A DNA stretch of 64,000 nucleotides from a bacterium (GTDB lineage Bacteria; Patescibacteriota; Minisyncoccia; Moranbacterales; UBA2206). Shown here in pieces: positions 1 through 64,000 of this stretch. Position 1 is the first letter of the stretch. Every line of letters begins with the position of its first letter. Where the stretch lies: contig JAJYGF010000004.1 in assembly GCA_021785125.1 (NCBI GenBank), positions 67,124 through 131,123 of the forward strand. The letters are read 5' to 3'. The notes beneath the pieces were generated by a model. That model worked only from the letters and a program-made list of their open reading frames with translations, was not told the DNA's origin and made no database searches. The translations under genes and the position numbers were made by a program.

Positions 1-2139
1 GAGCATTATCCCGCGCAGACCGGCGGAAGCACCTATGATGAAATGGTGAAAGATAGCAGTAACATCGTAAAATTATACGAAAACCTCCCGTCACAACCGC
101 AATATTATGCAAATTCAACAGACACCGCCCTCACCGACATTACCAATGGTTCTGATTTCGAAAACCCTCTCTATGTCACAAATAACAAAGATTTTACTTT
201 TACGGATGCGCATAACAACACTGTTTCTGTCACGGCCGGAGAACAGGTCGCCTCATTCAAAATAATGACAGTAACCGGATATCCGACAAATCCGACCAGC
301 AAAGCCAAGCCCAGCTCCATATATGTCGAGCTTGATCAAGATTCCAATGGAAATATCACAACCTCGTATTATAAGGATCAGCCGAATTATCCATCTTCTT
401 TAGCTTCTGCCGCAAAGGATCCCAATCCCGTTTACAACTACAGTCCGGTGGATGTGGCCAATGACGGATCCAGCGATCCCATACCCCAAAATCCGTTTCC
501 AACCGATATTTCAGATCCATCCACCTATCAAACCTACACGGATGTTAACGGGAACACGGTCAAATACACCATAGACACGGACGCCTCTACGGGAGACAGC
601 ATCATAACCTTCAAGCGCGACAATCCGTTTTCTTCAGTTGTCGCAAACTTGAAAGGGAAAATATCCAAGGTCAGCGACTTGAACAAATGCCTGGAAAGCA
701 ATTTGATCGCTCCGGGACAGGGAGATAAAAACAAGAAGCTGGATGTAACGCTTTCATACACCCCTAATTCTCCGGTTGATGACGAGACCGACTCCGGCAG
801 CAATGCGGATACTTTGATGGTCCAATCCTCCATCTTGGATTCTGAGGATGAAAATTTCATAAATTATAATTGGCACGTGTACCTCGGCTCTTCGATCGGG
901 ACCGAAAATTGGGCGGAGTTGCTTAAATCGGATCTGACCGACCAAACCGGAATCAAACAGGTTTCCGGATTGGGCATGCGTAACCTGAATTTGAAGTTGA
1001 ATTTCAAAAAAGACTTTTTGTCGGATTCCAGATTTGGAATATCCGGAGATACGTTCTATATGAAAATAACCCTTGACGCTACGGAAAATGCCAGCGGCGG
1101 AATCAAAAAATCCGGCATCGGAAGTGTCATAATCCCGATCCAGCTGTCAAAAACGCAGATACGCGTCTTTCCGACACAAGTGTCATCATCCCAAGACATA
1201 AGCTTGGACCAATCTTCCGAAATGTGCAACACCGGCATGGACAGCGTGGTCTGTCCGGTTTCCCAAGACGAGATTGTGGGCATCAAAACCGATTTTGATC
1301 CGAATGATTACGACCTGTTGTGGACCTTGGACGGGGAACCTTTGCCGTTCGCCGGCAACTGCGCCACATCGGGAAGTTGTGACAGCGGCAAGAATTATTC
1401 GAATGAAAATTTCTTTGCCGTAACCAAAGAAGTGGGCGCGAAATATACCGTCACTTTGGAGGCGGACAAAAAAGACGGGGGAGAAAGGACCACCCTAACC
1501 AAGGTTTTTCAGGTGGAAGAGCCGACCGTAAGCATCGTATCGGCCGATCAAAACACTTCCCGTCCGGAACTGTTAGGCAACTACGTCGATCTCAACAACA
1601 AGCTCTGGCCGGATTACAGCACAAACTCATTCGATGCCTTGCAAGGTTCGACCGTAACCCTGAAACCGGTCTTCAACACGTCTTTTTATAACAACTACAC
1701 TTGGTTCATCGACGGCACGGCACTGACAGCCGACAACGCGGCCGCTCTTGGCGTCACCATCAACCAGGACGGCACCATCTCTTTCCCTGCCAACAAACAG
1801 ATCGGCGATGACTATAACATCAGCATCAGCACCGTATACACCCAATCGAACGACGTCAAAAAGGCTCTCAACAAAATATGGAACATACCGCTCGACGGCT
1901 TCCACGAAAAAGAAATCGGCTCTTCCATCGACATCAAAGTGGTCGGAACATTGACGGATGCCAATGGAAAAATAGTCGGCACCGTGATGCAAAAGAAAGT
2001 TTTGGCCAGCATCTTTTCGGAAATTCCGTCCTACATGAACTTTTTGTTCCGGGTGCTTCTCACGATCGGGCTTATCCTGTTCACTGCCGGCATCTTGTTC
2101 TCGCTTTTCCCGAGACAGGAAGGAAATTATCTGGAATAA
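1..2139 (+). CDS. Large Ser/Thr/Asn-rich extracellular protein with C-terminal TM anchor (5' partial, continues upstream of window)
   Basis: The ORF 43..2139 is open in the same frame back to base 1. It is 698+ aa, low-complexity and N/T/S-rich, with a single C-terminal hydrophobic helix (LLTIGLILFTAGILFSLF). No recognised catalytic motif. Confidence 0.55.
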   Translation, partial: EHYPAQTGGSTYDEMVKDSSNIVKLYENLPSQPQYYANSTDTALTDITNGSDFENPLYVTNNKDFTFTDAHNNTVSVTAGEQVASFKIMTVTGYPTNPTSKAKPSSIYVELDQDSNGNITTSYYKDQPNYPSSLASAAKDPNPVYNYSPVDVANDGSSDPIPQNPFPTDISDPSTYQTYTDVNGNTVKYTIDTDASTGDSIITFKRDNPFSSVVANLKGKISKVSDLNKCLESNLIAPGQGDKNKKLDVTLSYTPNSPVDDETDSGSNADTLMVQSSILDSEDENFINYNWHVYLGSSIGTENWAELLKSDLTDQTGIKQVSGLGMRNLNLKLNFKKDFLSDSRFGISGDTFYMKITLDATENASGGIKKSGIGSVIIPIQLSKTQIRVFPTQVSSSQDISLDQSSEMCNTGMDSVVCPVSQDEIVGIKTDFDPNDYDLLWTLDGEPLPFAGNCATSGSCDSGKNYSNENFFAVTKEVGAKYTVTLEADKKDGGERTTLTKVFQVEEPTVSIVSADQNTSRPELLGNYVDLNNKLWPDYSTNSFDALQGSTVTLKPVFNTSFYNNYTWFIDGTALTADNAAALGVTINQDGTISFPANKQIGDDYNISISTVYTQSNDVKKALNKIWNIPLDGFHEKEIGSSIDIKVVGTLTDANGKIVGTVMQKKVLASIFSEIPSYMNFLFRVLLTIGLILFTAGILFSLFPRQEGNYLE

Positions 2140-2207
2140 AAATTGTCCGTTATAGCCAAGGGCGCGTTTGATGCTATAATAAAAACGTCAGCATACAATT
2201 TTTTGCC

Positions 2208-3026
2208 ATGAAAAAAACAAAAATATTTTTAGCTTTATCGATTGGCCTGTTTGCTTTGCCGCTTTTCTCCTCCGCCAGCTTCGATTACACCCCGATGGAA
2301 CCGATTCCGGGATTCGCGACAAGCGGAGATTTCCAAAGTTACATCTCGGCCGTATATAAGTTCGGCATTTGGACGGTCGGGATCGCCGCCATGCTGATGA
2401 TCATGATCGGCGGTTATATGTATATGATGTCCGCCGGAAACAATGCTAGCATGCAAAAAGCCAAAGGGGTGATCACTGACGCGATTGTCGGATTGATTTT
2501 GGCACTCACTTCTTATCTCATCCTTTACGAAATAAATCCGAATTTGGTCAATATCAATCTGGGCAGCATCGGCGGAGGAAGCGGCAGCGTGAGCACAGGA
2601 AATAAAACTTGTAACAATAACAATTGCGGTCAAGTCGCTTCCGCTTGCCAAGCCAACTCGATTGGAATTGAACCAGCTGTATTGCAGTCCTTGTTTATTG
2701 CGGGCGAGGGATGCAATAAAGCCGCTTCAGGCACTGGCCCTTGTGGATACTCCCAGGTCAACGCTACTAATCGTAAGGCTATCTGCGGTATGACAGGAAC
2801 AGCTGCGCAAACTTGTGCCGAAATACAAGGTAACCTTCAAGAAGATGTTGACTGTGGAGCTAAAGTGGTCCAAGACCAGCGAAGATCCTCCAAATGTCAG
2901 GGTGGAATTATTAACACAGCATCTTGTTATGCTACCGGACCTGGAGCAAACTTTGCTTGTGGAAATCCGAACGATACCAATTATTGCAACAGGGTTGCTA
3001 ATTATTATTCAACATGCAGTAAATAA
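2208..3026 (+). CDS. TrbC/VirB2-like 'T4SS pilin' family protein with Cys-rich C-terminal extension
   Basis: Signal peptide plus two hydrophobic segments, and the family-typical block GIWTVGIAAMLMIMIGGYMYMMSAGNNASMQKAKGVITDAIVGLILALTSYLI. The C-terminal ~120 aa contain more than 15 Cys. Confidence 0.6.
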   Translation: MKKTKIFLALSIGLFALPLFSSASFDYTPMEPIPGFATSGDFQSYISAVYKFGIWTVGIAAMLMIMIGGYMYMMSAGNNASMQKAKGVITDAIVGLILALTSYLILYEINPNLVNINLGSIGGGSGSVSTGNKTCNNNNCGQVASACQANSIGIEPAVLQSLFIAGEGCNKAASGTGPCGYSQVNATNRKAICGMTGTAAQTCAEIQGNLQEDVDCGAKVVQDQRRSSKCQGGIINTASCYATGPGANFACGNPNDTNYCNRVANYYSTCSK

Positions 3027-3028
3027 AT

Positions 3029-3742
3029 ATGCCGAAACTAAAATACATTTTATTTTTCATTATTTTATTTTTTTTATCAATCAACGTAAAAAAAGTATTT
3101 GCCGATGCCTATGTGATTCATCTTTACTATGACGCAAAAACACAAACATTGAGCTTTAACAACCAAGCTTCACAAAATATTACAGTAGACAAAAGCTATA
3201 ACCCATCAATAACTGACTTTACAGATCAATCTGCTGATTCTTCCGGATCATATCTTCTAACATTCTATGACTCCACTAATAACCCGATTATTTCAACCCG
3301 ATTTAATAAACAAGACGGTGTTTTTCAAATAACAACACCTTATTTTAGCATAGCCACAAGTTTAAAAATATTTAACAGCTCAAACAATAAAGAATTGTTA
3401 AGCGCAAATCTTACAAGCCTTTCTACCTGCAATGGTAATGGTATCTGCGAATATGAAAAGGGGGAAACCATCCAAAACTGCATGCAGGATTGTGATTCAA
3501 ACAACATCAAGTTCAGTCAAGCAACCCAAGACATTCTGAATAAACATGGCGGAATAGTCAAAGATCCATCTACCGGACAAATTTTGCTGCGAGAACCTGT
3601 TCAAGCCCAGGCGCCAATTTCAACATCATCCGCAAAACGTTCAATTAACCCTCTTGTTTCTATAATTATAATTGCATGTTTGTCTTTAGGCATACTGGCC
3701 GGTGGATTTTTCGCGTACAAAAAATTTGCTAAGAAAAATTAA
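3029..3742 (+). CDS. Secreted protein with C-terminal membrane anchor (hypothetical)
   Basis: N-terminal signal peptide (ILFFIILFFLSINVKKVFA) and C-terminal TM plus KKFAKKN. Cys cluster CNGNGICEYEKGETIQNCMQDCD. The start is 3 nt after the previous stop. Confidence 0.5.
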   Translation: MPKLKYILFFIILFFLSINVKKVFADAYVIHLYYDAKTQTLSFNNQASQNITVDKSYNPSITDFTDQSADSSGSYLLTFYDSTNNPIISTRFNKQDGVFQITTPYFSIATSLKIFNSSNNKELLSANLTSLSTCNGNGICEYEKGETIQNCMQDCDSNNIKFSQATQDILNKHGGIVKDPSTGQILLREPVQAQAPISTSSAKRSINPLVSIIIIACLSLGILAGGFFAYKKFAKKN

Positions 3743-3745
3743 TCT

Positions 3746-4900
3746 ATGCAGACATCCAAAAAAATTTTTCTCACCTCTTCGATCACATTAGGCGTGGTAC
3801 TCATGTTTTGGATCATTTACGCATTGTCCTTCCAAAAATCTAACCCCGCACCGACCCAGCAGCAAGCGCAATCATCCCTGTCCGGCGGCCAAGCTCCGAA
3901 CGCGGCCTCCCAAACAGCGAAAAATTCCGGCATCGTGGCCATATCCGACGGAGCCGTCCTGTCTCCAACCATCGGATCGGACGGCAGCTCCATCGAATAT
4001 TATTCCAAAACCGGACAAGTCTATCAGATTGATTTTGACGGCAGCAACAAAAAGACCGTCTCTGACAAAAGTCTGGCCGGACTGACCGATGTGCTTTGGT
4101 CGCCCGACAAGACGCAAGTGATCGAAAAATATTCCACCTCCAACCGTCCTTCCCGCTTTTATTTTTATGATTATGCCAGTTCGACCGGACAATCCTTGGG
4201 AAGCGACACTCTGGACGTCGCATGGGCCGGAAACAACAAAATATATTACGAATACCTCGATCCAAAAACACAGGCGGCCACGTTAAATATCGCCAATCCG
4301 GACGGGACGAACTGGACCAAGATCACAGACGCCCCTTTCAAGAGCTTGTCGATCGCTCCGATTCCGAAAACCGGACTGATCTCTTTTTGGAACAGTCCGG
4401 ACGCATTCACTTCGACAGAAATGGTTTCCACGCCGGTCATATCTGACGAAAAAACTGATTTGGAAAAAGGATATTTTGGAGCGGACTACTTATGGAGTCC
4501 TGACGGCAACAATCTCTTGATCAGCAATCTAGATCAAAAAGGCGGATCGAATCTGCAATTGGGAATCACCGACAGCACGGGAGGCAATTACAAAAATTTG
4601 AAAACGGCGACTTTTGTTTCAAAATGCGCTTGGTCCAGAGATGAAAAAACGATTTATTGCGCCGTCCCAAGTTCCTTTCCAAGCGGAGCTGTCCTGCCGA
4701 ACGATTATGACAGCGACAAGTTCAGCACTGCGGACAGTTTCTGGAAAATCGACATCTCTACCGGGGAAAAAACACCCTTGATCGATCCCGCCAAAATAAA
4801 TACCTCTTTCGATGCCACCAATTTATTTCTCAATTCGGACGAAAGCATGCTGTTTTTCGTGAATCGGAAGGATGGGAAACTCTATCGTATCGACCTCTAG
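3746..4900 (+). CDS. Membrane-anchored PD40/TolB-like beta-propeller protein
   Basis: N-terminal TM followed by repeated WSPDG/WSPDK/WSRDEK motifs (YLWSPDGNNLLIS, VLWSPDKTQVI) typical of PD40 repeats. Confidence 0.55.
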   Translation: MQTSKKIFLTSSITLGVVLMFWIIYALSFQKSNPAPTQQQAQSSLSGGQAPNAASQTAKNSGIVAISDGAVLSPTIGSDGSSIEYYSKTGQVYQIDFDGSNKKTVSDKSLAGLTDVLWSPDKTQVIEKYSTSNRPSRFYFYDYASSTGQSLGSDTLDVAWAGNNKIYYEYLDPKTQAATLNIANPDGTNWTKITDAPFKSLSIAPIPKTGLISFWNSPDAFTSTEMVSTPVISDEKTDLEKGYFGADYLWSPDGNNLLISNLDQKGGSNLQLGITDSTGGNYKNLKTATFVSKCAWSRDEKTIYCAVPSSFPSGAVLPNDYDSDKFSTADSFWKIDISTGEKTPLIDPAKINTSFDATNLFLNSDESMLFFVNRKDGKLYRIDL

Positions 4901-4946
4901 CTCCGGAACAAGAAGCGCTCCAAAAATCGTCGCAAGACGGTTTTTT

Positions 4947-6095
4947 TTATATTGCCGCCAGAAATGCCAGCCAAAAAATGCTGGCCAAATCTTGCTTGAA
5001 GTATGTCGTATCCACCAAGCCGTGCGCCAAGATATAAATAATTATGGCCGCGGCGGCAACTACGATTTTTGTTTTTTCTTTTTTGACGATTCTTTTGAGC
5101 CAGATCCACAGCAAAGACATGAAGCCGGCCAGTCCGAGCAGGCCGGATTGCAGCCAGAAAGCCGCCAGTAAATTGTGCGGTTCCGGCACCGACCATTCGA
5201 GATAGGGTGGAAAATATTTCTGATACTCCAGGTATTTGTCTTGAAATCGATTCGGTCCGATCCCAAACAGCCAATTATCCCGAATTATACGTCCGGCCGC
5301 CGACCAGATCATGATTCTGGAGGCTGCGGATGACCGTGATCCGAAATGGACCAGATCGGACATTTTTTGACTGCCAAATTGAAAAAAAAGAAAAGCAAGC
5401 ATCAAAACAATCATTACTATGGCCGATTTTTCAAATATCTTTTTTGTCTTAATCAAAAGAATGCCAAGACCAGCCAAAAAAACGGCCGCCCACGCCGCAT
5501 AAGAAAAAGTGAAATACAGCGCGATCAAAATTATCGGGAGCGATAATCCGTAAATTTTTTTATTCTCTCCGGAAAAAACAGATCCGACCAGTACGGCCGG
5601 TGCCAAATACATAGCCAAGTAATTGGGCGAATTATAAAACGCTTCCAGCCGTCCGTCAAAAGTCTTGATGCCGAAAAACAAATAGATCAGAGCGATGACT
5701 GCGACCAGAAACGCCGAAAGATAGAAAAATTTAAAAATATCGGCGCGTTTTTCCCCCGGACTGACCGCATATGCCAGAAACGCAAAAATCAGTGGAACTA
5801 AAAACCAGCCCTTTATCACTCCAAAGCCGCTTCTATAATCACCCGTGACGAACGTGGAAAGCAGCAAGCCGGCAAAAATAAGCGCTATGGGCCCAAAATA
5901 TATCTTATAGTCCATGAGGTCAACTTTCAACTTATTCCTGCACATGATCGCTCCGACCAAGCCGCCAAAAACCAAGATTTCGAATATGCTCGTAGGCATG
6001 CCAAAAAAAGAGAACCTTGTCGCGGAAAGAGGGAGAGCCAAGATACAAAAATAAATATAAGTTTTCAAATTAAGTTTTTTCATTTTGAACGGCAT
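4947..6095 (-). CDS. O-antigen ligase/polymerase-like (Wzy_C) membrane protein
   Basis: Polytopic, with the signature PEPHNLLAAFWLQSGLLGLAGF (HN...E.G.G) seen in WaaL/Wzy_C loops. Confidence 0.6.
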   Translation of the reverse strand: MPFKMKKLNLKTYIYFCILALPLSATRFSFFGMPTSIFEILVFGGLVGAIMCRNKLKVDLMDYKIYFGPIALIFAGLLLSTFVTGDYRSGFGVIKGWFLVPLIFAFLAYAVSPGEKRADIFKFFYLSAFLVAVIALIYLFFGIKTFDGRLEAFYNSPNYLAMYLAPAVLVGSVFSGENKKIYGLSLPIILIALYFTFSYAAWAAVFLAGLGILLIKTKKIFEKSAIVMIVLMLAFLFFQFGSQKMSDLVHFGSRSSAASRIMIWSAAGRIIRDNWLFGIGPNRFQDKYLEYQKYFPPYLEWSVPEPHNLLAAFWLQSGLLGLAGFMSLLWIWLKRIVKKEKTKIVVAAAAIIIYILAHGLVDTTYFKQDLASIFWLAFLAAI

Positions 6096-7338
6096 TGAAA
6101 CTTATTATGATCAAAAACAAAGTCAGCACTACCGGAGAATAAATGGCTGTCTCCACCACGGAATGCGCCGCAAAAATGACCAAACTGGCCGCCAAGAAGA
6201 AAAACAATCTATCTTCTTTGGCTTTCCGCCAAAAACCGTAGAAAGCCGCGCTTAATATTCCAATCCAAACCAGTCCGTTCGCAACTCCCGTTTCCACCGC
6301 TATATCCAGATACGTATTGTGCGCGTAAATCGAATTGCGATAAGAAACGGTCGGTGAAACGGCCAGCGGATAATTGCCCAGCCCCGTGCCAAGCCAGGGT
6401 TTTTCCAAAATTATCGTGTAAGCCTTGCCCCACATTTCCAGCCGGCCCCGATTGGATCCTTCTTTCAAGTTAAAACTGGACAGAAATCTTTGCGATATGG
6501 GCGAGGGAACCAAGAGCGCGGCTACGCATATCGATAAAACCGCCATTCCCGCGATCTTATACTTTCGTCCGATCCGGCGCCACCAGAACAACCCAAAAAA
6601 CAGAAGTCCCACAAACAAGCCGACATATCCGCCGCGGGAAAAAGTCAGCACATCCGCCAAAAAAATTCCGCCAGCCATGATCGAAAACAACCTTTTTCGA
6701 TCCGAGTATATAGCCAGATAAGCGGCTAGCGGCAAAAGCAGGCCCAAATAAAAAGCGAACATATGCGGATCCGGAAAAAGGGAAGTGGCGCGCAAATAAG
6801 TTTTGCCGGAAATATTTACCAGCCAGCTCGGATTCTGCAACACCTCCAAACCAAAACTGTTGCCAAGAAAAGGCACAATCACATAATGCGCCCAGAAATT
6901 AAATACTTTTTCAAATCCGAAGACAAATTGTGAAAAAAATTGCCCGATCCCGATCAAGGCCACCCCAAATCCGCCAACAACCAAAAATTTTATCAGTCTT
7001 ATCATTTTTTCCCTGCTGTCTACCAAGGCGCTGACGACAAAATAAACAGGGAAAATGGAAAGCAGGAAAAGCATCTTGCGCTCGGACCAATCCGTATTTT
7101 TGGCCACAATCGCTGAAAAAGCGTCCAAAAACAAAAACGACAAAATCAACCAGGTTTCCGAGTTTTTGCCAATGATTATTTTCTTATTTTTCAATCCCCG
7201 GGCCAGCCACGCGAAAAATAGAATCAGAATCAGGACTCTGATCGAAGCCAGATCGATTCCGCCGGTCGGATTGAGTGCCAATTGAAACGGCAAGTATAGG
7301 GCGATGATGAGTAAAAAATTATACATCCGGAAAAACAA
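6070..7338 (-). CDS. O-antigen ligase/polymerase-like (Wzy_C) membrane protein, paralogue
   Basis: Polytopic, with YAHNTYLDIAVETGVANGLVWIGIL. It sits in tandem with the previous Wzy_C-like gene. Confidence 0.6.
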   Translation of the reverse strand: MFFRMYNFLLIIALYLPFQLALNPTGGIDLASIRVLILILFFAWLARGLKNKKIIIGKNSETWLILSFLFLDAFSAIVAKNTDWSERKMLFLLSIFPVYFVVSALVDSREKMIRLIKFLVVGGFGVALIGIGQFFSQFVFGFEKVFNFWAHYVIVPFLGNSFGLEVLQNPSWLVNISGKTYLRATSLFPDPHMFAFYLGLLLPLAAYLAIYSDRKRLFSIMAGGIFLADVLTFSRGGYVGLFVGLLFFGLFWWRRIGRKYKIAGMAVLSICVAALLVPSPISQRFLSSFNLKEGSNRGRLEMWGKAYTIILEKPWLGTGLGNYPLAVSPTVSYRNSIYAHNTYLDIAVETGVANGLVWIGILSAAFYGFWRKAKEDRLFFFLAASLVIFAAHSVVETAIYSPVVLTLFLIIISFNAVQNEKT

Positions 7339-8076
7339 TTAGTTTTTTTTGAAAAAATAGGCCATAGATCTGAAAAAATGCGCCTTTTGCCTGAAAAAAC
7401 TCACACGACTCTTCCCGCCGTAATGCAAAACTTCTTCTTGCGGATAAAACATGACTTTGTGTCCGTTTTTCCGTATCTTTCGGCAGAGATCCTGATCTTC
7501 AAAATACATAAAAAAATTTTCATCGAAGCCCCTTACCTTTTCAAAAACATCTTTTCTAACGAGCATAGCGGCTCCGCTCACCCAATCCGTCAAAATCTCG
7601 TTCCGGCTTTCCCAAATCTTTTTGCTTTCAATGATTCCCAAATTGTTTTTTATAAGCTGCTCTAGGGAAAGCTCTTTTCCCGCGCACCACCATTGGGTTT
7701 TTCCGTCTTCAGTCAGAAGTCTCGGGCCCATAGCTCCAATCTCATTGTCAGCCTCCATTTTTTCCAGCATTTTTTCGAAATTTCCGGACGCAATTTTCGT
7801 ATCCGGATTCAAAAAAAAGATATATTTTCCCGACGCCTTTTTGACTCCTATGTTATTGGCCGCGCCGAAACCCAGATTATCACCCACTTCGATCAATTTT
7901 ACCTCGGGATGAAACAAGAAATGATCCAATTTTTCTGCGGGATCATTATTAACCAAAATAATTTCTATTTTTTGGCCGGACAATCGCTTATAAATAGAAG
8001 CGATGCATCCGGTCAGATAGCGCTCGCTCCTATAGTTGATTATTATTATCGACAGCTTGGGTTTAAAATTTTGCAT
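7339..8076 (-). CDS. Family 2 glycosyltransferase
   Basis: KLSIIIINYRSERYL...IEIILVNNDP...GFGAANNIGV (the GT2 DxD/NN region). The start was moved to the internal ATG (MQNFKPK) so it does not overlap the upstream GT2 stop; the ORF track gives 8142. Confidence 0.75.
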   Translation of the reverse strand: MQNFKPKLSIIIINYRSERYLTGCIASIYKRLSGQKIEIILVNNDPAEKLDHFLFHPEVKLIEVGDNLGFGAANNIGVKKASGKYIFFLNPDTKIASGNFEKMLEKMEADNEIGAMGPRLLTEDGKTQWWCAGKELSLEQLIKNNLGIIESKKIWESRNEILTDWVSGAAMLVRKDVFEKVRGFDENFFMYFEDQDLCRKIRKNGHKVMFYPQEEVLHYGGKSRVSFFRQKAHFFRSMAYFFKKN

Positions 8077-8926
8077 TTCGAAAATCATTATAGGCTTTTT
8101 GCACCATTGGCGCCAAATTGTTCTTCTCAAACTTGATATCAAGCCGGTTTTTAAGTTTTCGAACGGCTAAATAAGCTTTCAACCATGGTTTCAACCAAAA
8201 TCTGGTGTTTTTTTTGAAAAAAATGAGTCCTGAAATGACCAGCCAGTAAGTTTTGCTGTCTTTGTGTTTTTCGCTGTTTTCATAATGATATATCCAGCTG
8301 GAAGAAACCACCACATTTTTAAATCCCGCCCTTTTGGCCCGCAAACTGAAATCCGCGTCCTCCCAATAAAGAAAAAAGTCCTCATCAAAGAGACCGACTT
8401 TTTTGAAAACTTCCGCCTTGACCAGCATGGAGCAGCCGGTTATAAAATCCGACCGATAAACATCTTCCGTTTCCACTTTGGACAAGTGTCTGACCTTCAT
8501 CCTCGGCCAATCGATCGCTCCGCCAGAAAACCAAACCTCTTTGGTGTCGCCCCGAAAAATGACGGGGCTAAGCACGCCTATTTTTTCATCACTTTCCGCC
8601 GACTCCACCAATTTCGACAGAAATTCCTTATCCGCTTCCGTATCATTGTTCAAAACCAATACATAGTCAGCCATCCTTTCCAGCGCGAAACGGATGCCGA
8701 CATTGTTGCCGGCGGCAAATCCGAGATTTTCTTCGTTTTTGATAAAATTAGCTTTGGAAAAATGGTTTTTGGCTTCTTCCAATGAACCATCAGTGGAATT
8801 ATTGTCCACCAACACAACTTCAAAATTGGGATAATTGACCTTAAAAACGCTGGTAAGACATCTTTTTATGACGTCTCGGCCGTTATAGTTAAGGATGACT
8901 ATGAACACCTTAGGGTAATTCTTCAT
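8063..8926 (-). CDS. Family 2 glycosyltransferase
   Basis: VFIVILNYNGRDVIKRCL...VVLVDNNSTDGS...LGFAAGNNVGI. Confidence 0.8.
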   Translation of the reverse strand: MKNYPKVFIVILNYNGRDVIKRCLTSVFKVNYPNFEVVLVDNNSTDGSLEEAKNHFSKANFIKNEENLGFAAGNNVGIRFALERMADYVLVLNNDTEADKEFLSKLVESAESDEKIGVLSPVIFRGDTKEVWFSGGAIDWPRMKVRHLSKVETEDVYRSDFITGCSMLVKAEVFKKVGLFDEDFFLYWEDADFSLRAKRAGFKNVVVSSSWIYHYENSEKHKDSKTYWLVISGLIFFKKNTRFWLKPWLKAYLAVRKLKNRLDIKFEKNNLAPMVQKAYNDFRNAKF

Positions 8927-10367
8927 ATTCCTGTATTCCTTTTTTACTGATTAGGCTGGCGATTTCTTCGCTTTCGATGGCATCAAAAATCCACAGGAAG
9001 ATAAGATATATGGCGGCGCTGGATATGGCCAAGAAGAAGAAGTTAGCGCCTTTGAAAATATATAGGAAAAACGCCATAAACGCCCCCGCCGCCAATATCC
9101 GGAAAGATTTCCGATACGACGGCAGATAATCCAGATTTTTCGCTACCGACCAATAAGTCAATATTACCACCAATAACTCCGTCGCGACAGAAGTCCAGGC
9201 AGCGGCCGTATAAGAATAGGCTGGGATAAAAATGAGATTGAGTCCAACATTGAAAATTGCGGCAATAGCCGAAATCCACATCAGCCTTTTCTGCATATTG
9301 CCGACCACCAAAATCGTGTTGAAAAACTGCCCAAAAAAGATGAATGCTATAGCAAAAACCAGGACTCGGAGCACATCGCCCGCCGCAGCAAAGCCGGCGC
9401 CGCCGATAATGCGGATGACTCCGTCCGCCAAAAACAAAGTGCCGACTACCAATGGAACGACCAAAATCATAAAGACTCTGAATGTTTTGTTTGAAATATC
9501 GACAAATTTTTTCTTGTCGCTAAATATGCTGTGTGCCATGATCGGCATGACAAGTCCCGCGATCATGGCCGGAAAAAACGTGATATTTTCCAAAACTTTA
9601 TACGCGGCGCCGTAAATGCCCACTTCAGAACTGGTTTTTATATTATAAAGAATAAGAGTATCCGCTTTAAAATATATGATCGAAACAATGGATGCTATTC
9701 CCATCGGAACAGAATCTCGCATAACAAACTTCCAGTACTCCCAATCGAAGCGAAGCCTGATCCGAGTATATTGTTGGGCCCACACGTAAACGATCAGGAA
9801 GCTTACAATCATGTTTATAAGAATGGATGAGATGATCCAACTGAAACTAAGCTTGTAGTGCACCGCGCCGATCACGATCAGGACTTGGACGACCTTTCCG
9901 ACAAATTCACCGACTGCAACTTTGTCCATCGCCAAGTTTTTCTGAAAAACTCCGTTTAAGACTTGATAGCTGGAAGAAAATAGGAACGAAGCCACCACTA
10001 TGACGATGCCTTCTTTGACTTCAAAGGGATAGGGCAGGAACCACACTATCAAAGGCGAAACAACCAGAGTCGCCAAGGCTGAAAACATCCGCAGAGTGAA
10101 GATATTGCCGATGATTTTTTCTTCGTCAGCGCCTTGGCGAGAAATTTCCCGAGTAGCGATATAATAAAGTCCGAGATCGGCCGCAGCCGCAAAAAAAGAC
10201 AAGAAGGTCAACACGAAAGCATAGTCTCCAAATCCATTGGTTCCCAAATAGCGGGTTATGAAACTGATCGCAACCAGAGCTAGGACCGTAGAAAGGATTT
10301 TGGATGCCGTACTAACAACTACGTTGTAGGCTATTTTTTTGGCGACAGCCATATGTGAAAATTCCAA
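8910..10367 (-). CDS. Polysaccharide flippase (Wzx/MOP superfamily)
   Basis: About 14 TM segments and the N-terminus KKIAYNVVVSTASKILSTVLALVAISFITRYLGTNGFGDY typical of Wzx/RfbX flippases. Ends the surface-glycan cluster. Confidence 0.7.
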   Translation of the reverse strand: MEFSHMAVAKKIAYNVVVSTASKILSTVLALVAISFITRYLGTNGFGDYAFVLTFLSFFAAAADLGLYYIATREISRQGADEEKIIGNIFTLRMFSALATLVVSPLIVWFLPYPFEVKEGIVIVVASFLFSSSYQVLNGVFQKNLAMDKVAVGEFVGKVVQVLIVIGAVHYKLSFSWIISSILINMIVSFLIVYVWAQQYTRIRLRFDWEYWKFVMRDSVPMGIASIVSIIYFKADTLILYNIKTSSEVGIYGAAYKVLENITFFPAMIAGLVMPIMAHSIFSDKKKFVDISNKTFRVFMILVVPLVVGTLFLADGVIRIIGGAGFAAAGDVLRVLVFAIAFIFFGQFFNTILVVGNMQKRLMWISAIAAIFNVGLNLIFIPAYSYTAAAWTSVATELLVVILTYWSVAKNLDYLPSYRKSFRILAAGAFMAFFLYIFKGANFFFLAISSAAIYLIFLWIFDAIESEEIASLISKKGIQEYEELP

Positions 10368-10414
10368 ATCGCAAACCTCAAGAAGTAGGTCTGCGTATGA
10401 ATTTATATTATATT

Positions 10415-10891
10415 TTAAACGGCGTCGGACGGCTTGACTACAACTTTTCTATTTTCTCCTTCGCCGATACTTTCCGTCTTAATGAGCGGGTTTTTAGCCA
10501 GCTCCATATGCACCAATCTTCTTTCATAGGCCGACATTGGCCGCAACACGATCGCCCTTTTTTCGCCTAGAACCTGATCAGCGATATCCTTAGCCAAATT
10601 TATAATAGAAGTGTTCTTTTCTTGGCGATAATTATTAACATCCAGGATGAAATTTATCTTGTCATCCGTCTTTTTCCTGGCCAAAACGCGGGCGATGTGC
10701 TGCAGAGACTGAAGATTTATGCCGTGCTGACCGATCAAAAAACTGGATTCCTCGGTTTTAATATTGCAGACAAGATTTTCTTTATCTTTTTCAACTTCGT
10801 GGATCATTTCCAATTCGCAAGAAAAACCCATCTTGTCCAACAGCTCGGAAATAACAGTGCTGATTATTTCCTCTAATGCTTTATTCTCCAT
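10415..10891 (-). CDS. jag: Jag/KhpB-like RNA-binding protein (KH plus R3H)
   Basis: R3H motif YERRLVHMEL and a KH-like GQHGINLQSLQHIARV. Lies immediately downstream of yidC, the conserved rnpA-yidC-jag order. Start set at the ATG (MENKALEE) that avoids overlap with yidC. Confidence 0.7.
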   Translation of the reverse strand: MENKALEEIISTVISELLDKMGFSCELEMIHEVEKDKENLVCNIKTEESSFLIGQHGINLQSLQHIARVLARKKTDDKINFILDVNNYRQEKNTSIINLAKDIADQVLGEKRAIVLRPMSAYERRLVHMELAKNPLIKTESIGEGENRKVVVKPSDAV

Positions 10892-10913
10892 ATATGTTAA
10901 TTTTACTATTATC

Positions 10914-11678
10914 TTATTTTGCCGCTGCGGCCGATCTTTCTTTTTTTTCCATATATTTTTGCTGTGCAATCATGAAAATGGTGGAAACCAGCCAATACAA
11001 GGCCAGTCCGGCCGGAAAACGTATTCCAATAAAAAGCGTCAGGAGCGGACCCAGAATCAGCATCTGCTTGGTCATCATTTGAGAGAAATCGGCCTGGTTG
11101 CTCTTGGCTGGCTTAACGACCTGTTTGGCCATTAGCATCTTAGTTTGGAAATATTGAGAACCGGCCGCCAGAACAACCAGAACGAGATGCGGCAAACCGG
11201 CTAAAGTCAGACGCGCTAAATTTATGGTCGCAGACAGATCGATTATACCCAAAAACATTTTGTTGATCTGTCTAGGATTATGAATAAATGAATAAACATC
11301 CCCGGAATTTATCATCAATCCCGCTTGCGAAATATTGAACAAGACCCGATAAATCGCAAGTAAAAAGATCAATTGGACAACCATCGGCACACATCCCGAA
11401 AGAGGATTGGCCTTATTTTCTTTGTACAGCTCCATAAGCGCGCGGCTCTGCTTTTCCTTGTCGTTTTTATGTCTTGCTTGCAATTCCTTGATTTTCGGAG
11501 AAAGCTCCTGCATCTTCTTTTGCGATTCTATTTGTTTCCGACTCAAGGGAATAAGCACCATTTTTATGGCAATCGTGACTAAAATGATCGCCACCCCGAA
11601 ATCGGGAATGATATCATAGACGAAAATCAACAGATTATAAATCGGCTGATATATTAAAGTATGAAATAAAAATGCCAT
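10914..11678 (-). CDS. yidC: Membrane protein insertase YidC (short form)
   Basis: YQPIYNLLIFVY...KMVLIPLSRKQIESQKKMQELSPKIKELQARHKNDKEKQSRALMELYKENKANPLSGCVPMVVQLIF. Confidence 0.85.
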   Translation of the reverse strand: MAFLFHTLIYQPIYNLLIFVYDIIPDFGVAIILVTIAIKMVLIPLSRKQIESQKKMQELSPKIKELQARHKNDKEKQSRALMELYKENKANPLSGCVPMVVQLIFLLAIYRVLFNISQAGLMINSGDVYSFIHNPRQINKMFLGIIDLSATINLARLTLAGLPHLVLVVLAAGSQYFQTKMLMAKQVVKPAKSNQADFSQMMTKQMLILGPLLTLFIGIRFPAGLALYWLVSTIFMIAQQKYMEKKERSAAAAK

Positions 11679-11681
11679 ATT

Positions 11682-12053
11682 TTAATCTTTTGAAGCTTTA
11701 TTGCCACCGGTATTGATTATTTGGGCTTTTTGCAGAACTTCGGAAACATTCTCTTTCCAGTTTATATTTTTGGTTTTTTCCTCTTCTTTTTTTCTGGCCA
11801 TAACCACAATATCCAAACCTTTTTTGATGTTTTTTAGCTCCGTTTGGAAAAGGTCTCGCAGTTTTCTTTTGACCAGATTCCTTTCCACGGCTTTTTTCGA
11901 ATATTTCAGTCCGACAATGAAACCTATTCTTGTCTGGCCGGATCCGTTTTCCAAAATTTTAAGAGCCAGATTGCGATAGGATACGAAATAACCAGCTTTT
12001 TGTACCATTTCATGGTCTCTTTTTTTAACCAAACGGTTTTTAAAAGGGAGCAT
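11682..12053 (-). CDS. rnpA: RNase P protein component
   Basis: VERNLVKRKLRD (the RNR-box-like motif). Sits 5 nt downstream of rpmH. Confidence 0.85.
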   Translation of the reverse strand: MLPFKNRLVKKRDHEMVQKAGYFVSYRNLALKILENGSGQTRIGFIVGLKYSKKAVERNLVKRKLRDLFQTELKNIKKGLDIVVMARKKEEEKTKNINWKENVSEVLQKAQIINTGGNKASKD

Positions 12054-12058
12054 CTCTT

Positions 12059-12202
12059 TTATTTCTGCGTCGTAGTTAGCCTTTTTCGCCCCTTAGCTCG
12101 CCTCCGTTTCAAGACAATCTGACCGGTTTTGGAAGAATTTCTTTTGCGAAAGCCCTGTCTTTTTTTACGACGGACGCTTGACGGTTTATATGTTTGACTC
12201 AT
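12059..12202 (-). CDS. rpmH: 50S ribosomal protein L34 (absent from the ORF track; 47 aa)
   Basis: My manual translation of the minus strand gives MSQTYKPSSVRRKKRQGFRKRNSSKTGQIVLKRRRAKGRKRLTTTQK*, a clear L34 signature. Confidence 0.8.
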   Translation of the reverse strand: MSQTYKPSSVRRKKRQGFRKRNSSKTGQIVLKRRRAKGRKRLTTTQK

Positions 12203-12371
12203 AGCCTTATTTTTAGCAAATTATCCCTTATTTAACTAATTTTAACTACTTTGAAGTGTACCAATTATTGCCGCCAAAGTCAATCGCGCGACTTTCGCCG
12301 AAAATTGTTCGAAATTTGCAATATCTTCGGATTTATAGTATGTCTTAAGGTAAGCGTTGATTCTATTAACA

Positions 12372-12416
12372 AGTTATCCACGCATTTATCCACATTTATT
12401 TTCGACAAGATTATCC
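12372..12416. promoter_or_regulatory. Cluster of three DnaA-box-like 9-mers upstream of dnaA
   Basis: gTTATCCACg, tTTATCCACA and aTTATCCGC lie in the same orientation within 45 bp, in the rpmH-dnaA intergenic region. Confidence 0.55.
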
Positions 12417-12465
12417 GCTGTGATATACTAAATTCTACACGACTCTTACTTTTAAATCCGTCCAC

Positions 12466-13839
12466 ATGACTAACGAGGAGCTTTGGCAAGCTGCTTTGGG
12501 GGAAATCGAGCTTTCTATTTCAAAGGCTAATTTTATTACGTGGTTTAAAAACACGTCGATTCTGTCCAACAAAGACGGCCGAGTAGTTATTGCCGTACCT
12601 AACGGCTTTGCCAAAGAGTGGCTGGAAAATAAATATAATCTTTATATTTTACGGGCTTTGCGCAATACCCAGAACGATATCCGGGAAGTTTCTTGCACGA
12701 TTGCCACCCTTCAGGACAATTTTAAAGAACAGCATTCCGTGGACGCAATTGTAGCCCCCAAAAAACCGATTCCAGTTCCTCCATTGGAAAAAACCCCCCA
12801 AATAAGCCAGGAAAATAATTTAAATCCCAAATATACTTTTGAAAACTTCATTATTGGCGGAAACAATGAACTGGCCAGAGCCGCCTGCTATGCCGTTTCT
12901 CAAAATTTAGGCCGTACTTACAATCCGCTTTTCATTTACGGCGGCGTCGGGCTGGGCAAAACTCACCTTTTGCAATCCATCGGCAATGAAATCATCAAAA
13001 AAGATCAGTCCAGAAAGGTAAAATACATCACCTCGGAAAGATTCACCAATGAATTGGTGGATGCCATACGCACCCAAAAAATCAATGAATTCAAGGAATA
13101 CTATCAGAAAATCGACCTTTTAATCATCGACGATGTTCAGTTTTTATCAGGTAAAGAAAAGACGCAAGAGGAGTTTTTTCACATATTTAACTATTTGCAT
13201 CAATTCAACAAACAAATAGTTTTGAGCAGCGATCGAGCGCCTAAGGCTATCCCCACCCTCGAAGAAAGATTGAGATCCCGCTTTGAAGGAGGAATGATTG
13301 CCGATGTGAGCAAAGCCGACTTTGAAACAAGATTGGCTATTTTGACAAAAAAGGCGCATGACGAAGGCTTAAACATAACCAAGGAAGCTTTAAATTTCAT
13401 TGCTGAAAATATAACCAATAATATTCGGGAATTAGAAGGAGCTTTGAACCGTGTTTCGGTTTCCGCCCAACTAAGCAACCAGGAGCTGGATCTAAAATAC
13501 GTCTCTTTTTTATTATCCAACCTCATTTCCAGTGGTAAGAAAAAGGGTATAACCCACAAAAACATCATTGACGCGGTTTCCGGTTTTTATGATATCAATC
13601 CTAATGACTTAATCGCCAAAAATCGAAAAAAGGAGGTTGCCAAACCCAGACAAATCGCTATGTTTCTTATGCGCAGCGAATTGCAATATTCTTATCCGGG
13701 AATAGGTGAAAAATTGGGCGGAAGGGACCACACCACCGCCATTCACGCTTTCGAAAAAATATCAAAAGAATTGGAATATAATGAAAAATTAATCGAGGAA
13801 TTATCCTCATTGAAAGAGCGCTTATACTCCATTACTTGA
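12466..13839 (+). CDS. dnaA: Chromosomal replication initiator DnaA
   Basis: Walker A GGVGLGKTHLL, the sensor and box VII region, and a C-terminal DnaA-box-binding domain (RQIAMFLMRSELQYSYPGIGEKLGGRDHTTAIHA). Confidence 0.95.
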   Translation: MTNEELWQAALGEIELSISKANFITWFKNTSILSNKDGRVVIAVPNGFAKEWLENKYNLYILRALRNTQNDIREVSCTIATLQDNFKEQHSVDAIVAPKKPIPVPPLEKTPQISQENNLNPKYTFENFIIGGNNELARAACYAVSQNLGRTYNPLFIYGGVGLGKTHLLQSIGNEIIKKDQSRKVKYITSERFTNELVDAIRTQKINEFKEYYQKIDLLIIDDVQFLSGKEKTQEEFFHIFNYLHQFNKQIVLSSDRAPKAIPTLEERLRSRFEGGMIADVSKADFETRLAILTKKAHDEGLNITKEALNFIAENITNNIRELEGALNRVSVSAQLSNQELDLKYVSFLLSNLISSGKKKGITHKNIIDAVSGFYDINPNDLIAKNRKKEVAKPRQIAMFLMRSELQYSYPGIGEKLGGRDHTTAIHAFEKISKELEYNEKLIEELSSLKERLYSIT

Positions 13840-13845
13840 TAAATT

Positions 13846-14108
13846 GTGGATAATTTGTAGATTAATCTGGTTTTTCTTTGTACATAACACCGCGTCAAAT
13901 AGTGGTTCATACCCTTCACACCCAAATCACTTTTTCAAACCCGACAATGCATCACCATCCACTCCCATGTGTCCCACTGTTCTTATTTACACTTTATCCA
14001 CAAAAAATTTGCTTTATTTAAAGCTATTTTCAGACTTATCCACATAAATAATTTTTTTAATAAAAACAATTTCTATAATAAATATTTATATTATATCTTA
14101 TTAAAACT
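13846..14108. promoter_or_regulatory. oriC-like region: DnaA boxes plus an AT-rich unwinding element between dnaA and dnaN
   Basis: TGTGGATAA at 13846, TTATCCACA near 13993 and cTTATCCACA near 14036, followed by a ~70 bp stretch at 14041-14108 that is more than 85% A+T. Confidence 0.5.
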
Positions 14109-15263
14109 ATGAAACTCACTTGCACTAAAGAAAACTTCAAAAAAGCTGTGTTTAATTGCGAAAGGATGGTTTCAAAACAAAGCACACTTCCTATTTTAAA
14201 TAATATTTTATTTGAAACGGAAAAAGGAGGCTTAAAACTATCCGCCACTAATTTAGAAATAGGAGTCTCGGTAAAAATCGGAGCTAAAATTGAAAAGGAA
14301 GGCAAAATAACAATACCAGCTAAATTAATAGGTAATTTCGCGAATAATCTAACTGATGGAGAAAATGTGGTTTTAGAAATGGTTGACCAGGGCTTGAAGA
14401 TAAAAAGCGGCTCGTCCAAGGCTGTGATAAAAGGGATTGCCGCTGATGACTTCCCATTGCTTCCCAAAAAAAATACGGATTATTTACTAAGAATTCCAGG
14501 TGAGAGATTGAAAAGCATCATTTCGAAGGTTATAATTTGTGTCGCTTTTAATGAAGCGCGACAGGAGCTGACCGGAATCAATCTTATTTTAGGAGAAAAG
14601 AGTATTTTTTTTGCCGCTACTGACAGTTTTAGATTGGCAGAAGACAAACTGGAGTTGAATATTGATGATGTAAACAAAGACTACTATGATTTTATAAGGA
14701 AAAAAGCTAGTGTAATAATTCCGGCGAATACTTTTTTGGAATTGGCGCGTATCATTTCCGGGGAAGAAAATGGGGAAGTGAGGTTGGCAATTGAAAACGA
14801 GCAGATTTTTATAGAAGTGGATGGCACCAATATCGTTTCAAGGCTTATTAATGGAAAATATCCGGAATATAAACATATTATGCCGGCCGAATTTAAAACC
14901 AGGATAGTTGTGGATAAAAATCAAATCCAGGGAGCGGTAAAAATGGCCAGTATGTTTTCGGCTGGAAAAACCAACGAGGTTGTTTTTAAGGCCGACGCTG
15001 ATGCAAAAAAGTTTACAATTGAAGCTAAAAGCGCTGAAGTGGGCGAGAATTCATCGGAATTGGCTGTGGATATCACAGGAGAACCGCAAAGAGTCGTGGT
15101 TAATTCGAAGTATTTTTTGGATGGATTAAGCACCATTTCCACCCAAAAAACAGCCATCTTGATCAATAGTGAAGCGACGCCCGTGGCTATCCGCGAAATA
15201 AATGAGAAAACCGGAGAAGTGTTGAAAGATTATACTTATATTGTTATGCCGATCAAAAACTGA
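14109..15263 (+). CDS. dnaN: DNA polymerase III beta sliding clamp
   Basis: Length and three-domain pattern fit; the N-terminus is MKLTCTKENFKKAV...STLPILNNILFE. Confidence 0.9.
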   Translation: MKLTCTKENFKKAVFNCERMVSKQSTLPILNNILFETEKGGLKLSATNLEIGVSVKIGAKIEKEGKITIPAKLIGNFANNLTDGENVVLEMVDQGLKIKSGSSKAVIKGIAADDFPLLPKKNTDYLLRIPGERLKSIISKVIICVAFNEARQELTGINLILGEKSIFFAATDSFRLAEDKLELNIDDVNKDYYDFIRKKASVIIPANTFLELARIISGEENGEVRLAIENEQIFIEVDGTNIVSRLINGKYPEYKHIMPAEFKTRIVVDKNQIQGAVKMASMFSAGKTNEVVFKADADAKKFTIEAKSAEVGENSSELAVDITGEPQRVVVNSKYFLDGLSTISTQKTAILINSEATPVAIREINEKTGEVLKDYTYIVMPIKN

Positions 15264-15397
15264 CAGGGATTTTGGTGAAGAATCAGAAAGCGTATCAAGG
15301 AACAATAAAGATGACGCAGAGGCAATAAGCGCCTAACAAAAGAAATGTTTGTATGAGGGCGTTTTTTGTTTCTTGACAAAAACAGAGCGGACAATAT

Positions 15398-15414
15398 ATA
15401 CTCTAGGGGAGTAT
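15398..15414. promoter_or_regulatory. Putative CsoR-family operator (ATACTC-tagGG-GAGTAT inverted repeat)
   Basis: A GC-cored palindrome overlapping the presumptive -10 region, about 20 bp upstream of the csoR-like gene. It resembles Bacillus CsoR boxes (TACCC-N-GGGTA). Confidence 0.45.
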
Positions 15415-15433
15415 GGAATATATCTAAATTCAA

Positions 15434-15703
15434 ATGTCAAAACCCAAAAAAGAAAATATAAAAAGCGATTCGCATGAAAAAGTCTTAAAAAGACTGGCGA
15501 GGGCGGAGGGACAAATCAGGGGCATAAGACGCATGGTGGAAGAAGGGCGCGAATGCATCGATGTTATCCAGCAGGTGACTGCTATCCGGCAAGCTATCGC
15601 AATGTTGGGAATAGAGCTTTTAAAGGATGATTTCATATGCAAAAGAAAAGAGCGAAAAGAAATTGACGAAAAATATTTGGAAACTCTTTTCAAGATAAAA
15701 TAA
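15434..15703 (+). CDS. CsoR/RcnR/FrmR-family metal(loid)-sensing transcriptional repressor
   Basis: LKRLARAEGQIRGIRRMVEEGRECIDVIQQVTAIRQAIAMLGIELL, with a conserved Cys in helix 2 and His/Cys in helix 3. Confidence 0.8.
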   Translation: MSKPKKENIKSDSHEKVLKRLARAEGQIRGIRRMVEEGRECIDVIQQVTAIRQAIAMLGIELLKDDFICKRKERKEIDEKYLETLFKIK

Positions 15704-15705
15704 TC

Positions 15706-16761
15706 ATGGGAAAAATACTTGACAATATTCAAAAACATCTTTTCATTTGGATTTTAGCGGCTATTTTTGGAGGGCTTGCCGGCGTATATTTTTTTGGCGG
15801 CTATGAATTCAGCACCATTATTTGCGTCCTGGCCGCGCTTTTGATGATTTATCCTTCACTGGTTCCCCTGTCATTTTATAAGTTGCATCACGCATTCAAA
15901 CATAAAAAAATCATCATGTTTTCGGTGGGTTTGAACTTTATTCTGTCACCGGCGCTTGCTTTGATTATCGGACGGCTTTTTTTGGTCGGTTTTCCCACGT
16001 TGCGCTTAGGATTGCTCTTGATCTCTCTTCTGCCGGGTGGCGGAATGGCTACGACATGGGCGCATAAGTCCAAAGCGGACATGTTGACGACTCTCGGAAT
16101 CATCTTTACCAATCTGGCGGTGGCCATAGTTGCGGTGCCGTTTAGCATTTCTTTGGCGCTGGAAAAATGGGCTTTTTCCAGCACATCCGCCGGCCCGGCC
16201 GTTTGCGCGATAAGCCAAGCCACAAAGGGCGTTCTGGCTTGCGGATCTGCCACGACCACTGTCAGTCCGTTAAGAATCATTGGGCCGATTGTAATCATAA
16301 TCATAATCCCCATGATTCTGGCCTATCTGACGCAAATGCTTATTAAGAACAAAAAAGGAACGGAATATTTTGAAAAAATAAAAGCAAATTTTGCCAAAGT
16401 CAGCAATTTGGGGCTGGTTGTGGTCTTGTTTGTCCTGATGGGTCTCAAAGAAAACAGTTTTTTGTTCAATCATGCCGGATGGATACTGGCTTCGATCGTT
16501 CCGCTCATGCTTTTTTACGGTATCAATATTCTGGTTGCGTTAGGTGTGTATAAAAAATTTTTCCGGAATGCGGCAGGAAAGGCTATGGTGTGGGGATCAT
16601 ATCTGCGATACATAACGTTGGCGCTGGGATTATCAATCTCATTTGTTTATACCGATCCGGCTCTGGTCTCGATGGTGATAATCGTTGTTTTGGCATATTT
16701 CATCCAAATTCCATCCTCGTTCTGGCTGGCGGAGAAATTACAGGAAGACAAAGTTAATTAA
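15706..16761 (+). CDS. BASS/ACR3-family permease (bile acid:Na+ symporter / arsenical-resistance-3-like)
   Basis: About 10 TM segments; the motifs are LIGRLFLVGFP...LLLISLLPGGGMATTWAHKSKAD. It is 2 nt after the csoR-like stop, so the two are probably co-transcribed. Confidence 0.55.
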   Translation: MGKILDNIQKHLFIWILAAIFGGLAGVYFFGGYEFSTIICVLAALLMIYPSLVPLSFYKLHHAFKHKKIIMFSVGLNFILSPALALIIGRLFLVGFPTLRLGLLLISLLPGGGMATTWAHKSKADMLTTLGIIFTNLAVAIVAVPFSISLALEKWAFSSTSAGPAVCAISQATKGVLACGSATTTVSPLRIIGPIVIIIIIPMILAYLTQMLIKNKKGTEYFEKIKANFAKVSNLGLVVVLFVLMGLKENSFLFNHAGWILASIVPLMLFYGINILVALGVYKKFFRNAAGKAMVWGSYLRYITLALGLSISFVYTDPALVSMVIIVVLAYFIQIPSSFWLAEKLQEDKVN

Positions 16762-16785
16762 TTAATTTATTTATAAATAACAAAA

Positions 16786-17115
16786 ATGAGCAAAGTTATC
16801 ATTTTGACACGCGAGAACTTCGAGGCGGAAGTTCTGAAGTCGAATCTGCCGATTTTGGTGGATTTTTGGGCTCCATGGTGCGGTCCATGCCGGATGATGG
16901 CTCCAGTTTTGGATGAGTTGTCGGAAGAATTGGCCGGCAAAGCCAAGATTGCCAAGTTGGATGTGGAAGATCCGAACCATCAAGATTTGGCCATGCAATA
17001 TAATATTCAGAGCATTCCGAACATGAAGCTTTTCAAGGGAGGAAAAGTTGCCAAGGATTTTATCGGATTCCGTCCGAAAGAAGTTTTCAAAGAAGAGCTT
17101 GAGAAGGAAATATAG
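16786..17115 (+). CDS. trxA: Thioredoxin
   Basis: WAPWCGPCRMMAP active site; 109 aa. Confidence 0.9.
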   Translation: MSKVIILTRENFEAEVLKSNLPILVDFWAPWCGPCRMMAPVLDELSEELAGKAKIAKLDVEDPNHQDLAMQYNIQSIPNMKLFKGGKVAKDFIGFRPKEVFKEELEKEI

Positions 17116-17240
17116 GCCTGCTTTTTAGCTCAGATACCTTTTTATTTTCAGCTGAAATTGCTAAGAAAGGAGTCTGCATATAATTTTCGCAATTAGCCTG
17201 AAAATAAAAAGTATCTTCGCTAAAAAATTAAGAAAAAAAT

Positions 17241-18167
17241 ATGGAAAATGATATATATGATCTGGCTATAATTGGAACCGGTCCGGCCGGATTGTCCGCT
17301 TCTTTGTATGCGTCGCGTTTCGGCATCAATCACGTCGTGATCGGAGGTCTGATGGGCGGATTGATTTCCGAATCGCATCACATCGACAACTATCTCGGCG
17401 TCGAAGATGCGACCGGATTTGAATTCGGCCAAAAAATAACCGACCATGTCAAAAAGTATGGCGTGGAAATTATTCCGATCCTGGTGCGACATATTGAAAA
17501 AGAAAATAATCTTTTCAAATTGAGTTTGGACAGCACCAAGGAAATAAAAGCCAGGACCATATTGCTCGCGACCGGAACCAAACGACGCAAATTAGGTGCC
17601 AAAGGCGAAGAAGAATTTGCCGGCAAGGGCATTTCCTATTGCGCGACTTGCGATGGATTTTTTTACAAAGGAAAAACCGTGGCCGTCGTGGGTGGCAGCG
17701 ACAGCGCGGCGGGGGCCGCTATCTATCTGGCCGACATTGCCGAAAAAGTTTATGTGATATATCGCGGTTCCGAATTAAGATGCGAGACGTACTGGAAGAA
17801 AAAAATCGAAGAGAATCCGAAAATAAAGGTGCTTTGCGGATATAATCTGAAAGAAGTTGCGGGAGATCAAAAATTACAAAAAGTGATTTTGGATAACGAT
17901 TATGAAGGCAAAAGCGAAATCGAATTGGACGGGTTGTTTATCGAAGTCGGATCCGATCCGAGCGTAGATTTTGCGAAAGATCTGGGAGTGGAAGAGGATA
18001 AAAGTGGATATATAAAAATACGGTCCGATTGCTCCACTTCAATTGAAGGCGTCTGGGCGGCCGGTGACATTACCGACGGTTCGGACAAATTCCGGCAAGT
18101 GATCACAGCGGCAGCCGAAGGCGCGATCGCTGCCCGAAGCATCTTTAATTATCTAAAGAGAAAATAA
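17241..18167 (+). CDS. trxB: Thioredoxin-disulfide reductase
   Basis: FAD-binding motif GTGPAGLSA, redox centre CATCDG, NADPH-binding motif GGSDSAAGAAIYLA. Confidence 0.9.
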   Translation: MENDIYDLAIIGTGPAGLSASLYASRFGINHVVIGGLMGGLISESHHIDNYLGVEDATGFEFGQKITDHVKKYGVEIIPILVRHIEKENNLFKLSLDSTKEIKARTILLATGTKRRKLGAKGEEEFAGKGISYCATCDGFFYKGKTVAVVGGSDSAAGAAIYLADIAEKVYVIYRGSELRCETYWKKKIEENPKIKVLCGYNLKEVAGDQKLQKVILDNDYEGKSEIELDGLFIEVGSDPSVDFAKDLGVEEDKSGYIKIRSDCSTSIEGVWAAGDITDGSDKFRQVITAAAEGAIAARSIFNYLKRK

Positions 18168-18291
18168 AGCAATAGAAAATAGTTTTCCGAAAAATATGAT
18201 TTTAGAGCCGGAATTGATAGGAAAGGATACTGATTTATAATTTTCGCAATTAGCCTCTAAAATCATATTTTTTCGGTCAACCAGCAAATAT

Positions 18292-19539
18292 ATGGAAAAA
18301 GAAAAAAATGTCTTTGGTTTGGTTTTGCAGAATTTTGCCAAAATAAAAGACCTGATCAAATTGGACGATAATATTTATACCCAACTTTTAGCGCCGCAGA
18401 AATTTCTGGAAGTGAATGTGCCGGTCAAAATGGACAACGGAACGATAAAAGTTTTCAAAGGATTCCGTTCGCAATTCAACGACGCGCGCGGACCATACAA
18501 GGGCGGTATCCGTTTTCATCCACAAGTGGATGAAAGTGAGGTGAAAGCCTTATCCGCTTGGATGGCGCTCAAGACGGCGGTCGTGAATATTCCTCTGGGT
18601 GGTGGAAAAGGCGGTGTGATAGTAAATCCTATGGAACTGTCTCAAAAAGAGCTGGAGGAGCTTTCCAGAGGCTATATCCGAGCCATCAGTAAATTGATCG
18701 GACCGGATCTGGATGTGCCGGCGCCGGATGTGTACACGGATCCAAAAATCATGGGCTGGATGCTGGATGAGTATGAAAAATTGAACGGAGGAAGGCATAT
18801 TCCGGGCGTGATCACCGGCAAGCCTTTGAGCATCGGCGGTTCAGAGGCGCGTTCATATTCAACGGCTCAAGGCGGATTCTATGCTTTGGACATGGCGGCC
18901 AAAAAGATCGGACTTTCCGAGGGGGCAACGGTAGCTATCCAAGGATTCGGCAATGCCGGCGCGCATATGGCCAAAATTTTGCAAAAAGCCGGCTATAAGA
19001 TTATTGCTATCAGTGATTCCAAAGGGACGGCGGTCAATGTGATGGGGTTGGATGTGGCGGATGTGGAAAGGCATAAAAAGAAAACCGGTTCGGTGGCTGA
19101 TTATCCGGGCGCGGAAGAGATTGGCGAGAAACATCTTTTTGATCAGGAAGCGGACATCTTGATTCCGGCCGCGCTTGAAAATTCAATCCAAGCGCAAGAC
19201 GCGGAAAAAATCAAAGTGAAGCTCATTGTAGAATTGGCCAATGGGCCGGTCACGCCGGAAGCGGATGAAATATTTGCGAAAAGAAATATCGTGGTCGTGC
19301 CAGACATCTTGGCCAATGCCGGCGGAGTGATCGTGAGTTACTTCGAGCAGGTCCAAAATGCCTACGGATATTATTGGAGCGAAGAAGAAGTTTTGGAAAA
19401 GCTGGAAGAAAAAATGAAAACTTCTTTCGATGAAATTTGGGCGAAGAAGGAAGAATATCAGGTCAGCATGCGTCTCGGTGCATATATCTTGGCGATTGAA
19501 AGAATTGCCGAGGCGATGAAGGATCGGGGAATGGCGTAA
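18292..19539 (+). CDS. gdhA: Glutamate dehydrogenase (Glu/Leu/Phe/Val dehydrogenase family)
   Basis: KGGIRFHPQVDESEVKALSAWMALKTAVVNIPLGGGKGG, and a C-terminal NAD(P)-binding motif GFGNAGAHMA. Confidence 0.9.
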   Translation: MEKEKNVFGLVLQNFAKIKDLIKLDDNIYTQLLAPQKFLEVNVPVKMDNGTIKVFKGFRSQFNDARGPYKGGIRFHPQVDESEVKALSAWMALKTAVVNIPLGGGKGGVIVNPMELSQKELEELSRGYIRAISKLIGPDLDVPAPDVYTDPKIMGWMLDEYEKLNGGRHIPGVITGKPLSIGGSEARSYSTAQGGFYALDMAAKKIGLSEGATVAIQGFGNAGAHMAKILQKAGYKIIAISDSKGTAVNVMGLDVADVERHKKKTGSVADYPGAEEIGEKHLFDQEADILIPAALENSIQAQDAEKIKVKLIVELANGPVTPEADEIFAKRNIVVVPDILANAGGVIVSYFEQVQNAYGYYWSEEEVLEKLEEKMKTSFDEIWAKKEEYQVSMRLGAYILAIERIAEAMKDRGMA

Positions 19540-19549
19540 AACTTCGAAT

Positions 19550-19587
19550 AAAAAAACAGCCTTATTCTATAGGGCTGTTTTTGTTTT
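19550..19587 (+). terminator. Rho-independent terminator after gdhA
   Basis: aaaaaaaCAGCCttattctataGGGCTGtttttgtttt. Confidence 0.6.
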
Positions 19588-19725
19588 CCAAAAGCTCTGG
19601 ATATTCGATTGCCATCTGGGTGAATTTGTCCATCTGATATATTTCGTTTATTTCCACTTGGCGGATCTGGTCTTTGAATGACAATGCCTTTTTTATTGCC
19701 TAAAATCCGGTTTTTTGATAGCATG

Positions 19726-19757
19726 GGGGTTAATATTAACCGGTTAATAGTAACCCC
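19726..19757. promoter_or_regulatory. Palindromic candidate operator (GGTTAATATTAACC core) upstream of the wHTH-PRTase gene
   Basis: ggggTTAATATTAAccGGTTAATAgtAAcccc lies immediately 5' of a TTGACC-17-TATAAT promoter. The TATAAT is 6 nt from the ATG, so the transcript is probably leaderless. Confidence 0.45.
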
Positions 19758-19798
19758 ATTATATTGACCTGTAGATAAAATAGTGCTATAATGAAGGC

Positions 19799-20779
19799 AT
19801 GAAAAAAATTTCTCAAGAAGCTAAAAATTTGCTGGAAGCAATCCGACTGTATGGACCCATACGGTCTTCTGAGTTGGTGAAAAAACTGGGTGTTTCCGCT
19901 AAAACAGTCCATAAACACTTAAATGTTCTTATGGATGAGCAACTGATAGTAAAAAGCGGAATGGCTCCCAAAGTTTTTTATAGTGCTAGTCTTGAGCATG
20001 AAGGCGATTTCGTGGCCAGCACCCAAGATGAACAAATCATCGAGCAAAACTATATTTATGTATCGCCGAGCGGGGAGATGTTCCGCGGAATCGCCGGGTT
20101 TCAACTGTGGTGTCGAAAAAATAAATTTGATTTTGAAAAAGAAAAAAAAGCTTTGATTCAGAAAATCAAAGCTGTGCAGAAGATGAAGAAAGATGGATTA
20201 ATTTCAGCCAAAAAAACCATTCTTTCCGGGAAAAAAGAGTTATATCTGGATAATATTTTCTTCAGCGATTTTTACACTCTTGATCACTTCGGCAAAACAA
20301 AACTTGGCCAATTGGTATATCTTGGAAAATCTTCGCAAAACAAAGAACTGATCAGAGAGACGGCAAGAATAATAAAACCGGCGATCAATAGATTGATTGA
20401 AAAATATGATATCAAGCTGGTTTGCTACATTCCGCCGACTATCGATCGAAAAGTCCAGTTTCTCGAAGTTTTGAAGAAAGGACTTCAATTGGATCTACCC
20501 GAGATTACAGCGATTAAAATTGCGAGTGCGACCAAGGTGCCGCAAAAAACTTTGCGTAAATTGGAAGACCGTATAATAAATGCTCAAACCACCATTGCGG
20601 TCAATCCAAATCAAATCATCGATGGCAATGTGCTGATTGTTGATGACGCGACTGGATCGGGCGCGACGCTGAATGAAACGGCCAAGAAAATTCGCAATAT
20701 CACTACGGGAAATATTAAGATAATCGGATATTCAGCAGTTGGTAGCTTCAAGGGATTTGAAGTAATTAGCGAAGTCTAA
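19799..20779 (+). CDS. PurR-like regulator: N-terminal winged helix plus C-terminal phosphoribosyltransferase-type domain
   Basis: N-terminus LYGPIRSSELVKKLGVSAKTVHKHLNVLMDEQLIV (wHTH). C-terminal PRPP-binding-type motif NVLIVDDATGSGATLNE. Confidence 0.55.
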   Translation: MKKISQEAKNLLEAIRLYGPIRSSELVKKLGVSAKTVHKHLNVLMDEQLIVKSGMAPKVFYSASLEHEGDFVASTQDEQIIEQNYIYVSPSGEMFRGIAGFQLWCRKNKFDFEKEKKALIQKIKAVQKMKKDGLISAKKTILSGKKELYLDNIFFSDFYTLDHFGKTKLGQLVYLGKSSQNKELIRETARIIKPAINRLIEKYDIKLVCYIPPTIDRKVQFLEVLKKGLQLDLPEITAIKIASATKVPQKTLRKLEDRIINAQTTIAVNPNQIIDGNVLIVDDATGSGATLNETAKKIRNITTGNIKIIGYSAVGSFKGFEVISEV

Positions 20780-20784
20780 ACTAT

Positions 20785-21066
20785 ATGAAACTCCTCAAGG
20801 ACTACCTGGAAAAAAAGAATATCCGACAAGTCCAGAATTTGGACGATAAGACCGTCTTTTATGTCTTCAAAAAAATCATCAAAGAAGAATTCGGGAATGT
20901 AGGCGTGGAAAAATTGATTCCGGATTTCTATAAAAACAGAACTATTTTTGTGAAATCGGACAGCTCGGCTTGGGCGTCGGAACTGTGGCTCAACAAGAAT
21001 CGGGTAGTGCGGCAGATGAACAAAGAATTGGGCGAAGGATCGATCGAAAAGATACATGTGAAATGA
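20785..21066 (+). CDS. dciA: DUF721/DciA-like protein (candidate replicative-helicase loader)
   Basis: C-terminal block IFVKSDSSAWASELWLNKNRVVRQMNKELGEGSIEKIHVK matches the DUF721 signature (V.V.SSAWAQEL...). Located in the oriC neighbourhood. Confidence 0.55.
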   Translation: MKLLKDYLEKKNIRQVQNLDDKTVFYVFKKIIKEEFGNVGVEKLIPDFYKNRTIFVKSDSSAWASELWLNKNRVVRQMNKELGEGSIEKIHVK

Positions 21067-21099
21067 AAAATCCCGATTACTCGGGATTTTTCTTATGTC

Positions 21100-23676
21100 T
21101 TATGCTCCGGGAGAAGCCGGAATATTTACGTGTACGGTTATACTGGCATCTTTTGTGCCGCCATTTTTGTCCGTGGCGGTGGCTTTGATGGTTATATCTC
21201 CAGAGGCCGAAGCGGTATAAGTATAATTCATGGAAGAACCGTCTTGTGAAGGCGAAGCGGACGGATTTCCATTGGTTCCGCTGATGTCCAAACTGATATT
21301 TTTTATATCGAATGGCGAAGATGCCGAAACGCTGATCGGAACAGAAGAAGAGGCTATTGTTTGACCATCATTCGGAGAAGAAATGTTTATATCGGGAGTG
21401 ATGTTGGCAAAATCGCTGGATTTGCAATCATTTGTCGGAGGCAGATCACCGTAATCTTTCTTGTGGTCTTTCACATATTTTTGGATGGCATCTTCCCAAT
21501 TTTGAAATTGCGGGTCCTGATCCGGATGTTTCGGCGCGTCTCCGCGCGGGTCGTCTTTATTGACGTAATACAATATGGAATGGGCGTTTGCGAATTTGTC
21601 GTTTTCCACGAGGCTTTGCGGGCAAGCATCGCTGGCTAAGCAGTAATCGCCCTTGCTGCCCGGAATTTGGCAGACTTGGATCTTGGATTCCGGCTGCAAG
21701 TCGCCGTTCAAGATGTCTTTACCGGCATCCTCCGGAGTATATTTCGGAAATTGCTCGATCGGATAATTTTTCAAGGCGGCATTCATAAATTCCCGCCAGA
21801 TAGGCGCGGCTGTGAAAACTCCGTCTGCGCCGGCTGTCATTGGAGAATTATCATTGTTTCCGGCCCAGACTCCGGCCGCAAGAGACGGGGTGTATCCCAT
21901 GGTCCAACCGTCGCGCCAATCATTGGTCGTTCCGGTTTTGGCGGCAACCGGACGATCGGTGAAAGCCAGGGGGCTGTTGCTTCCGAATGTCGGTGCTCGC
22001 AAGCTGTTGTCGGACAGAATGGAATCAAGCATGCCTATATATTTTTCGTCCGCTACTTTTTGTCCCGGATCATTTTGGAATTGCTCCAGCACTTTGCCGG
22101 TTGAGTCGACTACTTTCAGAATAGCAGTCTTATCGTGATGTATTCCATCGTCAGCCAAGGAGGCGTATGCGTTGACATGATCGAGCAATGTGACTTCGCC
22201 TCCTCCCAACACCAGGGACAGACCGTATTGGCCAGGATTGTCGAGAGTTGTTATGCCTAAAGCGTGGGCGGTGTCGATGGAGTTTTGCACTCCGGCCAAA
22301 TATTCCGTTTTTACGGCTGGCACATTGAGGGACATGGCCAAAGCGTCTTTCATGTGCACGAGGCCATGGTTCTTGTTGTCGTAATTTTTGGGATCATAGG
22401 TCTGGCCGCTGTCGGTTGAGAAATTGGTATCAACATCCCAAAGCTGGGTTTCCGGAGTATAGCCTTTTTCAAACGCGGTCAAATATACATATGGTTTGAA
22501 AGAGGATCCCGGTTGGCGCGGCGCGGTGGCTACATTAAAGTTTCCCTCGAATTTGCAAGTTTTTCCGGAAATACATCCGGCCGGTTCGGGCGTTCCGAAA
22601 TAATCTTTGCTTCCGACCATGGCCAAAATCTGGCCAGTTTTCGGATCTATCGCCACTAGAGCGGCATTATTGGCTCCATATTTCAGATTATTGGCGGAAC
22701 CGTCTTTTACGGCTTGTTCGGCCGCTTGCTGCATGTCCCAATCCAAAGTAGTGTAAACTTTCAATCCGCCTTGCTCTAACATCTGACTGCCATAAGCCTT
22801 TTCCAGATAGTCTCGCACGTACATTACAAAATGAGGAGCTGAAATGTTGTCGGAAAATGGCTTGACCTTGGCCAATGTGTCAACCTGCTTGGCTTGGTCG
22901 GCTTCGGCCTGGGTGATATAGCCCAGCTTGGCCATCTGGTTCAAGGCGTAGTGCTGTCGGGCTATCAAGGCGCTGGTGTGGCTGCCGTACGGAGAGTAAT
23001 AGGAAGGAGCTTGCGGCAATGCGGCTAAAAACGCCGATTCGTCTAAGGTCAGATCGCGGGCATGTTTGCCGAAATAAGTTTGGGCGGCCGCTTCAACACC
23101 ATAGGTATTCGAGCCGTACGGAATCTGGTTTAGGTACATGCTCAGAATATCATTCTTGGAATATTTTTGGGCTACTTCTATGGACAAGATCGCCTCTTTT
23201 ATTTTGCGTGAAAGTGTCTTTTCCGGCGTGAGGATGGTCTGTTTCACGAGCTGCTGGGTAATGGTGGAAGCTCCCTGGGAAGCGCTGCGATGCAACAAGT
23301 CATCAAGTCCCGCGCGTATGATGGAAGTTATTTCTATCCCGTGATTGGTATAGAAATTCTGATCTTCAAGAGAAATTGTCGCGTATTTCAAGCTGTCGGG
23401 CATCTGGGAAAAGGGAATGACCGTCCTTTTTTCCTCGCCGTGGATGTCATAGAGCAGATGGGTTCCGGTTCGGTCGTATATTTTGGTCGATTGGGTGATC
23501 ATGCGTTTGCCCATGTCGTTCGGATTCGGCAGATCTTTGGCATAATAAGCGAAAACTCCGATGACGAAAAGAATGAAAATTCCCGCCAAATAGAGACAGG
23601 CGATGCCTATCAGCTTCCAACGTTCTTTGGCCGAAGCGTGTTTGAAATTTTTGAATCTCGCGAAAAGTTTTTTCAT
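21100..23676 (-). CDS. Class A penicillin-binding protein (transglycosylase plus transpeptidase), PBP1A-like
   Basis: GT51 motifs EDQNFYTNHGIE and STITQQLVK. Transpeptidase motifs SSFKP (SxxK), SLN and KTGT. N-terminal TM, and a C-terminal ~150-aa Ser/Thr-rich beta-domain extension. Confidence 0.9.
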   Translation of the reverse strand: MKKLFARFKNFKHASAKERWKLIGIACLYLAGIFILFVIGVFAYYAKDLPNPNDMGKRMITQSTKIYDRTGTHLLYDIHGEEKRTVIPFSQMPDSLKYATISLEDQNFYTNHGIEITSIIRAGLDDLLHRSASQGASTITQQLVKQTILTPEKTLSRKIKEAILSIEVAQKYSKNDILSMYLNQIPYGSNTYGVEAAAQTYFGKHARDLTLDESAFLAALPQAPSYYSPYGSHTSALIARQHYALNQMAKLGYITQAEADQAKQVDTLAKVKPFSDNISAPHFVMYVRDYLEKAYGSQMLEQGGLKVYTTLDWDMQQAAEQAVKDGSANNLKYGANNAALVAIDPKTGQILAMVGSKDYFGTPEPAGCISGKTCKFEGNFNVATAPRQPGSSFKPYVYLTAFEKGYTPETQLWDVDTNFSTDSGQTYDPKNYDNKNHGLVHMKDALAMSLNVPAVKTEYLAGVQNSIDTAHALGITTLDNPGQYGLSLVLGGGEVTLLDHVNAYASLADDGIHHDKTAILKVVDSTGKVLEQFQNDPGQKVADEKYIGMLDSILSDNSLRAPTFGSNSPLAFTDRPVAAKTGTTNDWRDGWTMGYTPSLAAGVWAGNNDNSPMTAGADGVFTAAPIWREFMNAALKNYPIEQFPKYTPEDAGKDILNGDLQPESKIQVCQIPGSKGDYCLASDACPQSLVENDKFANAHSILYYVNKDDPRGDAPKHPDQDPQFQNWEDAIQKYVKDHKKDYGDLPPTNDCKSSDFANITPDINISSPNDGQTIASSSVPISVSASSPFDIKNISLDISGTNGNPSASPSQDGSSMNYTYTASASGDITIKATATDKNGGTKDASITVHVNIPASPGA

Positions 23677-23763
23677 CAGGTTTAATTTTATTTTTTAAAA
23701 TAGCTTTATTCCGGCCAAAAAAGACGAGAACAAGCTTTAAAATTTGACGTAATTATCATTCTA

Positions 23764-25110
23764 CTACAATCGGTCTTCTTCATCAAGCGCGGCTAAAGTC
23801 TCATCCGTAATATTTAATTGATCCAGAATCCACGCATGCCTTGGATTAGATGGATCGTATTTTCCAACAGAGATGCGGCGAAGCTCCGGGGAGTTATTTT
23901 TTGCTAGGGTCCAAATAGAAATGTTGCCTTCACGATAAACGATATCTTTGGTGAAGCAAGCACCGGCTGTTTCGGAAGTGGTTCCGCGAAATGTCCTTAC
24001 ACATCTTTTCCAAGCCGTATTTTTTGCTGATTCCAATGCTTCCGTTCCTGGCTTATTTGATTTTATAAAATAGAAATCCTTTAGAATTTCAAAAACTTTG
24101 CGAAAATTTCTTTTCTTGCCATCCATACCCGTAGCTAGAGCAATAGCAAAATGCCCTTCCAGGCCAGTAAATTCAGAGGCTCCCTCGACCGATTGTTCCT
24201 TATAGGTAGCCAATCCTTCCTCTCCTCGCAAATAACGATCCAAACCTAAGCCAAGGAGTTTTAATTTCGATGTTTCTCCCTTTTCTCTTCTAAGTACATG
24301 AGTTCCAATTTCGTGCTCGATAAGGGCAGCTAGTTTTGTTTTTGTGAGGAGTTTTTCGCGCGGGATAAAAACTTCCTTTTTATCTTGACTTACGTTTATT
24401 GCGCTACTACTGGATTCGCTTATTGAAATGTTCCAACCTGCTATATCATATTTTTCCAATGCTTCTTCAAAGGATTTTTTTATTTCTTCGGATGAATACT
24501 TTTGTTCATTTTTGTCCAAAGATTTTTTTAAAAGGCCAAAATCCTTAGGATTCAAATTTGAATCAGTGTCCATCAAAGCTTCAAAAAGTTCAATATTTAA
24601 TCTTTTTGCTGCTGAAGCTGTCTCGGGATCGGGATCAAATAGTTTTTTATCAATAATGTTTTTTATTTGTGAAATAGTATATTTATAAATATCCTTTTCG
24701 GGTTTTCCATAAATAAACTCTGAATATTTCAAAAAACGATTATCCCTGCCTTCTTTCGATGCTTTCAGCATCCTTAATTCTGCAATTTTTTCATTCAATC
24801 TCCAACGATAAACTTGTTTTATTATTTCATTTGGCTCATTTTCTAAAATAGTCTTTTTTAAGTCTAATAGACAAGCTTCCTTATTTGGAAACTCTAATTT
24901 TTCTAAAGCTGGGTAATCAAGTTTTGGATTTTCTATTTCTCGTGCCAAAAATTTTTTCTTTTGCTCCTCTCGAAAATTCTTTTCTCCATCTAAATATTCA
25001 TAGTCCTGGAAAGAGGCGATCTCTTCAAATCTTTCATACCAAGCATCATCCAATGCTTTTGTACCAGATTCGTTTTTTGGCAAAAATTTATCTTCAAACC
25101 CCATAAACAA
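23764..25110 (-). CDS. DUF1704 / 'QEGLA-motif' family protein with HExxH metallopeptidase-like motif
   Basis: ALIEHEIGTHVLRREKG (HExxH) and LRGEEGLATYKEQ (QEGLA-like). Family co-occurrence with RimK-like ATP-grasp genes is from memory. Confidence 0.6.
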   Translation of the reverse strand: MFMGFEDKFLPKNESGTKALDDAWYERFEEIASFQDYEYLDGEKNFREEQKKKFLAREIENPKLDYPALEKLEFPNKEACLLDLKKTILENEPNEIIKQVYRWRLNEKIAELRMLKASKEGRDNRFLKYSEFIYGKPEKDIYKYTISQIKNIIDKKLFDPDPETASAAKRLNIELFEALMDTDSNLNPKDFGLLKKSLDKNEQKYSSEEIKKSFEEALEKYDIAGWNISISESSSSAINVSQDKKEVFIPREKLLTKTKLAALIEHEIGTHVLRREKGETSKLKLLGLGLDRYLRGEEGLATYKEQSVEGASEFTGLEGHFAIALATGMDGKKRNFRKVFEILKDFYFIKSNKPGTEALESAKNTAWKRCVRTFRGTTSETAGACFTKDIVYREGNISIWTLAKNNSPELRRISVGKYDPSNPRHAWILDQLNITDETLAALDEEDRL

Positions 25111-25159
25111 AAATAAGGCCTATGCCTTATTTTACCACTTTTGTCTTGCAAGCCAAACT

Positions 25160-26173
25160 TTAGCGGAACAGATAATTGATGAGGTTGGGAGCCAGGTCGC
25201 GGATCTCTCCTTGCGTGGGCCTGGCATGTATCTGCAGGTCAGGAAAAGTTCCGTTTATTTCTATTATCACGCCGCCCGTCTCGTCCAGCGGGCGGGATAT
25301 ATCCGCGGTTATTATGTCGATTCCGATGACGGGCAAGTTCATGATTTTGGATATTTCATTTGCCATGTCCAAGATGCTCGGGTGCACGGAATCAGTGGCG
25401 TCTATATACTCTCCGCCATCGAATCCGCCGAAACACAGAGGCACTTTTCGGCCCTGCTCAATGACTGAATCGAGCTTGTATCCGTACGAGATGAGGAATC
25501 GCCGGGTCTTGTCTGTGATTCTTATTTTCTTCAAGCGGCGGTTCTCCCCGCGGTCTTTGTTGCTGTTATTTTCCCGGCGTATCAATTCTTCGGCAGTCAG
25601 CATCCCATCGCCCGTAATATAGGCGGGCACATTTCTTACGGCGGCGAATGATCCGTCTGCCACATATGTCAGCCGGTAATAATCCCCGGGAATGTATTTT
25701 TCCACCAGAACCTTATCGCTGATATTTTTTGCCAGCAAGAAAGATTCCATCAAGAGAGCCTTGTTATCGACATATGGCGTTATGCCTTTTCCTTCTGATG
25801 AGTTCAGGGGCTTTATTACGAGAGGGAATGCGATTTTTTCCATAACCTCTTCCAATTCATCTGCGGATGAAATAACCATGCCGGGCGCAACGGGATAGCC
25901 CAATGTTTTCAAAAGTTTTTTGGTGAGGTGCTTGTTGCGAGCCGTGTTCACGCCGATCGGATTCGCCTTTGATGACAATGACTTGTGCAGCCAAACCAAC
26001 TTACCGTCTTTTTTCAGGATGAAAATCAGCTTGGACGGGAAGACTCTATATATTTCGATGCCGTTTTTCAAGGCGTAATCCAACAGTGCCGTAATTGTCT
26101 TGCGGATCTTCGACTTGTCGATCGTATGAAGATTTTCCGGAGTGATTTTTTCCAGATTTTCCAAAAAAAACAT
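25160..26173 (-). CDS. ATP-grasp enzyme (RimK / cyanophycin-synthetase-like)
   Basis: FPLVIKPLNSSEGKGI, VLVEKYIPGDYYRLTYVADG and IIEINGTFPDLQIH match ATP-grasp phosphate-binding and Mg loops. Confidence 0.6.
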   Translation of the reverse strand: MFFLENLEKITPENLHTIDKSKIRKTITALLDYALKNGIEIYRVFPSKLIFILKKDGKLVWLHKSLSSKANPIGVNTARNKHLTKKLLKTLGYPVAPGMVISSADELEEVMEKIAFPLVIKPLNSSEGKGITPYVDNKALLMESFLLAKNISDKVLVEKYIPGDYYRLTYVADGSFAAVRNVPAYITGDGMLTAEELIRRENNSNKDRGENRRLKKIRITDKTRRFLISYGYKLDSVIEQGRKVPLCFGGFDGGEYIDATDSVHPSILDMANEISKIMNLPVIGIDIITADISRPLDETGGVIIEINGTFPDLQIHARPTQGEIRDLAPNLINYLFR

Positions 26174-27570
26174 TATTTTTTCACATCTATTAAGAATTTA
26201 TTCAGATTTCTTCTGCCGATGATGATCGGATATTTCAAATGGCTCCGATCGATGACGGCCACCTTGGCCGGAATCAGCCAATTATGCATGGAAATGTTCA
26301 CCTTTATCGTCGGCCGATAAGTGATGCCATGGGAGGAATGCACGATGATCCTGGTGGAAGTTATGTCCGGCAGGTGCTTGTAGATACCCCAACGCTCTTT
26401 TTTTGGCAGATCTTTCAGATCCGCGTAGGTCTGGGTGATTTTCTCATATTCTTCGACCATCTTTTCAAATCCGAGTTCGCGGGCCAATTCCGTGCAGATC
26501 GAAGTATAGCCGGCGCCGGTGTCGATCTTGGCCTCCACTTCAACCGTCTTTCCATCTTTTCCGGTCAATTTGACTTTTTCAACCGTGCCGATCACCTTTC
26601 TTCCGGAAATTTCTTCCACTTCTTCTTCGACTTCTCCTCCGAAAAGATCCATGCCCATGCGCACGCCTTTTGAAACGGTTTTTATTTTCAGACCGGAAAT
26701 TCTTTTGAGCCTTTCGGTCAGACCGGCCAAATTCGCAACCTGGATCGAAAGCCCCGGGCGGGCGTTGAGCTCCAAAATGGTCGGACCATATTCTTTGTCG
26801 ATGGCGATGTCAACGCCCAGAAAGCCTAGATTGGATATCTCCTGAGCTGTGGAAGCTAATTCCAAAATATCTTTCCAATACGGAATGCGGATGCCGCTGG
26901 TGGACAGACGGGTGTCCGGTATTTTTTCTATAAACTTTCCCTTGCCGATTATGGCAGTTGTGGTTACTCCGGTGGCCATATCGATCCCGACCCCGATGGC
27001 GCCTTGCTGCAAATTGGCCTTACCTCCGGATTCTTTGGTCGGCAGGCGGAGCATGGCCATGATCGGAACCTTGTTGAAAACGATGACTCTGATATCCGGG
27101 ATGCCTTTATGCGTATAAGGCTTGAAGAGTTTTAATAATTGCAGCCTTTCTTCGAAAAAAGCGACATCCGGCGTATTGGAAAGCGAATATGATCCGTCCA
27201 GGATATTTCGGATATGGTTTTTAAGGTCATCGATCGTAATGAGCGATCGGTCCGCCTTGATCCATGCGTCATCGCGTCCTTTCTTTTTGCCGTAAACCAC
27301 GATGATGCCTTCACCTCCGAATCCGCGATTTGGCTTCAAGGCGAAGCTGTGCGGCAATTTTTGCCAGTCAAAGTTTTCCAGTTCGTCGAGAGTTTTTATT
27401 TTGGCGATAAGCTTTGGAACAGCCGCACCGTTTTTTTTAAGGATTTTTTTGCTAAGCAGTTTGTCGTCGGCCAGGCGCTTGGCTTTCAAGCGATTGTACG
27501 GACGGATGAATTCCAGATTTCTGGAATTCATGCCCAAAATTTTTCGGCTGTTCTTGAAAAGCTCAAACAT
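26173..27570 (-). CDS. Alpha-L-glutamate-ligase-related (RimK-like) ATP-grasp fused to a C-terminal retropepsin-like clan-AA aspartic protease (DTGA)
   Basis: N-terminus MFELFKNSRKILGMNSRNLEFIRPYN...ALKPNRGFGGEGIIVV...ILELNARPGLSIQ. C-terminus VEVEAKIDTGAGYTSICTELARELG carries the DTGA catalytic motif. Confidence 0.65.
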   Translation of the reverse strand: MFELFKNSRKILGMNSRNLEFIRPYNRLKAKRLADDKLLSKKILKKNGAAVPKLIAKIKTLDELENFDWQKLPHSFALKPNRGFGGEGIIVVYGKKKGRDDAWIKADRSLITIDDLKNHIRNILDGSYSLSNTPDVAFFEERLQLLKLFKPYTHKGIPDIRVIVFNKVPIMAMLRLPTKESGGKANLQQGAIGVGIDMATGVTTTAIIGKGKFIEKIPDTRLSTSGIRIPYWKDILELASTAQEISNLGFLGVDIAIDKEYGPTILELNARPGLSIQVANLAGLTERLKRISGLKIKTVSKGVRMGMDLFGGEVEEEVEEISGRKVIGTVEKVKLTGKDGKTVEVEAKIDTGAGYTSICTELARELGFEKMVEEYEKITQTYADLKDLPKKERWGIYKHLPDITSTRIIVHSSHGITYRPTIKVNISMHNWLIPAKVAVIDRSHLKYPIIIGRRNLNKFLIDVKK

Positions 27571-27573
27571 CGT

Positions 27574-28233
27574 TTATTGGATTCTTTTGATTACTTGTCT
27601 GAAGCGTATGTATTCGCTTAACCTCAAGCCTGTCCATTTTCCAATGGCTATATTGAGAGGAATTGTGAACAGAACAGCCCAGGGATAAGTTACCAGAAAC
27701 TTTATAAGCGAACTCCAACTGGCTATATAGAACCCGATGATCGAAATGACCAATGTTTCCAAAGCCAGAATCAAAGCTGTCTTGTTTCCTTTTTCAATCT
27801 GGACAGCCACAAACTTTTCGACCAATGTGATCATGATCAGGATGGGAAAAATGGAAACGGAAGCCAGGCCGGTCCTTTGTAGGCTTCCTCCGAGCGCCAA
27901 GAAGAAAAGGATGATCAGTGCTACGAAGGTTAGCATTATAGCTACCCGTGGAAGATAGAGCAGTCGGAAGGGCTTTAGGACAAAGCGCATCAGCATGCCG
28001 ATAAAAATGACCGCCAAAAATATGGCGATGCCGTATTTGATGCCGTTAGTCGCCAAGAAGGCGAAAGTTATGATGAGCGGCGTATAGATGCCGAAAGCTT
28101 TGATGCCGACCACTTGGCGCATAAAAGCGATCAAAGTGGCTATGATCGGCAGCATCAAAATCAAAATTATAGTTTCAAACGGAACGCCTTCGGTCATAAA
28201 GAAGCGTATGATAGGGCTGATTGAAATTTCCAT
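27574..28233 (-). CDS. Seven-TM membrane protein ('7TM' component of ATP-grasp/inactive-transglutaminase type cassettes)
   Basis: 219 aa with 7 predicted TM helices. Stop-start distance of 3 nt to the ATP-grasp::protease gene. Confidence 0.5.
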   Translation of the reverse strand: MEISISPIIRFFMTEGVPFETIILILMLPIIATLIAFMRQVVGIKAFGIYTPLIITFAFLATNGIKYGIAIFLAVIFIGMLMRFVLKPFRLLYLPRVAIMLTFVALIILFFLALGGSLQRTGLASVSIFPILIMITLVEKFVAVQIEKGNKTALILALETLVISIIGFYIASWSSLIKFLVTYPWAVLFTIPLNIAIGKWTGLRLSEYIRFRQVIKRIQ

Positions 28234-28238
28234 AGGAA

Positions 28239-28724
28239 TTATTTATGTGAATTAAGCTTCCTGCTATTCAAATGACATATGGCGATGGCGATGGCGTCGG
28301 CCGTGTCGTCCGGCTTGGGAACGGATTTCAATTTCAAAATATTTTTTACCATCAGTTGCACCTGTTTCTTTTCGGCTTTCCCGTAGCCGGTGACGGATTG
28401 CTTGACTTGCAACGGGGTGTAATTGGCTATGCTAACACTTTTTTGCTCCAGTGTCAAGAGAATAGCGCCTCTGGATTGTCCGATCTCAATGACGGTTTTT
28501 TGATTTTTGAAGAAAAAAAGCTTTTCGACCGCAGCTTCCTCCGGACCGTATTTTTTTATGATATCTTCCAAGTCTCTCGAAATTTCCAAAAGGCGGCTTT
28601 CATCGGATTTTTTCTGGCTGGTTGAAATATGTCCGAAAGCCACCGGAAGGATCTGTCCGTTCTTTTCTTCAATTACCGCCCAGCCGACAAGGGCTGTGCC
28701 TGGATCGATTCCAAGTATTCTCAT
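28239..28724 (-). CDS. ruvC: Holliday junction resolvase RuvC
   Basis: MRILGIDPGTALVGWAVIE...DAIAIAICH. Confidence 0.9.
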   Translation of the reverse strand: MRILGIDPGTALVGWAVIEEKNGQILPVAFGHISTSQKKSDESRLLEISRDLEDIIKKYGPEEAAVEKLFFFKNQKTVIEIGQSRGAILLTLEQKSVSIANYTPLQVKQSVTGYGKAEKKQVQLMVKNILKLKSVPKPDDTADAIAIAICHLNSRKLNSHK

Positions 28725-28779
28725 GCAGTTATCCTAAAACTTAGTTTTAGGAATTTCCTGAATTTCCTAAAGCAAAATT

Positions 28780-29508
28780 TTAGAATTCCTTCTGTGAAAC
28801 GTTGTCATAAATATCTTCGACATCATCTTGGTCATCCAGCGCCTCAAGGAGTCGTTCATAATCAATCTTCGTTTCCGGATCGAGTTCTACCACCGTTTTT
28901 GGAATGAAGACAAGTCCCGATTCGATAATTTCCAAATTATTTTTTTGCAAGTTTTCCTGCACGATTTGCAAGTCTTTCGGTTCGGTGAAGACGGTGAGGG
29001 AATTTTCTTCAAGGTTGGTGTCTTTGGCTCCCGCATCGATGGCTAAAAGATCCACTTCATCAATGTCTTTTCCGGACGTGTTGATGACGATGCTGCCGGC
29101 CTGTTCGAAATTCCACATGGCCGTGCCCATTTCTCCCATCTTGCCGCCGTTTTTGAGGAGCAAGGATTTTAGTTCGCTGACGGTCCGGTTGCGGTTGTCG
29201 GTCGCGGTCTTGATGAGCATCATGATGCCGCTGGGTCCCATGGCTTCGTAAATAATTTCTACAATTTCTTCGCCGGCCAATTCGCCGGTGCCGCGCTTGA
29301 TGGCGCGTTCGATGTTGTCTTTCGGCATATTTTCCGCGCGGGCCCGGTCAATTGCCAAGCGCAGTTGAAAGTTGGTATCCGGGTTGCCACCGCCATCACG
29401 AGCTGCAATAGAAATTAATTTGCCGTGTTTAGTGAAAATCTTGCCTTTCTTGGCGTCATTCAGGCCTTTTTTATGCTTGATTCCAGCCCAATGAGAATGT
29501 CCTGACAT
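28780..29508 (-). CDS. yebC: YebC/PmpR family transcriptional regulator
   Basis: MSGHSHWAGIKHKKG...FTKHGKLISIAARDGGGNPDTNFQLRLAIDRARAENMPKDNIERAIKRG. Confidence 0.9.
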   Translation of the reverse strand: MSGHSHWAGIKHKKGLNDAKKGKIFTKHGKLISIAARDGGGNPDTNFQLRLAIDRARAENMPKDNIERAIKRGTGELAGEEIVEIIYEAMGPSGIMMLIKTATDNRNRTVSELKSLLLKNGGKMGEMGTAMWNFEQAGSIVINTSGKDIDEVDLLAIDAGAKDTNLEENSLTVFTEPKDLQIVQENLQKNNLEIIESGLVFIPKTVVELDPETKIDYERLLEALDDQDDVEDIYDNVSQKEF

Positions 29509-29665
29509 AGTTTCAGAATTACGAATTATGAATGCTGAATTACGAATAATTGCTATCTGTAATACAAGCCAAGTCTAGCATTTAAATGGATGAAATTCAA
29601 GAAATTTGACATTGCTATTAAATTATTATTAGTATATATAAAACTGAATTGAAAGGAGGGTTGAA

Positions 29666-29953
29666 ATGCTAGAGTCCCTTGAAGCTACTATTCGGCTTTA
29701 TAAAAAAGGTATGGCAATGCCAAGCGGTTCACAAAGAGAGCGGGCATTGACATGGGCTTGGCTCGGAATCTTTTACCTCTTCTTGAGCATGCCGTTTTGC
29801 GCAGCATTAATTTATTGGGGCTTAGTGGAATCACTGACCAGCAGAATTCTTGCTGCGACAATGTCAGCGCTTATGGCCATGTCTATGCTAGCCGTCCTTT
29901 GGCATAATGGAAAATACATGTGCTTCGAAAACGAAAGCCTCGATCCTGAATAG
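29666..29953 (+). CDS. Small membrane protein (hypothetical)
   Basis: Two TM segments and a plausible RBS (aaaggaggg). Its last 6 codons plus 3' flank are duplicated at 32148. Confidence 0.4.
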   Translation: MLESLEATIRLYKKGMAMPSGSQRERALTWAWLGIFYLFLSMPFCAALIYWGLVESLTSRILAATMSALMAMSMLAVLWHNGKYMCFENESLDPE

Positions 29954-30016
29954 GAAAGGGGCTTTATTTTTTAGACAATTAGTCAAGTTTTGGCATATGC
30001 AAGAATCTGACTAATA
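29935..30016 (+). repeat. ~85 bp direct repeat, copy 1 (includes the 3' end of ORF 29666-29953, a hairpin-T tract and the 36 bp nested palindrome)
   Basis: AAGCCTCGATCCTGAATAGGAAAGGGGCTTTATTTTTT-AGACAATTAGTCAAGTTTTGGCATATGCAAGAATCTGACTAAT. Copy 2 at 32150 is about 85% identical. Confidence 0.7.
29979..30014. repeat. 36 bp nested palindrome TTAGTCAA-N5-(T/G)GCATATGCAA-N5-TGACTAA, copy 1 of 3
   Basis: ttagtcaaGTTTTggcatatgcaaGAATCtgactaa; the arms and the 12 bp core are conserved and the spacers vary. Copies at 32196-32231 and 44611-44646. Confidence 0.65.
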
Positions 30017-30017
30017 T

Positions 30018-30770
30018 TTATTTTATTTCTTTTCCGCTTTTCCAAGCGATTTCAAAGATCGGTTTGATTGAATTCACGAGCGATTCGGATTCAATGACGA
30101 CAATGAAAGGCTCTTCTTCCAGTGAAGTTATGTCAAGCTTGTTATCATATAAGGTAAAATCCATGGAAAAATCTTTCACATCCGGCAGATAGCGGACCTC
30201 TTGGTTCAATTCTTTGAATTTTCTCATTATTTCCCGATTGAATTCATTGTTTGAAACTAAATGTCTGCCCCTCTGGAGATTTATCAGACCTTTTCTATAG
30301 TTGTTTATCCATTCATCTATGACTTTTGGAAAAACTTTGTCTATCTTTTCATAAGAAGAAATGAAAAATGCATCTTTGGCTTCGTTCATTTCTTTGTAAA
30401 CATTCAGAATCCCTTCTTTTGTCTCATGATAAATTATTTTCGGCCTCACTTTTCCTTTGTTGTGCAAGGTTCGCAACATCGGCAGCATCTCTGAAAAATT
30501 TTTGGTCGTTGTCCGAAGCTGAGTCAAAATAACAGAGGGGTCGAGGGCATGGTAGGTGTTTATCTTTTTATTCGGTACCTCATTCGCATAACCTCGTTTA
30601 ATGAGTCCTTCGAGCAAAACATAAATGATTGAGCGTTTCAGTCCGGTCACTTTTGATATTTCCGTCACGTTGCCTTGCCCCAATTCTAAAAGGGCCAAAT
30701 ATACTTCGGCTTCTTTTTGAGTGAAACCGGTCTGTTCCAATAATTTTACTAGATCTTGATCCATAGGCAT
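30018..30770 (-). CDS. TrmB-family transcriptional regulator
   Basis: LGFTQKEAEVYLALLELGQGNVTEISKVTGLKRSIIYVLLEGLIKRGYA (TrmB N-terminal HTH). The track start at 30794 is a TTG; the first ATG (MPMDQ) is used here. Confidence 0.7.
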   Translation of the reverse strand: MPMDQDLVKLLEQTGFTQKEAEVYLALLELGQGNVTEISKVTGLKRSIIYVLLEGLIKRGYANEVPNKKINTYHALDPSVILTQLRTTTKNFSEMLPMLRTLHNKGKVRPKIIYHETKEGILNVYKEMNEAKDAFFISSYEKIDKVFPKVIDEWINNYRKGLINLQRGRHLVSNNEFNREIMRKFKELNQEVRYLPDVKDFSMDFTLYDNKLDITSLEEEPFIVVIESESLVNSIKPIFEIAWKSGKEIK

Positions 30771-30776
30771 TAACTT

Positions 30777-30825
30777 TGGACATCGGATGTCCAAAAGGCA
30801 AGAAGGCGAGAGACATCCGATGTCT
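30777..30825. promoter_or_regulatory. Two 15 bp palindromes (GGACATC-G-GATGTCC and AGACATC-C-GATGTCT) immediately upstream of the trmB-like start
   Basis: Perfect inverted repeats spaced ~20 bp apart in the 5' region of the regulator gene; a candidate autoregulatory operator. Confidence 0.4.
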
Positions 30826-31025
30826 TTAATTTTCCAAGCTTATTTAGACTCTAACAAAGATAACAATATTTGTCAATATTTTTGATAAAAATAATTTTAA
30901 AATAGCAATTAAAGCCATAATTATGAAATCGATAGTATAAAGATATTGATAAATAACAAACTTTTGTTTATTATCAAACATTGCAAAAATGACAGTTGCT
31001 TAAAAACCAAATAGAGAGGTGAAAA

Positions 31026-31349
31026 ATGCCACTGACAATCAAAAAGGTTTCTAATTTGTGCAGGAAAACAGTTGTGATAAAAACAGTAGTTTTTGAAAGT
31101 CGTAAGGTCACACTTCGCGGAGTAATTTCAAAAATAAGATCAGGACAAAACTTCTGGGCTTTATTAACTGACAAAACTGGCTCGATGAGAATCTGTGGTT
31201 ATGGTAACCAGCTTTATGAAGACAACTACGACTATAGGAAGATAAAAGAGGGCGATACTGTTGTGGTTTCTGGATGTACTTTTGAAACATGGCCAAAAGA
31301 GATTCGTTTGGATATCTACTCCATACAAAAGGCGAAAGAGGAAAAATAA
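31026..31349 (+). CDS. OB-fold nucleic-acid-binding protein (RPA/SSB-like, hypothetical)
   Basis: Pattern VVIKTVVFESRKVTLRGVISKIRSGQNFWALLTDKTGSMRICGYGNQ...IKEGDTVVVSGCTFETWPKEIRLDIYSIQK resembles archaeal-type SSB/RPA OB folds. RBS agagaggtgaaaaATG. Confidence 0.45.
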   Translation: MPLTIKKVSNLCRKTVVIKTVVFESRKVTLRGVISKIRSGQNFWALLTDKTGSMRICGYGNQLYEDNYDYRKIKEGDTVVVSGCTFETWPKEIRLDIYSIQKAKEEK

Positions 31350-31444
31350 ACTTCTTTCTTCACCATCATCTTGCGCGAGGCGAACTTGTCTCGCGCAATC
31401 TAACTGGTGAGGAAAGTTGTTTAACAATCACATAGGAGAATGTC

Positions 31445-31867
31445 ATGGAAAACTGCAAACATGAAAACGAGCATGGCAATTTCTGCAGCAAATGCGGAAC
31501 GCCACTAAAGGAGAAATGCTCTGAATGTGGTAAGACGGAATGTCTAAGTAAAATTAAGAGAATTCAAGAAGAAGCTAGGCAATATGCCGATAAGAAAGTT
31601 TCTAAGAAAGTTGATAACTTTCTGGTTCGGGTTAATTTACTCGGGTCTGCTCTAAGTGTGATAGCAGCTTTTTTAACCGTAAAGATCACTTCAAGGAGGA
31701 TTGATATAGTAGGATTTTCAGCGTGGGTCATAATTGTTGTTGTTTTTTGGGCATTTTCTTTCGTATTTTTGATTATATGGGAAGAGAAAAGAAAAAAAGC
31801 GAAAGAAGATTTTTTCAAAAAACATCCTGATTACGCGGAAATTCTCAAAAAGGCGGAGGAAAAATGA
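31445..31867 (+). CDS. Zinc-ribbon (CxxC x2) N-terminal domain protein with two TM helices (hypothetical)
   Basis: CSKCGTPLKEKCSECGKTEC, then two hydrophobic helices, then a Lys/Glu-rich tail. Confidence 0.4.
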   Translation: MENCKHENEHGNFCSKCGTPLKEKCSECGKTECLSKIKRIQEEARQYADKKVSKKVDNFLVRVNLLGSALSVIAAFLTVKITSRRIDIVGFSAWVIIVVVFWAFSFVFLIIWEEKRKKAKEDFFKKHPDYAEILKKAEEK

Positions 31868-32100
31868 AATCAGATATAGACAAGGTAAAGAAACATCTAA
31901 TGAGGTTGGCATATATAATGTTGCCACTGTCCTTAATTAGTACCCCTTTTGTTTTAAAAAAGGGAGGTAGCTTGCATCTGGATTTTATAGCAGGTGTTTT
32001 CGATTCTATTCTGATCATAGTGCTAGCGCTTGTTTACCTGCCAAAATATGACCGCAGAAGACGGCTAAGGGAGGCGCGGCGCAGAACGGAATCGATATAG
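31864..32100 (+). CDS. Small membrane protein (hypothetical)
   Basis: Two TM segments. The ATGA start overlaps the stop of the previous gene. Confidence 0.35.
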   Translation: MKSDIDKVKKHLMRLAYIMLPLSLISTPFVLKKGGSLHLDFIAGVFDSILIIVLALVYLPKYDRRRRLREARRRTESI

Positions 32101-32149
32101 AAAGAAGCAGAAACTCTAGTTGATTTGCATAAAAGGCAGACAATGTCAC

Positions 32150-32236
32150 AAGCCTCGATCCTGAATAGGAAAGGGGCTTTAATTTTTTCAGAAGATTAGT
32201 CAATTTCTTGCATATGCAATCGGTTGACTAATTTTT
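32150..32236 (+). repeat. ~85 bp direct repeat, copy 2 (a non-coding duplicate of the ORF 29666-29953 3' end, plus palindrome copy 2 at 32196-32231)
   Basis: AAGCCTCGATCCTGAATAGGAAAGGGGCTTTAATTTTTTCAGAAGATTAGTCAATTTCTTGCATATGCAATCGGTTGACTAAT. The in-frame TAA 5 codons upstream shows it is a relic, not a gene end. Confidence 0.7.
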
Positions 32237-34174
32237 TCATATCGATAAAACAAATCTGTTTAACAAATTGTTTGTTGCGGCGAATATATTTTCCACAAGA
32301 CTGACTGCCCAATGTTTTCTGGCAGTCGGTTTTGAAAAATAATAAACATCGTTAAAATTTCGGAGAGATTTTTCCCGGGCTAATTTTATCGGCAGTTCTT
32401 TCTCCGGCGAATAGCTCAACAATTTTATTTCAATGTCTTTCTTCGAGCCATCGGCGGAATATTTTCCGAGGCTGTTTTTGATTTCCGCATCAGAATATAT
32501 CTTTTGCGCGTCCTGCGCGGAAGCGGGTTTTGGCGAAATGGGAACGTGGCCGGCCGATACGGCCAAGGCCGGATCATTTCGAGACAGTTTCCAAAACCAT
32601 CCCCTCCTTGTCTTTTCATAAACCGCGTCTTCCGGAACGGACTTTCCGGGGACGGCATATTTCACATGCGAAGCCGTTTTCCCGTTCGGATAGCGCAATT
32701 CGACCTTCGAGGACTTGTTGTTCAGGGAAAACTTGCAATCAGCGTATGTCAGGCGGAGAGTTTGGCCGGGTTTTATGAACAGATCGTCGGTGATTTTGTG
32801 ATTTTGCAATTTTTTGTTGCCGGTCGCCAGGCTCCAGCCTTTCAAATTTATTTTTTTCTTGTAATTGTTTTCGATCTCGACCCACTCGTTACCCTTGTCT
32901 TTGCCTTTCGGGTTGGGCGACAAGGCGATTATTTTGACGCTAAATTTCGGAAATTTTTCCACTTTTATTTTGAATGTCTCAAGTTTGTCTTCGCTGCCGT
33001 CGAAAGTTTCGAGAGTGGCCGTATATTTCCCCGGCTTCTCATATTTGTGCCGAGTGTTTTGCTGGTAACTTTTGTGCGAATCGCCGAAATCCCACGTGTA
33101 TTTTATCTTGTTGCGGTCAGAACTTGTCTTTTTCGCCTGAAAATCAGCGTAAATGCCGACGTAGATTTTTTCTTCCACCTCCGTTTCTATTCGGGAAGGC
33201 TTGCCGAATTTGTTTTTCTTTCCCGGTGTCAGGAATTTGCTCCAGCGCCATGCCTGTCCGTCGTAGCCGTAGGATAAATTTTCTTTGGCGCCGTCGTAAG
33301 AAATGGCGGAGACCGCTTGTCCGTCCGGAGAGAAAAGCGTGACTGATTCCGCGCCGGAATTGTTCAAGGCGAATTTATAGTCCGATTTGTAAACCACCAG
33401 ATAGCCTTTTGATTTTACGGAAGTGCCTTTCGGAAAGATGTATCTCCCGGTTTTAGAGCCGTCCCGCAAGATCCAATCGGACAAATCAGCGCTTCCATCC
33501 GCCGGATTGTATAATTCAATGAATTCATCCTGTCCGCTGGCAGGATCAGGCAGGATTTCATTTATAGCCATGTCTTTAGAATAAGTCATAGGTGCCGGCG
33601 TTTTTATTTTCGGGCATTTTTTCAGTTCGTCTTCTTCCGTGAAGGAAGAATTTTTCGGCGGATACGCCGATATCGCATCCAGGGCATCGCCATTTCTTTT
33701 TAAGGTTTGCGATTTTTCCGGATTGGGAGCATGGACGGTGTTTTTATAAGGATCCGTATTGGATCCCCAAGTCACGGAATCGATCTGGTTTCCGGACTTG
33801 TCAAAAAGCGCCAAACTGTAGTCGTTTGAAAGATAGTAAGTCTTGGTCGCATAGTCCGGGGCATCGTTTAAAGTGCCGCTAATATTCTCCCATAAATAAT
33901 AGCCTTTGGCCGGAATGCTGTTTTTCAGCGTGCCGATGGAAGCTTCCGAACCGCCCTTGGTGCGTCTTTTTAATTTCCATCCGGCCAATCCGACGGAGTC
34001 GCAAGCCGGGTTGTATAGCTCGATGAAATCATCGTCCGAATCGCTTCCGCCGGTCTGCACCGCGCTGATTACGATCGAACTGCTGTCGGCGCAAGAAGTC
34101 GGCGCAAAATTAAAAATTCCCGCCACGACGAAGAGGGGAAATAAAATGGCATACTTTTTGGTTTTATTTTTCAC
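32237..34174 (-). CDS. Secreted multi-domain protein with three lamin-tail-domain (LTD)-like repeats and a PKD domain
   Basis: Signal peptide; DDDFIELYNPACDSVGLAGWKL, QDEFIELYNPADGSADLSDWIL and GNEWVEIENNYKKKINLKGWSL (LTD signatures); YTWDFGDSHKSYQQNTRHKYEKPGKYTATLETFDGS (PKD). Confidence 0.65.
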   Translation of the reverse strand: MKNKTKKYAILFPLFVVAGIFNFAPTSCADSSSIVISAVQTGGSDSDDDFIELYNPACDSVGLAGWKLKRRTKGGSEASIGTLKNSIPAKGYYLWENISGTLNDAPDYATKTYYLSNDYSLALFDKSGNQIDSVTWGSNTDPYKNTVHAPNPEKSQTLKRNGDALDAISAYPPKNSSFTEEDELKKCPKIKTPAPMTYSKDMAINEILPDPASGQDEFIELYNPADGSADLSDWILRDGSKTGRYIFPKGTSVKSKGYLVVYKSDYKFALNNSGAESVTLFSPDGQAVSAISYDGAKENLSYGYDGQAWRWSKFLTPGKKNKFGKPSRIETEVEEKIYVGIYADFQAKKTSSDRNKIKYTWDFGDSHKSYQQNTRHKYEKPGKYTATLETFDGSEDKLETFKIKVEKFPKFSVKIIALSPNPKGKDKGNEWVEIENNYKKKINLKGWSLATGNKKLQNHKITDDLFIKPGQTLRLTYADCKFSLNNKSSKVELRYPNGKTASHVKYAVPGKSVPEDAVYEKTRRGWFWKLSRNDPALAVSAGHVPISPKPASAQDAQKIYSDAEIKNSLGKYSADGSKKDIEIKLLSYSPEKELPIKLAREKSLRNFNDVYYFSKPTARKHWAVSLVENIFAATNNLLNRFVLSI

Positions 34175-34194
34175 CCTTTGATTTTTTGCGAGAA

Positions 34195-34779
34195 TTACCC
34201 AATCTCGCCGTTATTTTCATGTATGATGTCGCGCAATTCTTCCGTTTCGCTCCGTTTCTGTTCTTTTTGCAGTCGCATGAGCAGGTCCTTTATTCCGTAT
34301 GGATCGGAAACATTTCTGAAAAGAAATTTTTCCTGCGTGCCGGCCGTCTGGATCTGCACGTCGCCATAATTCATAAAAGTCGGAATGACGCCTGTCACTT
34401 CCGTCGTGACATCTTGGATCTTGTCCAACTCGACTTCGCTGACATCGCGCGAAAAAAGCCCTTTTTGCTCGATATTTACGACGCGCCTCGTGGTAATGAC
34501 CCATGCGTCGAAATAATAATCGATCCAAACCAGAAAAAACATGAGAAAAACCAGCATAGCAAATAAGCTTTCTCCGAACATGAAAACGGCGTTGAAATCA
34601 TTCTCGTTCAGGACTGGGAAAAGCGCCGGCAGGGTTGTATAGCTGCCGATTAAAAAAAGCATCATCAAAAAGATCATCAAAAAGTGGTCGACGATGTTCC
34701 ACCAATGGCGATGAATGACGACTACGACTTCTTCGCCGCTTTGCTGGCCCTTGAAATGGAACAAATTTAAATCGAACAT
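34195..34779 (-). CDS. Bacterial PH-domain (bPH_2/YdbT-like) membrane protein
   Basis: Two N-terminal TM segments, then WVITTRRVVNIEQKGLFSRDVSEVELDKIQDV. Confidence 0.6.
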   Translation of the reverse strand: MFDLNLFHFKGQQSGEEVVVVIHRHWWNIVDHFLMIFLMMLFLIGSYTTLPALFPVLNENDFNAVFMFGESLFAMLVFLMFFLVWIDYYFDAWVITTRRVVNIEQKGLFSRDVSEVELDKIQDVTTEVTGVIPTFMNYGDVQIQTAGTQEKFLFRNVSDPYGIKDLLMRLQKEQKRSETEELRDIIHENNGEIG

Positions 34780-34789
34780 TTGTTTGCGC

Positions 34790-35014
34790 TTAGCCGATTA
34801 TTTTTAAAAACAGACCGTTCCAATCGATGGAGAAAAACAGGACGATGTTCGACAGAAGCAGTCCGGCGGAAATGACGATAAAAAATATTAGCATGACGGT
34901 TTTTACTTCTGAAGCGATGGAATATTTTACCATGTGATAGACCACAAAAAACGACGTGATAATGTACATTAGAAGGATAATTGCGTAGAGCGCCAGAATT
35001 ATCAAGGATGCCAT
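34790..35014 (-). CDS. Small two-TM membrane protein (hypothetical)
   Basis: 74 aa, hydrophobic, lying between ruvB and the bPH_2 gene. Confidence 0.3.
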   Translation of the reverse strand: MASLIILALYAIILLMYIITSFFVVYHMVKYSIASEVKTVMLIFFIVISAGLLLSNIVLFFSIDWNGLFLKIIG

Positions 35015-35024
35015 TTGTTTTTGT

Positions 35025-36086
35025 TTAGAGTAATTTGTTATCGGACGTGTATTTTATGCCGAGGTGATTATAAGCGTTTTCTGTCACTATTCTACCACGC
35101 GGAGTGCGAGCCAGAAAGCCGATCTGCAAGAGATACGGCTCATATACATCCTCGATCGTTTTTATTTCTTCGCTAGTTGCCGCGGCAATCGTGCCGAGCC
35201 CGACCGGCCCGCCATCGAACTTTTCAATGATGGTTTTCAGGATGTGTCTGTCGGAAGGTTCCAGTCCGACCTGATCGATATCGAGCATGGCCAGAGCTTC
35301 CTCGGCGACGGCACTATCGACAAATTTGCGATTCTTGATCTGTGAAAAGTCGCGCACGCGCTTCAGGAGGCGATTGGCCACGCGCGGAGTTTGGCGCGAA
35401 CAACTGGCGATTTTTTCCAGGCCGGAATCATGGATTTCGACGTCTAGAATTTTGCTGGAACGCTTAATGATGTCTCGAATATCCTTATTATCGTAAAATT
35501 CCAAACGGTAGGTGGCGCCGAATCGGTTGCGCAGGGGATTGGAAAGCGAACCGAGCTTGGTCGTGGCGCCGATCAAGGTGAACTTCGGCAGGTCCAATTG
35601 GATGGTGCGGGCGGACGGGCCTTTGCCGATAATGATGTCTAGCTTGAAATCTTCCATGGCGGGATATAAAATTTCCTCTATAGATTTGTTCAGGCGGTGG
35701 ATTTCGTCGATGAAAAGGATGTCGCCATCTTGCAGATTGGTCAAGATCGATCCGAAATCGCCGACGCGTTCGATGGCCGGGCCGGAGGTGGTTTTGATGT
35801 TCACACCCATCTCTTTGGCGATGATGTTGGCGAGAGTTGTTTTGCCCAAGCCGGCCGGTCCGTAAAGCAGGATGTGTTCGATCGGCTCCCTCCTTTTTTT
35901 GGCGGCTTGGATCAGGATGTCCAGATTTTTTTTGACCTTTTCTTGGCCGATATATTCTCCGAAATTCTGCGGACGCAAAGTGTTGTCCAGATTCAAATCT
36001 TCGCCGCTGGCTTTCGGTCGGACGGAACATTCCGAAGCATTGAATTGTTCTGAAGAATCGACAAGCATAGCCGTATTATAACCCAA
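35025..36086 (-). CDS. ruvB: Holliday junction branch-migration ATPase RuvB
   Basis: [31 protein letters not shown], sensor TTKLGSL. The true start may be the second ATG (MLVDSSEQ, 36068), which sits 6 nt after a TATAAT and would make the mRNA leaderless. Confidence 0.9.
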
Positions 36087-36340
36087 CTTGACAAAAAACC
36101 AAAGCTATGCTACACTGCCAAGTCATATGAAACTCGGCTTTTTCTGAAGCCTTTCGTGTGGCTAGCAGTAAATTGCAGGCAATGGTGGCTTCTATCTTTT
36201 GTCATCATTTCGGAAACTTTTTATCAAGATATGGGTAGGGCGGTCCAGGCTGCGCTATGCCTCGATACTGTTTCTTCCCGGGGGGCCTTGCTTTCCGGAC
36301 TTGCCTGCAGATTAGTGCGATTTCTTTATGTGAACTATAC

Positions 36341-36380
36341 GAAAAAAAGAGCAAGGATACGTTCCTGCTCTTCTTTTTTT
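36341..36380. terminator. Bidirectional hairpin terminator (A-run, hairpin, T-run)
   Basis: aaaaaaAGAGCAaggatacgttccTGCTCTtcttttttt. Confidence 0.5.
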
Positions 36381-36418
36381 GTCTGAGCCGCTGTTTTGCA
36401 CCTGAGCACACCTGATTA

Positions 36419-36503
36419 CACGTGATTTTGAAAACGTAGAGACGCAATTTATTGCGTCTCTAAACAGAAAAGACGCGATGAATCGCGTCTCTACAATCAC
36501 GTG
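36419..36503 (-). terminator. Tandem rho-independent terminators (two related hairpins inside an outer CACGTGATT/AATCACGTG palindrome) downstream of the tandem-GspE gene
   Basis: On the minus strand, GTAGAGACGCgattcatcGCGTCTtttctg and AGAGACGCaataaattGCGTCTCTACgttttc. Confidence 0.6.
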
Positions 36504-36536
36504 TTGTCATGTATTTTTCAGGTGCGAATCAGTGGT

Positions 36537-39500
36537 TCAGAGATCCGTTACCCGTTCCACTTCCTCAATCGTTGTTTCGCCTTCGATGACTTTCAGGATG
36601 CCGTCTTGCGCCATCGTGATCATGCCATTTTCGACAGCCTTGGCTTGCAGTTCCGAAGTGATGGCGCCTTGCATGATGAGCGCCTGGATGTCTTTGTCGA
36701 TCACGAACACTTCGCTCACTGTCGTTCGGCCCTTGTAGCCGATGCTGTTGCATTTTTTACAACCCTTCGGTTTGAAAATTTCCCCGATCGGAGGAATTTC
36801 CACGCCGGCTTTCGGCGAAATTGTTTTCAAGGCAGATTCGATCTTATTTTTTTCTTCCTCAGTCAACTCAGCCTTTTTTTTGCAAGAACATAATTTGCGC
36901 ACGAGGCGTTGCGCCATGAACGCGTTCACGCTCGATGCGATGTCGGAAGGGGACACGCCCATGTTGAGCATTCTTTGCACGGCGCCGGCCGCATTGTTAG
37001 TGTGGATGGTGGAAAGTACGAGGTGTCCGGTGAGGGCGGCTTGTACCGCGATTTGCGCCGTTTCATTGTCACGGATCTCACCGATCATCATGATGTCCGG
37101 ATTTTGGCGGAGCAGGGCACGAAGCGCGGTGGAAAAAGTGTATCCTTCTTTGTCATTGACCGGCGTCTGCAGGATTCCCTCGATCTGATATTCGATTGGA
37201 TCTTCCACGGTGATGATCTTCACTTCCGGTTTGTTGAGGACATTCAGGATACTATAAAGCGTCGTGGTTTTTCCACTGCCGGTTGGGCCGGTGTTCAAAA
37301 ACACGCCGTTCGGTTTGGAAATCATCTCAATAATCTTGTTCTTGTTCTGTTCACGGATGCCGATCTTGTTGATGTCCAATTCCTGGGTAGCTTTCGAAAG
37401 AAGGCGCATGACGACCGTTTCGCCGTATCCGCCGAGGATTATGGATACGCGCACATCGACCGATCTTTCGCGGACATCCTGGATATCTTCGCTGAATTTT
37501 ATGGAGAAGCGGCTATCGATGACGCCTTCGCGCACTTCTGTCTTTACGCCGGAAAGTAATTTTATTTCACCTAGCAGGTTTGGATATTCATTGAGCGGAA
37601 TGGCGATGATGGTTTGCAAAATGCCGTCGATGCGGAACCTGATTTTGACGTCGTTGGCTCCCGGTTCGATGTGAATGTCGCCGACGCTCAAAAGAGAAGC
37701 GGCGGAAAATATGATTTTATTGATCTCGGTTGTTTTGGAGGAATTGACTACTGCCTGCAGTTTGGTAAAATCGGACAAATTTTCCCTGGCTTTTTCATAA
37801 TTTTCCGGATCGACCAGAATGCCCTTACCCAAAGTCTGCGACATCAGTTTTTCATAGATCGTTTCCAAGAAATCTCCTTCGCCGGTCACGCGTTTCACCT
37901 CATCGATCGAAGTGATGCCTTTGACGGCCTTCAAGACTCCGTCCTGGAGCATGGTGATCATGCCGGCTTCCAAAGCGGCCATGGTCAATTCCGTTTCGCC
38001 GGCCAGGTTTAAGATCAATTTTTCAATCTCTTCATTGATTGTCAAAACCTCAAAGATTCCGATGCGGCCCTTGTAGCCGAGATTGTTGCATTTCGGACAG
38101 CCTTTCGGACGATAGAGCTTGTCGATCTCTTTCGGCACGTCCAACTTGGCCTTCGGGGAAATGATGGATAATATTTTTTTAATGGAATCGATCGATTCTT
38201 TGGCAGGCACATATTCTTCTTTGCAATCGCAGAGCTTTCTGACCAAGCGCTGGCCGATCAATGCGTTCGTGGAGGGTGCGATCAAGGACGGCTTGATGCC
38301 CATTTCAAGAAGACGCGGAATGGTGCCGACTGCGCTGTTGGTGTGGATGGTAGAAAGAACCAGGTGTCCGGTCAGAGCGGAATTGACGGCGATGTCAGCC
38401 GTCTCCTCATCTCGGATCTCGCCAACCAGAATGACATCCGGATCTTGGCGTACGATGGCACGCAGACCGGAGGCGAAAGTATAGCCGCGGGATTTTTCGA
38501 TCTGCGTCTGCGAGATGCCTTTGACTTCATATTCGATCGGGTCTTCGATCGTGATGATCTTGGTCTCCGGATCATTCAATTTGTTGATAATGGCGTAAAG
38601 CGTCGTGGTTTTTCCACTGCCGGTCGGACCGGTTGTCAGAATCATGCCGTTTGGAGCCTGGATCTGTTTTTGTATCTCTTCATAAGCCAATCCCTGAAGT
38701 CCCAGATTTTCCACGCCGACCTGGATGGAATCAGGATCCAGAAGTCGCATGACGACACTCTCGCCATAGTTGCCCGGAATGACCGAGACGCGGATGGCGA
38801 TTTTTTTTTCTTCAATATTGACTTCGAAAGTTCCGTCCTGGGCGATGTCGCGCAGATTGAGCTTCATGTCCGACATCATTTTGATCCTGGTGACGACCGT
38901 CTTGAAAACGTTGAGCGGCAGGAAGGCGACGTCATGCAGGACGCCATCGATGCGATAGCGCAGGCGGAACTCTTTTTCTTGCGGTTCGATATGCACGTCG
39001 CTGGCGCCGAGTTTGTAGGCGCCGCCCATGATGACGTTCAAGACTTGCGTGGTCGGCAATTCGTTGATGCGCTGTTTCAGGGTGACGAGATCCTTCAGAT
39101 ATTGGTCAAATTTCTTCAGATCCTCGCCGGTCAAATTGACGTCCAACTGGCTCAAAATGTCCGTAAAGACGATTTTTTTATAGCGTTCTTGGATCTTGGC
39201 CATGTTGTATTGAGAGACGACAAAAATTTTGGCGTCCCAGCCGTTGGCCGTCTTAAGCATCTCGACATAATCCGCCGTTTCGGCCGCGGTCGGATCGGTC
39301 GAGACGAAAGTGATTTTTTTGCCGGTCTTCTGGATGCAGGCCAGATTGAATTTGTGAGAATCTTCCTCGCTCAAAACTTTAATGCTGTCGTTTGAGATAG
39401 GAATTAAATTTGTGTCGACATAAGGCAGGCCGATGGCGGCCGCAAATGCGGAAGCCTGTTCTTCTTCGGATTGATGGCGCAGTTTGGTCAAGACTTTTTT

Positions 39501-39560
39501 GGTTTCTTTTTCTTTTTGCGTCTCTTCGGTTTGCGCTTGGTTTTGAATTATTTTAGGCAT
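36537..39560 (-). CDS. Tandem-fused double GspE/PilB-type secretion ATPase (two complete ATPase cores in one 1007-aa polypeptide)
   Basis: Half 1: T2SSE_N-like N-domain, Walker A TGPTGSGKTTT, Asp box DPDVILVGEIRD, His box LTGHLVLSTIHTN and a tetra-Cys Zn site (CDCK...CPKC). Half 2: TGPTGSGKTTT, NPDIMMIGEIRD, LTGHLVLSTIHTN and CSCK...CKKC. Confidence 0.85.
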   Translation of the reverse strand: MPKIIQNQAQTEETQKEKETKKVLTKLRHQSEEEQASAFAAAIGLPYVDTNLIPISNDSIKVLSEEDSHKFNLACIQKTGKKITFVSTDPTAAETADYVEMLKTANGWDAKIFVVSQYNMAKIQERYKKIVFTDILSQLDVNLTGEDLKKFDQYLKDLVTLKQRINELPTTQVLNVIMGGAYKLGASDVHIEPQEKEFRLRYRIDGVLHDVAFLPLNVFKTVVTRIKMMSDMKLNLRDIAQDGTFEVNIEEKKIAIRVSVIPGNYGESVVMRLLDPDSIQVGVENLGLQGLAYEEIQKQIQAPNGMILTTGPTGSGKTTTLYAIINKLNDPETKIITIEDPIEYEVKGISQTQIEKSRGYTFASGLRAIVRQDPDVILVGEIRDEETADIAVNSALTGHLVLSTIHTNSAVGTIPRLLEMGIKPSLIAPSTNALIGQRLVRKLCDCKEEYVPAKESIDSIKKILSIISPKAKLDVPKEIDKLYRPKGCPKCNNLGYKGRIGIFEVLTINEEIEKLILNLAGETELTMAALEAGMITMLQDGVLKAVKGITSIDEVKRVTGEGDFLETIYEKLMSQTLGKGILVDPENYEKARENLSDFTKLQAVVNSSKTTEINKIIFSAASLLSVGDIHIEPGANDVKIRFRIDGILQTIIAIPLNEYPNLLGEIKLLSGVKTEVREGVIDSRFSIKFSEDIQDVRERSVDVRVSIILGGYGETVVMRLLSKATQELDINKIGIREQNKNKIIEMISKPNGVFLNTGPTGSGKTTTLYSILNVLNKPEVKIITVEDPIEYQIEGILQTPVNDKEGYTFSTALRALLRQNPDIMMIGEIRDNETAQIAVQAALTGHLVLSTIHTNNAAGAVQRMLNMGVSPSDIASSVNAFMAQRLVRKLCSCKKKAELTEEEKNKIESALKTISPKAGVEIPPIGEIFKPKGCKKCNSIGYKGRTTVSEVFVIDKDIQALIMQGAITSELQAKAVENGMITMAQDGILKVIEGETTIEEVERVTDL

Positions 39561-39644
39561 AATGCTTTTTGTTTTTCTGTGTCTATTTTACTTTATTTTG
39601 GCAAATAAAAAAAGCCATCATCGACGGCTTTCATATTTTCAAGT

Positions 39645-40775
39645 CTATGCTCCCACCTCTTTTATTTTTTTAGAAACTATTTCGGCGGCTTCTTTCAGGT
39701 TTCCGACGGGCAAGCGTATTTCCAAAAGATCTTTTTTGAGCGCGCCGTCCAGAAACAAATGGGTTCTTTTCAACGACGCGAGATCGACCGACTCAATAAG
39801 GGCTATGGAAGAATCCGGAGTGTCGTTATACAGAGCGATAAATATTTTTCCTTCGCTGTAATTTTCCCGCAACTTTTCCAAAATCACGGTCAGATCTTCC
39901 GGGGTCGAGCGGCTTTGCACGAAATCTTCCACGGATAGTTCTGTCCAGACGGTTTTGGATTGCTCGTCCCAATTTAGGTTGGCCATGGCACGGCCCCATA
40001 ATTTCAAGATGTGGAGCGGCTGGGTCTTGTATAGCCAGCGCACGATTGATTGCTGATCGGCACCTTTGTCCATGAGTGTTGCGGCAGCCAAGAGCGCTTT
40101 CGGCGTCGTGTTTTTTTTCTGGAAGCTGTCAGTGGCGCTGATGAGTCCGGTTAGAAGGCAATCAGCGACGATTTTGTCAACCGCGCCATAATCGATCGAA
40201 TCCAGAGTCGCGCTTAAAATTTCACTGCAAGAAGAAGCGGTGATGTCCACCAGATTGATCTGGCCAAAATTATCATTGTCGCTCCGATGGTCAATATTTA
40301 CGATCGGCACTTCAAAAAAAAGATCCGGATTTTTGTCATATAGCCGGCCTAGTTTTTCCAAGTCCGGGCTGTCAATCACAACAATCAAGTCATATTTAAA
40401 CTTAGCCAGGATAAAAGAAAAATCGCGCGGATCAATAGCGCCCTTTTCCGGCGTCAGGTAGATATTGTATTTTCCATCGCCCTCTTCCGTTTTGATGCCG
40501 GTGATTTTGTTGTAAGTCGTATTGAATGACAGGACAAAGTCGCGCGCGCCGGAAATTTCATTCAAAATTCTTTCCGGCTTCGGCAAAAAATCATATTTTT
40601 GAAAGAGATGATTGGAGAAGGCGATGGTAGGGCGGACACCTTTTTTTTCTAGAAAAAAATAAAGCGCCCAAGCACTGCCAATCGCGTCGCCGCTGGGATT
40701 TTCCGGAATGAGAATGAGAATCTCTTTGGATTTTTCCAAAAAATTCTTGAATTGTTCCCGAGGCTCCAAAGTCAT
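39645..40775 (-). CDS. DHH-family phosphoesterase (NrnA/RecJ-like)
   Basis: DAIGSAWALYFFL (motif I-II region) and VPIVNIDHRSDNDNFG (the DHH-type motif is DHR here); length fits. Confidence 0.65.
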   Translation of the reverse strand: MTLEPREQFKNFLEKSKEILILIPENPSGDAIGSAWALYFFLEKKGVRPTIAFSNHLFQKYDFLPKPERILNEISGARDFVLSFNTTYNKITGIKTEEGDGKYNIYLTPEKGAIDPRDFSFILAKFKYDLIVVIDSPDLEKLGRLYDKNPDLFFEVPIVNIDHRSDNDNFGQINLVDITASSCSEILSATLDSIDYGAVDKIVADCLLTGLISATDSFQKKNTTPKALLAAATLMDKGADQQSIVRWLYKTQPLHILKLWGRAMANLNWDEQSKTVWTELSVEDFVQSRSTPEDLTVILEKLRENYSEGKIFIALYNDTPDSSIALIESVDLASLKRTHLFLDGALKKDLLEIRLPVGNLKEAAEIVSKKIKEVGA

Positions 40776-40887
40776 AAATTCAAATGAAGAGTTAAGATAG
40801 TATTACAAGATAGCAGGCAGGAAAGTTTATGTCAATTTCCCCCTGTATTTATTGACTTTTTTGGTCATTTGAGGTCTAATAGAAAAT

Positions 40888-41358
40888 ATGAAAAAAGAAA
40901 TAATTACAAACAATTTCCAGGAAACCCAAAGGTTGGGGACGGAGCTGGCGCACAAGTTGCAGGGCGGAGAAGTTATCTGTTTGGAGGGCGATCTGGGCAG
41001 CGGTAAAACCACTTTCACCCAAGGCTTATTGGCCGGCTTAGGCGTGGAAGGGCCGTATACCAGTCCTACCTTTCTTATAATGAAGCATTATAAGAAAGAA
41101 TTTCCAATTTCCAATTTCCAATTTCCAAATAAATCTCAAAAAGCAAATTCTCAAATCCAAAATATATATCATGTGGATGCGTATCGCATCGGCCCAGACG
41201 ATCTTTTAAATTTAGGCTGGGAAGAAATCATTGCTGACAAAAAGAATGTCGTAATCGTGGAATGGGCGGAACGGATAAAAGACATCCTGCCGGAAGATTG
41301 TTTGAAAATAAAATTTGAATGGATGGATGAAAAGCGGAGAAAAATTATTTTTGAATAA
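40888..41358 (+). CDS. tsaE: tRNA threonylcarbamoyladenosine biosynthesis protein TsaE, with an in-frame repeat-encoded insertion
   Basis: EVICLEGDLGSGKTTFTQGL...SPTFLIMKHY...HVDAYRI. The (AATTTCC)4 heptamer array at 41099-41126 encodes the extra FPISNFQFPN. Confidence 0.85.
   Translation: MKKEIITNNFQETQRLGTELAHKLQGGEVICLEGDLGSGKTTFTQGLLAGLGVEGPYTSPTFLIMKHYKKEFPISNFQFPNKSQKANSQIQNIYHVDAYRIGPDDLLNLGWEEIIADKKNVVIVEWAERIKDILPEDCLKIKFEWMDEKRRKIIFE
41099..41126 (+). repeat. Perfect (AATTTCC)x4 heptanucleotide tandem repeat inside tsaE
   Basis: aatttccaatttccaatttccaatttcc. A degenerate version of the same array lies inside ORF 54963-55400 at ~55217-55245. Confidence 0.8.
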
Positions 41359-41419
41359 ATCGTCAAATAGGCGATTTTTTCAGTTTGTATTATATTTCGT
41401 GAAAATATATACTTGAGAT

Positions 41420-44155
41420 ATGAATAAAAAAGCCAAGAAATTAGTTCTGATCGACGGCAATGCCATCGTTCATCGGGCGTATCATGCGCTGCCGCCGCTC
41501 ACCAACAAAAAGGGCGAGCTGTTGAATGCGGCCTATGGATTCACGACGATCCTGCTCAAAGTTTTGTCCGACATCCAGCCTGATTATATTCTGGCGACTT
41601 TTGATCTGGCCGGCAAGACCTTCCGTCACCATGAATATGAGCAGTATAAAGCGACCAGAGTCAAAGCGCCGGACGAACTGTATGTTCAATTCGACCGCGT
41701 CAAAGAAATCGTGCGCGCTTTCAATATTCCAATTTTTGAAAAAGAAGGGTTTGAAGCGGATGATATGATCGGAACCTTGTCATTTCAGGCTGAGGAAATC
41801 AAAGATTTGGAAACAATCATTGTGACCGGAGATTTGGATACCTTGCAATTGGTCACGCCGAAAACCAAAGTCTATGCCTTGCGAAGAGGGATGAGTGACA
41901 TCACGATTTATGATGAGAAAGCAGTCATGGAAAGATATGGATTCACGCCGGACAAGATGATCGATTTCAAAGGTCTTTGTGGCGACCAATCGGACAACAT
42001 TCCGGGCGTGAAAGGTATCGGTGAAAAAGGCGCCATCAATTTGATCAAAGAATTCGGAACGGTTGAAGATATCTATAAATCGATCGATAAGATAAAAGGG
42101 GCAACGCATGACAAGCTGGAGCGCGACAAGATGAACGCGCTTATGAGCAAGAAATTGGCGACGATCGTGCGCGACGTGCCGGTGAAATTGGAAATAGAAA
42201 AAAGTGCGGCGCATGATTTTGACCGGAAAAAAGTCACGGATCTTTTCCAAGAGTTGAGTTTTTTCAGTCTGATCAAAAGGATTCCGGCGCAGGAAGGACT
42301 CAAAGGTTCAACCTTTGATATTCCTGAAGATGCTTCAAGGTTGAACCTTGGAGAATCTGGTGGCGTCAAGGATTTCAAGTTTGAAACAGTTTCCGAAAAA
42401 ACCCTGCGAAAATTCCTGGAAGACAAAAATGAAGTAGCTATTTATATTCGTGCTATCGATGAAGATATTCGCGGCATCGCGATCGCGTACAAAACCGGAC
42501 GCGCCGGATACATTGAATGGAATGATGCGACCAAAAAAGAATTGCAAAATTTTCTAGAAAATAAAAAAAGCAAAAAGATCGGCTATGATTTAAAGAATGA
42601 TCTGGAAATTTTAGCGACAAATAAGATCTTGCTTGCCGGCTTGGATTTCGATGTGATGCTTGGCGCATACGTGGCTAATCCGGGCGTGAATATCGAGCTT
42701 AGAACTTTGGTTCTGGAAGAATTCGGCGAGGAATTGGAGGAAAATAAAAAAGGTCAACTGGGTTTGGGCTTGGAATCGCCGGAAAGCGTGATGCTTGCGG
42801 CTTGCCGCAAAGCGGACTATATCTGGAAATTGAAGAATATATACGCGGAAAAAATCAAAGAAATTACAAATGAACAATCAAAGAGCAAGGAGCTAAGCTC
42901 CTTTAAAGATAAAAGGAGCTTAGCTCCTTCGCTGCGAAATGTTTTTGATAATCTAGAGATGCCATTGGTTGAAATTTTGGCAGGGATGGAAAAAGCCGGC
43001 ATCAAACTCAACACCATAATTTTCGAAGGCATATCCAAAAAGATCGAAAAAAGGATCTCCAACCTGGAAAGAAATATTTACGATCTGGCCGGAACGGAAT
43101 TTAATATCAATTCGCCGAGGCAATTGGCGGATGTTCTTTTCATAAACTTAAAACTTCCGACGGTGGATATCAAAAAACTCAAAACCGGATATTCCACGGC
43201 GGCCGGCGAATTGGCAAAATTGCGGGGCGAGCATAAAATTATCGAGAAAATCGAGGAATATCGCGAAATTTTCAAGTTGAAAACAACTTACCTGGACACT
43301 CTTCCGACCTTGGTTGATGAGGATTCGCGTATCCATACCAAATTTAATCAGGCGGTGACGGCGACCGGCAGACTGTCTTCTTCGGAACCAAATCTGCAAA
43401 ATATTCCGATCCGCACCGATGTCGGACAGTTGTTGCGCACCGCTTTCGAGGCGGAGGATGGATACAGTCTAGTTGGCGCAGATTATTCACAGATCGATCT
43501 GCGCGCTGTGGCGCATGTCAGCCGTGATAAAAATATGATTGAAGCTTTCCAAAAAGGCGAGGATATCCATCGTGCCACGGCGGCTTTGATAAATAAAGTT
43601 ACACCGTCGCAAGTGACGGAGAAGATGCGCGGATATGCGAAGGCTTTGAATTTCGGCATTATTTATGGCATGAGCGTGTTTGGATTGTCGTCGCGCACCG
43701 GTTTGGACCGCGACGAGGCCAAGAAGTTCATCGATGCATATTTCGAGAAATTTTCGGGTGTGGCGGAGTATATGAAAAATACCCGGGATTTTGTTAAGCA
43801 AAATAAATATGTCGAGACGGAATTCGGTCGCCGGCGTTATATCCCGGAAATCAATTCGCCGAATTTCCAGGTGCAAAATGCGGCGGAGCGGATGGCGATC
43901 AACATGCCGATCCAAGGTTTGTCCGCGGACATCGTGAAGCTGGCCATGATTGACGCACAAAAACTGATCGACAAAGATTATAAAGATTCAGCCAAGATGG
44001 TTTTGCAGGTGCATGACGAACTGATTTTTGAAGTAAAAGAAGATGTTTGCGAACAATTCGCGCTAGATGTGAAAGATGTGATGGAAAATGTGTATAAATT
44101 ACGCGTTCCTTTAGTTGTTGATGTAAAAATCGGCGACAACTGGGGTGAAATATAA
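41420..44155 (+). CDS. polA: DNA polymerase I (5'-3' exonuclease plus polymerase; the 3'-5' exo motifs appear degenerate)
   Basis: N-terminus LVLIDGNAIVHRAYHA (FEN/5' nuclease). Motif A region DYSQIDLRAV, motif B RGYAKALNFGIIYGMS, motif C QVHDELIFEV. Confidence 0.9.
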   Translation: MNKKAKKLVLIDGNAIVHRAYHALPPLTNKKGELLNAAYGFTTILLKVLSDIQPDYILATFDLAGKTFRHHEYEQYKATRVKAPDELYVQFDRVKEIVRAFNIPIFEKEGFEADDMIGTLSFQAEEIKDLETIIVTGDLDTLQLVTPKTKVYALRRGMSDITIYDEKAVMERYGFTPDKMIDFKGLCGDQSDNIPGVKGIGEKGAINLIKEFGTVEDIYKSIDKIKGATHDKLERDKMNALMSKKLATIVRDVPVKLEIEKSAAHDFDRKKVTDLFQELSFFSLIKRIPAQEGLKGSTFDIPEDASRLNLGESGGVKDFKFETVSEKTLRKFLEDKNEVAIYIRAIDEDIRGIAIAYKTGRAGYIEWNDATKKELQNFLENKKSKKIGYDLKNDLEILATNKILLAGLDFDVMLGAYVANPGVNIELRTLVLEEFGEELEENKKGQLGLGLESPESVMLAACRKADYIWKLKNIYAEKIKEITNEQSKSKELSSFKDKRSLAPSLRNVFDNLEMPLVEILAGMEKAGIKLNTIIFEGISKKIEKRISNLERNIYDLAGTEFNINSPRQLADVLFINLKLPTVDIKKLKTGYSTAAGELAKLRGEHKIIEKIEEYREIFKLKTTYLDTLPTLVDEDSRIHTKFNQAVTATGRLSSSEPNLQNIPIRTDVGQLLRTAFEAEDGYSLVGADYSQIDLRAVAHVSRDKNMIEAFQKGEDIHRATAALINKVTPSQVTEKMRGYAKALNFGIIYGMSVFGLSSRTGLDRDEAKKFIDAYFEKFSGVAEYMKNTRDFVKQNKYVETEFGRRRYIPEINSPNFQVQNAAERMAINMPIQGLSADIVKLAMIDAQKLIDKDYKDSAKMVLQVHDELIFEVKEDVCEQFALDVKDVMENVYKLRVPLVVDVKIGDNWGEI

Positions 44156-44489
44156 TATGAAAAATAAAATTAAAAAAATTTTTCTCAACTTAATTCCGAT
44201 ACTTCTAATGATCGGATTGATTCCAATAGTTTCGAGCGATTATATTTTAACGTTAGTTTATATTGCCATAATTGCGATTGCTTTCTTCATAAGATATGAA
44301 AAGCGCGAATATGTCTTTCTGACCTTCGGATTTTTCGGGATGATAATTTCCGAGTATATCTTTACGAGCACCAAGGTCGAAACCTTCGATCGCAACAGTC
44401 TTTTCGGTCTGATGCCGCTCTGGCTGCCGTTTTTGTGGGCATATTCTTTCGTGGCGATGAAACGGGCGATAAAGATTCTTGAAGTATGA
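44145..44489 (+). CDS. Small polytopic membrane protein (hypothetical)
   Basis: 3-4 TM helices. Overlaps the polA stop; the true start may be the second ATG. Confidence 0.4.
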   Translation: MKYNMKNKIKKIFLNLIPILLMIGLIPIVSSDYILTLVYIAIIAIAFFIRYEKREYVFLTFGFFGMIISEYIFTSTKVETFDRNSLFGLMPLWLPFLWAYSFVAMKRAIKILEV

Positions 44490-44493
44490 TAAA

Positions 44494-44560
44494 AGCTTCG
44501 CGTAACACGCGGGGCTTTTTTCTTTTAAGCGCTGGCTAAAATAGCAGCGCTTTTTTATTT
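44494..44560 (+). terminator. Two consecutive hairpin terminators; the second (AGCGCTGGCTAAAATAGCAGCGCTTTTTT) is duplicated at 45618
   Basis: aaagcttcgcgtaacacgcggggctttttt followed by agcgctggctaaaatagcagcgcttttttattttt. Confidence 0.6.
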
Positions 44561-44610
44561 TTCAAAAAGTGTTATTTTATGACGGCCGTCTGAATATGAT
44601 AAAAATCCAA

Positions 44611-44646
44611 TTAGTCAAAATATTGCATATGCAAAAATCTGACTAA
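44611..44646. repeat. 36 bp nested palindrome, copy 3 (upstream of the GHKL/STAS operon)
   Basis: ttagtcaaAATATtgcatatgcaaAAATCtgactaa. Confidence 0.65.
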
Positions 44647-44736
44647 TAACCAGAGAGTTTTCTTTATAAAGCCTATATATTTTGACGAAGAAAGTGTTTT
44701 GCGATAGAGTTATATAAGAAAAATAATGCGATTACT

Positions 44737-45312
44737 ATGTCAGTTGATTTGGAAAAATTAGCCTTTGAATGGATGTCTGCCAATCCCGAAGAAGCTCAGA
44801 AAGAAAGCGAGTATTATTGCCCGACACGGGATATTTTTCAGGCGCGGTTGGAGAAAATGACGCGCAATTTATTGCGAGAAAATATTGTTCCGGAGGAAGA
44901 TGTATACATATTGTCGGCTATGGCAGGAGAAATCGGCAACAATTCATTTGATCACAATCTTGGAAAATGGCCGGATGTGATCGGAATTTTTTTTGGATAT
45001 GAAATATTGGGCGGTAAAATAAAATCCATCCTGGCTGATCGCGGGCAAGGAATTTTGGCAACATTGAAAAAAGTAAAGCCGGAGCTTGATCGGGAAAGTG
45101 AGGCGATAAAAACAGCTTTTTTGGAAAAAATATCCGGCAGGGCGCCGGAAAACAGAGGCAACGGACTTAAGTTCGTAAAAGAAAATATCGAAGCGAAAAA
45201 GATGCATTTGACCTTTATTTCCGGCAATGCCAAGATGGAATTGAACGACAGAATGGAAATTTTGGAAATTGAAAATAAAGTTCAAGGGTGCTTGGCGATA
45301 TTAAGTTTTTAA
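44737..45312 (+). CDS. GHKL-superfamily (HATPase_c) ATPase/kinase-like protein, RsbW/SpoIIAB-like
   Basis: N box EIGNNSFDHN, G1 box DRGQG, G2 box GNGLKF. No sensor or DHp domains. Confidence 0.6.
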   Translation: MSVDLEKLAFEWMSANPEEAQKESEYYCPTRDIFQARLEKMTRNLLRENIVPEEDVYILSAMAGEIGNNSFDHNLGKWPDVIGIFFGYEILGGKIKSILADRGQGILATLKKVKPELDRESEAIKTAFLEKISGRAPENRGNGLKFVKENIEAKKMHLTFISGNAKMELNDRMEILEIENKVQGCLAILSF

Positions 45313-45316
45313 GCGT

Positions 45317-45598
45317 ATGCGCATCGAACTGAAAAAATTTGGAGAAATTCTGATTTCTCGTCCGGCCGGAAGAGAAGCGTATTTAGCCATGTCGGCTTAT
45401 GTGACAAAAGATTTGGATGAAAACGAACCGATCGAGGTCGATTTTTCCGGTGTAAAAGTTCTGACTCCTTCATGGGCTGATGAAGTAATTGTTCCGCTTG
45501 CCCGAAAATTCAAAAATGTAAAGCTTGTTAATGCGGAAAATGCAACTGTTCAGGCGACGCTCAAAACTTTGCGGGAATATTCTGATTTGAAGATTTAA
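45317..45598 (+). CDS. STAS-like (DUF4325-type) small protein, putative partner of the GHKL ATPase
   Basis: 93 aa. MRIELKKFGEILISRPAGREAYLAM...IEVDFSGVKVLTPSWADEVIV matches the STAS/DUF4325 pattern. Starts 4 nt after the ATPase stop. Confidence 0.5.
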   Translation: MRIELKKFGEILISRPAGREAYLAMSAYVTKDLDENEPIEVDFSGVKVLTPSWADEVIVPLARKFKNVKLVNAENATVQATLKTLREYSDLKI

Positions 45599-45617
45599 AC
45601 TTTTTTCGTACGAAAAT

Positions 45618-45650
45618 CGCTGGCTAAAATACCAGCGCTTTTTATTTTTT
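45618..45650 (+). terminator. Hairpin terminator, near-identical to 44528-44560
   Basis: tcgctggctaaaataccagcgctttttatttttt. Confidence 0.6.
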
Positions 45651-45721
45651 CAAAAAATGCTAGAATAGCTTCACTAGCTTTTTAGCTGCATTAGCTTTTT
45701 AGCCTTAAAACAAAGTAAAAA

Positions 45722-46099
45722 ATGCTACATTCATATAAGGATTTAATAGTTTGGCAAAGATCAATGGAATTGGTCGTAGAAGTGTATAAATTATGCGAGC
45801 AATACCCGAAAGAGGAGATTTATGGACTTACCTCTCAAACCAAAAGATCGGCCGTGTCTATTCCATCCAACATCGCTGAAGGCAGATTTAGAGGAACCAA
45901 AAAAGATTTTACTCAATTTTTAAGGATTGCTTATGCATCCGGTGCTGAATTGGAAACTCAAATTGAAATAGCTAAGAGATTAGGAAAAACAAAAAATTTA
46001 GATTATACAAAAGTTGACCAGCTGCTTTTAGAGGTTATGAAAATGTTAAACAAGATGATTCGTGGCATGAATCCTAAGCAAGCTAATGAAGCTAATTAA
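45722..46099 (+). CDS. Four-helix-bundle '23S rRNA intervening-sequence protein' family protein
   Basis: YKDLIVWQRSMELVVEVYKLCEQYPKEEIYGLTSQTKRSAVSIPSNIAEG is a near-consensus N-terminus of that family. Confidence 0.7.
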   Translation: MLHSYKDLIVWQRSMELVVEVYKLCEQYPKEEIYGLTSQTKRSAVSIPSNIAEGRFRGTKKDFTQFLRIAYASGAELETQIEIAKRLGKTKNLDYTKVDQLLLEVMKMLNKMIRGMNPKQANEAN

Positions 46100-46116
46100 C
46101 TAACGAAGCTAACTAT

Positions 46117-46998
46117 ATGCCAGAACTGCCAGAAGTCCAAACCATCGTCAATGACCTGAATAAAAAAATTGCCGGCGATACGATCGTTGATTTTTCATCG
46201 GAATGGCCGAAGGCCATCAAGAACGTGAAACTTCCGGCGTTCAAGAAAGCGATCATCGGCGCCAAGATCAAAGCGGCGCATCGCATCGGAAAAAATATAT
46301 TCATCGATCTTTCCAATGAGAAGACGATTTACATACATTTGAAGATGACCGGACATCTTTTGGTTAAGTATCAAGTATCAAGCATAAAGTATAAAGCAAA
46401 GGAGAAGGATTACTTTGATGACAGGGTCAATCAATATATCAGGCATAGATGGACATTAAAAGGTAGAAATGGAAAAATAAAGTCTATGGATTTTTCCGAC
46501 GTGCGGAAATTTGCCAAGATCGTTTTGACCGACACGGATAAGATCAAAGAGATTCCCGAGATAAAAGCGCTCGGCATCGATGCGATGAGTCCGGAATTCA
46601 CATTCAAAAAATTCAATGAGATTCTGGAAAAGAAAAAAAATATGCCGATCGGATTGCTGTTGATGGATCAAAGCACGATCGCCGGAATTGGAAACATATA
46701 TCGCAGTGAAATTTTGTTTGAGGCCGGAATCCTGCCGGGAAGAAAAGTTGCATCGCTTTCGGGCCAGGAACGTATTAAATTGTATAAGTCCATCAAAAAA
46801 ATTATGGAAAAAGCCATAAAATTGCGCGGAACATCAGATTCCGATTATCGCGACACCGCCGGTGCGCCGGGCGGATTCCAAAAAGTCCTGCGCGTATATC
46901 GCAAGCAGGGTGAAAAATGCCAGAAGTGTGGTACAATAGTGATACGCAAAGCGATCGGACAAAGAAGCGCATTCTTCTGTCCGGCATGCCAAAAATAA
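46117..46998 (+). CDS. mutM: Formamidopyrimidine/endonuclease VIII-family DNA glycosylase (Fpg/Nei)
   Basis: MPELPEVQT (Pro2 nucleophile, Glu3), H2TH, and a C-terminal zinc finger CQKCGTIVIRKAIGQRSAFFCPAC. Confidence 0.85.
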   Translation: MPELPEVQTIVNDLNKKIAGDTIVDFSSEWPKAIKNVKLPAFKKAIIGAKIKAAHRIGKNIFIDLSNEKTIYIHLKMTGHLLVKYQVSSIKYKAKEKDYFDDRVNQYIRHRWTLKGRNGKIKSMDFSDVRKFAKIVLTDTDKIKEIPEIKALGIDAMSPEFTFKKFNEILEKKKNMPIGLLLMDQSTIAGIGNIYRSEILFEAGILPGRKVASLSGQERIKLYKSIKKIMEKAIKLRGTSDSDYRDTAGAPGGFQKVLRVYRKQGEKCQKCGTIVIRKAIGQRSAFFCPACQK

Positions 46999-47059
46999 TA
47001 ATCTTTATGAATTTACGGATCGCGTATGAAAATACGGATCGCGGATTCTAAAAATTAAG

Positions 47060-48253
47060 ATGAGCAATAAAAACAAAATAATCATTGCGGCTGTCGTAAT
47101 TGCAATAGTCATAGGGGGAGGTTATTTGATCTCCAAATCCAAAAAAAGCGCGGTCAAGCAGATCAGTCTCAACAACGGTCAGACGACATATCCTTTGGCC
47201 AATCAGGGCAATGTGGATCCGATCACGGGCATAGCTTGCGACAATTGGAACAAGCGTCCGGTGGCGGTGATGCAACCGACCGATCCGACAGCTCGCCCGG
47301 CGGCCGGACTTTCCCAAGCTGACATGGTTTTCGAAATGCCGATCTTTACCAACTCCAACACCCGTCTCATGGGTGTTTATGGTTGCAACATTCCCAACCA
47401 GATCGGATCGATGCGGAGCGGGCGGCATGATTATATTCCGCTGGCGGCCAGCCTCGATGCGGTCTATGTCCACTGGGGAGGTTCGGTTTTCAATCAGAGC
47501 CTTATGAAAAAGAATGTCATCAATCAGGTGGATTGTCTCCAGTACAGCTGTTCCGGAGCAAATTGCATGGGGAAATATTGCAACCGTTGGCCAGAAGCTG
47601 GGGGGTTGCAGTTTGAAGACACCGGCTATACGACAAATACGCAGCTGATGCAGGCTGAAAAAGATTTAGGTTTCAGCACCAAGAACACCTTCGCCGGTTA
47701 TCCACATCAAGGCGATGCGCCGATTGATCAGCGGCCGAATGGCGGAACGCTGCATTTGGCTTATCCGAAGCCTTATCAGGTAAATTTCACTTACGATAAG
47801 AATACCAACAGCTATCTTCGCAGCTGGAACAATACGCCGGACACGGACAAAAATAACGGTCAGCGCATAGCTCCGAAGAATATAGTGGTAATGTTTGCGC
47901 AAGATTCGCAGATAAAATTGGCTGACGAACAGACTTATGTCCAAGATGGGCTTATGGATCCCTGGTCGCTGGTGCCGAAAGCTGATCAGGCCGGCATCGA
48001 TTATGGCGGAGTGGGACGTTACAACAATCTTGAGATCGGCGATCCTTGGTTCGATACGACCGACAGTGGCGACGCATATTTCTATTTCAACGGCCAACAA
48101 TACCACGGAACCTGGAAGAAGGATAAATCCAGCATTGATAGCAAGCTGACTTTTTACAATCAGGACGGCAGTGAAGTGAAATTCGTGCCCGGCCAAGTCT
48201 GGGTGGATGTCATGGAGCCGGGCCAAGGCATGCACTGGACGCCAGCCAGCTAG
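47060..48253 (+). CDS. DUF3048 (YerB-like) family secreted/lipoprotein-like protein
   Basis: N-terminal TM/signal, then PITGIACDNWNKRPVAVMQPTDPTARPAAGLSQADMVFEMPIFTNSNTRLMGVY matching the DUF3048 N-domain. Confidence 0.6.
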   Translation: MSNKNKIIIAAVVIAIVIGGGYLISKSKKSAVKQISLNNGQTTYPLANQGNVDPITGIACDNWNKRPVAVMQPTDPTARPAAGLSQADMVFEMPIFTNSNTRLMGVYGCNIPNQIGSMRSGRHDYIPLAASLDAVYVHWGGSVFNQSLMKKNVINQVDCLQYSCSGANCMGKYCNRWPEAGGLQFEDTGYTTNTQLMQAEKDLGFSTKNTFAGYPHQGDAPIDQRPNGGTLHLAYPKPYQVNFTYDKNTNSYLRSWNNTPDTDKNNGQRIAPKNIVVMFAQDSQIKLADEQTYVQDGLMDPWSLVPKADQAGIDYGGVGRYNNLEIGDPWFDTTDSGDAYFYFNGQQYHGTWKKDKSSIDSKLTFYNQDGSEVKFVPGQVWVDVMEPGQGMHWTPAS

Positions 48254-48352
48254 CTGATAGGTATTGTAGCTCATAGAAAGCCCTGAAACACGGGCTTTTT
48301 AGTTTGTTTGAAATAAGATATACTAAAACCTATAAGCTATAATCTATCACTG

Positions 48353-49321
48353 ATGATACTTTTTTTATACGGTGAAGACTCGTTTCGCTCGAACCAAAAA
48401 ATGCGAGAACTGAAAAATAAATTTCTTATGTCGGATCATTCCGGCAGCGGCTTGTCCGTTTTTGATTATGAAGAAAAAAATCAAAAACAGAATCTGGTCG
48501 ATGTTCTCGGCACGCCGAATCTTCTGGCGCCGAAAAGGTTGGTGATCGTAAAGAACCTACTTTCAGCCGGCACAGAAACCGAAAAGAAAGAGATTGTCGG
48601 ATATCTGGAGCGGCGGAAGGAAGAGATCCGGGAAGACAAAGATCTCATCATAGTGTTTTGGGAAAAAGATCGGCCGAAAAAGAGCGACAAGCTGCAAGCT
48701 GTTTTGGAAAGTGCCGCCAAGATTCAGAAATTCGAAAAACTCAACGGCTTGAAGTTGGGCCAGTGGATCGCAAGGAGGATAAAGGAAATCGATCCGAGAT
48801 GCGGCATTTCCAGAATCGCTTTGGAAAAGCTGATTTTATATGTCGGAAACGATATCGCGGACGCGGATAGGGAAATTGAAAAGCTGGCCAATTATGCGGC
48901 CGGACGAATGATCAAAGGGGAAGACGTGGAACTTTTGGTTAAGGCGGATCTGAATGTGAATATATTCAATACGATTGATGCTTTGGCTGAAAACGACAAG
49001 AAGAGAGCGGCGCATTTGTTGCAGGAGCATTTGTCCAAAGGCGAGGATCCGTTCTATGTATTTTCCATGTTCATTCATCAATTCAGGAATCTTCTTAAAG
49101 TGACTGATCTGAAAGAGCAATATCGCAGCAATGAGTTTGCGATCGCCAAAGCGTCCGGTCTGCATCCGTTCGTAGTCAAAAAAAGCTTGGCGCAACTTAG
49201 AAATTTTTCTTCGGAGAAATTAAAAAAGATTTATCAAAAGCTGCAAGATTATGACATTCGAATCAAGACGGGAAAGATAGATATCAGATTGGCGCTGAAT
49301 AAATTTATCGCGGAACTCTAA
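48353..49321 (+). CDS. holA: DNA polymerase III delta subunit
   Basis: MILFLYGEDSFRSNQKMRELKNKF...KRLVIVKN. Arranged convergently with rpsT, the typical order. Confidence 0.8.
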   Translation: MILFLYGEDSFRSNQKMRELKNKFLMSDHSGSGLSVFDYEEKNQKQNLVDVLGTPNLLAPKRLVIVKNLLSAGTETEKKEIVGYLERRKEEIREDKDLIIVFWEKDRPKKSDKLQAVLESAAKIQKFEKLNGLKLGQWIARRIKEIDPRCGISRIALEKLILYVGNDIADADREIEKLANYAAGRMIKGEDVELLVKADLNVNIFNTIDALAENDKKRAAHLLQEHLSKGEDPFYVFSMFIHQFRNLLKVTDLKEQYRSNEFAIAKASGLHPFVVKKSLAQLRNFSSEKLKKIYQKLQDYDIRIKTGKIDIRLALNKFIAEL

Positions 49322-49363
49322 AATAAAAAGCACCCTCCGGGGCGCTTTTTATATTTCAAGAAT

Positions 49364-49633
49364 TTATTTCTTTACGATCGCTTTGATGGCTTTATTCAGT
49401 CTGGATTTTTTTCGGGCGGCGGTATTTTTGTGGATCACATTTTTTTGGGCCGCTTTGTCCAAGGCTTTGAAAGCTTTTTTGGCCCATTCCTGGGCGGTTT
49501 TCGCGTCATTTTTGGAGATCGCTTCGGCGGATTTTTTGATCGCGCTCCTGAAAAGACCTTTCGTTTTTTTGTTTATTTCGGTCTTTCTGGCAGTCACCCG
49601 CATGTATTTTTTGGCGGATTTTTTGATCGGCAT
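49364..49633 (-). CDS. rpsT: 30S ribosomal protein S20
   Basis: MPIKKSAKKYMRVTARKTEINKKTKGLFRSAIKK... Confidence 0.9.
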   Translation of the reverse strand: MPIKKSAKKYMRVTARKTEINKKTKGLFRSAIKKSAEAISKNDAKTAQEWAKKAFKALDKAAQKNVIHKNTAARKKSRLNKAIKAIVKK

Positions 49634-49850
49634 AATGATTTGTTATGTCTAGTTTGTTATATTTACATAACCATTTGCAAGATCGAGACTTTTCCCGCGC
49701 ATGGCCGTAACAATTAATTATTAGCACGGCGAGCTTATTTTGGCAAGGACTTGCGGCAGACGGGCTTTATAGTCTGATAAATGCTGTATGAGCGGTGGGG
49801 GACCACTCTTTTTATTTGTGAAAAAACTGTAAAGTGGTAAAATTGACATC

Positions 49851-50423
49851 ATGATAGCCAAGATAAAGGGCAAAATCGAATACGCTAAAGACAAATACGT
49901 CGTGGTGGATGTGAACGGGGTCGGATACAAAATATTTTTGACGACGTATGCTTTGGGCAAAGTGGCCGGCCAGGAACAGGCGGATTTTTTCATCCATACT
50001 TATGTCCGGGAAGACGCAATCGATCTGTACGGTTTCTTGAATATGGAGGAATTAGACATGTTCGAGCTTTTGATCTCCATTTCCGGCATTGGTCCGAAAG
50101 CCGGACTGGGAATACTTTCAATCGCTACGCCCAAAACGATCAAAACCGCTATTTTGAATGAAGATTCATCCATTTTGACCAAAGTTTCCGGTGTGGGCAA
50201 GAAAACGGCCGAGAGAGTCATTTTGGAACTGCGGAACAAAGTGGCCGATCTGCCGGAGGGCGAGAAAGAAGGCACGGTTTCCGATGCGGACGCGATCGAG
50301 GCTCTGATCTCGATGGGATATTCCGTGACGGAGGCGCGGGATGCTTTGAAACTAGTGTCGAAAGACGTGACGGATATTGGACAAAGAGTGGGCTTGGCGC
50401 TCAAAAATTTAGGCAAAAAATAA
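49851..50423 (+). CDS. ruvA: Holliday junction DNA helicase RuvA
   Basis: MIAKIKGKIEY...VVDVNGVGYKIF, HhH motifs ISGIGPKAG and VSGVGKKTAERV, and a C-terminal domain III. Confidence 0.9.
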   Translation: MIAKIKGKIEYAKDKYVVVDVNGVGYKIFLTTYALGKVAGQEQADFFIHTYVREDAIDLYGFLNMEELDMFELLISISGIGPKAGLGILSIATPKTIKTAILNEDSSILTKVSGVGKKTAERVILELRNKVADLPEGEKEGTVSDADAIEALISMGYSVTEARDALKLVSKDVTDIGQRVGLALKNLGKK

Positions 50424-50425
50424 TC

Positions 50426-51376
50426 ATGGATGACAAGCTAAAATTTATCCAGCAAAACTCTCCGGACGGAGGTTTTTTGCAATCGGAAGAATGGCGCGAA
50501 TTTCAGGAAGCGACCGGCAAAAAAACTTTTCACATTGAAAGTGAGAATTTTTGGGCGAATATCATTGAGCATGAGCTGCCGATCGTCGGCAGATATTTTT
50601 ATATCCCGCGCGGGCCGATCATCGGTGAAGAAGAACAGACGAACAGCGAGCAGAAAATGGAAGAAATCATCGCTCTGGCCAAGCGGGAGGGTGCCGGCTG
50701 GATCAGGATTGATGAGAAGAATGGATATGACGGGATCAAGGCGCCGCATGATATGCAGCCGCAAGAAATTTTTATCATTGATCTGACCAAATCAGAGGAA
50801 CAGCTGCTGGCCGAAATGAAACCTAAGACCAGATATAATATCAAGCTGGCCGAAAAAAAGAATGTAGAAGTTCTGGTCTATGATAAAAAAACGGCCGGAA
50901 AAAATTTGGACAAATTTTATTCTTTGGTTGAGATTACTGCCGAGAGGCAAGGAGTAAATTTTCACGCAAAAGAATATTATGAAAAGATGTTGGAAACAAT
51001 TCCGGCAGAAAATCTGAAATTATATTGCGCGGAATATGGCGGGCAAATAGTCGCGGCCAACATAATGGTTTTCTATGGCGACACTGTCACATATCTGCAT
51101 GGCGCTTCGGATGACAGGTCCCGCAATGTGATGGCACCGTATCTTCTGCAGTGGCGGCAGATCCAAGATGCAAAAGGATCCGGCGCGACAAGATATGACT
51201 TCGGCGGAGTAAAAATAAATTCCAAAGAAAATAAATGGGCGGGCCTAACCCGTTTCAAGCTCAGTTTTTCGCCCAGCACCGAGCCGATTGAATTTTCCGG
51301 CAGCTATGATATTGTGGTAAATCCTATGAAATATTATATGTATCGGATTATCCAAAAAGTAAAGAGTTATCTATGA
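50426..51376 (+). CDS. FemAB-family aminoacyltransferase (peptidoglycan interpeptide-bridge type)
   Basis: KPKTRYNIKLAEKK...YLHGASDDRSRNVMAPYLLQWRQIQDAKGSGATRYDFGGV. Confidence 0.7.
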   Translation: MDDKLKFIQQNSPDGGFLQSEEWREFQEATGKKTFHIESENFWANIIEHELPIVGRYFYIPRGPIIGEEEQTNSEQKMEEIIALAKREGAGWIRIDEKNGYDGIKAPHDMQPQEIFIIDLTKSEEQLLAEMKPKTRYNIKLAEKKNVEVLVYDKKTAGKNLDKFYSLVEITAERQGVNFHAKEYYEKMLETIPAENLKLYCAEYGGQIVAANIMVFYGDTVTYLHGASDDRSRNVMAPYLLQWRQIQDAKGSGATRYDFGGVKINSKENKWAGLTRFKLSFSPSTEPIEFSGSYDIVVNPMKYYMYRIIQKVKSYL

Positions 51377-52614
51377 AAAAATTAATTCCACAAAGCATAA
51401 AAAATATCTATCATCTTGGCCAAGCTGTTTTGGCGAATGTTATTTACGGTTTTCCATCCAAAAAGATCAAAGTGATCGGCGTGACCGGCACGGACGGCAA
51501 GACCACAACCTGCCAGATGGTAGCCAAGATTTTGGAAGAAGCCGGCCACAAAGTCGCCATGGCGTCCACGATCAATTTCCGGATCAATGGCACCGAGCAA
51601 AAAAATCTGTCGCATTTCACAACCCTGTCTTCCTTTGCGGTGCAAAAATTTACCAAACAAGCGGTGGAGACCGGCTGTGAATATCTGGTTCTGGAAACAT
51701 CTTCCCATTCTTTGGATCAGCATCGGGTGTGGGGAATAGGATATAAGACCACGGTGATTACAAACGTGACCCGCGAACATCTGGATTATCACAAGACGAT
51801 GGAAAAATATCGGGCGGCCAAGGCTAAACTTTTTCGAAAAGCCCAGACAGCCATCGTCAATCTGGATATGGAAAATCCGCAAGAATTTTTGCAATTTGAT
51901 AATCCGCAAAAAATTACATACAGCCTGAAAGACAAAAAAGCGGATTATTTGGCGGAGAATATTGAAAGTGGCATGCGAGGATCTGAATTTCAGATAAAAG
52001 GAACTAGATTTAATTTGAATATTGCAGGTGAATTTAATGTGGAAAACGCACTGGCTGCGATCTGTGTGGGTGTGTCAGAAAATGTAAGTCTGGAAAAATG
52101 CGCCGGGGCACTGGAAAAAATTCAGGGCATTCCCGGCAGATTGGAAAACGTGCCGAATGGCAAAGGGATCAACATTATCGTAGATTTTGCCTTGACGCCG
52201 GATGCCATGGAAAAATTGTATCAATTTATCACGCACACAAAAAAGACCGGAGCCAAATTGATTGCTGTTTTCGGGGCTTGTGGTGAAAGGGATCGCGGCA
52301 AACGGCCGCTGATCGGCAAGATCGCTTCTCAATATGCTGACGGGATCATAATTACCAATGATGAACCTTATTCCGAAGATCCGGACCAAATCATCCAAGA
52401 AATTGTGAAGGGTGTTGAAAACAGGAAGGATAATGAAAGCTTCTGGATCATTCCAGACAGAAGACAGGCGATCAAAAAAGCTTTGGAGCTAGCTCAATCG
52501 GATGATGTGGTAGCGGTAACCGGTATGGGCGCGGAAGAGTCAATGGTGGTGAAAGGTCAGAAAATCCCGTGGAATGACAAGCGGGTGATTTTGGAAGAGT
52601 TGGACAGACTGTAA
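51373..52614 (+). CDS. Mur-ligase-family protein (central ATPase plus C-terminal domains; no UDP-binding N-domain)
   Basis: P-loop IGVTGTDGKTTT, then TNVTREHLDYHKTMEKYRAAKAKLF, then GGKLDFDA-like LIAVFGACGERDRGKRP. The ATGA start overlaps the femAB-like stop. Confidence 0.7.
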   Translation: MKKLIPQSIKNIYHLGQAVLANVIYGFPSKKIKVIGVTGTDGKTTTCQMVAKILEEAGHKVAMASTINFRINGTEQKNLSHFTTLSSFAVQKFTKQAVETGCEYLVLETSSHSLDQHRVWGIGYKTTVITNVTREHLDYHKTMEKYRAAKAKLFRKAQTAIVNLDMENPQEFLQFDNPQKITYSLKDKKADYLAENIESGMRGSEFQIKGTRFNLNIAGEFNVENALAAICVGVSENVSLEKCAGALEKIQGIPGRLENVPNGKGINIIVDFALTPDAMEKLYQFITHTKKTGAKLIAVFGACGERDRGKRPLIGKIASQYADGIIITNDEPYSEDPDQIIQEIVKGVENRKDNESFWIIPDRRQAIKKALELAQSDDVVAVTGMGAEESMVVKGQKIPWNDKRVILEELDRL

Positions 52615-52861
52615 AAATTTTTATACCATTAGTCTAGTTTTTAGGGGAATCCCAATTCGGAACACGAATCTGCGGGATTGATTGTGAATAGCAACCTCTG
52701 GGCAAGCGGCTGCCCATACAAAAGGTGGAAAGGAGAGCAGAACCATGAAACGCTTAGTAGCCATATCCGCGTAGCCCGAGGCGCTGCAAGAAGAAGTGTT
52801 CAGATCACTCAAAAAACTGGCGACAAAGTTCTTTATTATAGGAAATAATTAATACAAAAAA

Positions 52862-52921
52862 GCGGGTGGAGTCACGACGCTCCGCCCGCCAAGTCGCAAG
52901 TCCTCAACAAAGGACTTTTTA
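52862..52921. terminator. Back-to-back terminators serving the convergent genes (A6 then hairpin for the minus strand; hairpin then T5 for the plus strand)
   Basis: aaaaaaGCGGGTGGAGtcacgacgCTCCGCCCGC ... AAGTCCtcaacaaAGGACTTttt. Confidence 0.55.
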
Positions 52922-52923
52922 TA

Positions 52924-53361
52924 TTACAAAATTTTAATAAGGATTACTGTCAAAACAAAACCCAGAATCCCTCCGACGATCACTTCGCTCACGCGATGGC
53001 CCATCCTTTCTTTGAGGCGGGGGAATTGGCTGGCATCGACGTGGAGCTGGCTGACCAGCATGTTCAAGTAGCGGCCTTGATCGCCCATATACATGCGAAG
53101 CCTGACAGCATCATCGATGATGATGAAGGCGAGTGCGAAAGCGACCGCAAAAGCTCCGGTATGCACGCCTTCGTAATATCCGATGGACGTCAGGAGAGAC
53201 ACGGCGAATCCGGTGTGGGCGCTCGGCATATGTCCGTGCGTGAAGGCATAGTTCCAATGCAAGCCGTGCTTGGCGGAATAAATGATGAATTTGAGCAATT
53301 GGGTAATGATTCCAACTGCAATCGGGATTATTACGACCAAGTAAGGCGATATTGCTTCCAT
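52924..53361 (-). CDS. Divergent PAP2-family (DUF212-like) membrane protein
   Basis: HWNYAFTHGHMPSAHTGFAVSL (PAP2 motif 2/3-like) and four TM segments. Confidence 0.55.
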   Translation of the reverse strand: MEAISPYLVVIIPIAVGIITQLLKFIIYSAKHGLHWNYAFTHGHMPSAHTGFAVSLLTSIGYYEGVHTGAFAVAFALAFIIIDDAVRLRMYMGDQGRYLNMLVSQLHVDASQFPRLKERMGHRVSEVIVGGILGFVLTVILIKIL

Positions 53362-53471
53362 TATAATTCCTTGTTTAAAACATTAGCTATTTTAAGTATA
53401 GCATAAATGGATGTTTTTGCTATTTTCTCAAAAGTGGTAAAATGAATTTATAACCATTAAAACTAAAAACT

Positions 53472-54017
53472 ATGGGGTTGATATTATTAATAATTCTTAT
53501 CGTCCTGGTTGTTTGGGCGGTGGCAATATATAACGGTCTGATCAGATTGAAAAACCGTGTAGATGAAGCGTGGAGCGACATCGATGTCCAGCTCAAAAGA
53601 AGGCACGATCTGATTCCGAACCTGGTCAACACGGTCAAAGGTTATGCGGCGCATGAAAAAGAAGTTTTTGAAAAAGTGACCGAAGCCAGAACCCAAGCCA
53701 TGGGCGCGCAATCGGCGGATGACAAAGCCAAGGCGGAAAACGCTTTGAGCGGAACGTTGAAAAGTTTGTTTGCGGTGGCGGAAAATTATCCGGACTTGAA
53801 AGCCAACCAGAATTTTTTGGAACTGCAAAGGGAATTGACCGACACGGAAGACAAGATCCAAGCCGCCCGCCGTTTCTACAATGGAAATGTGCGAGATTTC
53901 AATATCAAAATCGAAGTTTTTCCGACTAATATCTTTGCGGGCATGTTGCATTTTTCCAAGCGTGATTTCTTCCAAGCGGATGAAAGCGAAAAAGAAAATG
54001 TCAACGTCCAGTTTTAA
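53472..54017 (+). CDS. lemA: LemA family protein
   Basis: N-terminal TM, then YNGLIRLKNRVDEAWSDIDVQLKRRHDLIPNLVNTVKGYAAHEKEVFEKVTEAR (near-consensus LemA). Confidence 0.85.
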   Translation: MGLILLIILIVLVVWAVAIYNGLIRLKNRVDEAWSDIDVQLKRRHDLIPNLVNTVKGYAAHEKEVFEKVTEARTQAMGAQSADDKAKAENALSGTLKSLFAVAENYPDLKANQNFLELQRELTDTEDKIQAARRFYNGNVRDFNIKIEVFPTNIFAGMLHFSKRDFFQADESEKENVNVQF

Positions 54018-54026
54018 CATACGCAC

Positions 54027-54923
54027 ATGTCAACTTTATATAATCAAGCGGATAGGAATGTCCGCCTAACTTGGATTTATATCACCGGCTTTTTGGTTTT
54101 TGTCATCGGGGTCGGCTATGTTTTTGCTGGCGCGATGAACAATAGCTTGATCTTGTATATCGCGGTCATCTTCTCGATCGTCATGAGTTTTGCTTCCTAT
54201 TGGTGGAGCGACAAGATCGTACTGGCGATGAGCAAGGCCAAGCCGGTTACTTTGGAAAATAATCGGGAAATATATCACATTGTTGAAAATCTGTGCATCA
54301 CGGCCGGATTGCCGGTACCGAAAATTTATGTGATCGAAGACAGCGCGCCGAATGCTTTCGCAACCGGACGTGATCCAAAACACGGCGTGATCTGCATGAC
54401 CACTGGCATAATTGGTAAGCTGGAAAAATCGGAATTGGAAGGCGTGATCGCGCATGAATTGTCACATATTGGCAATCGCGACATATTGCTCTCGACCGTG
54501 GTCGTTGTTCTGGTCGGTTTTGTGGCGCTTTTGGCGGATTGGTTCCGCAATTGGGCCTTTTGGGGCGGCCGGGGAAGAGATAACAACGAAGACGGGCAGC
54601 TCCAGATGGTTCTGATGGTTGGTGCCATCGCGCTTTCGATCTTGGCGCCGATCGCGGCCGTTCTTATACAGCTCGCGATTTCCAGAAAGAGGGAATTTTT
54701 GGCGGATGCGGACGGAGCACTTCTCACGAGATATCCGGAAGGTCTGGCACGGGCATTGGAAAAAATTTCCGCCGATCCGAAGCCGCTGGATGAAGCCAAT
54801 CGCGCGACCGCGCATCTTTTCATCGTCAATCCGTTCAAGGGCAAAAAGATTTCCACGCTTTTCATGACCCACCCGCCGATTGAAGATCGCATTAAGGCGC
54901 TTCGCGGGATGGATATAAAGTAA
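54027..54923 (+). CDS. htpX: M48-family (HtpX-like) zinc metalloprotease
   Basis: HELSHIGNRD (HExxH), four TM segments, C-terminal MTHPPIEDRIKAL. The LemA-M48 pairing is a known conserved dyad. Confidence 0.8.
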   Translation: MSTLYNQADRNVRLTWIYITGFLVFVIGVGYVFAGAMNNSLILYIAVIFSIVMSFASYWWSDKIVLAMSKAKPVTLENNREIYHIVENLCITAGLPVPKIYVIEDSAPNAFATGRDPKHGVICMTTGIIGKLEKSELEGVIAHELSHIGNRDILLSTVVVVLVGFVALLADWFRNWAFWGGRGRDNNEDGQLQMVLMVGAIALSILAPIAAVLIQLAISRKREFLADADGALLTRYPEGLARALEKISADPKPLDEANRATAHLFIVNPFKGKKISTLFMTHPPIEDRIKALRGMDIK

Positions 54924-54962
54924 AAACAAAAGAATGGGTCATGCCCGTTCTTTTATTAGGCT

Positions 54963-55400
54963 ATGCAATTTAAACTTCCCAAAAACAACGACAAATATCA
55001 GTGGACGCTTCATTCTGTCGAGAAGATGAAATACTACGGTCTATCAGAGCAGAAAGTTTTGGGCATCATCCGCCGACCGAAAAGAAAAGAGGAAGGCATC
55101 GTGAAAAATACGATCGCGGTCATGCAACCCGTTTCACCGAAGCTGGATAAGGATGGCAAAACTATCTGGAAGCAGGAAATCTGGGCCATGTACCAAACCT
55201 CGCTGAAGCGAGGAATTTCCAAATCCCAATTTTCAATTTCCAAACAAAATAAAAATTCAAAAATACAAAACCTTCAAAAGTTATTGCATCCGGACAGGAT
55301 AAAAATCATCAGCGCCTGGCGCTATCCCGGCGTCAGTCCGCAAAATAATCCGGTTCCTGAAAGCATTCTGCGCGAACTGGCGGAAGCCGGTCTTGGGTGA
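54963..55400 (+). CDS. Hypothetical protein with an internal degenerate heptad-repeat-encoded low-complexity segment
   Basis: 145 aa. The segment ISKSQFSISKQNKNSKIQN is encoded by a degenerate (TTTCCAA)n array related to the one in tsaE. Confidence 0.35.
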   Translation: MQFKLPKNNDKYQWTLHSVEKMKYYGLSEQKVLGIIRRPKRKEEGIVKNTIAVMQPVSPKLDKDGKTIWKQEIWAMYQTSLKRGISKSQFSISKQNKNSKIQNLQKLLHPDRIKIISAWRYPGVSPQNNPVPESILRELAEAGLG

Positions 55401-55525
55401 GCGGTTCATCTTTAACAAAAAAGTAATTTTCTTCTGTGCTATAATGGATTTAAGGAAATTGAAACAAATCCCGGAAATCCCGATGCTCTCGGGAGGCCGG
55501 GCAAATTAGAAAGGTAGGTGAAATT

Positions 55526-55867
55526 ATGGAAGAACAAGCGACACACGATTCAAAAAAAGATGTCGATCAAAACAAGGCGCTAGCCATCATCGGATACATT
55601 TTTCCGTTCTTGTTTTTCGTGCCTCTGATCACTGACGCGAAAAACAGCCATTATGCCAAATTCCATGCCAACCAGCAGCTCAACCTGCTTCTGGCGATAA
55701 TTATCGTGAATATAGCCGGAACGATAATTCCCGTTTTGGGCTGGTTTCTCATTCTGCCGATTGGTACTATCATCCTTATTGTTTTGGCGATCATGGGAAT
55801 CGTAAACGCGGCCAAGGGAGAAACGAAGCCGTTGCCGATAACCGGAGGATTCACTCTGATAAGGTAG
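55526..55867 (+). CDS. DUF4870-family small membrane protein
   Basis: ALAIIGYIFPFLFFVPLITDAKNSHYAKFHANQQLNLLLAIIIV, then two more TM segments. Upstream promoter TGTGCTATAAT with an ~80 nt structured leader. Confidence 0.5.
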   Translation: MEEQATHDSKKDVDQNKALAIIGYIFPFLFFVPLITDAKNSHYAKFHANQQLNLLLAIIIVNIAGTIIPVLGWFLILPIGTIILIVLAIMGIVNAAKGETKPLPITGGFTLIR

Positions 55868-55980
55868 TTTTCCGTAAAACAAGCAATTTTTTTAAGGTTG
55901 CTTGTTTTAATTTTTTACGGTTATGGTAAAATGTTTAGGATAAGGCGGAGTAAAATGTATAGTGTAAATTATCCATACAT

Positions 55981-57390
55981 ATGAAAAAGACGAGAATCGT
56001 CGCGACCGTCGGTCCGGCGTCAGATTCGAAAGAAACCATGAAAAAGATGATCGAGGCGGGAGCGAATGTGTTCCGGCTCAACTTTTCTCATGGCACGCAC
56101 GAATCGCACCAGAAGATAATCGATATAGCCAGGGAATTGCAGTCGGAAATGAAAAGGCCGATCGGGCTCTTGGCCGATCTGCAAGGTCCCCGCATCAGGG
56201 TCGGCAATGCGGAACCGTTTGAGATAAAAAAGGGCGAGATTATTTATGTCAGTGACAAAAAAATTTCCGACGAAAAAGAACTCATCATCGATTCCGACGG
56301 CGTGGCCGAAGCGCTCCGGACGGGAGATAGGATTTTGATCGAAGATGGCCTGCTGAAATTGGAGGTGACGGAGAGGCTGGAAAACGCGGCCAAAGCCAAG
56401 GTTATGAACGGCGGCACCATAAGACCGAGAAAAGGCATAAACGTGCCGGACACGAAACTGAAATTCGGCGCGGTTACCGAAAAGGACAAGCGGGACTTGG
56501 AGTTTGCCCTGAAAAACGAAGTGGAATTTGTGGCCTTGTCATTTGTCAGCAATGGCGGAGAAATAGATGAGACGAGGAATGATATGAAAAAAATTTTGGG
56601 CCGTGAAAAGAGTCTGCCGCAAATTGTTTCCAAGGTAGAAAGGAAAGAGGCGATCAAAAATATCGATGAGATCGTGGCTGCGTCAGATGTGGTGATGGTG
56701 GCTCGGGGAGATTTGGGAATAGAGCTGGATGAAAGCAAAGTCGTTATCTACCAGAAAGAAATAATTGCCAAGTGTTTGCGCGCGGTCAAGCCGGTCATCG
56801 TGGCTACCCAGATGCTGGATTCCATGATCAATAATCCGATCCCGACCCGCGCGGAAGTTTCCGATGTTTCAAATGCCGTGATCGACCACACGGACGCGGT
56901 GATGCTTTCGGGCGAGAGCGCCAACGGCAAGTATCCTGTCGAGGCAGTGGAGACGATGACGCATATCATAGAAGACACGGAAGCCTCGCCGTTCGACGAC
57001 ATCAATCCGGGCTATCTGGATGAGCATATCTTTACCGATTACGCTTCAATTATAAATAGCGCGCATGAGATGGCCAAAAGTTCGAATGCCAAAGCTGTTG
57101 TGCTCTTTACGGAATCCGGTTTCACCGCCCGCATGATGGCGCATCATCGTCCGAACCAGCTGATGCTGGTCGGAACTCATAATCTCAAGACATATAATCA
57201 GATGTCGATTGTCTGGGGGGCAAGAGCCTATCTATTTGAAACGGATGATCGCGAAGAATTGATCGAATTCATGATAGAAAGAAACAAAAAAGCCGGACGT
57301 TTGGCGGCTGGAGACAAAATCGTGGTAATTCTCGGACGCACGCCCGGAGCCAAGGACCTGGCACTGGTCGGAATCAGGATAGTTGAATAA
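55981..57390 (+). CDS. pyk: Pyruvate kinase
   Basis: MKKTRIVATVGPASDSKETMKKMIEAGANVFRLNFSHG and the motifs MVARGDLGIE and SGESANGKYP. Confidence 0.9.
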   Translation: MKKTRIVATVGPASDSKETMKKMIEAGANVFRLNFSHGTHESHQKIIDIARELQSEMKRPIGLLADLQGPRIRVGNAEPFEIKKGEIIYVSDKKISDEKELIIDSDGVAEALRTGDRILIEDGLLKLEVTERLENAAKAKVMNGGTIRPRKGINVPDTKLKFGAVTEKDKRDLEFALKNEVEFVALSFVSNGGEIDETRNDMKKILGREKSLPQIVSKVERKEAIKNIDEIVAASDVVMVARGDLGIELDESKVVIYQKEIIAKCLRAVKPVIVATQMLDSMINNPIPTRAEVSDVSNAVIDHTDAVMLSGESANGKYPVEAVETMTHIIEDTEASPFDDINPGYLDEHIFTDYASIINSAHEMAKSSNAKAVVLFTESGFTARMMAHHRPNQLMLVGTHNLKTYNQMSIVWGARAYLFETDDREELIEFMIERNKKAGRLAAGDKIVVILGRTPGAKDLALVGIRIVE

Positions 57391-57444
57391 TTTTTCATAA
57401 GTTGCTAGATTATATGCGAGGCGGAAAAAGCCTCGCTTTATATT

Positions 57445-57531
57445 GGAAGGGTCGCCTAGTGGTTTATGGCACCGCCTTGGAAAGGCGGCATACTATAAAA
57501 GGTATCGGGAGTTCGAATCTCCCCCCTTCCG
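57445..57531 (+). tRNA. tRNA-Ser (anticodon GGA), class II with a long variable arm
   Basis: Acceptor GGAAGGG/CCCTTCC, D-arm GCC-tagtggtttat-GGC, anticodon stem CCGCC/GGCGG with loop ttGGAaa, an 18 nt variable arm, T-arm GGGAG-ttcgaat-CTCCC, discriminator G. CCA is not encoded. Confidence 0.8.
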
Positions 57532-57643
57532 CAGTGACAACTTTTTATCGCACAGACTCAAACAGCCGAGACTAAGCGGCGACTCGAGCGCTTATAAAAA
57601 GCTAAAAAATACGAAGCAATTTCTGCTCCGTATTTTTTGTTTT

Positions 57644-58975
57644 CTACTCTTCAATCAAGGTTATCTTTTTGTCTTTGTAATTCAACCGGCTGCGCAGATT
57701 GGCCAGTAGTTCTCGCTTGTCGGACACACTACCCTCTTTGAATAGGTATTTGGCATATTGGCGGATATCGACTTCATTTTCTTCCACTAAATTCTGGCCA
57801 CTTTTTCCATTGACCACTTTTTGCAGTTTGTTGAATCGACGAATTTCATCTTCCAGTTTCTGCCGCATTCCCAGCTCGTTGATGTCCACTTTGTCTATGA
57901 TTTTTAGCAGTTCTTCAATCAATTCTTCCTCCCGGATATATTTGTTTTTGCAGTGCCGATCCCTAGCTCGCGAGCAGGAGTAATAGATATACCTGGCGTG
58001 CGTACCATCTTTGAGCTGTTTGTATTTTTCCTCAGCTGATATGCCCGATCCGCAGTAGCCGCAGGTGAATAATTTAGTAAAGGCGAATTCTTTATTTTCT
58101 CTGACAATTTTATCTCTTTTGAGCCACGCTTGGGCTTTTTCAAATACCTCTTGGGTAATTATCGGATCATGTTTTCCGGTATACCAGTTACCGCTTTTGG
58201 CTGGATATTCAAAGACTCCATAATAGAAAGGATTATCCAGCGTCCGATACACTCCAGCCAGTGTCAGCGGCTTATTGCCTCTCGTGTAAAAATTTAATTC
58301 GAATCTGAGCCAGTGATATATCTTTCTGCCTGAATAATGTTCGTAAGCTACTTTTTCAAATATCTTTTTGATAATCGGCGCTCTTTGCGGATCGAGAAGA
58401 AGTTGGCATTTTTTATCCATGTGTTTCTGGTTGAGATATCCCAGCGGCGCGACCGTCGGCCAGAGTCCCATCTCGCATCGGGCGCGAAGACCTCTTTTCA
58501 CATTGATGCCTCGGTTGTCATTTTCCAGCTTGGCTTGCGAGCCAAGAATCATCAGCAGGAACTTTTCATTTGGAGAATTGGTGAATCGTTGCCCGTAAGT
58601 TCGGATTTCTTGCAGTAATTTAGCATCCATAAGGTCGACTATTTTTCCTAGGTCACCGGCATTTCTAGAAATACGATCCGGCGCCCAGGTCATAATACCA
58701 TTAAATTTGCCGGATTTGATTTCTTCCACAATTTCATTAAAGACTGGTCTTTGCCCAGTCTCCTTGGCGCTGTGCGATTCTCGTTTTATTTCCACGATTT
58801 CCAGATTTTCTCGCTCCGCCAGTTGCATCATTTCTTTTATTTGGGAGTCGATGGAAAGCACCTGTCTTTCCTCCGACTCGGTCGATTTTCGGGCATAAAG
58901 ACAGTAACGTACTGGAATCGCTACTGGCTGGGCTTGGGCTGGTAGCCCTAATTGGCTGGCATTTGGATAGCTCAT
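57644..58975 (-). CDS. Large serine recombinase (resolvase/integrase family)
   Basis: Catalytic N-domain VRYCLYARKSTESEERQVLSIDSQ...MTWAPDRISRNAGDL, recombinase domain GLWPTVAPLGY, and a Zn-ribbon CGYCGSGIS...YYSCSRARDRHC. Lies 112 bp from tRNA-Ser. Confidence 0.85.
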   Translation of the reverse strand: MSYPNASQLGLPAQAQPVAIPVRYCLYARKSTESEERQVLSIDSQIKEMMQLAERENLEIVEIKRESHSAKETGQRPVFNEIVEEIKSGKFNGIMTWAPDRISRNAGDLGKIVDLMDAKLLQEIRTYGQRFTNSPNEKFLLMILGSQAKLENDNRGINVKRGLRARCEMGLWPTVAPLGYLNQKHMDKKCQLLLDPQRAPIIKKIFEKVAYEHYSGRKIYHWLRFELNFYTRGNKPLTLAGVYRTLDNPFYYGVFEYPAKSGNWYTGKHDPIITQEVFEKAQAWLKRDKIVRENKEFAFTKLFTCGYCGSGISAEEKYKQLKDGTHARYIYYSCSRARDRHCKNKYIREEELIEELLKIIDKVDINELGMRQKLEDEIRRFNKLQKVVNGKSGQNLVEENEVDIRQYAKYLFKEGSVSDKRELLANLRSRLNYKDKKITLIEE

Positions 58976-59200
58976 AGGTTTATTGGTTATTTCTTACTAC
59001 CCAATGAATGACGCAATCCTTTGAAGGAGTCAAGAGCGTCCCGAGTAGGTAAGCTGTTGACAACTAATAGCTTAAAAGGCTCTTGAAAACTTGCTGGAAA
59101 TTGCTTGAATTGTGGAATTACAAAAAAGTCCATTTTAGCATTTACCAAAGCCACAATTTAAGCTAAACTTAAGCCGAGGTAATTCAAATTAATAAAAATT

Positions 59201-59674
59201 ATGAATAATTCAAAAAGCGTTTTTGACGAAAAATTTACGAATCTCTATAGCCTTACTAAAACATTGAAGTTTGAATTGAAACCAGTGGGGAAAACATTGG
59301 ATAATATGCGCATGCATTTGAAATATGATAAGAATTTACAAACATTTTTAGTTGATCAGGAAATCAAAGACGCGTATCAAATTCTTAAGCCCGTATTTGA
59401 CAAACTACATGAAGAATTTATCACGAAAAGTTTGGAGAGTGAAAAAAATAAAAGCCTTTTTAATTTTGAAAATTATTTAGAGTTGCGGAAAAAATTGGCA
59501 TTAATAAATAAAAAAAAGGAAGAAGTAGAATATAAAAAAGTAGAAAGTGATTTTACAAAAGAAGAAATAAAATTGCGGAAAATGTTTGATGATGTTTGGA
59601 AAAATGAAGGGGAAAATTTTAAAAACAAAGTCGGTGTAAATGAAAAAGGGAAAGCAATCTTACTACTTTTGTAG
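59201..59674 (+). pseudogene. cas12a: Cas12a (Cpf1) N-terminal fragment: WED-I plus the start of REC1 only, 157 aa, truncated
   Basis: VFDEKFTNLYSLTKTLKFELKPVGKTLDN...DQEIKDAYQILKPVFDKLHEEFI aligns with Fn/AsCas12a residues ~4-80 (F.[21 protein letters not shown]...KDYKKAKQIIDKYHQFF). The ORF stops at 157 aa and its last codons run into a CRISPR repeat. Confidence 0.7.
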
Positions 59675-59799
59675 ATTAAAATCGTCCATCCATTGGAATT
59701 TTGCCGAATACCGATATAAGATTTCTACTTTTGTAGATCAGGCTCAAAGACAATCCGCTTTGCGCCGAATACCGATATAAGATTTCTACTTTTCAATAA
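59641..59799 (+). CRISPR. Type V-A (Cas12a-type) CRISPR mini-array: 3 repeats (the first and last degenerate) and 2 spacers
   Basis: Central repeat GCCGAATACCGATATAAGATTTCTACTTTTGTAGAT (36 nt, 59703-59738) ends with the Cas12a 5' handle UCUAC-UUUU-GUAGAU. Repeat 1 (59641-59676) keeps only ...CTACTTTTGTAGAT. Repeat 3 (59764-59799) matches for 30 nt then diverges. Spacers TAAAATCGTCCATCCATTGGAATTTT and CAGGCTCAAAGACAATCCGCTTTGC. Confidence 0.7.
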
Positions 59800-59832
59800 A
59801 CTTAGAACAAACAAAATCAACAAAAAACTGAC

Positions 59833-60768
59833 GTGAGAACATTTACCGAATTATTCAATTTAATATTGACCGCGGATAAGGAGACAAGCCGCAAAGCGGC
59901 GCGGGAGGTGAGAAAAGCGGTGTATGGATCCGATGATCGAGGCGGGTATGAGATCATAAAATCCATCATCAATGATGCTCCCGCGAAATACGAAAAGATA
60001 ATGGAAGATTGGAGGCGGGAGAATTTTGTCATGGCTATATCCGTAATGTATTTTCTGCACGACAAAGAAAATAAGCCGGACTTCTTGTTTCCTTGGTTAT
60101 TTAAACTTCTTCAGCATGAAAGAGGCAACATCCGTCATGCCGCGGTGCGCATGATTGGCAACGAGCTCGGACCGCTAACCGTGCACCTGCGCGTACCTGA
60201 ATGGAGATCAATCCATCCGGGATATTCAACCGAAAAAGCGGACCGCATCCTCTTTGAGTTGTATGTCAATCTGAACAAAATGATGTCCGACTTATGGAAG
60301 CCTTCATATAAAAGGTATAGATACATTTCTTCATTGCCCGCCAGTCCTTACAAGTCGGTGCAAATGCTGCTGGCGGAGTTGGAAGAAGATTGTGGCAAAA
60401 AATACATTGATGATTTGATAAAACGGATAGATGACATGAACAGCCTGGATAATACTTTAATTTCCGTGGTTAAGACAGAATCCAAACAACAAATTCTGGA
60501 AAGACGAAAAGAAATTGAAGCCGAGATTTCAGAAATGCTCAAAGAAACCGAAAGTGATTTTGAATTGGAGGACGTTAAAGAAGCGATATATAACGAAGAA
60601 GAGCAGGATGATTTTATGCATTTAGTCACTATGTTTGATCGCGGCGGCGATGCTTCGGAATTGAGTAATGTTTTGGAACTGGTCACGGATGCCTGGAATT
60701 ATTTCCCGCATAAAATTCTCGGCGGCATTTCTCCCGCCGAACAGGCGCTAAAATATGGAAAAAAATGA
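59833..60768 (+). CDS. Hypothetical alpha-helical protein immediately downstream of the mini-array
   Basis: 311 aa, no recognised motif, acidic C-terminal half. Followed by the terminator-like caagaggtcgtcttttttt. Confidence 0.4.
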   Translation: MRTFTELFNLILTADKETSRKAAREVRKAVYGSDDRGGYEIIKSIINDAPAKYEKIMEDWRRENFVMAISVMYFLHDKENKPDFLFPWLFKLLQHERGNIRHAAVRMIGNELGPLTVHLRVPEWRSIHPGYSTEKADRILFELYVNLNKMMSDLWKPSYKRYRYISSLPASPYKSVQMLLAELEEDCGKKYIDDLIKRIDDMNSLDNTLISVVKTESKQQILERRKEIEAEISEMLKETESDFELEDVKEAIYNEEEQDDFMHLVTMFDRGGDASELSNVLELVTDAWNYFPHKILGGISPAEQALKYGKK

Positions 60769-61339
60769 AGTAATTATTATTTCATGCTATACCAAAAATA
60801 AGGCAAGAGGTCGTCTTTTTTTAATTCTCAAATAATTATGGTGAGGCTCGGGGATATTCATATACTTTGCTTTTCCCGCAATCTTCTTTGTTTTAAAACA
60901 CAAGAAATGAAACAGGTTTGCTGGAGTTTTGCTTTTACAGGTTTTGGCATTTATTGGCATTTCGCTGCGGCTGCTATTGACTAGAAAACTATCATGGAAC
61001 AGTTCGTTTACATTGTACTACGCGTTTTATTCTTTATTCACTGGGTTTTTGGGAAAATGGGACACAGAAATGGAATATCCCATACTAGTGTTCCATTTGT
61101 TCCGTTTGCTCTATTTAGACTCCGACTCAAACACCTAAAATCCAGTTCTGTTCAGATGTTTCAAAAAACCTTATAATACTTGTATCTGGGGTACTTATCT
61201 CGAGATGCCCGCAGAGACCATTTTTATCGTGAGCGCATAGCCGAATCGACTGTAACAAACTTAAAAATGGCACGTATAACATTATTATTGGCATTGGCAG
61301 ATTATTGCTTTTATTTTTGTGTGCTGATATAATTACACG

Positions 61340-61882
61340 GTGTCAAGCGTTTTAATAAAATTAAGTAAAAAAATGAATTTAGAAGGAAAAATCGGAGGGT
61401 ATAACAAAAAAACCTTGGTTAGCGCAGGGTTGATCGTGGTTATCGCTCTCGGAATGTTCTACATCGGAGCCGAGTATGAGAAAGGCAAGTTGTCCAAATT
61501 GAACAGTACTTGCAGTCTGGGGAAAGCTAAAAAGAGCAGCAAAAAACATTCGGTTGTAACGCCGAGCGCCAATGCCATTTCCGGAACTATTACGGCCAAG
61601 GATGACAAAACCGTAACCTTGAAAATGGCCGACGGGACAACCAAAATTGTGGATTATACCGCGGCTACCACTGTGGGCAAAAATGCCAAGAGCACGATTG
61701 CCGATCTGGTTATCGGAGAAGAAGTTACAGTCAGCGGCCAGCCGAATGCTGACGGCACTTTCGCGGCTGACAATATACAGAAAACCAAAACTGCAGCTGT
61801 GGGTACGAGCGTAAATTCAACTCCTGCCGCAACTCCGGCTTCCAACCAAACTTCTTCGACCGGACAGGCGTCTTCCAATTAA
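61340..61882 (+). CDS. Membrane-anchored secreted protein, Thr/Ala-rich (hypothetical)
   Basis: N-terminal TM (LVSAGLIVVIALGMFYIGA), an OB/BOF-like middle region (TITAKDDKTVTLKMADGTTKIVDY) and a T/S/A-rich tail. Confidence 0.4.
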   Translation: MSSVLIKLSKKMNLEGKIGGYNKKTLVSAGLIVVIALGMFYIGAEYEKGKLSKLNSTCSLGKAKKSSKKHSVVTPSANAISGTITAKDDKTVTLKMADGTTKIVDYTAATTVGKNAKSTIADLVIGEEVTVSGQPNADGTFAADNIQKTKTAAVGTSVNSTPAATPASNQTSSTGQASSN

Positions 61883-61942
61883 ATATTAGACTGAAAGCAA
61901 GCTGTTTTTTGGATAGACATCAAGATCCACTGGTAGTGGGTC

Positions 61943-63571
61943 TTGTGCTTTTCCGAAAAAGGTCGGACAAGAACTATGGAAAACTTGAGAAATATCATTC
62001 GACGGAACAAGGCAAGCCTTATTGTTTTTGCGGCGATTTTTTCTGTCGGAATATTTCTTAGGGTTTATAATTTCAACGGACTTTTGGTTTTTGGGTTCGA
62101 CCAATCTCGCGATGCCCAACTGGCAAAGAACATCATCGAGAATCACCAATCGCTCCCGCTGCTTGGCCCGCATGCGATGGGTACCCGTTTCAAACTCGGG
62201 CCGGCTTATTATTATTTTCAATATCTGTCGGCCGTTATCTTCGGCGACCGGCCGCAGAGCCTGGCTTATCCCGATCTTTTATTTTCCATAGCGACTATCC
62301 CGCTTCTTTTCTTCTTCCTTAGGAAGTATTTCAATAAGGATGTGTCGTTGGCCCTGGCCGGGCTGTGGAGCATTTCTTTTTTTGCCGTCAAGTTCTCGCG
62401 CTTTGCCTGGAATCCCAACTCTTTGCCATTTTTCACGCTGCTTTTGCTGTACGCCCTTCTGGAAATCGCGGACAGCGAAAAGGGGAGACATAAAAATTGG
62501 TGGCTGGCCGTGGCTGGAATAGCTTTGGGCGTGGGAGTTCAACTGCATACTTTGTCTCTTGTGATTCTGCCTGTTGTGGCCGTCCTTTTTATCTGGTCAA
62601 AAGTCGGCTTGAAGGAAAGGCGGGCCAAATATATAGCGATCATTTTTGCGGCCGCTCTTCTGTTGAATGTTCCGCAGGTTGTTTCCGAGATGAAAACCGG
62701 AGGAAGAAATACCCGAGATTTCATTGTTGGAGTAAAAGAAGAGCTTAGAAACCACACCGATTTGGCAACCAATCTTTTTGCAGACGTTTCTTGCCATGTG
62801 CAGGCCAACTCACTGATAGTTTCCTCTTATGGCGACAATGTCGGATGTTCTTTCGGGGATATTTTTTATAAACAAGAAGGCGGATTTTATTATGCCAGCC
62901 TGCTGGGGAAAATTGCCTTCGCTTTCGCCTTTTCCGTTTTCGGATATCTGGCCCTTTTCAGCTTTTGGAAAAAGCCGCCCGCCGGAAAAAACGATGATTT
63001 CATACGGTTGATTTCCATGTTTGTGGCGGTATCTTTTCTGGCTTTCTTCATGGTTGCTGTCGGTATGACCGACCGGTATTATCTGGTGTTTGCTTTTGTG
63101 CCGATCGTGCTTCTCGGGCTGATATATGAGCGCTTCCTGAAGAAAATCCGTTACGGGAAAAGTATTTTTATAATTATGCTTTTGGTCCTGGCGGTCCAAA
63201 ACGCGGTCACTTTGAAAAAATATTTTACCCCTTTCGAAAGGATCGGGCTTATGGAGGATTCGATGTTGTCGGAAAACAGAGCGCTCGCAAATTTCATATC
63301 GGTCAATGTCGGGACGGACAGAAAGGCCTATATCAGCCAGAAGCAAGGCGATTGGAGGATACTTAATTATTTCTTGACGGGGAAAGTATATCTGATTCAT
63401 ATCGGGAAAAATAGCGGATTTTTGGATCAGTCGGTGCCATATTTCCTGATCACCGACGAAGCCCATAAAAAAACCATCATCCAAGCGGAACAGGATCTTT
63501 TCGGATATGCGCCAGCCAAGCAGGCGTCATTCGGCACTTTCATCATCACTGAATTTTTATCTCAAAAATAG
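61943..63571 (+). CDS. GT39/ArnT-like (PMT family) membrane glycosyltransferase
   Basis: About 12 TM segments; the N-terminal loop FGFDQSRDAQLAK is the DE/DxD-like motif of the ArnT/PMT family. Confidence 0.65.
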   Translation: MCFSEKGRTRTMENLRNIIRRNKASLIVFAAIFSVGIFLRVYNFNGLLVFGFDQSRDAQLAKNIIENHQSLPLLGPHAMGTRFKLGPAYYYFQYLSAVIFGDRPQSLAYPDLLFSIATIPLLFFFLRKYFNKDVSLALAGLWSISFFAVKFSRFAWNPNSLPFFTLLLLYALLEIADSEKGRHKNWWLAVAGIALGVGVQLHTLSLVILPVVAVLFIWSKVGLKERRAKYIAIIFAAALLLNVPQVVSEMKTGGRNTRDFIVGVKEELRNHTDLATNLFADVSCHVQANSLIVSSYGDNVGCSFGDIFYKQEGGFYYASLLGKIAFAFAFSVFGYLALFSFWKKPPAGKNDDFIRLISMFVAVSFLAFFMVAVGMTDRYYLVFAFVPIVLLGLIYERFLKKIRYGKSIFIIMLLVLAVQNAVTLKKYFTPFERIGLMEDSMLSENRALANFISVNVGTDRKAYISQKQGDWRILNYFLTGKVYLIHIGKNSGFLDQSVPYFLITDEAHKKTIIQAEQDLFGYAPAKQASFGTFIITEFLSQK

Positions 63572-63641
63572 CGGTTTTAATTTTTGTCGCTTTTTGCCTT
63601 ATTTTCCTCGGTATTATATAGTAGATACACTACAAATCACT

Positions 63642-64000
63642 ATGAAAGCGGATTTAGAGGAGATAAAATCAAGACTTAATATTGTCGATGTTTTGGGCGA
63701 ATACATCCGTTTGGAAAAGGCGGGCGCCAATTGGCGCGCCAACTGTCCATTCCACAATGAAAAAACGCCTTCTTTTATGGTCAGCGAGGACAAGCAGATC
63801 TGGCATTGCTTCGGCTGCCAGAAAGGAGGCGATATCTTCAGTTTCGTCATGGAAATCGAAGGTTTGGAATTTCGCGACGCTTTGAAGATTCTGGCAGAAA
63901 AGGCTGGCGTACAGCTCAAGAAAGTCGATCCTAAATATATCGAACATAAAAATAGGACATTGGAAATTTTGGAATTGGCCACAAAATTCTATCAGGCCTA
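63642..64000 (+). CDS. dnaG: DNA primase DnaG (3' partial, runs off the window end)
   Basis: N-terminal zinc-binding domain CPFHNEKTPSFMVSEDKQIWHCFGCQKGGDIFSFVMEIEGLEFRDAL. No stop in the window, so it is not in the ORF track. Confidence 0.8.
   Translation, partial: MKADLEEIKSRLNIVDVLGEYIRLEKAGANWRANCPFHNEKTPSFMVSEDKQIWHCFGCQKGGDIFSFVMEIEGLEFRDALKILAEKAGVQLKKVDPKYIEHKNRTLEILELATKFYQA

What the first reader, a model, noticed from the sequence alone, without database searches (positions are those of the whole stretch)
57445..60770. tRNA-Ser-adjacent island carrying a large serine recombinase and the CRISPR remnant
A class II tRNA-Ser(GGA) is followed 112 bp later by an inward-facing 443-aa large serine recombinase. 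Next come the Cas12a fragment and mini-array, then a hypothetical gene, then ~570 bp of gene-free AT-rich DNA. This organisation is typical of an integrative element, and the degraded defence locus would be its cargo. I could not find a direct repeat of the tRNA 3' end downstream, so the right boundary and the integration mechanism are undefined. Serine integrases often use non-tRNA att sites.
Basis: partly seen in the sequence, partly recalled or inferred. Interest (0 to 1): 0.65.

Follow-up and report, generated by a model that had tools for sequence, protein, structure and literature searches.

The report
Serine-integrase islet beside tRNA-Ser
A 3.7-kb mobile DNA cassette sits just after a serine tRNA gene in an uncultured Moranbacteria-like bacterium; it carries a phage-type serine integrase and the wreck of a CRISPR-Cas12a locus, and an otherwise identical sister genome lacks it, so it is real but of a familiar kind.

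Summary
The pieces are tRNA-Ser(GGA) at 57445-57532, a 443-aa large serine recombinase (LSR) at 57644-58975 (-), a Cas12a N-terminal stub fused to a 2-spacer mini-array at 59201-59799, and a 311-aa unknown gene.

A sister MAG (GCA_027428215.1) has flanks 100% identical over 2.7 kb and 2.6 kb but lacks exactly 3,679 bp. The element is 57551-61229, bounded by a 9-bp direct repeat TTTTTATCG inside a 22-23-bp imperfect repeat. The right end lies in the "AT-rich gap". DUF5666 and PMT are host genes.

The LSR has over 100 database relatives at 78-88% identity in very different CPR lineages, although host pyruvate kinase finds nothing closer than 77%. Some relatives sit beside phage terminase and ParB-methylase genes. 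In IMG/VR, a downstream tRNA is always convergent, and it is tRNA-Ser for the closest relatives. One sibling was caught in both attP and attL states.

A 92-94% identical copy elsewhere (L195) still has cas2, leader and a 3-spacer array before the same 311-aa gene. The cargo is therefore an internally deleted type V-A locus.

This is a new member of a known kind. The exact crossover and present-day activity are not shown.

The parts
57445..57532 (+). Host tRNA-Ser(GGA), class II. Its 3' end forms the left (B) arm of the attachment site. It is unchanged in the occupied and empty alleles.
   Evidence: ARAGORN; Rfam RF00005, 55.7 bits; identical sequence in the empty allele L183.
57528..57550 (+). 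attL quasi-repeat TCCGCAGTGACAAC-TTTTTATCG. The 9-bp core TTTTTATCG is 57542-57550.
   Evidence: The empty and occupied alleles are identical up to 57550. The motif GAC[ACT]A[ACT]?T(4-7)ATCG occurs only at att sites in 2.55 Mb of fetched DNA.
57551..57643 (-). Element-side (P') arm plus the bidirectional terminator hairpin of the LSR gene (57604-57638).
   Evidence: Conserved with the sequence downstream of sibling LSR genes in L168, L169, L173, L176 and L199; terminator scan.
57644..58975 (-). Large serine recombinase (integrase), 443 aa, intact, convergent with the tRNA.
   Evidence: PF00239 + PF07508 + PF13408; PHROG 95 'integrase' E 2e-63. Aligns over residues 27-413 with SPbeta SprA/YokA (9dxd), and S31 lines up with the serine of SprA's equivalent Y-x-R-x-S motif (S22). 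Y27, R29, S31, D100, R101 and R104 are invariant in 49 family members (that output is numbered one lower because the start codon was omitted).
58976..59075 (-). LSR upstream/promoter region. This is the last stretch homologous to the phage-borne sibling loci.
   Evidence: blastn 58995-59052 against L168 5944-6001, 81%; homology stops where terL ends in L168.
59201..59674 (+). Truncated cas12a: codons 1 to ~152, then 4-5 codons and a stop read from repeat sequence. GC 29%.
   Evidence: PADLOC Cas12a models, profile positions 5-151; TIGR04330. Comparison with the full-length code-25 Cas12a of L194 places the break after '...GKAI(L)'.
59660..59799 (+). Type V-A mini-array. Partial repeat 59660-59676, spacer 1 59677-59702, repeat 59703-59738, spacer 2 59739-59763, degenerate terminal repeat 59764-59799.
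   Evidence: The same repeat and trailer follow cas2 and the leader in L195. The hairpin is kept in the first two repeats only. Spacer 2 is replaced in variant L004.
59833..60768 (+). 311-aa cargo gene of unknown function: an all-alpha ARM/HEAT-like solenoid.
   Evidence: 533 homologs, none with a Pfam domain on the conserved core. AF2 pLDDT 86.5. Foldseek gives only generic armadillo/importin matches, best E 6e-3. A 91% identical homolog lies directly after the array in L195.
60769..61220 (+). Non-coding right end of the element. It includes the P arm CTGGGGTACTTATCTCGAGATGCCCGCAGAGACCA (61186-61220), which imitates the tRNA 3' end.
   Evidence: 60803-61212 is 93.7% identical to L195 3860-4270. 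The P arm aligns with the attP of L168.
61221..61229 (+). attR copy of the 9-bp core TTTTTATCG. Host DNA resumes here or directly after.
   Evidence: The empty and occupied alleles are identical from 61221 rightwards. Contigs L189 and L190 start exactly here.

Best explanation
Window 57551-61229 is a 3,679-bp site-specific integrative islet. Its own large serine recombinase is the likely agent of its movement. That enzyme belongs to a phage-type integrase family that is abundant in CPR bacteria and their viruses.

The proposed mechanism is as follows. A circular form of the element carries attP (...GGGGTACTTATCTCGAGATGCCCGCAGAGACCA-TTTTTATCG-CACAGACTCAAACAGCC...). It recombines with the chromosomal attB (...CCCCCCTTCCGCAGTGACAAC-TTTTTATCG-TGAGCGCATAGCC...), which starts in the last bases of tRNA-Ser(GGA). 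The tRNA stays intact. The integrase gene ends up next to attL, pointing at the tRNA.

The cargo is a type V-A CRISPR-Cas locus that later suffered an internal deletion. The deletion runs from cas12a codon ~152 to the 3' part of a repeat. It removed the rest of cas12a and whatever lay between it and the array (in L195 that includes cas2 and the leader). What remains is two spacers, the terminal repeat and the neighbouring ARM/HEAT-like gene.

Shown: the precise presence/absence polymorphism, the joint within TTTTTATCG, the LSR architecture and conserved catalytic motif, the family-wide tRNA adjacency, and the derivation of the cargo from a fuller locus.

Inferred: that the LSR catalysed the event, the exact crossover dinucleotide, the direction of the event (integration or excision), and whether the element still moves.
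For: 1. Empty site. L183/L188 have 100% identical flanks (2,724 nt and 2,628 nt) and lack exactly 3,679 bp. The joint falls in a shared TTTTTATCG.
2. Coexisting alleles. In samples ERZ27233565 and SRR13170411 the contigs break exactly at the att sites. Occupied contigs from NCBI, ENA and Logan assemblies are 100% identical over 4 kb.
3. Intact LSR with all three domains and the invariant Y-x-R-x-S...D-R-x-x-R motif.
4. Horizontal mobility of the LSR. The top 120 hits are 78-88% identical and come from MAGs named Niyogibacteria, Levybacteria and Yanofskybacteria. Host PK finds nothing closer than 77% in the GTDB-representative and JGI scans.
5. Siblings lie next to ParB-methylase, a small ORF and terL, or next to UvrD, with the same ~110-nt downstream arm.
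6. One protein seen in two states. P0009 has its arm joined to a tRNA 3' end in L169/L170 and to a tRNA-mimicking P arm in L168. The window's attR aligns with that attP.
7. attL junctions occur on tRNA-Ser GGA, GCT and TGA.
8. In 61 IMG/VR loci, 18 have a downstream tRNA and the first one is always convergent. For the closest relatives with a downstream tRNA (74-77% identity) it is tRNA-Ser.
9. A different P-side variant sits at the same host attB in L191.
10. L195 carries cas2, leader, a 3-spacer array, the 311-aa gene homolog, the same non-coding end and the P arm.
Against: - No circular or attP junction of this particular element was found. An exact P'-arm search of IMG/VR gave nothing.
- The two flanking copies form a 22-23-bp imperfect direct repeat, so the empty allele could come from short-homology deletion rather than LSR catalysis.
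- The L195 junction (GATGCCCGC|GAACACAATTCGTCC) lacks the GACCATTTTTATCG block. That points to a crossover nearer the tRNA end (CCGC) than the one inferred from the window/L183 pair.
- tRNA-Ser flanks in related species lack the GACAAyTTTTTATCG motif. The attB of this species may therefore itself be a scar of an older element.
- No recombination directionality factor was identified.
- All sequences are metagenome assemblies.
Confidence: 0.8

Rival explanations
1. Dead remnant. The block is what is left of a once larger prophage or island and no longer moves. The empty allele arose by spontaneous deletion between the two 22-23-bp imperfect direct repeats, with the joint in the 9-bp identity, and the integrase played no part.
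For: The element has no packaging, replication or transfer genes. Homology to the phage-borne siblings stops at the LSR promoter. The cargo is visibly decayed. The joint lies in the longest run of perfect identity, as homology-driven deletion predicts. No attP form was found.
Against: The LSR ORF is full length with all catalytic residues. The boundaries coincide exactly with the att architecture seen in siblings, which do show both attP and attL states. A second element variant occupies the same attB, which deletion alone cannot produce. Nine base pairs is very short for homologous deletion to recur in several samples.
Confidence: 0.15
2. The whole 6.06-kb slot between tRNA-Ser and dnaG (57533-63593), including DUF5666 and PMT, is one island.
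For: Three related species (L009, L013, L089) have tRNA-Ser directly followed by dnaG. Others carry unrelated genes in the slot.
Against: The sister MAG keeps DUF5666 and PMT while lacking only 57551-61229. attR lies upstream of DUF5666. The slot is therefore a hotspot filled in at least two separate events.
Confidence: 0.03
3. Assembly or binning artefact. The recombinase-CRISPR block belongs to another organism or phage and was joined to this chromosome by mis-assembly.
For: All data are short-read metagenome assemblies. GC drops to 29% in the Cas12a stretch.
Against: The same junctions appear in independent NCBI, ENA and Logan assemblies from several samples, on contigs of up to 110 kb, with 100% identity. 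The junction sequences have the expected hybrid att structure.
Confidence: 0.02

Closest known systems
Phage-type large serine integrases (SPbeta SprA/YokA, Listeria A118/LI integrase, phiC31, Bxb1)
   Same: Three-domain architecture: catalytic domain with a Ser nucleophile, recombinase domain, and zinc ribbon. The gene sits at the edge of the element next to an att site. attP and attB share only a short core. Integration makes no long direct repeats. The best solved-structure match is SprA, and the best PHROG is 'integrase'.
   Different: At 443 aa it is at the short end of the family. From my own knowledge, the classic examples insert within protein-coding genes or intergenic DNA. This clade instead targets the 3' flank of tRNA genes (Ser for close relatives; Gln, Asp, Glu, Arg, Trp or Asn further out) with a P arm that imitates the tRNA end. 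No RDF is known. The sequence is distant from these enzymes (E 2e-10 to SprA).
SCC/SCCmec cassettes moved by Ccr serine recombinases
   Same: A small cargo cassette without its own transfer or replication genes. It inserts at the 3' end of a conserved housekeeping gene. It is bounded by imperfect direct repeats of about 20 bp that contain the crossover. Different cassette variants use the same site. The best NCBIfam hit is CcrB (E 4e-38).
   Different: The CcrB score (131 bits) is far below the family cut-off (900), so this LSR is not a Ccr. There is one recombinase gene, not a ccrAB pair. The target is a tRNA flank, not rlmH. The host is a CPR bacterium.
tRNA-targeting genomic islands and prophages with tyrosine integrases (P4-like and similar)
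   Same: The element sits at a tRNA 3' end, the integrase is adjacent and convergent, the tRNA stays functional, and the site is a hotspot with varied cargo.
   Different: The catalyst is a serine recombinase, not a tyrosine one. The element does not duplicate a long tRNA 3' segment. Only a 9-bp core within a 22-23-bp imperfect repeat is shared.
Remnants of lost type V-A loci, and CRISPR-Cas loci carried on mobile elements
   Same: Shmakov et al. (10.1101/2023.03.03.530964) describe a Francisella hispaniensis locus in which only a solitary repeat and the terminal degenerate repeat remain after loss of the V-A locus. Here too the terminal repeat and trailer survive a deletion that ends in a repeat. 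From my own knowledge, CRISPR-Cas carried on integrative islands, phages and transposons is well documented.
   Different: One deletion end lies inside cas12a, not in an upstream solitary repeat. Two spacers survive. The carrier is a 3.7-kb LSR islet in a CPR genome.
Phage or MGE mini-arrays, solitary repeat units and RNA anti-CRISPRs (Racr, crlRNA)
   Same: A cas-less V-A mini-array on a mobile element, with a partial first repeat. It resembles the IMG/VR phage mini-array L203 and the solitary repeat in L204, which carry the same 23-nt 3' part of the repeat. Known roles are inter-MGE conflict or Cas12a inhibition (PMC10651486; 10.1101/2024.10.29.618823, abstract).
   Different: Here the array demonstrably derives from a fuller locus by deletion. 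No target, no partner Cas12a and no expression were found.

Membership tests
Large serine recombinase (serine integrase) | N-terminal resolvase-type catalytic domain with the nucleophilic serine and the conserved Arg/Asp residues | tested here: met
   PF00239 residues 26-170, E 2e-19. Y27-x-R29-x-S31 aligns with the equivalent motif of SprA (S22). S31, R29, D100, R101 and R104 are invariant in 49 relatives (numbering offset by 1).
Large serine recombinase (serine integrase) | C-terminal recombinase domain plus zinc-ribbon domain, with a total length well above small resolvases (~180-200 aa) | tested here: met
   PF07508 (196-286) and PF13408 (299-358); 443 aa. The alignment with SprA runs to residue 413.
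Large serine recombinase (serine integrase) | Recombination between short attP and attB sites at a central dinucleotide, giving hybrid attL/attR without long duplications | tested here: inconclusive
   Hybrid attL/attR and an attB were recovered, and the joint maps to the 9-bp TTTTTATCG. The dinucleotide and catalysis by this enzyme are not shown. L195 suggests another possible crossover position.
Large serine recombinase (serine integrase) | Directionality controlled by a recombination directionality factor | not testable with these tools
   No candidate was identified. The only other intact gene (311 aa) has no informative match.
Integrative mobile element / genomic islet | Precise presence/absence between otherwise identical genomes | tested here: met
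   L183/L188 against the window: 3,679 bp difference, flanks 100% identical.
Integrative mobile element / genomic islet | Excised circular form (attP junction) of this element | tested here: not met
   The P' arm search in IMG/VR found nothing. Only a sibling's attP (L168) was seen. Raw reads could not be searched.
Integrative mobile element / genomic islet | The same integration module occurs with different cargo, or related elements use the same site | tested here: met
   Sibling LSR-plus-arm modules carry terL/ParB-methylase or UvrD cargo. Variant L191 sits at the same attB.
Prophage | Virion, packaging or lysis genes inside the element | tested here: not met
   tblastx of 57400-64000 against the phage-borne sibling loci finds only the LSR, its flanks and the att site. 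PHROGs hits only the integrase.
Functional type V-A CRISPR-Cas system | Full-length Cas12a with a RuvC nuclease domain | tested here: not met
   Only profile positions ~5-151 of ~1150-1360 are present. No other ORF of Cas12a size is in the window.
Functional type V-A CRISPR-Cas system | Adaptation genes (cas1, cas2, cas4) and a leader | tested here: not met
   All are absent from the window element. cas2 and the leader are present in the related copy L195.
Functional type V-A CRISPR-Cas system | Array of ~36-nt repeats ending in ...UCUACU(N3-5)GUAGAU | tested here: met
   One full repeat, one 3' partial repeat and one degenerate terminal repeat; spacers of 25-26 nt.
Small resolvase / DNA invertase with an adjacent res or inversion site | About 180-200 aa with a C-terminal HTH, acting on nearby inverted or direct sites in cis | tested here: not met
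   443 aa with RD and ZD domains. The PHROG 'DNA invertase' match covers only the catalytic domain. The polymorphism is an insertion/deletion, not an inversion.

The most novel reading that the evidence does not exclude
The islet may be a live, minimal 'guide-RNA cassette' rather than debris. On this reading the retained cas12a promoter and 5' stub drive transcription of a two-spacer mini-array on an LSR-mobilised element. The resulting crRNA-like RNAs would be used in trans, either to arm a Cas12a encoded elsewhere against competing elements or to titrate or repress it as an RNA anti-CRISPR. The ARM/HEAT-like gene would be a co-selected partner or directionality factor. Three observations leave this open. 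Spacer 2 is replaced in one otherwise identical copy (L004). CPR phage contigs carry cas-less V-A mini-arrays with a partial first repeat. The first two repeats keep the Cas12a hairpin.
Probability: 0.1. Interest if true: 0.7.

Novelty: new member of a known kind. Interest (0 to 1): 0.42.

Why it matters
- It provides a concrete attB/attL/attR set, an inferred attP, and a large, highly conserved family of compact (~440 aa) serine integrases that read tRNA 3' flanks. That is useful raw material for integrase-based genome engineering.
- It is one of the few boundary-resolved mobile elements in CPR/Patescibacteria, whose mobilome is poorly described. My three literature searches on serine recombinases in CPR or on tRNA-Ser att sites found nothing on this family.
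- It shows that a type V-A CRISPR-Cas locus in these bacteria travels as cargo of a site-specific islet and decays there. This helps explain the patchy distribution of Cas12a in CPR lineages.
- None of this overturns current understanding.

Tried and rejected
- **tRNA 3' duplication.** I looked for a direct repeat of the tRNA 3' end downstream, as a tyrosine-integrase island would have. Only chance 8-12-mers turned up.
- **Whole-slot island.** My first reading was that the whole 6.06-kb tRNA-Ser to dnaG slot is the island, based on the 'empty' species L009, L013 and L089. The strain-level empty site L183 keeps DUF5666 and PMT, so I dropped this.
- **Crossover at CCGC.** I first inferred a crossover at the tRNA end, from L168 against L169. 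The window/L183 pair contradicts this by mapping the joint to TTTTTATCG, while L195 partly supports it. I leave it unresolved.
- **Prophage remnants.** terL, ParB-methylase and similar genes were sought inside the element; none were found.
- **Protospacers.** I searched for targets of the three window-lineage spacers in IMG/VR (exact), and of those plus the L195 and L203 spacers in all fetched DNA. There were no hits for the window, L004 or L195 spacers.
- **This element's P' arm in IMG/VR.** None.
- **A recurrent family of short Cas12a N-terminal proteins.** All nine hits are 88-186 aa. I rejected this idea because L194 is an intact cas12a split by 18 in-frame TGA codons (genetic code 25), so at least some of the short hits are gene-calling artefacts.
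- **Fuzzy motif scan.** The first version was too loose and uninformative. I replaced it with a strict pattern.
- **Other ncRNA.** Rfam found nothing beyond the tRNA.
- **Closer relatives.** No relative closer than 77% (PK) appeared in the GTDB-representative or JGI scans. The decisive contigs came from exact-protein look-ups instead.

Full report
**1. Observation**

ARAGORN finds a single tRNA in the window, an 88-nt class II tRNA-Ser(GGA) at 57445-57532 (+). Rfam places it at 57445-57531. A 443-aa ORF lies 111 nt downstream at 57644-58975 on the minus strand. It is convergent with the tRNA and carries Resolvase, Recombinase and Zn_ribbon_recom domains.

A 157-aa ORF at 59201-59674 matches Cas12a models only over their first ~150 positions. 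It reads directly into the last 17 nt of a V-A repeat. The rest of the array is:
- spacer 1, 59677-59702;
- a full 36-nt repeat, 59703-59738;
- spacer 2, 59739-59763;
- a degenerate terminal repeat, 59764-59799.

A 311-aa ORF (59833-60768) and a gene-poor 36-38% GC stretch follow. The Cas12a/array segment is 29% GC against 44% for the window. The one wording issue is that the recombinase points towards the tRNA, out of the element, so 'inward-facing' is misleading.

**2. Organism and slot**

Exact-protein look-ups place the window on contig DAICBU010000015.1 of GCA_027428275.1. The closest pyruvate-kinase relatives are 77% identical. They come from MAGs annotated as Candidatus Moranbacteria/Moraniibacteriota, in the CPR/Patescibacteria.

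In three such species (L009, L013, L089), tRNA-Ser(GGA) is followed directly by dnaG, rpoD and tRNA-Asn. Other relatives carry unrelated genes in that slot:
- a RidA-like and an IlvA-like gene plus an AAA ATPase in L008;
- a C39-like gene plus an AAA ATPase in L012;
- yet other genes in L088, L090 and L092.

The site downstream of tRNA-Ser is therefore a variable hotspot. The conserved dnaG promoter resumes right after the PMT gene of the window.

**3. The decisive comparison**

Look-ups with the host pyruvate kinase and DUF5666 proteins returned contig DAICBV010000022.1 of GCA_027428215.1 (L183/L188). Its gene order is PK - tRNA-Ser - DUF5666 - PMT - DnaG. Base by base, its flanks are 100% identical to the window over 2,724 nt on the left and 2,628 nt on the right. 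The window has exactly 3,679 extra bases.

The two alleles are identical up to 57550 on the left and from 61221 on the right. The overlap is a 9-bp direct repeat, TTTTTATCG, at 57542-57550 and 61221-61229. It sits inside a longer imperfect repeat: TCCGCAGTGACAAC-TTTTTATCG on the left and CCCGCAGAGACCA-TTTTTATCG on the right.

The element is therefore 57551-61229 (equivalently 57542-61220). DUF5666 and PMT are host genes outside it.

Several contigs from the same samples stop or start exactly at these points: L185 on the left, L189 and L190 on the right. This is what a short-read assembler does when occupied and empty alleles coexist. Occupied contigs from NCBI, ENA and Logan assemblies are 100% identical over 4 kb. 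The exception is L004, whose only difference is a replaced spacer 2.

**4. The recombinase and its family**

The protein is a complete large serine recombinase.
- The three domains are present.
- The best PHROG is 'integrase' (E 2e-63).
- The nearest solved structure is the SPbeta integrase SprA/YokA, aligned over residues 27-413. S31 lies opposite the serine of SprA's equivalent motif.
- The Y-x-R-x-S and D-R-x-x-R residues are invariant in 49 relatives.

The family is very large. All 8,000 scored candidates passed E 1e-20. The top 120 are 78-88% identical, although they come from MAGs named Niyogibacteria, Levybacteria and Yanofskybacteria. The host's own pyruvate kinase finds nothing closer than 77%. 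This pattern points to horizontal spread.

Sibling genes lie directly downstream of a ParB-N/N6_N4 methylase, a small ORF and a Terminase_6N gene (P0009, P0118). Another lies next to a UvrD helicase (P0002). P0076 also lies beside a UvrD helicase, but L171 lacks the conserved downstream arm. Relatives also occur on IMG/VR viral contigs.

Homology between the window and these loci covers only 57533 to ~59075. That span is the arm, the LSR gene and about 95 bp of its upstream region. It ends where terL would end. No phage gene remnants are inside the element.

**5. Attachment-site anatomy**

About 110 nt downstream of the LSR stop codon is conserved among the window, L168, L169/L170, L173, L176 and L199-L202. 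This stretch contains a terminator hairpin, a block with repeated GACyCGAG, and then ...CGATAAAAArTTGTC (read on the LSR strand). A strict pattern for this last block occurs only at att sites in 2.55 Mb of fetched DNA.

In the window it abuts tRNA-Ser(GGA). In L199-L202 it abuts tRNA-Ser(GCT), in L176 tRNA-Ser(TGA), and in L169/L170 a tRNA 3' end.

The same protein (P0009) is also found in L168, where the arm is joined to GGGTACTTAACCCGAGATCACCGCCA. That sequence imitates a tRNA T-arm and acceptor end, so L168 looks like the attP state. The window's right end (61166-61255) aligns with it in the correct orientation.

From attL, attR and attB, the attP of the window element is inferred as ...GGGGTACTTATCTCGAGATGCCCGCAGAGACCA-TTTTTATCG-CACAGACTCAAACAGCC...

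In a survey of 61 complete relatives on IMG/VR contigs, 18 have a tRNA downstream. The first tRNA is convergent in every case. The types are Ser (8), Gln (5) and one each of Asp, Glu, Arg, Trp. For the closest relatives that have a downstream tRNA (74-77% identity) it is tRNA-Ser.

A different variant of the element's right end is joined to the same host flank in L191. At least two element variants have therefore used this attB.

**6. What remains uncertain about the joint**

The window/L183 pair maps the exchange to TTTTTATCG. This fits an LSR crossover at a central dinucleotide within a shared core. It also fits a deletion between short direct repeats.

The related copy L195 breaks homology earlier (GATGCCCGC|GAACAC...) and lacks the GACCATTTTTATCG block. 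tRNA-Ser flanks in related species do not contain the motif either. The true crossover could therefore sit nearer the tRNA end, and the attB of this species could be a scar of an earlier element. I could not resolve this with sequence alone.

**7. The cargo**

L195 comes from the same sample as L004 and is 92-94% identical in DNA. Its order is:
- cas2;
- a ~165-nt leader;
- four repeats with three different spacers;
- the same degenerate terminal repeat and trailer;
- a 91% identical copy of the 311-aa gene;
- 1.58 kb of extra DNA with two small ORFs;
- the same 410-bp non-coding end and P arm, followed by a different host flank.

The window's Cas12a stub and mini-array are therefore an internal-deletion derivative of a fuller V-A locus carried by this element family. 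One deletion end lies after cas12a codon ~152 ('...GKAI(L)'). The other lies in the 3' part of a repeat, with little microhomology.

The stub's closest relatives looked like a set of short proteins. At least one of them (L194) is really an intact cas12a from a 24.5% GC organism in which TGA is read through. It has 18 in-frame TGAs, one of them at a conserved Gly position. The 'fragment family' is thus at least partly a gene-calling artefact.

No protospacers were found for the spacers. No close full-length Cas12a turned up, and none is in the window.

The 311-aa protein belongs to a 533-member family with no annotated domain on its conserved core. Its confident AF2 model (pLDDT 86.5) is an ARM/HEAT-like alpha solenoid with only generic structural neighbours.

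**8. Comparison with what is known**

The element works like other LSR-driven integrative elements. In layout it is closest to SCC-type cassettes: small cargo, no transfer genes, insertion at the 3' end of a conserved gene, imperfect ~20-bp direct repeats, and several variants at one site. The CcrB match is far below the family cut-off, so it is not a Ccr.

It shares its target logic with tRNA-directed tyrosine-integrase islands but uses serine chemistry.

The decayed V-A locus recalls the Francisella hispaniensis remnant described by Shmakov et al. (10.1101/2023.03.03.530964).

cas-less V-A mini-arrays and solitary repeats on phages are known as weapons or anti-CRISPR RNAs (PMC10651486; 10.1101/2024.10.29.618823). 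I found two such phage contigs carrying the same 23-nt 3' part of the repeat (L203, L204). A functional role for the mini-array cannot be excluded, but nothing here demonstrates one.

**9. Verdict**

It is a new member of a known kind: an LSR integrative islet.

Its added value is a resolved att set, a large tRNA-targeting integrase family in CPR bacteria and their viruses, and evidence that V-A CRISPR-Cas loci ride on such islets.

Interest is moderate (0.42). The most novel reading still open is an active guide-RNA or anti-CRISPR cassette, which I put at about 10%.

Noticed in passing
Beyond the window's right end, same contig: L005 17697-19292 (would be about window 67.5-69.1 kb): A second LSR (520 aa, minus strand, 33% identical to LSR443) overlaps the 3' end of tRNA-Asn(GTT) by 40 nt. 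L013 and L089 also have an LSR convergent with tRNA-Asn after rpoD. LSR520 lacks the N-terminal ~35 residues that carry the catalytic serine region, and a sulfatase-like C-terminal fragment lies on the other strand at its 5' end. It may be a decayed tRNA-Asn-targeting sibling. It is present in both the occupied and empty alleles.
   Followed up: partly
L013 11581-11900 (GW2011_GWD2_38_11): A second, split partial tRNA-Ser 3' half lies 15-230 bp downstream of this species' tRNA-Ser(GGA). Its variable arm resembles that of the window's tRNA-Ser. It looks like the scar of an older integration at the same tRNA.
   Followed up: no
window 59739-59763 versus L004 1599-1627: One population variant (ERZ27233565 k141_54914) is identical over ~4 kb, but the trailer-proximal spacer is a different 29-nt sequence instead of the 25-nt one. 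The element has no leader or cas1/cas2. The likeliest cause is differential loss from a 3-spacer ancestor or repeat-mediated exchange with another array.
   Followed up: partly
L203 (IMGVR_UViG_3300006459_000180) 3771-3950 and 4462-4488; L204 3109-3131: A viral contig carries a cas-less V-A mini-array of four repeats with a partial first repeat. Its second spacer matches 27/27 a site ~600 bp away on the same contig, preceded by TTCA rather than a TTTV PAM. Another viral contig carries a solitary V-A repeat. Both share the 3' part of the window's repeat.
   Followed up: partly
L194 6001-10200 (Ga0466728_064916): A cas12a gene called as many small ORFs is one continuous ~1,300-codon frame interrupted by 18 TGA codons, one of them at a conserved Gly position. 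The contig is 24.5% GC. This indicates a genetic code 25 organism and explains the short 'Cas12a fragments' in the protein database.
   Followed up: yes
window 61340-63571: The DUF5666 protein and the PMT_2 glycosyltransferase lie between attR and dnaG. They are absent from this slot in L009, L013 and L089. They probably represent an older, now fixed insertion at the same hotspot. No boundaries were sought.
   Followed up: no
window 57551-57603 and the equivalent arms in L168, L173, L176, L199: The element-side arm between the core and the LSR terminator is conserved for ~55-70 nt. It contains a repeated GACyCGAG / GCATGACC-like block, which is much more than a minimal LSR half-site needs. It may be an accessory or regulatory site, or a small RNA.
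   Followed up: no
L179 7240-7420 (IMGVR_UViG_3300000970_000154): An attP-like site (GGGTACTTAACCCGAGTGGCCCGCAC-TGGATACCGGTTATCGG-TAGACCCTGAG) lies 2.7 kb from the nearest LSR gene on a viral contig that carries two LSR copies.
   Followed up: no
L195 1-600: In the fuller CRISPR-bearing copy, cas2 is preceded not by cas1 but by a P-loop ATPase fragment on the opposite strand, and the contig ends there. That locus may itself be disrupted, perhaps by an insertion sequence.
   Followed up: no

What the first reader, a model, noticed from the sequence alone, without database searches (positions are those of the whole stretch)
59201..59799. Cas12a N-terminal fragment fused by a deletion junction directly into a type V-A CRISPR array
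The 157-aa ORF is unmistakably the first ~150 residues of a Cas12a (WED-I/REC1 block FTNLYSLTKTLKFELKPVGKTLDN). Its last codons (…ILLLL*) are encoded by sequence whose 3' 14 nt (CTACTTTTGTAGAT) are the 3' end of the array repeat. So the junction between cas12a codon ~155 and the interior of a repeat is visible in the sequence. Everything normally between them is missing: about 1150 aa of Cas12a, cas4/cas1/cas2 and the leader. This is either a decayed locus caught mid-erosion, or a deliberately minimal mobile-element-borne module. In the latter case it could be a Cas12a N-terminal 'decoy' plus crRNAs that exploit a Cas12a encoded elsewhere, or an anti-CRISPR-like dominant-negative fragment. Type V-A systems are, to my knowledge, rarely if ever reported in CPR-like genomes.
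Basis: partly seen in the sequence, partly recalled or inferred. Interest (0 to 1): 0.85.

Follow-up and report, generated by a model that had tools for sequence, protein, structure and literature searches.

The report
Eroded Cas12a CRISPR locus remnant
This is a bacterial CRISPR immune locus in which one deletion removed about 90% of the cas12a nuclease gene, all the spacer-acquisition genes and the leader, joining the gene stub directly to a two-spacer array; it is real, but it is an ordinary case of immune-system decay rather than a purpose-built module.

Summary
Window 59201-59674 (+) encodes 157 aa. Residues 1-154 are the N-terminus of a Cas12a, equivalent to residues 2-137 of a 1359-aa relative. 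Codon 155 onward is the last 14 nt of a type V-A repeat. Two spacers, one full 36-nt repeat and a degenerate terminal repeat follow.

The junction is identical in contigs from four assemblies, so it is not an assembler error.

The decisive result is a sister genome, about 92% identical in DNA across the array end and the next gene. At the same chromosomal site it carries a cas1 3' stub, an intact cas2, a 165-nt leader, the identical repeat with other spacers, the same terminal repeat and the same downstream gene. A complete V-A locus therefore once sat here, and each lineage lost the effector through a different deletion.

A strain 0.1% diverged from the window keeps the junction but has a different second spacer, which fits continued array erosion.

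I found no support for a decoy, anti-CRISPR or mobile-element role. Type V-A systems are well documented in CPR bacteria.

One side result is modestly interesting: cas12a 5' stubs fused to arrays recur in other lineages.

The parts
58976..59200 (+). Intergenic region upstream of the cas12a stub. It presumably holds the old cas12a promoter (inferred, not shown).
   Evidence: Lies between the divergent recombinase gene and the ATG. The sigma-70 consensus scan found no site upstream of the ATG, and its count for the region was no higher than chance.
59201..59662 (+). cas12a 5' remnant, codons 1-154. It covers WED-I and the first third or so of REC1; the domain assignment comes from published Cas12a structures and was not tested here.
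   Evidence: TIGR04330 E 7e-15; solved Cas12a N-termini E 1.7e-9; 56% identity to residues 2-137 of the intact 1359-aa P0134; tblastn with 21 full-length Cas12a proteins.
59201..59674 (+). Open reading frame of 157 aa, stop included. The last three codons and the stop are read from repeat sequence.
   Evidence: The exact protein is found on 9 contigs.
59663..59676 (+). Deletion junction and repeat remnant: the last 14 nt of a repeat (CTACTTTTGTAGAT). With the preceding cas12a codon TTA it mimics 17 nt of the crRNA handle with one mismatch.
   Evidence: D2: 59660-59676 against 59722-59738, 94%. The hairpin is reduced from 5 to 4 base pairs.
59677..59702 (+). Spacer 1 (26 nt), shared by both strain variants.
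   Evidence: No match in the window; its first 20 nt (PAM-proximal) have no exact match in IMG/VR.
59703..59738 (+). The only complete 36-nt V-A repeat.
   Evidence: 5-bp hairpin, -4.8 kcal/mol; 33/36 identical to the intact-locus repeat of L025; 36/36 identical to the sister-genome repeats.
59739..59763 (+). Spacer 2 (25 nt). It is replaced by an unrelated 29-nt spacer in strain L005.
   Evidence: No match in the window; its first 20 nt have no exact match in IMG/VR.
59764..59799 (+). Terminal degenerate repeat: 30 nt identical to the repeat, then CAATAA in place of GTAGAT, so no hairpin forms.
   Evidence: The same terminal repeat and downstream flank occur in sister genome L103.

Best explanation
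This is the remnant of a chromosomal type V-A CRISPR-Cas locus ordered cas12a-cas4-cas1-cas2-leader-array. It sat immediately upstream of the conserved 311-aa gene at 59833-60768.

One deletion of at least about 5.7 kb joined cas12a codon 154 to position 23 of a 36-nt repeat. It removed about 1220 codons of cas12a, the three adaptation genes, the leader and an unknown number of repeat-spacer units. The junction shows at most 1-2 nt of microhomology, so this was illegitimate recombination rather than repeat-repeat recombination (inferred).

What is left cannot cleave DNA, process crRNA or acquire spacers on its own:
- The stub lacks the REC2, WED-II/III, PI, RuvC and Nuc domains.
- The first 'handle' has a weakened stem.
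- Only spacer 2 sits behind an intact repeat.

After the deletion the array kept shrinking through repeat-repeat recombination, which left different second spacers in strains that differ by 0.1% (inferred).

The 157-aa ORF stays open most likely because the event is recent, not because it is selected. The ultimate cause (relaxed selection, or escape from autoimmunity in a small CPR genome) is inferred, not shown.
For: 1. Identity of the parts.

2. Orthologous sister locus L103, about 92% identical in DNA from the array end through the 311-aa gene. From left to right it carries:
- an unrelated minus-strand gene
- the last 85 of about 317 Cas1 codons (67% identical to L025 Cas1)
- an intact cas2 (85% identical)
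- a 165-nt leader
- three repeats identical 36/36 to the window repeat, with three unrelated spacers
- the same 30-nt terminal repeat and the same flank
So the full locus was ancestral at this site, and the effector was lost independently in each lineage.

3. No other cas sequence in 64 kb plus 5.7 kb. The word-indexed search of 5.8 billion 90%-identity protein clusters found no homologue closer than 66% identity over the aligned part.

4. Strain L005 has the identical junction and only 7 SNPs in 6.2 kb, but a different spacer 2. Only these two array variants exist in public data.

5. Decay of this Cas12a clade is common. Among 95 related loci, 65 have a full-length gene, 19 are cut by contig ends and 11 (7 distinct) are internal remnants of several kinds. 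These include an IS insertion, a MITE plus frameshift, and deletions with or without the array.

6. Precedents: loss of whole cas cassettes, and spacer loss by repeat recombination (PMC6990116); a fragmented CasY in CPR Roizmanbacteria (PMC6509639).
Against: - The ORF has no internal stop or frameshift over 154 codons. That would also fit selection, but with 0.1% strain divergence it carries no information.
- The array persists, and one spacer differs between near-identical strains. Acquisition through Cas1-Cas2 supplied in trans could also explain this.
- I could not read the rest of the genome (GCA_027428275.1), so a second Cas12a that could use these crRNAs is not excluded.
- Four of eight remnants have the right-hand breakpoint in the array and none has it in cas4, cas1 or cas2. 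A model of random breakpoints does not obviously explain that.
Confidence: 0.8

Rival explanations
1. A functional orphan mini-array. The old cas12a promoter still transcribes the array, and a Cas12a encoded elsewhere (a second locus, a plasmid or phage, or a partner cell) processes and uses at least the spacer-2 crRNA. The remnant is kept by selection.
For: - Spacer 2 sits behind a perfect repeat with the 5-bp hairpin.
- Spacer 2 is the one that differs between near-identical strains.
- Stub-plus-array architectures recur in other lineages.
- Cas12a orthologues are known to accept each other's handles (my recollection of Zetsche et al. 2015, not checked here).
Against: - No other cas gene in about 70 kb.
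- The 5.8-billion-cluster search, which holds contigs from the same ENA assemblies, found no homologue closer than 66% identity.
- The sister genome has also lost its effector.
- No protospacer was found for any of the three spacers in the window or IMG/VR.
- The first handle is damaged and there is no leader.
Confidence: 0.1
2. The deletion was driven by autoimmunity. A self-targeting spacer made Cas12a lethal, and survivors were cells that had deleted the nuclease. This concerns the cause of the deletion and is compatible with the best explanation.
For: - Deletion of cas genes is a documented escape route (PMC6990116).
- A fragmented CasY with self-targeting spacers occurs in CPR bacteria (PMC6509639).
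- In the analogous remnant L007, cas12a sequence runs exactly up to the first base of a full repeat, and a TTTG PAM lies 28 nt upstream. That is the product expected from recombination between a self-derived spacer and its protospacer in cas12a. I estimate the chance of such a PAM at about 0.1.
Against: - In the window the junction lies inside the repeat, not at a spacer end, so spacer-protospacer recombination does not explain it.
- The remaining spacers have no match in the window.
- Among the 816 unique spacers extracted from the fetched loci, one matched a cas12a gene of another locus at borderline significance (21 nt, 1 mismatch, E 7.6e-4) and none matched its own locus's cas12a.
Confidence: 0.2
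3. The 157-aa protein is a selected decoy, anti-CRISPR or dominant-negative Cas12a fragment, possibly carried by a mobile element delimited by the neighbouring serine recombinase.
For: - The ORF is intact.
- It keeps the most conserved N-terminal block of Cas12a (FTNLYSL.KTL.FELKPVGKT).
- A large serine recombinase and tRNA-Ser lie directly upstream.
Against: - The site is orthologous to a chromosomal CRISPR locus in the sister genome, whose left flank is different and lacks the recombinase.
- No phage or plasmid genes are nearby; dnaG and rpoD lie 4 kb downstream.
- Other stubs are frameshifted or end at different residues, so no conserved stand-alone family is established.
- The predicted structure is of low confidence and the WED-I strand is unfolded without the rest of the protein.
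- The last four residues and the stop are accidental repeat sequence.
Confidence: 0.03
4. Assembly artefact: a chimeric contig made by collapsing sequence between cas12a and the array.
For: - Arrays are prone to assembly collapse.
- One Logan contig of the L007 lineage does show a collapsed array.
Against: - The same junction appears in four assemblies made by at least three pipelines, and in a second strain from another sample.
- There is no shared repeat between cas12a codon 154 and the array that could mislead an assembler.
- The contigs run through both flanks.
Confidence: 0.02

Closest known systems
Canonical type V-A CRISPR-Cas loci of CPR/Patescibacteria. Examples are the Peregrinibacteria GW2011_GWA2_33_10 locus (L024) and the intact loci L025 and L014 found here.
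   Same: - Same Cas12a clade: 50-66% identity over the N-terminus.
- Same 36-nt repeat ending in ATTTCTACTTTTGTAGAT, 32-33/36 identical.
- Same spacer length (25-29 nt).
- Same orientation of gene and array, and the same kind of degenerate terminal repeat.
   Different: Only codons 1-154 of cas12a remain. There is no cas4, cas1 or cas2, no leader, and only two spacers. The gene stub is fused in frame to the inside of a repeat.
Orphan or degenerate CRISPR arrays left after deletion of the cas cassette (for example Lactobacillus acidophilus NCFM, reviewed in PMC6990116).
   Same: The array survives while the effector and adaptation genes are deleted. Spacers are lost by repeat-repeat recombination.
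   Different: Both ends of the deletion are visible at base resolution, inside cas12a and inside a repeat. A sister genome documents a second, independent deletion of the same locus.
Fragmented CasY (Cas12d) locus of CPR Roizmanbacteria (PMC6509639).
   Same: A type V effector inactivated in a CPR genome while the array is retained. The authors suggest that fragmentation avoids autoimmunity.
   Different: There the gene is broken by point mutations, all domains are still encoded and self-targeting spacers are present. Here 90% of the gene is physically gone and no self-targeting spacer is detectable.
Virus- or plasmid-borne mini-arrays and solitary repeat units (RNA anti-CRISPRs, PMC10651486; crRNA-like regulatory RNAs, bioRxiv 10.1101/2024.10.29.618823).
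   Same: A very short array or lone repeat without cas genes that could in principle engage a Cas protein made elsewhere.
   Different: This one is not on a recognisable mobile element. Its repeat and spacers are absent from IMG/VR, its origin by in-situ decay of a chromosomal locus is documented, and no seed match to a cas promoter was found.

Membership tests
Type V-A CRISPR-Cas system (complete, functional) | Full-length Cas12a effector with REC, WED, PI, RuvC and Nuc domains (about 1200-1500 aa) | tested here: not met
   Only residues equivalent to 2-137 of a 1359-aa relative are encoded. TIGR04330 scores 53.8 bits against a cut-off of 300. No other Cas12a segment occurs in the window.
Type V-A CRISPR-Cas system (complete, functional) | Adaptation module cas4-cas1-cas2 next to the effector | tested here: not met
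   tblastn with Cas4, Cas1 and Cas2 from five intact relatives finds nothing in the window or in L002.
Type V-A CRISPR-Cas system (complete, functional) | Array of about 36-nt repeats whose 3' end forms the UCUAC-N4-GUAGA hairpin followed by U, with spacers of about 25-30 nt, transcribed in the same direction as cas12a | tested here: met
   There is one full repeat, one 14-nt remnant and one terminal degenerate repeat; spacers are 26 and 25 nt.
Type V-A CRISPR-Cas system (complete, functional) | AT-rich leader upstream of the first repeat | tested here: not met
   cas12a coding sequence abuts the repeat remnant. The sister locus L103 has a 165-nt leader that is absent here.
Cas12a protein family (TIGR04330) | N-terminal WED-I/REC1 block homologous to Cas12a | tested here: met
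   E 7e-15 to model positions 2-106. Solved Cas12a N-termini match. Foldseek of a low-confidence model was not significant.
Degenerate / orphan CRISPR locus | Array without functional cas genes nearby, derived from a once complete locus | tested here: met
   The orthologous sister locus keeps a cas1 stub, cas2, the leader and the same repeat.
Mobile-element-borne mini-array / RNA anti-CRISPR (solitary repeat unit) | Encoded on a virus, plasmid or prophage | tested here: not met
   The neighbours are housekeeping genes (pyruvate kinase, tRNA-Ser, dnaG, rpoD) plus one serine recombinase. The repeat is absent from IMG/VR. The site is orthologous in the sister genome.
Mobile-element-borne mini-array / RNA anti-CRISPR (solitary repeat unit) | Spacers target competing elements, or the repeat RNA sequesters a host Cas protein | not testable with these tools
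   No protospacers in the window or IMG/VR. Binding or sequestration needs experiments.
Anti-CRISPR protein | Small protein on a mobile element that inhibits a Cas effector, often next to aca genes | tested here: inconclusive
   No mobile-element context and no established stand-alone family. Inhibition itself was not testable.

The most novel reading that the evidence does not exclude
The fusion of a cas12a 5' stub to an array is not a random wreck but a recurrent, favoured outcome. It appears in the window, in L007, in L032 and probably in L016. These are different CPR lineages, including ones that read UGA as glycine. Four of eight remnants end in the array and none ends in cas4, cas1 or cas2.

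There are two possible reasons:
- A specific escape mechanism, such as recombination between a self-acquired spacer and its protospacer in cas12a. The exact repeat-boundary junction and the TTTG PAM in L007 suggest this.
- Selection to keep the array under the cas12a promoter for use with a Cas12a supplied in trans.
Probability: 0.12. Interest if true: 0.6.

Novelty: new member of a known kind. Interest (0 to 1): 0.3.

Why it matters
The window locus together with its sister is a clean, base-resolved example of how a class 2 CRISPR-Cas locus is dismantled in a reduced CPR genome. Two independent deletions removed the effector from the same ancestral locus, and the array then eroded. This bears on the long-standing observation that CPR bacteria rarely keep CRISPR-Cas systems. 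It also warns annotators that short 'Cas12a' proteins next to arrays are remnants, not new miniature effectors or anti-CRISPRs. It does not reveal a new mechanism. The only lead with wider interest is the apparent excess of stub-to-array junctions among remnants.

Tried and rejected
- Pfam scan of the 157-aa ORF: no Cas12a family hit. NCBIfam and the solved-structure sequences did hit.
- Structure route: the AlphaFold2 model had mean pLDDT 64.5 with residues 1-25 disordered. Foldseek against the PDB gave no significant match, with Cas12a chains only at E above 1. The structural check is therefore inconclusive, and the domain assignment rests on sequence.
- Rfam: no family matches the repeat; the only hit in the window is tRNA-Ser.
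- Promoter and terminator consensus scan: no more sites than in shuffled sequence.
- Protospacer searches for spacer 1, spacer 2 and the variant spacer, in the window and in IMG/VR: nothing.
- Seed search for crRNA-like regulation of a promoter: nothing apart from one 13-nt PAM-less match.
- Repeat search in IMG/VR: nothing.
- Search for more array variants using the ORF that reads across the array: only two variants exist.
- Idea that the breakpoints coincide with the crRNA processing site: rejected. The retained repeat lengths are 14, 22 and 36 nt in three remnants.
- Idea that cas12a genes carry an internal handle-like sequence that promotes recombination: rejected. No handle motif occurs inside any of the full-length genes.
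- Idea that the recombinase/tRNA-Ser pair marks a mobile island carrying the module: not supported. The sister genome has a different left flank, and related recombinases are not found next to intact loci, with one exception: an insertion downstream of a truncated gene in L084.
- The spacer versus cas12a self-targeting screen over 816 unique spacers gave only borderline hits.

Full report
**What is in the sequence**

The plus strand carries a 157-aa ORF at 59201-59674. Pfam gives no hit. NCBIfam TIGR04330 (Cas12a/Cpf1) matches residues 10-124 to model positions 2-106 of 1288 with E 7e-15. Twenty-five distinct solved Cas12a sequences match through their first 70-125 residues, best E 1.7e-9.

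Against the closest intact relative that I could fetch (P0134, 1359 aa), the alignment runs from residue 4 to residue 154 and stops at NEKGKAIL, against NEKGKDIL ending at P0134 residue 137. Other full-length relatives continue ...ILKE.GYKVLTE.GILKYI. About 10% of a Cas12a is therefore encoded. By published Cas12a structures (my knowledge, not tested here) this is WED-I and the start of REC1.

From codon 155 the sequence is CTACTTTTGTAGAT (59663-59676), which is identical to the last 14 nt of the repeat. With the last cas12a codon, TTA, 16 of 17 positions match. The rest of the array follows:
- spacer 1, 59677-59702 (26 nt)
- the only complete repeat, 59703-59738
- spacer 2, 59739-59763 (25 nt)
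- a terminal repeat that keeps 30 nt and then diverges, 59764-59793

The repeat folds into the expected 5-bp hairpin. The junction copy keeps only 4 bp and the terminal copy keeps none. The repeat is 33/36 identical to that of an intact V-A locus (L025), and its length and spacer sizes match about 40 intact arrays.

**Is the junction real?**

The exact 157-aa protein occurs on nine contigs. The four that I read are identical to the window across the locus or nearly so. They come from NCBI GCA_027428275.1, two ENA assemblies and a Logan assembly. One of them, L005, is a different strain. It has 7 SNPs in 6.2 kb and the same junction, spacer 1 and terminal repeat, but spacer 2 is replaced by an unrelated 29-nt spacer. 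A search with the ORF that reads across the array found only these two variants in 5.8 billion protein clusters. An assembly artefact is very unlikely. Read mapping was not possible.

**The decisive comparison**

The 311-aa gene just downstream of the array (59833-60768) has a 91%-identical homologue on a 50-kb contig from the same sample as L005. That contig, L103, is about 92% identical to the window in DNA from the array end through this gene.

Upstream of the gene, L103 carries the same 30-nt terminal repeat and flank. It also has three repeats identical 36/36 to the window repeat, with three unrelated spacers, then a 165-nt leader and an intact cas2. Upstream of cas2 only the last 85 of about 317 Cas1 codons remain, and they abut an unrelated minus-strand gene.

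A complete V-A locus therefore once occupied this chromosomal site. The window lineage lost everything from cas12a codon 155 to the inside of a repeat. Taking gene sizes from relatives, that is about 3.7 kb of cas12a plus about 2.0 kb from its stop to the first repeat, so at least about 5.7 kb. The sister lineage independently lost cas12a, cas4 and most of cas1.

No Cas4, Cas1, Cas2 or other Cas12a segment exists in the window or in the 5.7 kb beyond it. The word-indexed search of the 5.8 billion clusters found no homologue of the stub closer than 66% identity over the aligned part, intact or not.

**How it most likely works**

It most likely does not work. The stub lacks all catalytic and most RNA- and DNA-binding parts. 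No leader or adaptation genes remain. The first handle has a weakened stem and altered upstream bases. Only spacer 2 follows an intact repeat.

The open reading frame and the two array variants are both expected for a recent deletion followed by repeat-repeat recombination. Repeat-repeat recombination is a known route of spacer loss (PMC6990116). Deletion of cas genes with retention of arrays is also known (PMC6990116), and inactivation of a type V effector in a CPR genome has a precedent (PMC6509639).

I put 0.8 on this reading. What is shown: the identity of the parts, the junction, the orthologous ancestral locus and the independent losses. What is inferred: the single-step nature of the deletion, the order of events and the lack of function.

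**Rivals**

- Use of the array by a Cas12a encoded elsewhere cannot be excluded, because I could not read the rest of the genome. Nothing found supports it: there are no protospacers, no seed matches and no close homologue of the stub in the 5.8-billion-cluster search, which holds contigs from the same ENA assemblies.
- A decoy or anti-CRISPR role, or carriage on a mobile element, is not supported. The neighbours are housekeeping genes, apart from a large serine recombinase beside tRNA-Ser. The sister genome has a different left flank. The repeat is absent from IMG/VR. The exhaustive profile search returns a mix of full-length proteins and assorted short fragments rather than an established stand-alone family. 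The structure model is poor.
- Autoimmunity may have been the selective cause, but the window itself holds no evidence for it.

**Wider survey**

Using an alignment of N-terminal fragments I fetched 92 related loci and mapped them, with three fetched earlier, against 21 full-length Cas12a proteins. Of these 95 loci:
- 65 carry a full-length gene, usually followed by about 2 kb of adaptation genes and then an array
- 19 are cut by contig ends
- 11 (7 distinct) are internal remnants

With the window that makes eight remnants:
- Four are joined directly to an array. These are the window (14 nt of repeat kept), L032 (293 codons with a MITE-like insertion and frameshift; 22 nt of repeat kept) and L007 (about 165 codons abutting a full first repeat). 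L016 is the fourth, less certainly (a single handle).
- L038 has an array about 300 nt downstream.
- L001 and L035 have none.
- L084 is interrupted by an IS and a recombinase.

None has its right end in cas4, cas1 or cas2. The breakpoints differ, so these are independent events. They do not share a position in the repeat.

In L007 the cas12a sequence ends exactly at the repeat boundary, with a TTTG PAM 28 nt upstream. That is what recombination between a self-derived spacer and its protospacer would leave, but chance alone would give such a PAM about one time in ten. This pattern is the only part of the finding that might be new. My sampling was biased, because I searched with the N-terminus only, and the numbers are small.

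**Comparison with the known, and verdict**

The locus is a new example of a known kind of thing, a degenerate CRISPR-Cas locus with an orphan array. It is unusually well resolved, because both deletion ends are visible and a sister genome preserves the other half.

I score interest at 0.3. The most novel reading not excluded is a favoured or selected stub-to-array architecture. I give it a probability of about 0.12 and an interest of about 0.6 if true.

Noticed in passing
L103:1-1310 (ENA ERZ27233565 k141_768742): The sister genome carries the orthologous locus in a different state of decay: a cas1 3' stub (321-575), intact cas2 (597-878), a 165-nt leader, three full repeats identical to the window repeat with three other spacers, and the same terminal repeat. 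The effector was lost independently in two sister lineages.
   Followed up: yes
L005:4594-4640 (ENA ERZ27233565 k141_54914), equivalent to window 59739-59763: A strain with only 7 SNPs in 6.2 kb has spacer 2 replaced by CCGATTGCTCCACAGCTTACAGCTGACAG (29 nt). The junction, spacer 1 and the terminal repeat are unchanged.
   Followed up: yes
L007:7906-9320 (GCA_964367985.1, labelled Peribacteria; reads UGA as Gly): About 165 codons of cas12a run exactly up to the first base of a full repeat, with a TTTG PAM 28 nt upstream of that boundary. Fourteen full repeats and a degenerate terminal repeat follow, then mutS. Spacers 2-7 are duplicated in tandem as spacers 8-13.
   Followed up: partly
L032:52-1290 (CAZWYJ010000006.1): A cas12a remnant of about 293 codons is interrupted at 555-640 by a short insertion with inverted-repeat ends (MITE-like) and a frameshift. 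It is then fused to the last 22 nt of a repeat and a six-repeat array, followed by recJ.
   Followed up: partly
L016:9995-10640 (= L052; 148-kb contig, code 25): A cas12a remnant of about 185-215 codons contains a single handle-like sequence, GATGATTTCTACTATTGTAGAT, near its end, with no further repeats. It is unclear whether this is a collapsed array or lies inside residual cas12a coding sequence.
   Followed up: partly
window 57445-58975: tRNA-Ser(GGA) is followed by a large serine recombinase (443 aa; Resolvase, Recombinase and Zn-ribbon domains) that is divergent from the cas12a stub. A second large serine recombinase lies about 8 kb downstream (L002:18362-19924), beyond dnaG and rpoD. The sister genome has a different left flank. 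L090 also has tRNA-Ser(GGA) 900 nt upstream of an intact cas12a.
   Followed up: partly
L084:7720-10632 (also L030, L081-L083): cas12a is truncated after about 517 codons. It is followed by a minus-strand ORF that looked to me like an IS transposase (not annotated with any tool) and a 529-aa serine recombinase next to tRNA-Met. The same structure recurs in several samples.
   Followed up: no
L070:240-4700 and L075:1-4450: Full-length cas12a is followed after only 202 nt by an array, with no cas4, cas1 or cas2. This is a minimal effector-plus-array locus.
   Followed up: no
L001:7800-8480 (671-kb JGI contig): A cas12a stub of about 150 codons has a late frameshift and no array. A repeat-like sequence (TCTATACAACTCTTGTAGAT) lies about 180 nt upstream of its start and might be a crRNA-like regulatory element.
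   Followed up: no
L051:1840-12700: A related genome (RpoD 67% identical) has dnaG, rpoD, an intact cas12a, adaptation genes, an array and tRNA-Asn in that order. The V-A locus lies next to dnaG-rpoD there as well, but on the other side.
   Followed up: no
window 18025-18037: The first 13 nt of the variant spacer of L005 match the window here exactly, but the upstream bases are CGGT, not a TTTV PAM. This is probably chance.
   Followed up: no
window 59833-60768: The 311-aa protein next to the array has no Pfam or NCBIfam family, yet it has more than 500 homologues, the named ones mostly from Patescibacteria. It is a conserved gene of unknown function and is not linked to CRISPR in the other loci.
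   Followed up: partly

Follow-up and report, generated by a model that had tools for sequence, protein, structure and literature searches.

It is well established that CRISPR-Cas loci can degenerate and that arrays can be orphaned. Canonical type V-A loci, such as those of the Francisella/PREFRAN type and the intact locus L093 discussed below, carry a 36-nt repeat with a 3' UCUAC-N4-GUAGAU handle, spacers of 25 to 29 nt, an array co-oriented with and downstream of cas12a, and a degenerate terminal repeat. The locus analyzed here lies in a 64-kb stretch of DNA (the window) from a CPR bacterium, and its lineage shares all of these features; in addition, a coding fragment in the window matches the N-terminus of Cas12a, and the remnants found in a sister copy (L092) match type V Cas1 and Cas2. 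Unlike canonical V-A loci, the window lacks 88% of cas12a, the whole of cas4, cas1, and cas2, and the leader, and it retains a single complete repeat. It cannot be counted among the functional V-A systems, because effector, adaptation genes, and leader are all absent.

Two other kinds of described loci come close. In Francisella hispaniensis, a site that lost its V-A system has nothing left but a standalone repeat unit and the degenerate repeat at the end of the array (Shmakov et al. 2023, PMC10120712). As in the window, the cas genes of that site were deleted with one endpoint in the array, and the degenerate terminal repeat stayed at the same chromosomal flank. The window differs in that its upstream endpoint falls inside cas12a (codon 154) and not at a standalone repeat upstream of this gene, and in retaining two spacers behind a stub that is still translatable and is joined to part of a repeat. 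The mini-arrays of viruses and other mobile genetic elements (MGEs) and the regulatory mini-arrays (cr-like RNAs; PMC10120712) resemble the window in their two to three repeat-like units, their degenerate distal repeat, and the absence of a leader and of nearby adaptation genes. In contrast to them, the array in the window has no MGE or cas-promoter target that we could find, lies on no viral contig (IMG/VR), and is contiguous with a cas12a pseudogene, and its sister copy, with a partial cas1, cas2, and leader, shows descent from a full array. Since neither targets nor viral contigs were found for it and the array is continuous with cas fragments, it does not fit well among MGE or regulatory mini-arrays either. 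The features of the locus and its surroundings are listed below, in window coordinates.

57445..57532, plus strand: tRNA-Ser(GGA), left landmark of the variable slot (ARAGORN; Rfam tRNA, 55.7 bits; L100/L101 alignment)
57533..57551, no strand: candidate left attachment-site repeat CAGTGACAACTTTTTATCG (putative)
57644..58975, minus strand: large serine recombinase, 443 aa (Pfam Resolvase, Recombinase, and Zn_ribbon_recom)
59201..59662, plus strand: cas12a 5' fragment, codons 1 to 154, WED-I and the start of REC1 (structure, profile, and protein matches)
59663..59676, plus strand: 3' repeat fragment CTACTTTTGTAGAT, the final 14 nt of the repeat (repeat and Cas12a comparison, fold)
59677..59702, plus strand: spacer 1, 26 nt (the same in each of the five assemblies; no target found)
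59703..59738, plus strand: complete type V-A repeat, 36 nt (identical to the L092 repeats)
59739..59763, plus strand: spacer 2, 25 nt (a different 29-nt spacer in the near-identical strain L004; no target found)
59764..59793, plus strand: truncated terminal repeat, 30 nt, without the 3' stem (same copy and flank in L092)
59833..60768, plus strand: conserved 311-aa gene just 3' of the array (91% amino acid identity to L092 1306-2241)
60803..61212, no strand: conserved stretch without a convincing gene, at the end of the module shared with L092 (blastn, 93.7%; no Rfam match)
61212..61229, no strand: candidate right attachment-site repeat CAGAGACCATTTTTATCG (putative; located exactly where L092 homology stops)

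The only complete 36-nt repeat, GCCGAATACCGATATAAGATTTCTACTTTTGTAGAT, is found at 59703-59738 on the plus strand and is unique in the window when up to three mismatches are allowed, with no matches in shuffled windows. It folds, at -4.8 kcal/mol, into a hairpin in which the 5 bp of UCUAC/GUAGA close a loop of 4 nt. The repeat with a Cas12a handle described in an earlier note on this DNA is real, as is its stem. An exact 30-nt copy without the final GTAGAT follows at 59764-59793 and forms no stem. The first repeat unit of the array is the most reduced: the earlier note had begun the array at 59641, with a first repeat extending to 59676, and here only 59660-59676 resembles the repeat (16 of 17 nt; family D7), the preceding 19 nt being unlike it. 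Since homology to Cas12a runs up to codon 154 (59662), only 59663-59676 is clearly derived from a repeat, and a start at 59641 takes in ca. 20 nt of cas12a coding sequence. The array of the earlier note is thus confirmed in part and was wrongly delimited: of its three repeat units, one is complete, one is a 30-nt terminal copy, and one is a 3' fragment. The spacer lengths, 26 and 25 nt, are as previously described; the two spacers have no mutual similarity, and the start-to-start spacing of the repeats is 62 and 61 nt. The first repeat fragment folds into a 4-bp stem only. The handle before spacer 1 has thus lost one stem pair, with changes at positions -15 and -18, which in published Cas12a-crRNA structures take part in A(-2):U(-15) pairing and in an A(-18)·U(-10) contact. 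A canonical handle precedes only spacer 2.

By comparison with its relatives, the repeat can be assigned to the Cas12a (V-A) type, because in L092 the same 36 nt come after a type V Cas1 fragment, cas2, and a leader, and in L093 a variant identical at 33 of 36 positions comes after an intact cas12a-cas4-cas1-cas2 set. A search of Rfam 15 (E ≤ 1, positions 57000-62000) gave only tRNA-related matches and no CRISPR repeat RNA family. The exact repeat was absent from JGI metagenome contigs and from IMG/VR, where a degenerate pattern of the repeat family had no match either.

Upstream of the array, and in the same orientation, there is an open reading frame of 157 aa (59201-59674, plus strand) that begins with MNNSKSVFDEKFTNLYSLTKTLKFELKPVGKTL, reads through the repeat fragment, and stops at 59672-59674. 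The earlier note had overlooked this ORF. A phmmer search of the PDB matched it to residues 4-125 of Cas12a in 6iv6_A (E value of 1.7e-9) as well as to the structures of LbCas12a, AsCas12a, and FnCas12a; it covers positions 2-106 of 1288 of the NCBIfam profile TIGR04330 (cas_Cpf1) and is matched by the PADLOC Cas12a models (E value of 9e-24). Among 1.84 billion representative proteins, 315 homologues were found, and those of full length (1200-1477 aa) were always matched at their N-termini. The stub is 50% identical to residues 3-139 of an intact Cas12a of 1341 aa encoded in a Peregrinibacteria MAG (L006), in an alignment that stops exactly at ...KAIL, that is, at codon 154 or nucleotide 59662. 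Past this codon, the relatives run on with ...KGKDILTEKGYKILTE..., and the window has CTACTTTTGTAGAT instead. The gene is thus cut after 12% of its length and abuts the inside of a CRISPR repeat, with the deletion junction at ca. 59662|59663. Because a cas12a 5' fragment directly adjoins it, the array is not isolated from cas genes, and its description as an orphan in the earlier note does not hold.

The stub has neither frameshifts nor internal stops across its 154 codons, which is compatible with a recent deletion and also with selection. No full-length Cas12a, with PI, RuvC, and Nuc domains, is present in the window, only the N-terminal stub, and 47 Cas12a, Cas4, Cas1, and Cas2 queries matched nothing but the stub in the 64-kb window and a 5.7-kb extension of it (L001). 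The previous observation that adaptation genes are lacking was borne out by these queries in the window. That the remainder of cas12a had been displaced by the insertion of an MGE was considered and rejected, given that there is no further Cas homology in the window. A search for a close intact ancestor with stub and Cas2 queries retrieved only relatives with 42 to 62% N-terminal identity, the best full-length Cas12a being ca. 61% identical over the N-terminus, too distant for a base-level reconstruction of the junction or of the sequence that was deleted. Between stub and array, there is no terminator-like site. A scan for sigma-70 promoters upstream of the stub, which is uninformative for CPR bacteria, gave nothing convincing.

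The history of the locus is best read from its relatives. L092, from the same sample set, has the order Cas1 C-terminal fragment, cas2, 165-nt leader, array, flank, and 311-aa gene. The Cas1 fragment consists of the C-terminal 83 residues of a type V protein (TIGR04329 positions 232-305 of 317), and cas2 is intact. Its array contains four copies of the identical repeat, three spacers that differ from those of the window, and an identical truncated terminal repeat. At the nucleotide level, L092 is 92% identical to the window over 59697-60804 and 93.7% identical over 60803-61212 (blastn); its remaining genes are absent from the window, and the genomic context of the module is different. Because L092 has the same truncated copy and flank, the terminal repeat without its 3' stem is ancestral and marks a genuine array end, in agreement with the earlier note. 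The 311-aa gene had no match in Pfam, NCBIfam, or PADLOC.

The closest relative of the L092 Cas2 (86% identical) is located in an intact locus (L093/L094) with the order recA-cas12a(1335 aa)-cas4-cas1-cas2-leader-array. The leader of L093 is similar to that of L092, and a leader of this type is missing from the window; the L093 repeat differs at 3 of 36 positions. From this comparison, the ancestral module was cas12a-cas4-cas1-cas2-leader-array-p311, p311 being the 311-aa gene. The window keeps the two ends of this module and L092 its 3' half, which indicates that the two lineages decayed independently. With L093 as a ruler, the minimum loss in the lineage of the window is ca. 5.6 kb. Taken together, the architectures of L092 and L093 identify the locus in the window as what a deletion of this size left of a V-A locus at its trailer end.

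The locus sits in a variable slot between tRNA-Ser and dnaG. The closest named pyruvate kinases (PK) are those of Candidatus Moranbacteria (76-78% identity), and in L101/L102 (80% PK identity), the gene order is LemA-M48-...-PK-tRNA-Ser-Fic-DnaG-RpoD, while in the window it is PK-tRNA-Ser-[serine recombinase-cas12a'-array-p311-~400 nt-DUF5666-PMT]-DnaG-RpoD. The sequences part immediately after the 3' end of the tRNA in three genomes, and the GC content of the slot is 0.39 to 0.41 versus 0.45 to 0.48 in the flanks. The recombinase, oriented divergently from the cas12a fragment, scored above the cutoffs for PF00239, PF07508, and PF13408 (Resolvase, Recombinase, and zinc ribbon). Cassette-type integrative islands moved by large serine recombinases (Ccr/XisF-like) have the same domain set, a location at the edge of a variable segment beside a tRNA gene, and short direct repeats at both ends, for which the window has candidates; the best NCBIfam match is CcrB-like, yet the CcrB and XisF equivalogs score far below the family cutoffs (131 versus 900 bits). 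The 9-mer TTTTTATCG is common to both candidate attachment sites, within a similarity of 18 to 19 nt; its left copy lies 10 nt after the tRNA and its right copy where homology to L092 ends, and ca. 1.1% of random window pairs of the same size share a 9-mer. No conspecific genome with an unoccupied site was found. Homologues of the recombinase (54-77% identity) were found on IMG/VR contigs, one with a tRNA-Ser at the same relative position, and none of them has cas12a or repeats nearby. A conserved pairing of recombinase and cas12a was rejected, as it is contradicted by these homologues and the gene upstream of the intact cas12a of L006 is unrelated. The 311-aa gene was absent from IMG/VR contigs, as was any combination of a close Cas12a N-terminus with a repeat. 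Given the variable slot beside a tRNA-Ser and the large serine recombinase, a mobile-island origin is plausible rather than proven, and the original V-A locus probably arrived as the cargo of an integrative island.

Junction and spacer 1 are shared with a near-identical strain (L004), whose second spacer is a different sequence of 29 nt. Outside this spacer, there are only seven differences from the window in 6.2 kb and none between 55472 and 59739. The difference in spacer 2 between strains so similar indicates that the array was still changing after the truncation. The simplest explanations, neither of which needs Cas1-Cas2, would be that the strains lost different spacers of an intermediate with three, through recombination between repeats, or, alternatively, that the spacer was replaced via recombination with another array; active acquisition is also conceivable. 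The change is at the trailer end of an array whose leader is gone, and the trailer end is not where new spacers normally join.

To look for targets, we used six spacers, three from the lineage of the window and three from L092. The protospacers that the earlier note had suggested looking for were not found in the window (≤3 mismatches), in the 103 fetched loci (≤4 mismatches), or in IMG/VR (20-mers), nor, with the six spacers concatenated, among GenBank phages and PLSDB plasmids; databases of CPR phages are sparse. Nor did the spacers pair, in full or by a seed, with a PAM-flanked site in the region upstream of cas12a or in the rest of the window; the best spacer seed in 58900-59260 was of 6 nt at most and had no TTTV PAM.

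We also inspected 80 metagenome loci with a related Cas12a N-terminus, out of 408 confirmed N-terminal matches. Most of them (56) were full length, 16 were cut by the end of the contig, and 8 (6 distinct) were truncated inside the contig; the tally of fusions given here combines these loci with others found through protein matches. In L009/L010, 168 cas12a codons are followed by 15 repeats, and in-frame TGA codons suggest genetic code 25. The junction of L009 coincides precisely with the 5' border of a full repeat, and a TTTG PAM is located 28 nt upstream. L027 has ca. 190 codons and then one handle, and L063 has 74 codons, ca. 28 nt, and one repeat. Other truncations were joined to unrelated DNA (L007, L062, and L023) or to an IS transposase (L064/65/67). 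A further apparent stub (L056) has an assembly coverage of ca. 1 and continues into helicase-like sequence, and we set it aside as probably chimeric. Recombination between a spacer and its protospacer would fit L009, but it was not adopted for the window, whose junction is inside a repeat; since the junction types differ, no single mechanism can be established. The array-fused copies (the window, L009, L027, and L063) keep about 75 to 190 of ca. 1300 codons and are more clustered than uniform breakpoints would be, so that clustering within the first 200 codons is suggestive, with four cases. That such fusions are a recurrent and non-random outcome is a speculative proposition to which we give little weight. 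If they were, they might be generated in a specific way, for example when a spacer taken from cas12a itself recombined with the matching protospacer in the gene, or might be retained, if the cas12a promoter kept a guide-only array expressed for a Cas12a acting in trans.

In our opinion, the feature is very probably the trailer-end remnant of a canonical V-A locus after one or more deletions, most likely a non-functional fossil. Starting from a cas12a-cas4-cas1-cas2-leader-array locus, one deletion or a short series, of at least ca. 5.6 kb, would have joined codon 154 of cas12a to the final 14 nt of a repeat inside the array, with the loss of the greater part of cas12a, of cas4, cas1, and cas2, of the promoter-bearing leader, and of the spacers nearest to it. 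Still present are a stub ORF of 157 codons, a crippled handle with spacer 1, the intact repeat with spacer 2, and the ancestral degenerate terminal repeat. Read-through from the cas12a promoter could at best produce one properly handled guide (spacer 2), and guides could at most be of use with a Cas12a encoded elsewhere in the genome. Without effector, adaptation genes, or leader, the locus is most likely non-functional.

It might nevertheless still work as a guide-only locus, in which stub and array are expressed from the cas12a promoter and the crRNAs are used by a Cas12a in trans, under selection. The open frame over 154 codons, the lack of a terminator-like site before the array, the one perfect handle preceding spacer 2, and the polymorphism of this spacer between near-identical strains would all agree with this idea, as would the independent recurrence of fusions between cas12a 5' ends and repeats in L009/L010, L027, and L063 and the broad conservation of Cas12a handles across the loci compared. 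However, neither a complete Cas12a nor Cas4, Cas1, or Cas2 exists in the window and its extension, the leader and promoter have been deleted, the first handle is damaged, no protospacer was found for any spacer in the sets searched, and the polymorphism lies at the trailer end, away from the usual site of addition. Moreover, the sister module in L092 is also without an effector, pointing to general decay, and we consider continued guide use improbable. Less probable still is an MGE mini-array that exploits or redirects a host Cas12a against competitors, as proposed in the earlier note, or that represses cas expression in the manner of regulatory mini-arrays. The location gives partial, indirect support to a link to MGEs: the array adjoins a large serine recombinase and a tRNA-Ser, the variable slot that contains them has a lower GC content, both ends of the module carry a candidate 9-bp att repeat, and the module has a different genomic context in L092. 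A purpose-built mini-array is another matter. The array is fused to codons 1 to 154 of a cas12a pseudogene and has lost its leader, as expected for the product of an internal deletion, and in the sister copy, part of cas1, cas2, and the leader are preserved; the fusion and these remnants together argue for descent from a complete locus and against an evolved mini-array. To this we can add the IMG/VR contigs, which lack the repeat family and the 311-aa gene and have recombinase homologues with no cas12a or repeats beside them, and spacers devoid of PAM-flanked complementarity to the cas12a upstream region.

A chimeric join from collapsed repeats or mixed strains would explain the junction trivially, since repeats often break or mis-join metagenome assemblies and two related strains (L004 and L092) coexist in sample ERZ27233565. 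But the identical junction appears in five independent contigs from at least four data sets, namely, an NCBI MAG, two ENA MEGAHIT assemblies, and two Logan per-run assemblies (the MAG carrying the window sequence is GCA_027428275.1), and the analogous junction of L009 was independently reproduced in L010, which leaves an assembly artefact with a negligible chance.

The decay of CRISPR-Cas loci is a known kind of process, of which this remnant of a V-A locus is a further example. At the level of annotation, it corrects two hypothetical proteins, one of 157 aa that is a cas12a pseudogene fragment and one of 46 aa that is a spurious ORF over the CRISPR array. It also illustrates the decay of a class 2 locus in a streamlined CPR genome, where the same V-A module was inactivated in two ways in related lineages, one keeping the 5' end of cas12a and the tail of the array and the other the partial cas1, cas2, leader, and array. 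For the mining of Cas12a, and for orphan arrays regarded as weapons of MGEs, it is a caution that the flanks should first be inspected for cas fragments. Finally, that short stubs of cas12a turn up joined to repeats in several lineages is a small, testable clue to the way in which CRISPR-Cas loci disappear.

Directly downstream of the decayed Cas12a array, the window carries two components that recur in L092, a contig holding a sister module with a Cas1 fragment, cas2, leader, and array:

59833-60768, gene for a 311-aa protein (p311)
60803-61212, stretch of ~410 nt, 93.7% identical to L092 3860-4270

The p311 gene was found beside a V-A array in two lineages, with 91% amino acid identity. It gave no match in Pfam, NCBIfam, or PADLOC and had no relative in IMG/VR. 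The CRISPR module may carry this gene as cargo. The ~410-nt stretch, which forms the end of the module common to the window and L092, contained no convincing ORF and had no match in an Rfam search. In L092 it is separated from p311 by 1.6 kb of inserted sequence, which contains additional small genes.

At the array itself, gene callers placed a 46-aa “hypothetical protein” (59640-59780, plus strand; gene 10440-10580 in L001, which extends 5.7 kb beyond the window) that lies wholly across the CRISPR repeats and spacers, with a 66-aa counterpart in the near-identical strain L004. The 46-aa ORF is almost certainly spurious. L004 carries an alternative second spacer, of which 13 nt from the 5' (seed) end match positions 18025-18037 (plus strand) of the window exactly, inside a thioredoxin-reductase-like gene (17241-18167). 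The four nucleotides upstream of this match are CGGT, with no TTTV PAM. Although the match is odd, with ~0.002 seed matches of this kind expected per spacer, it is probably due to chance.

A second large serine recombinase (520 to 541 aa) is located directly after dnaG-rpoD in the genome of the window, ~8 kb beyond the window end (L001 18362-19924), and likewise after dnaG-rpoD at 16878-18503 in L101, a relative with 80% pyruvate kinase identity. Either the recombinase is conserved, or the site is another integration hotspot. Within the window, three other 2-kb bins (14001-16000, 30001-32000, and 44001-46000) had a GC content of only 0.36 to 0.37 against a background of ~0.44 and may represent further islands.

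Truncated cas12a genes at the loci used for comparison took several forms. At L009, a 15-repeat array (8465-9222) is fused to a cas12a stub and contains a tandemly duplicated block of six spacers, spacers 2 to 7 being the same as spacers 8 to 13. The stubs at L009 (7905-8400) and L027 (5996-6560) both have several in-frame TGA codons at sites occupied by Gly in related sequences (KPV*ETL versus KPVGKTL is one example), which suggests that these genomes use genetic code 25, as do Gracilibacteria and Absconditabacteria. On the 671-kb contig of L007, a cas12a stub that is frameshifted and stands alone is preceded, at a distance of ~170 nt, by the handle-like sequence GTCTATACAACTCTTGTAGAT (7805-7829). 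This sequence may represent a degenerate form of the standalone repeat units that have been reported upstream of cas12a (PMC10120712). At L065 (3430-4513), and also at L064 and L067, cas12a is cut at about codon 520 and adjoined by an oppositely oriented IS-type transposase, so that V-A inactivation took another route here. Two IMG/VR contigs (L103 5989-6264 and L104 550-771) encode an ORF of 91 aa in which the initial ~78 residues correspond to a Cas12a N-terminus, the rest being unrelated. The ORF is followed by iteron-like repeats (GGGGTGTCAACTT, three copies), and no more Cas12a homology appeared within 6 kb. Insertion of a provirus or plasmid into the cas12a gene of a host may account for this arrangement.

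The sister module in L092 (1-600) is cut on the opposite side compared with the window, retaining no more of Cas1 than its C-terminal 83 residues. At the contig end, this fragment adjoins an unrelated gene of P-loop kinase-like type, which is encoded on the opposite strand. L093, an intact cas12a-cas4-cas1-cas2-leader-array locus, has an adaptation module, leader, and repeat close to those of L092 and the window (Cas2 86% identical, repeat 33/36), yet its Cas12a N-terminus shares only 42% identity with the stub in the window. As judged from these sequence comparisons, the mismatch suggests either shuffling of effector and adaptation gene modules or fast evolution of REC1.
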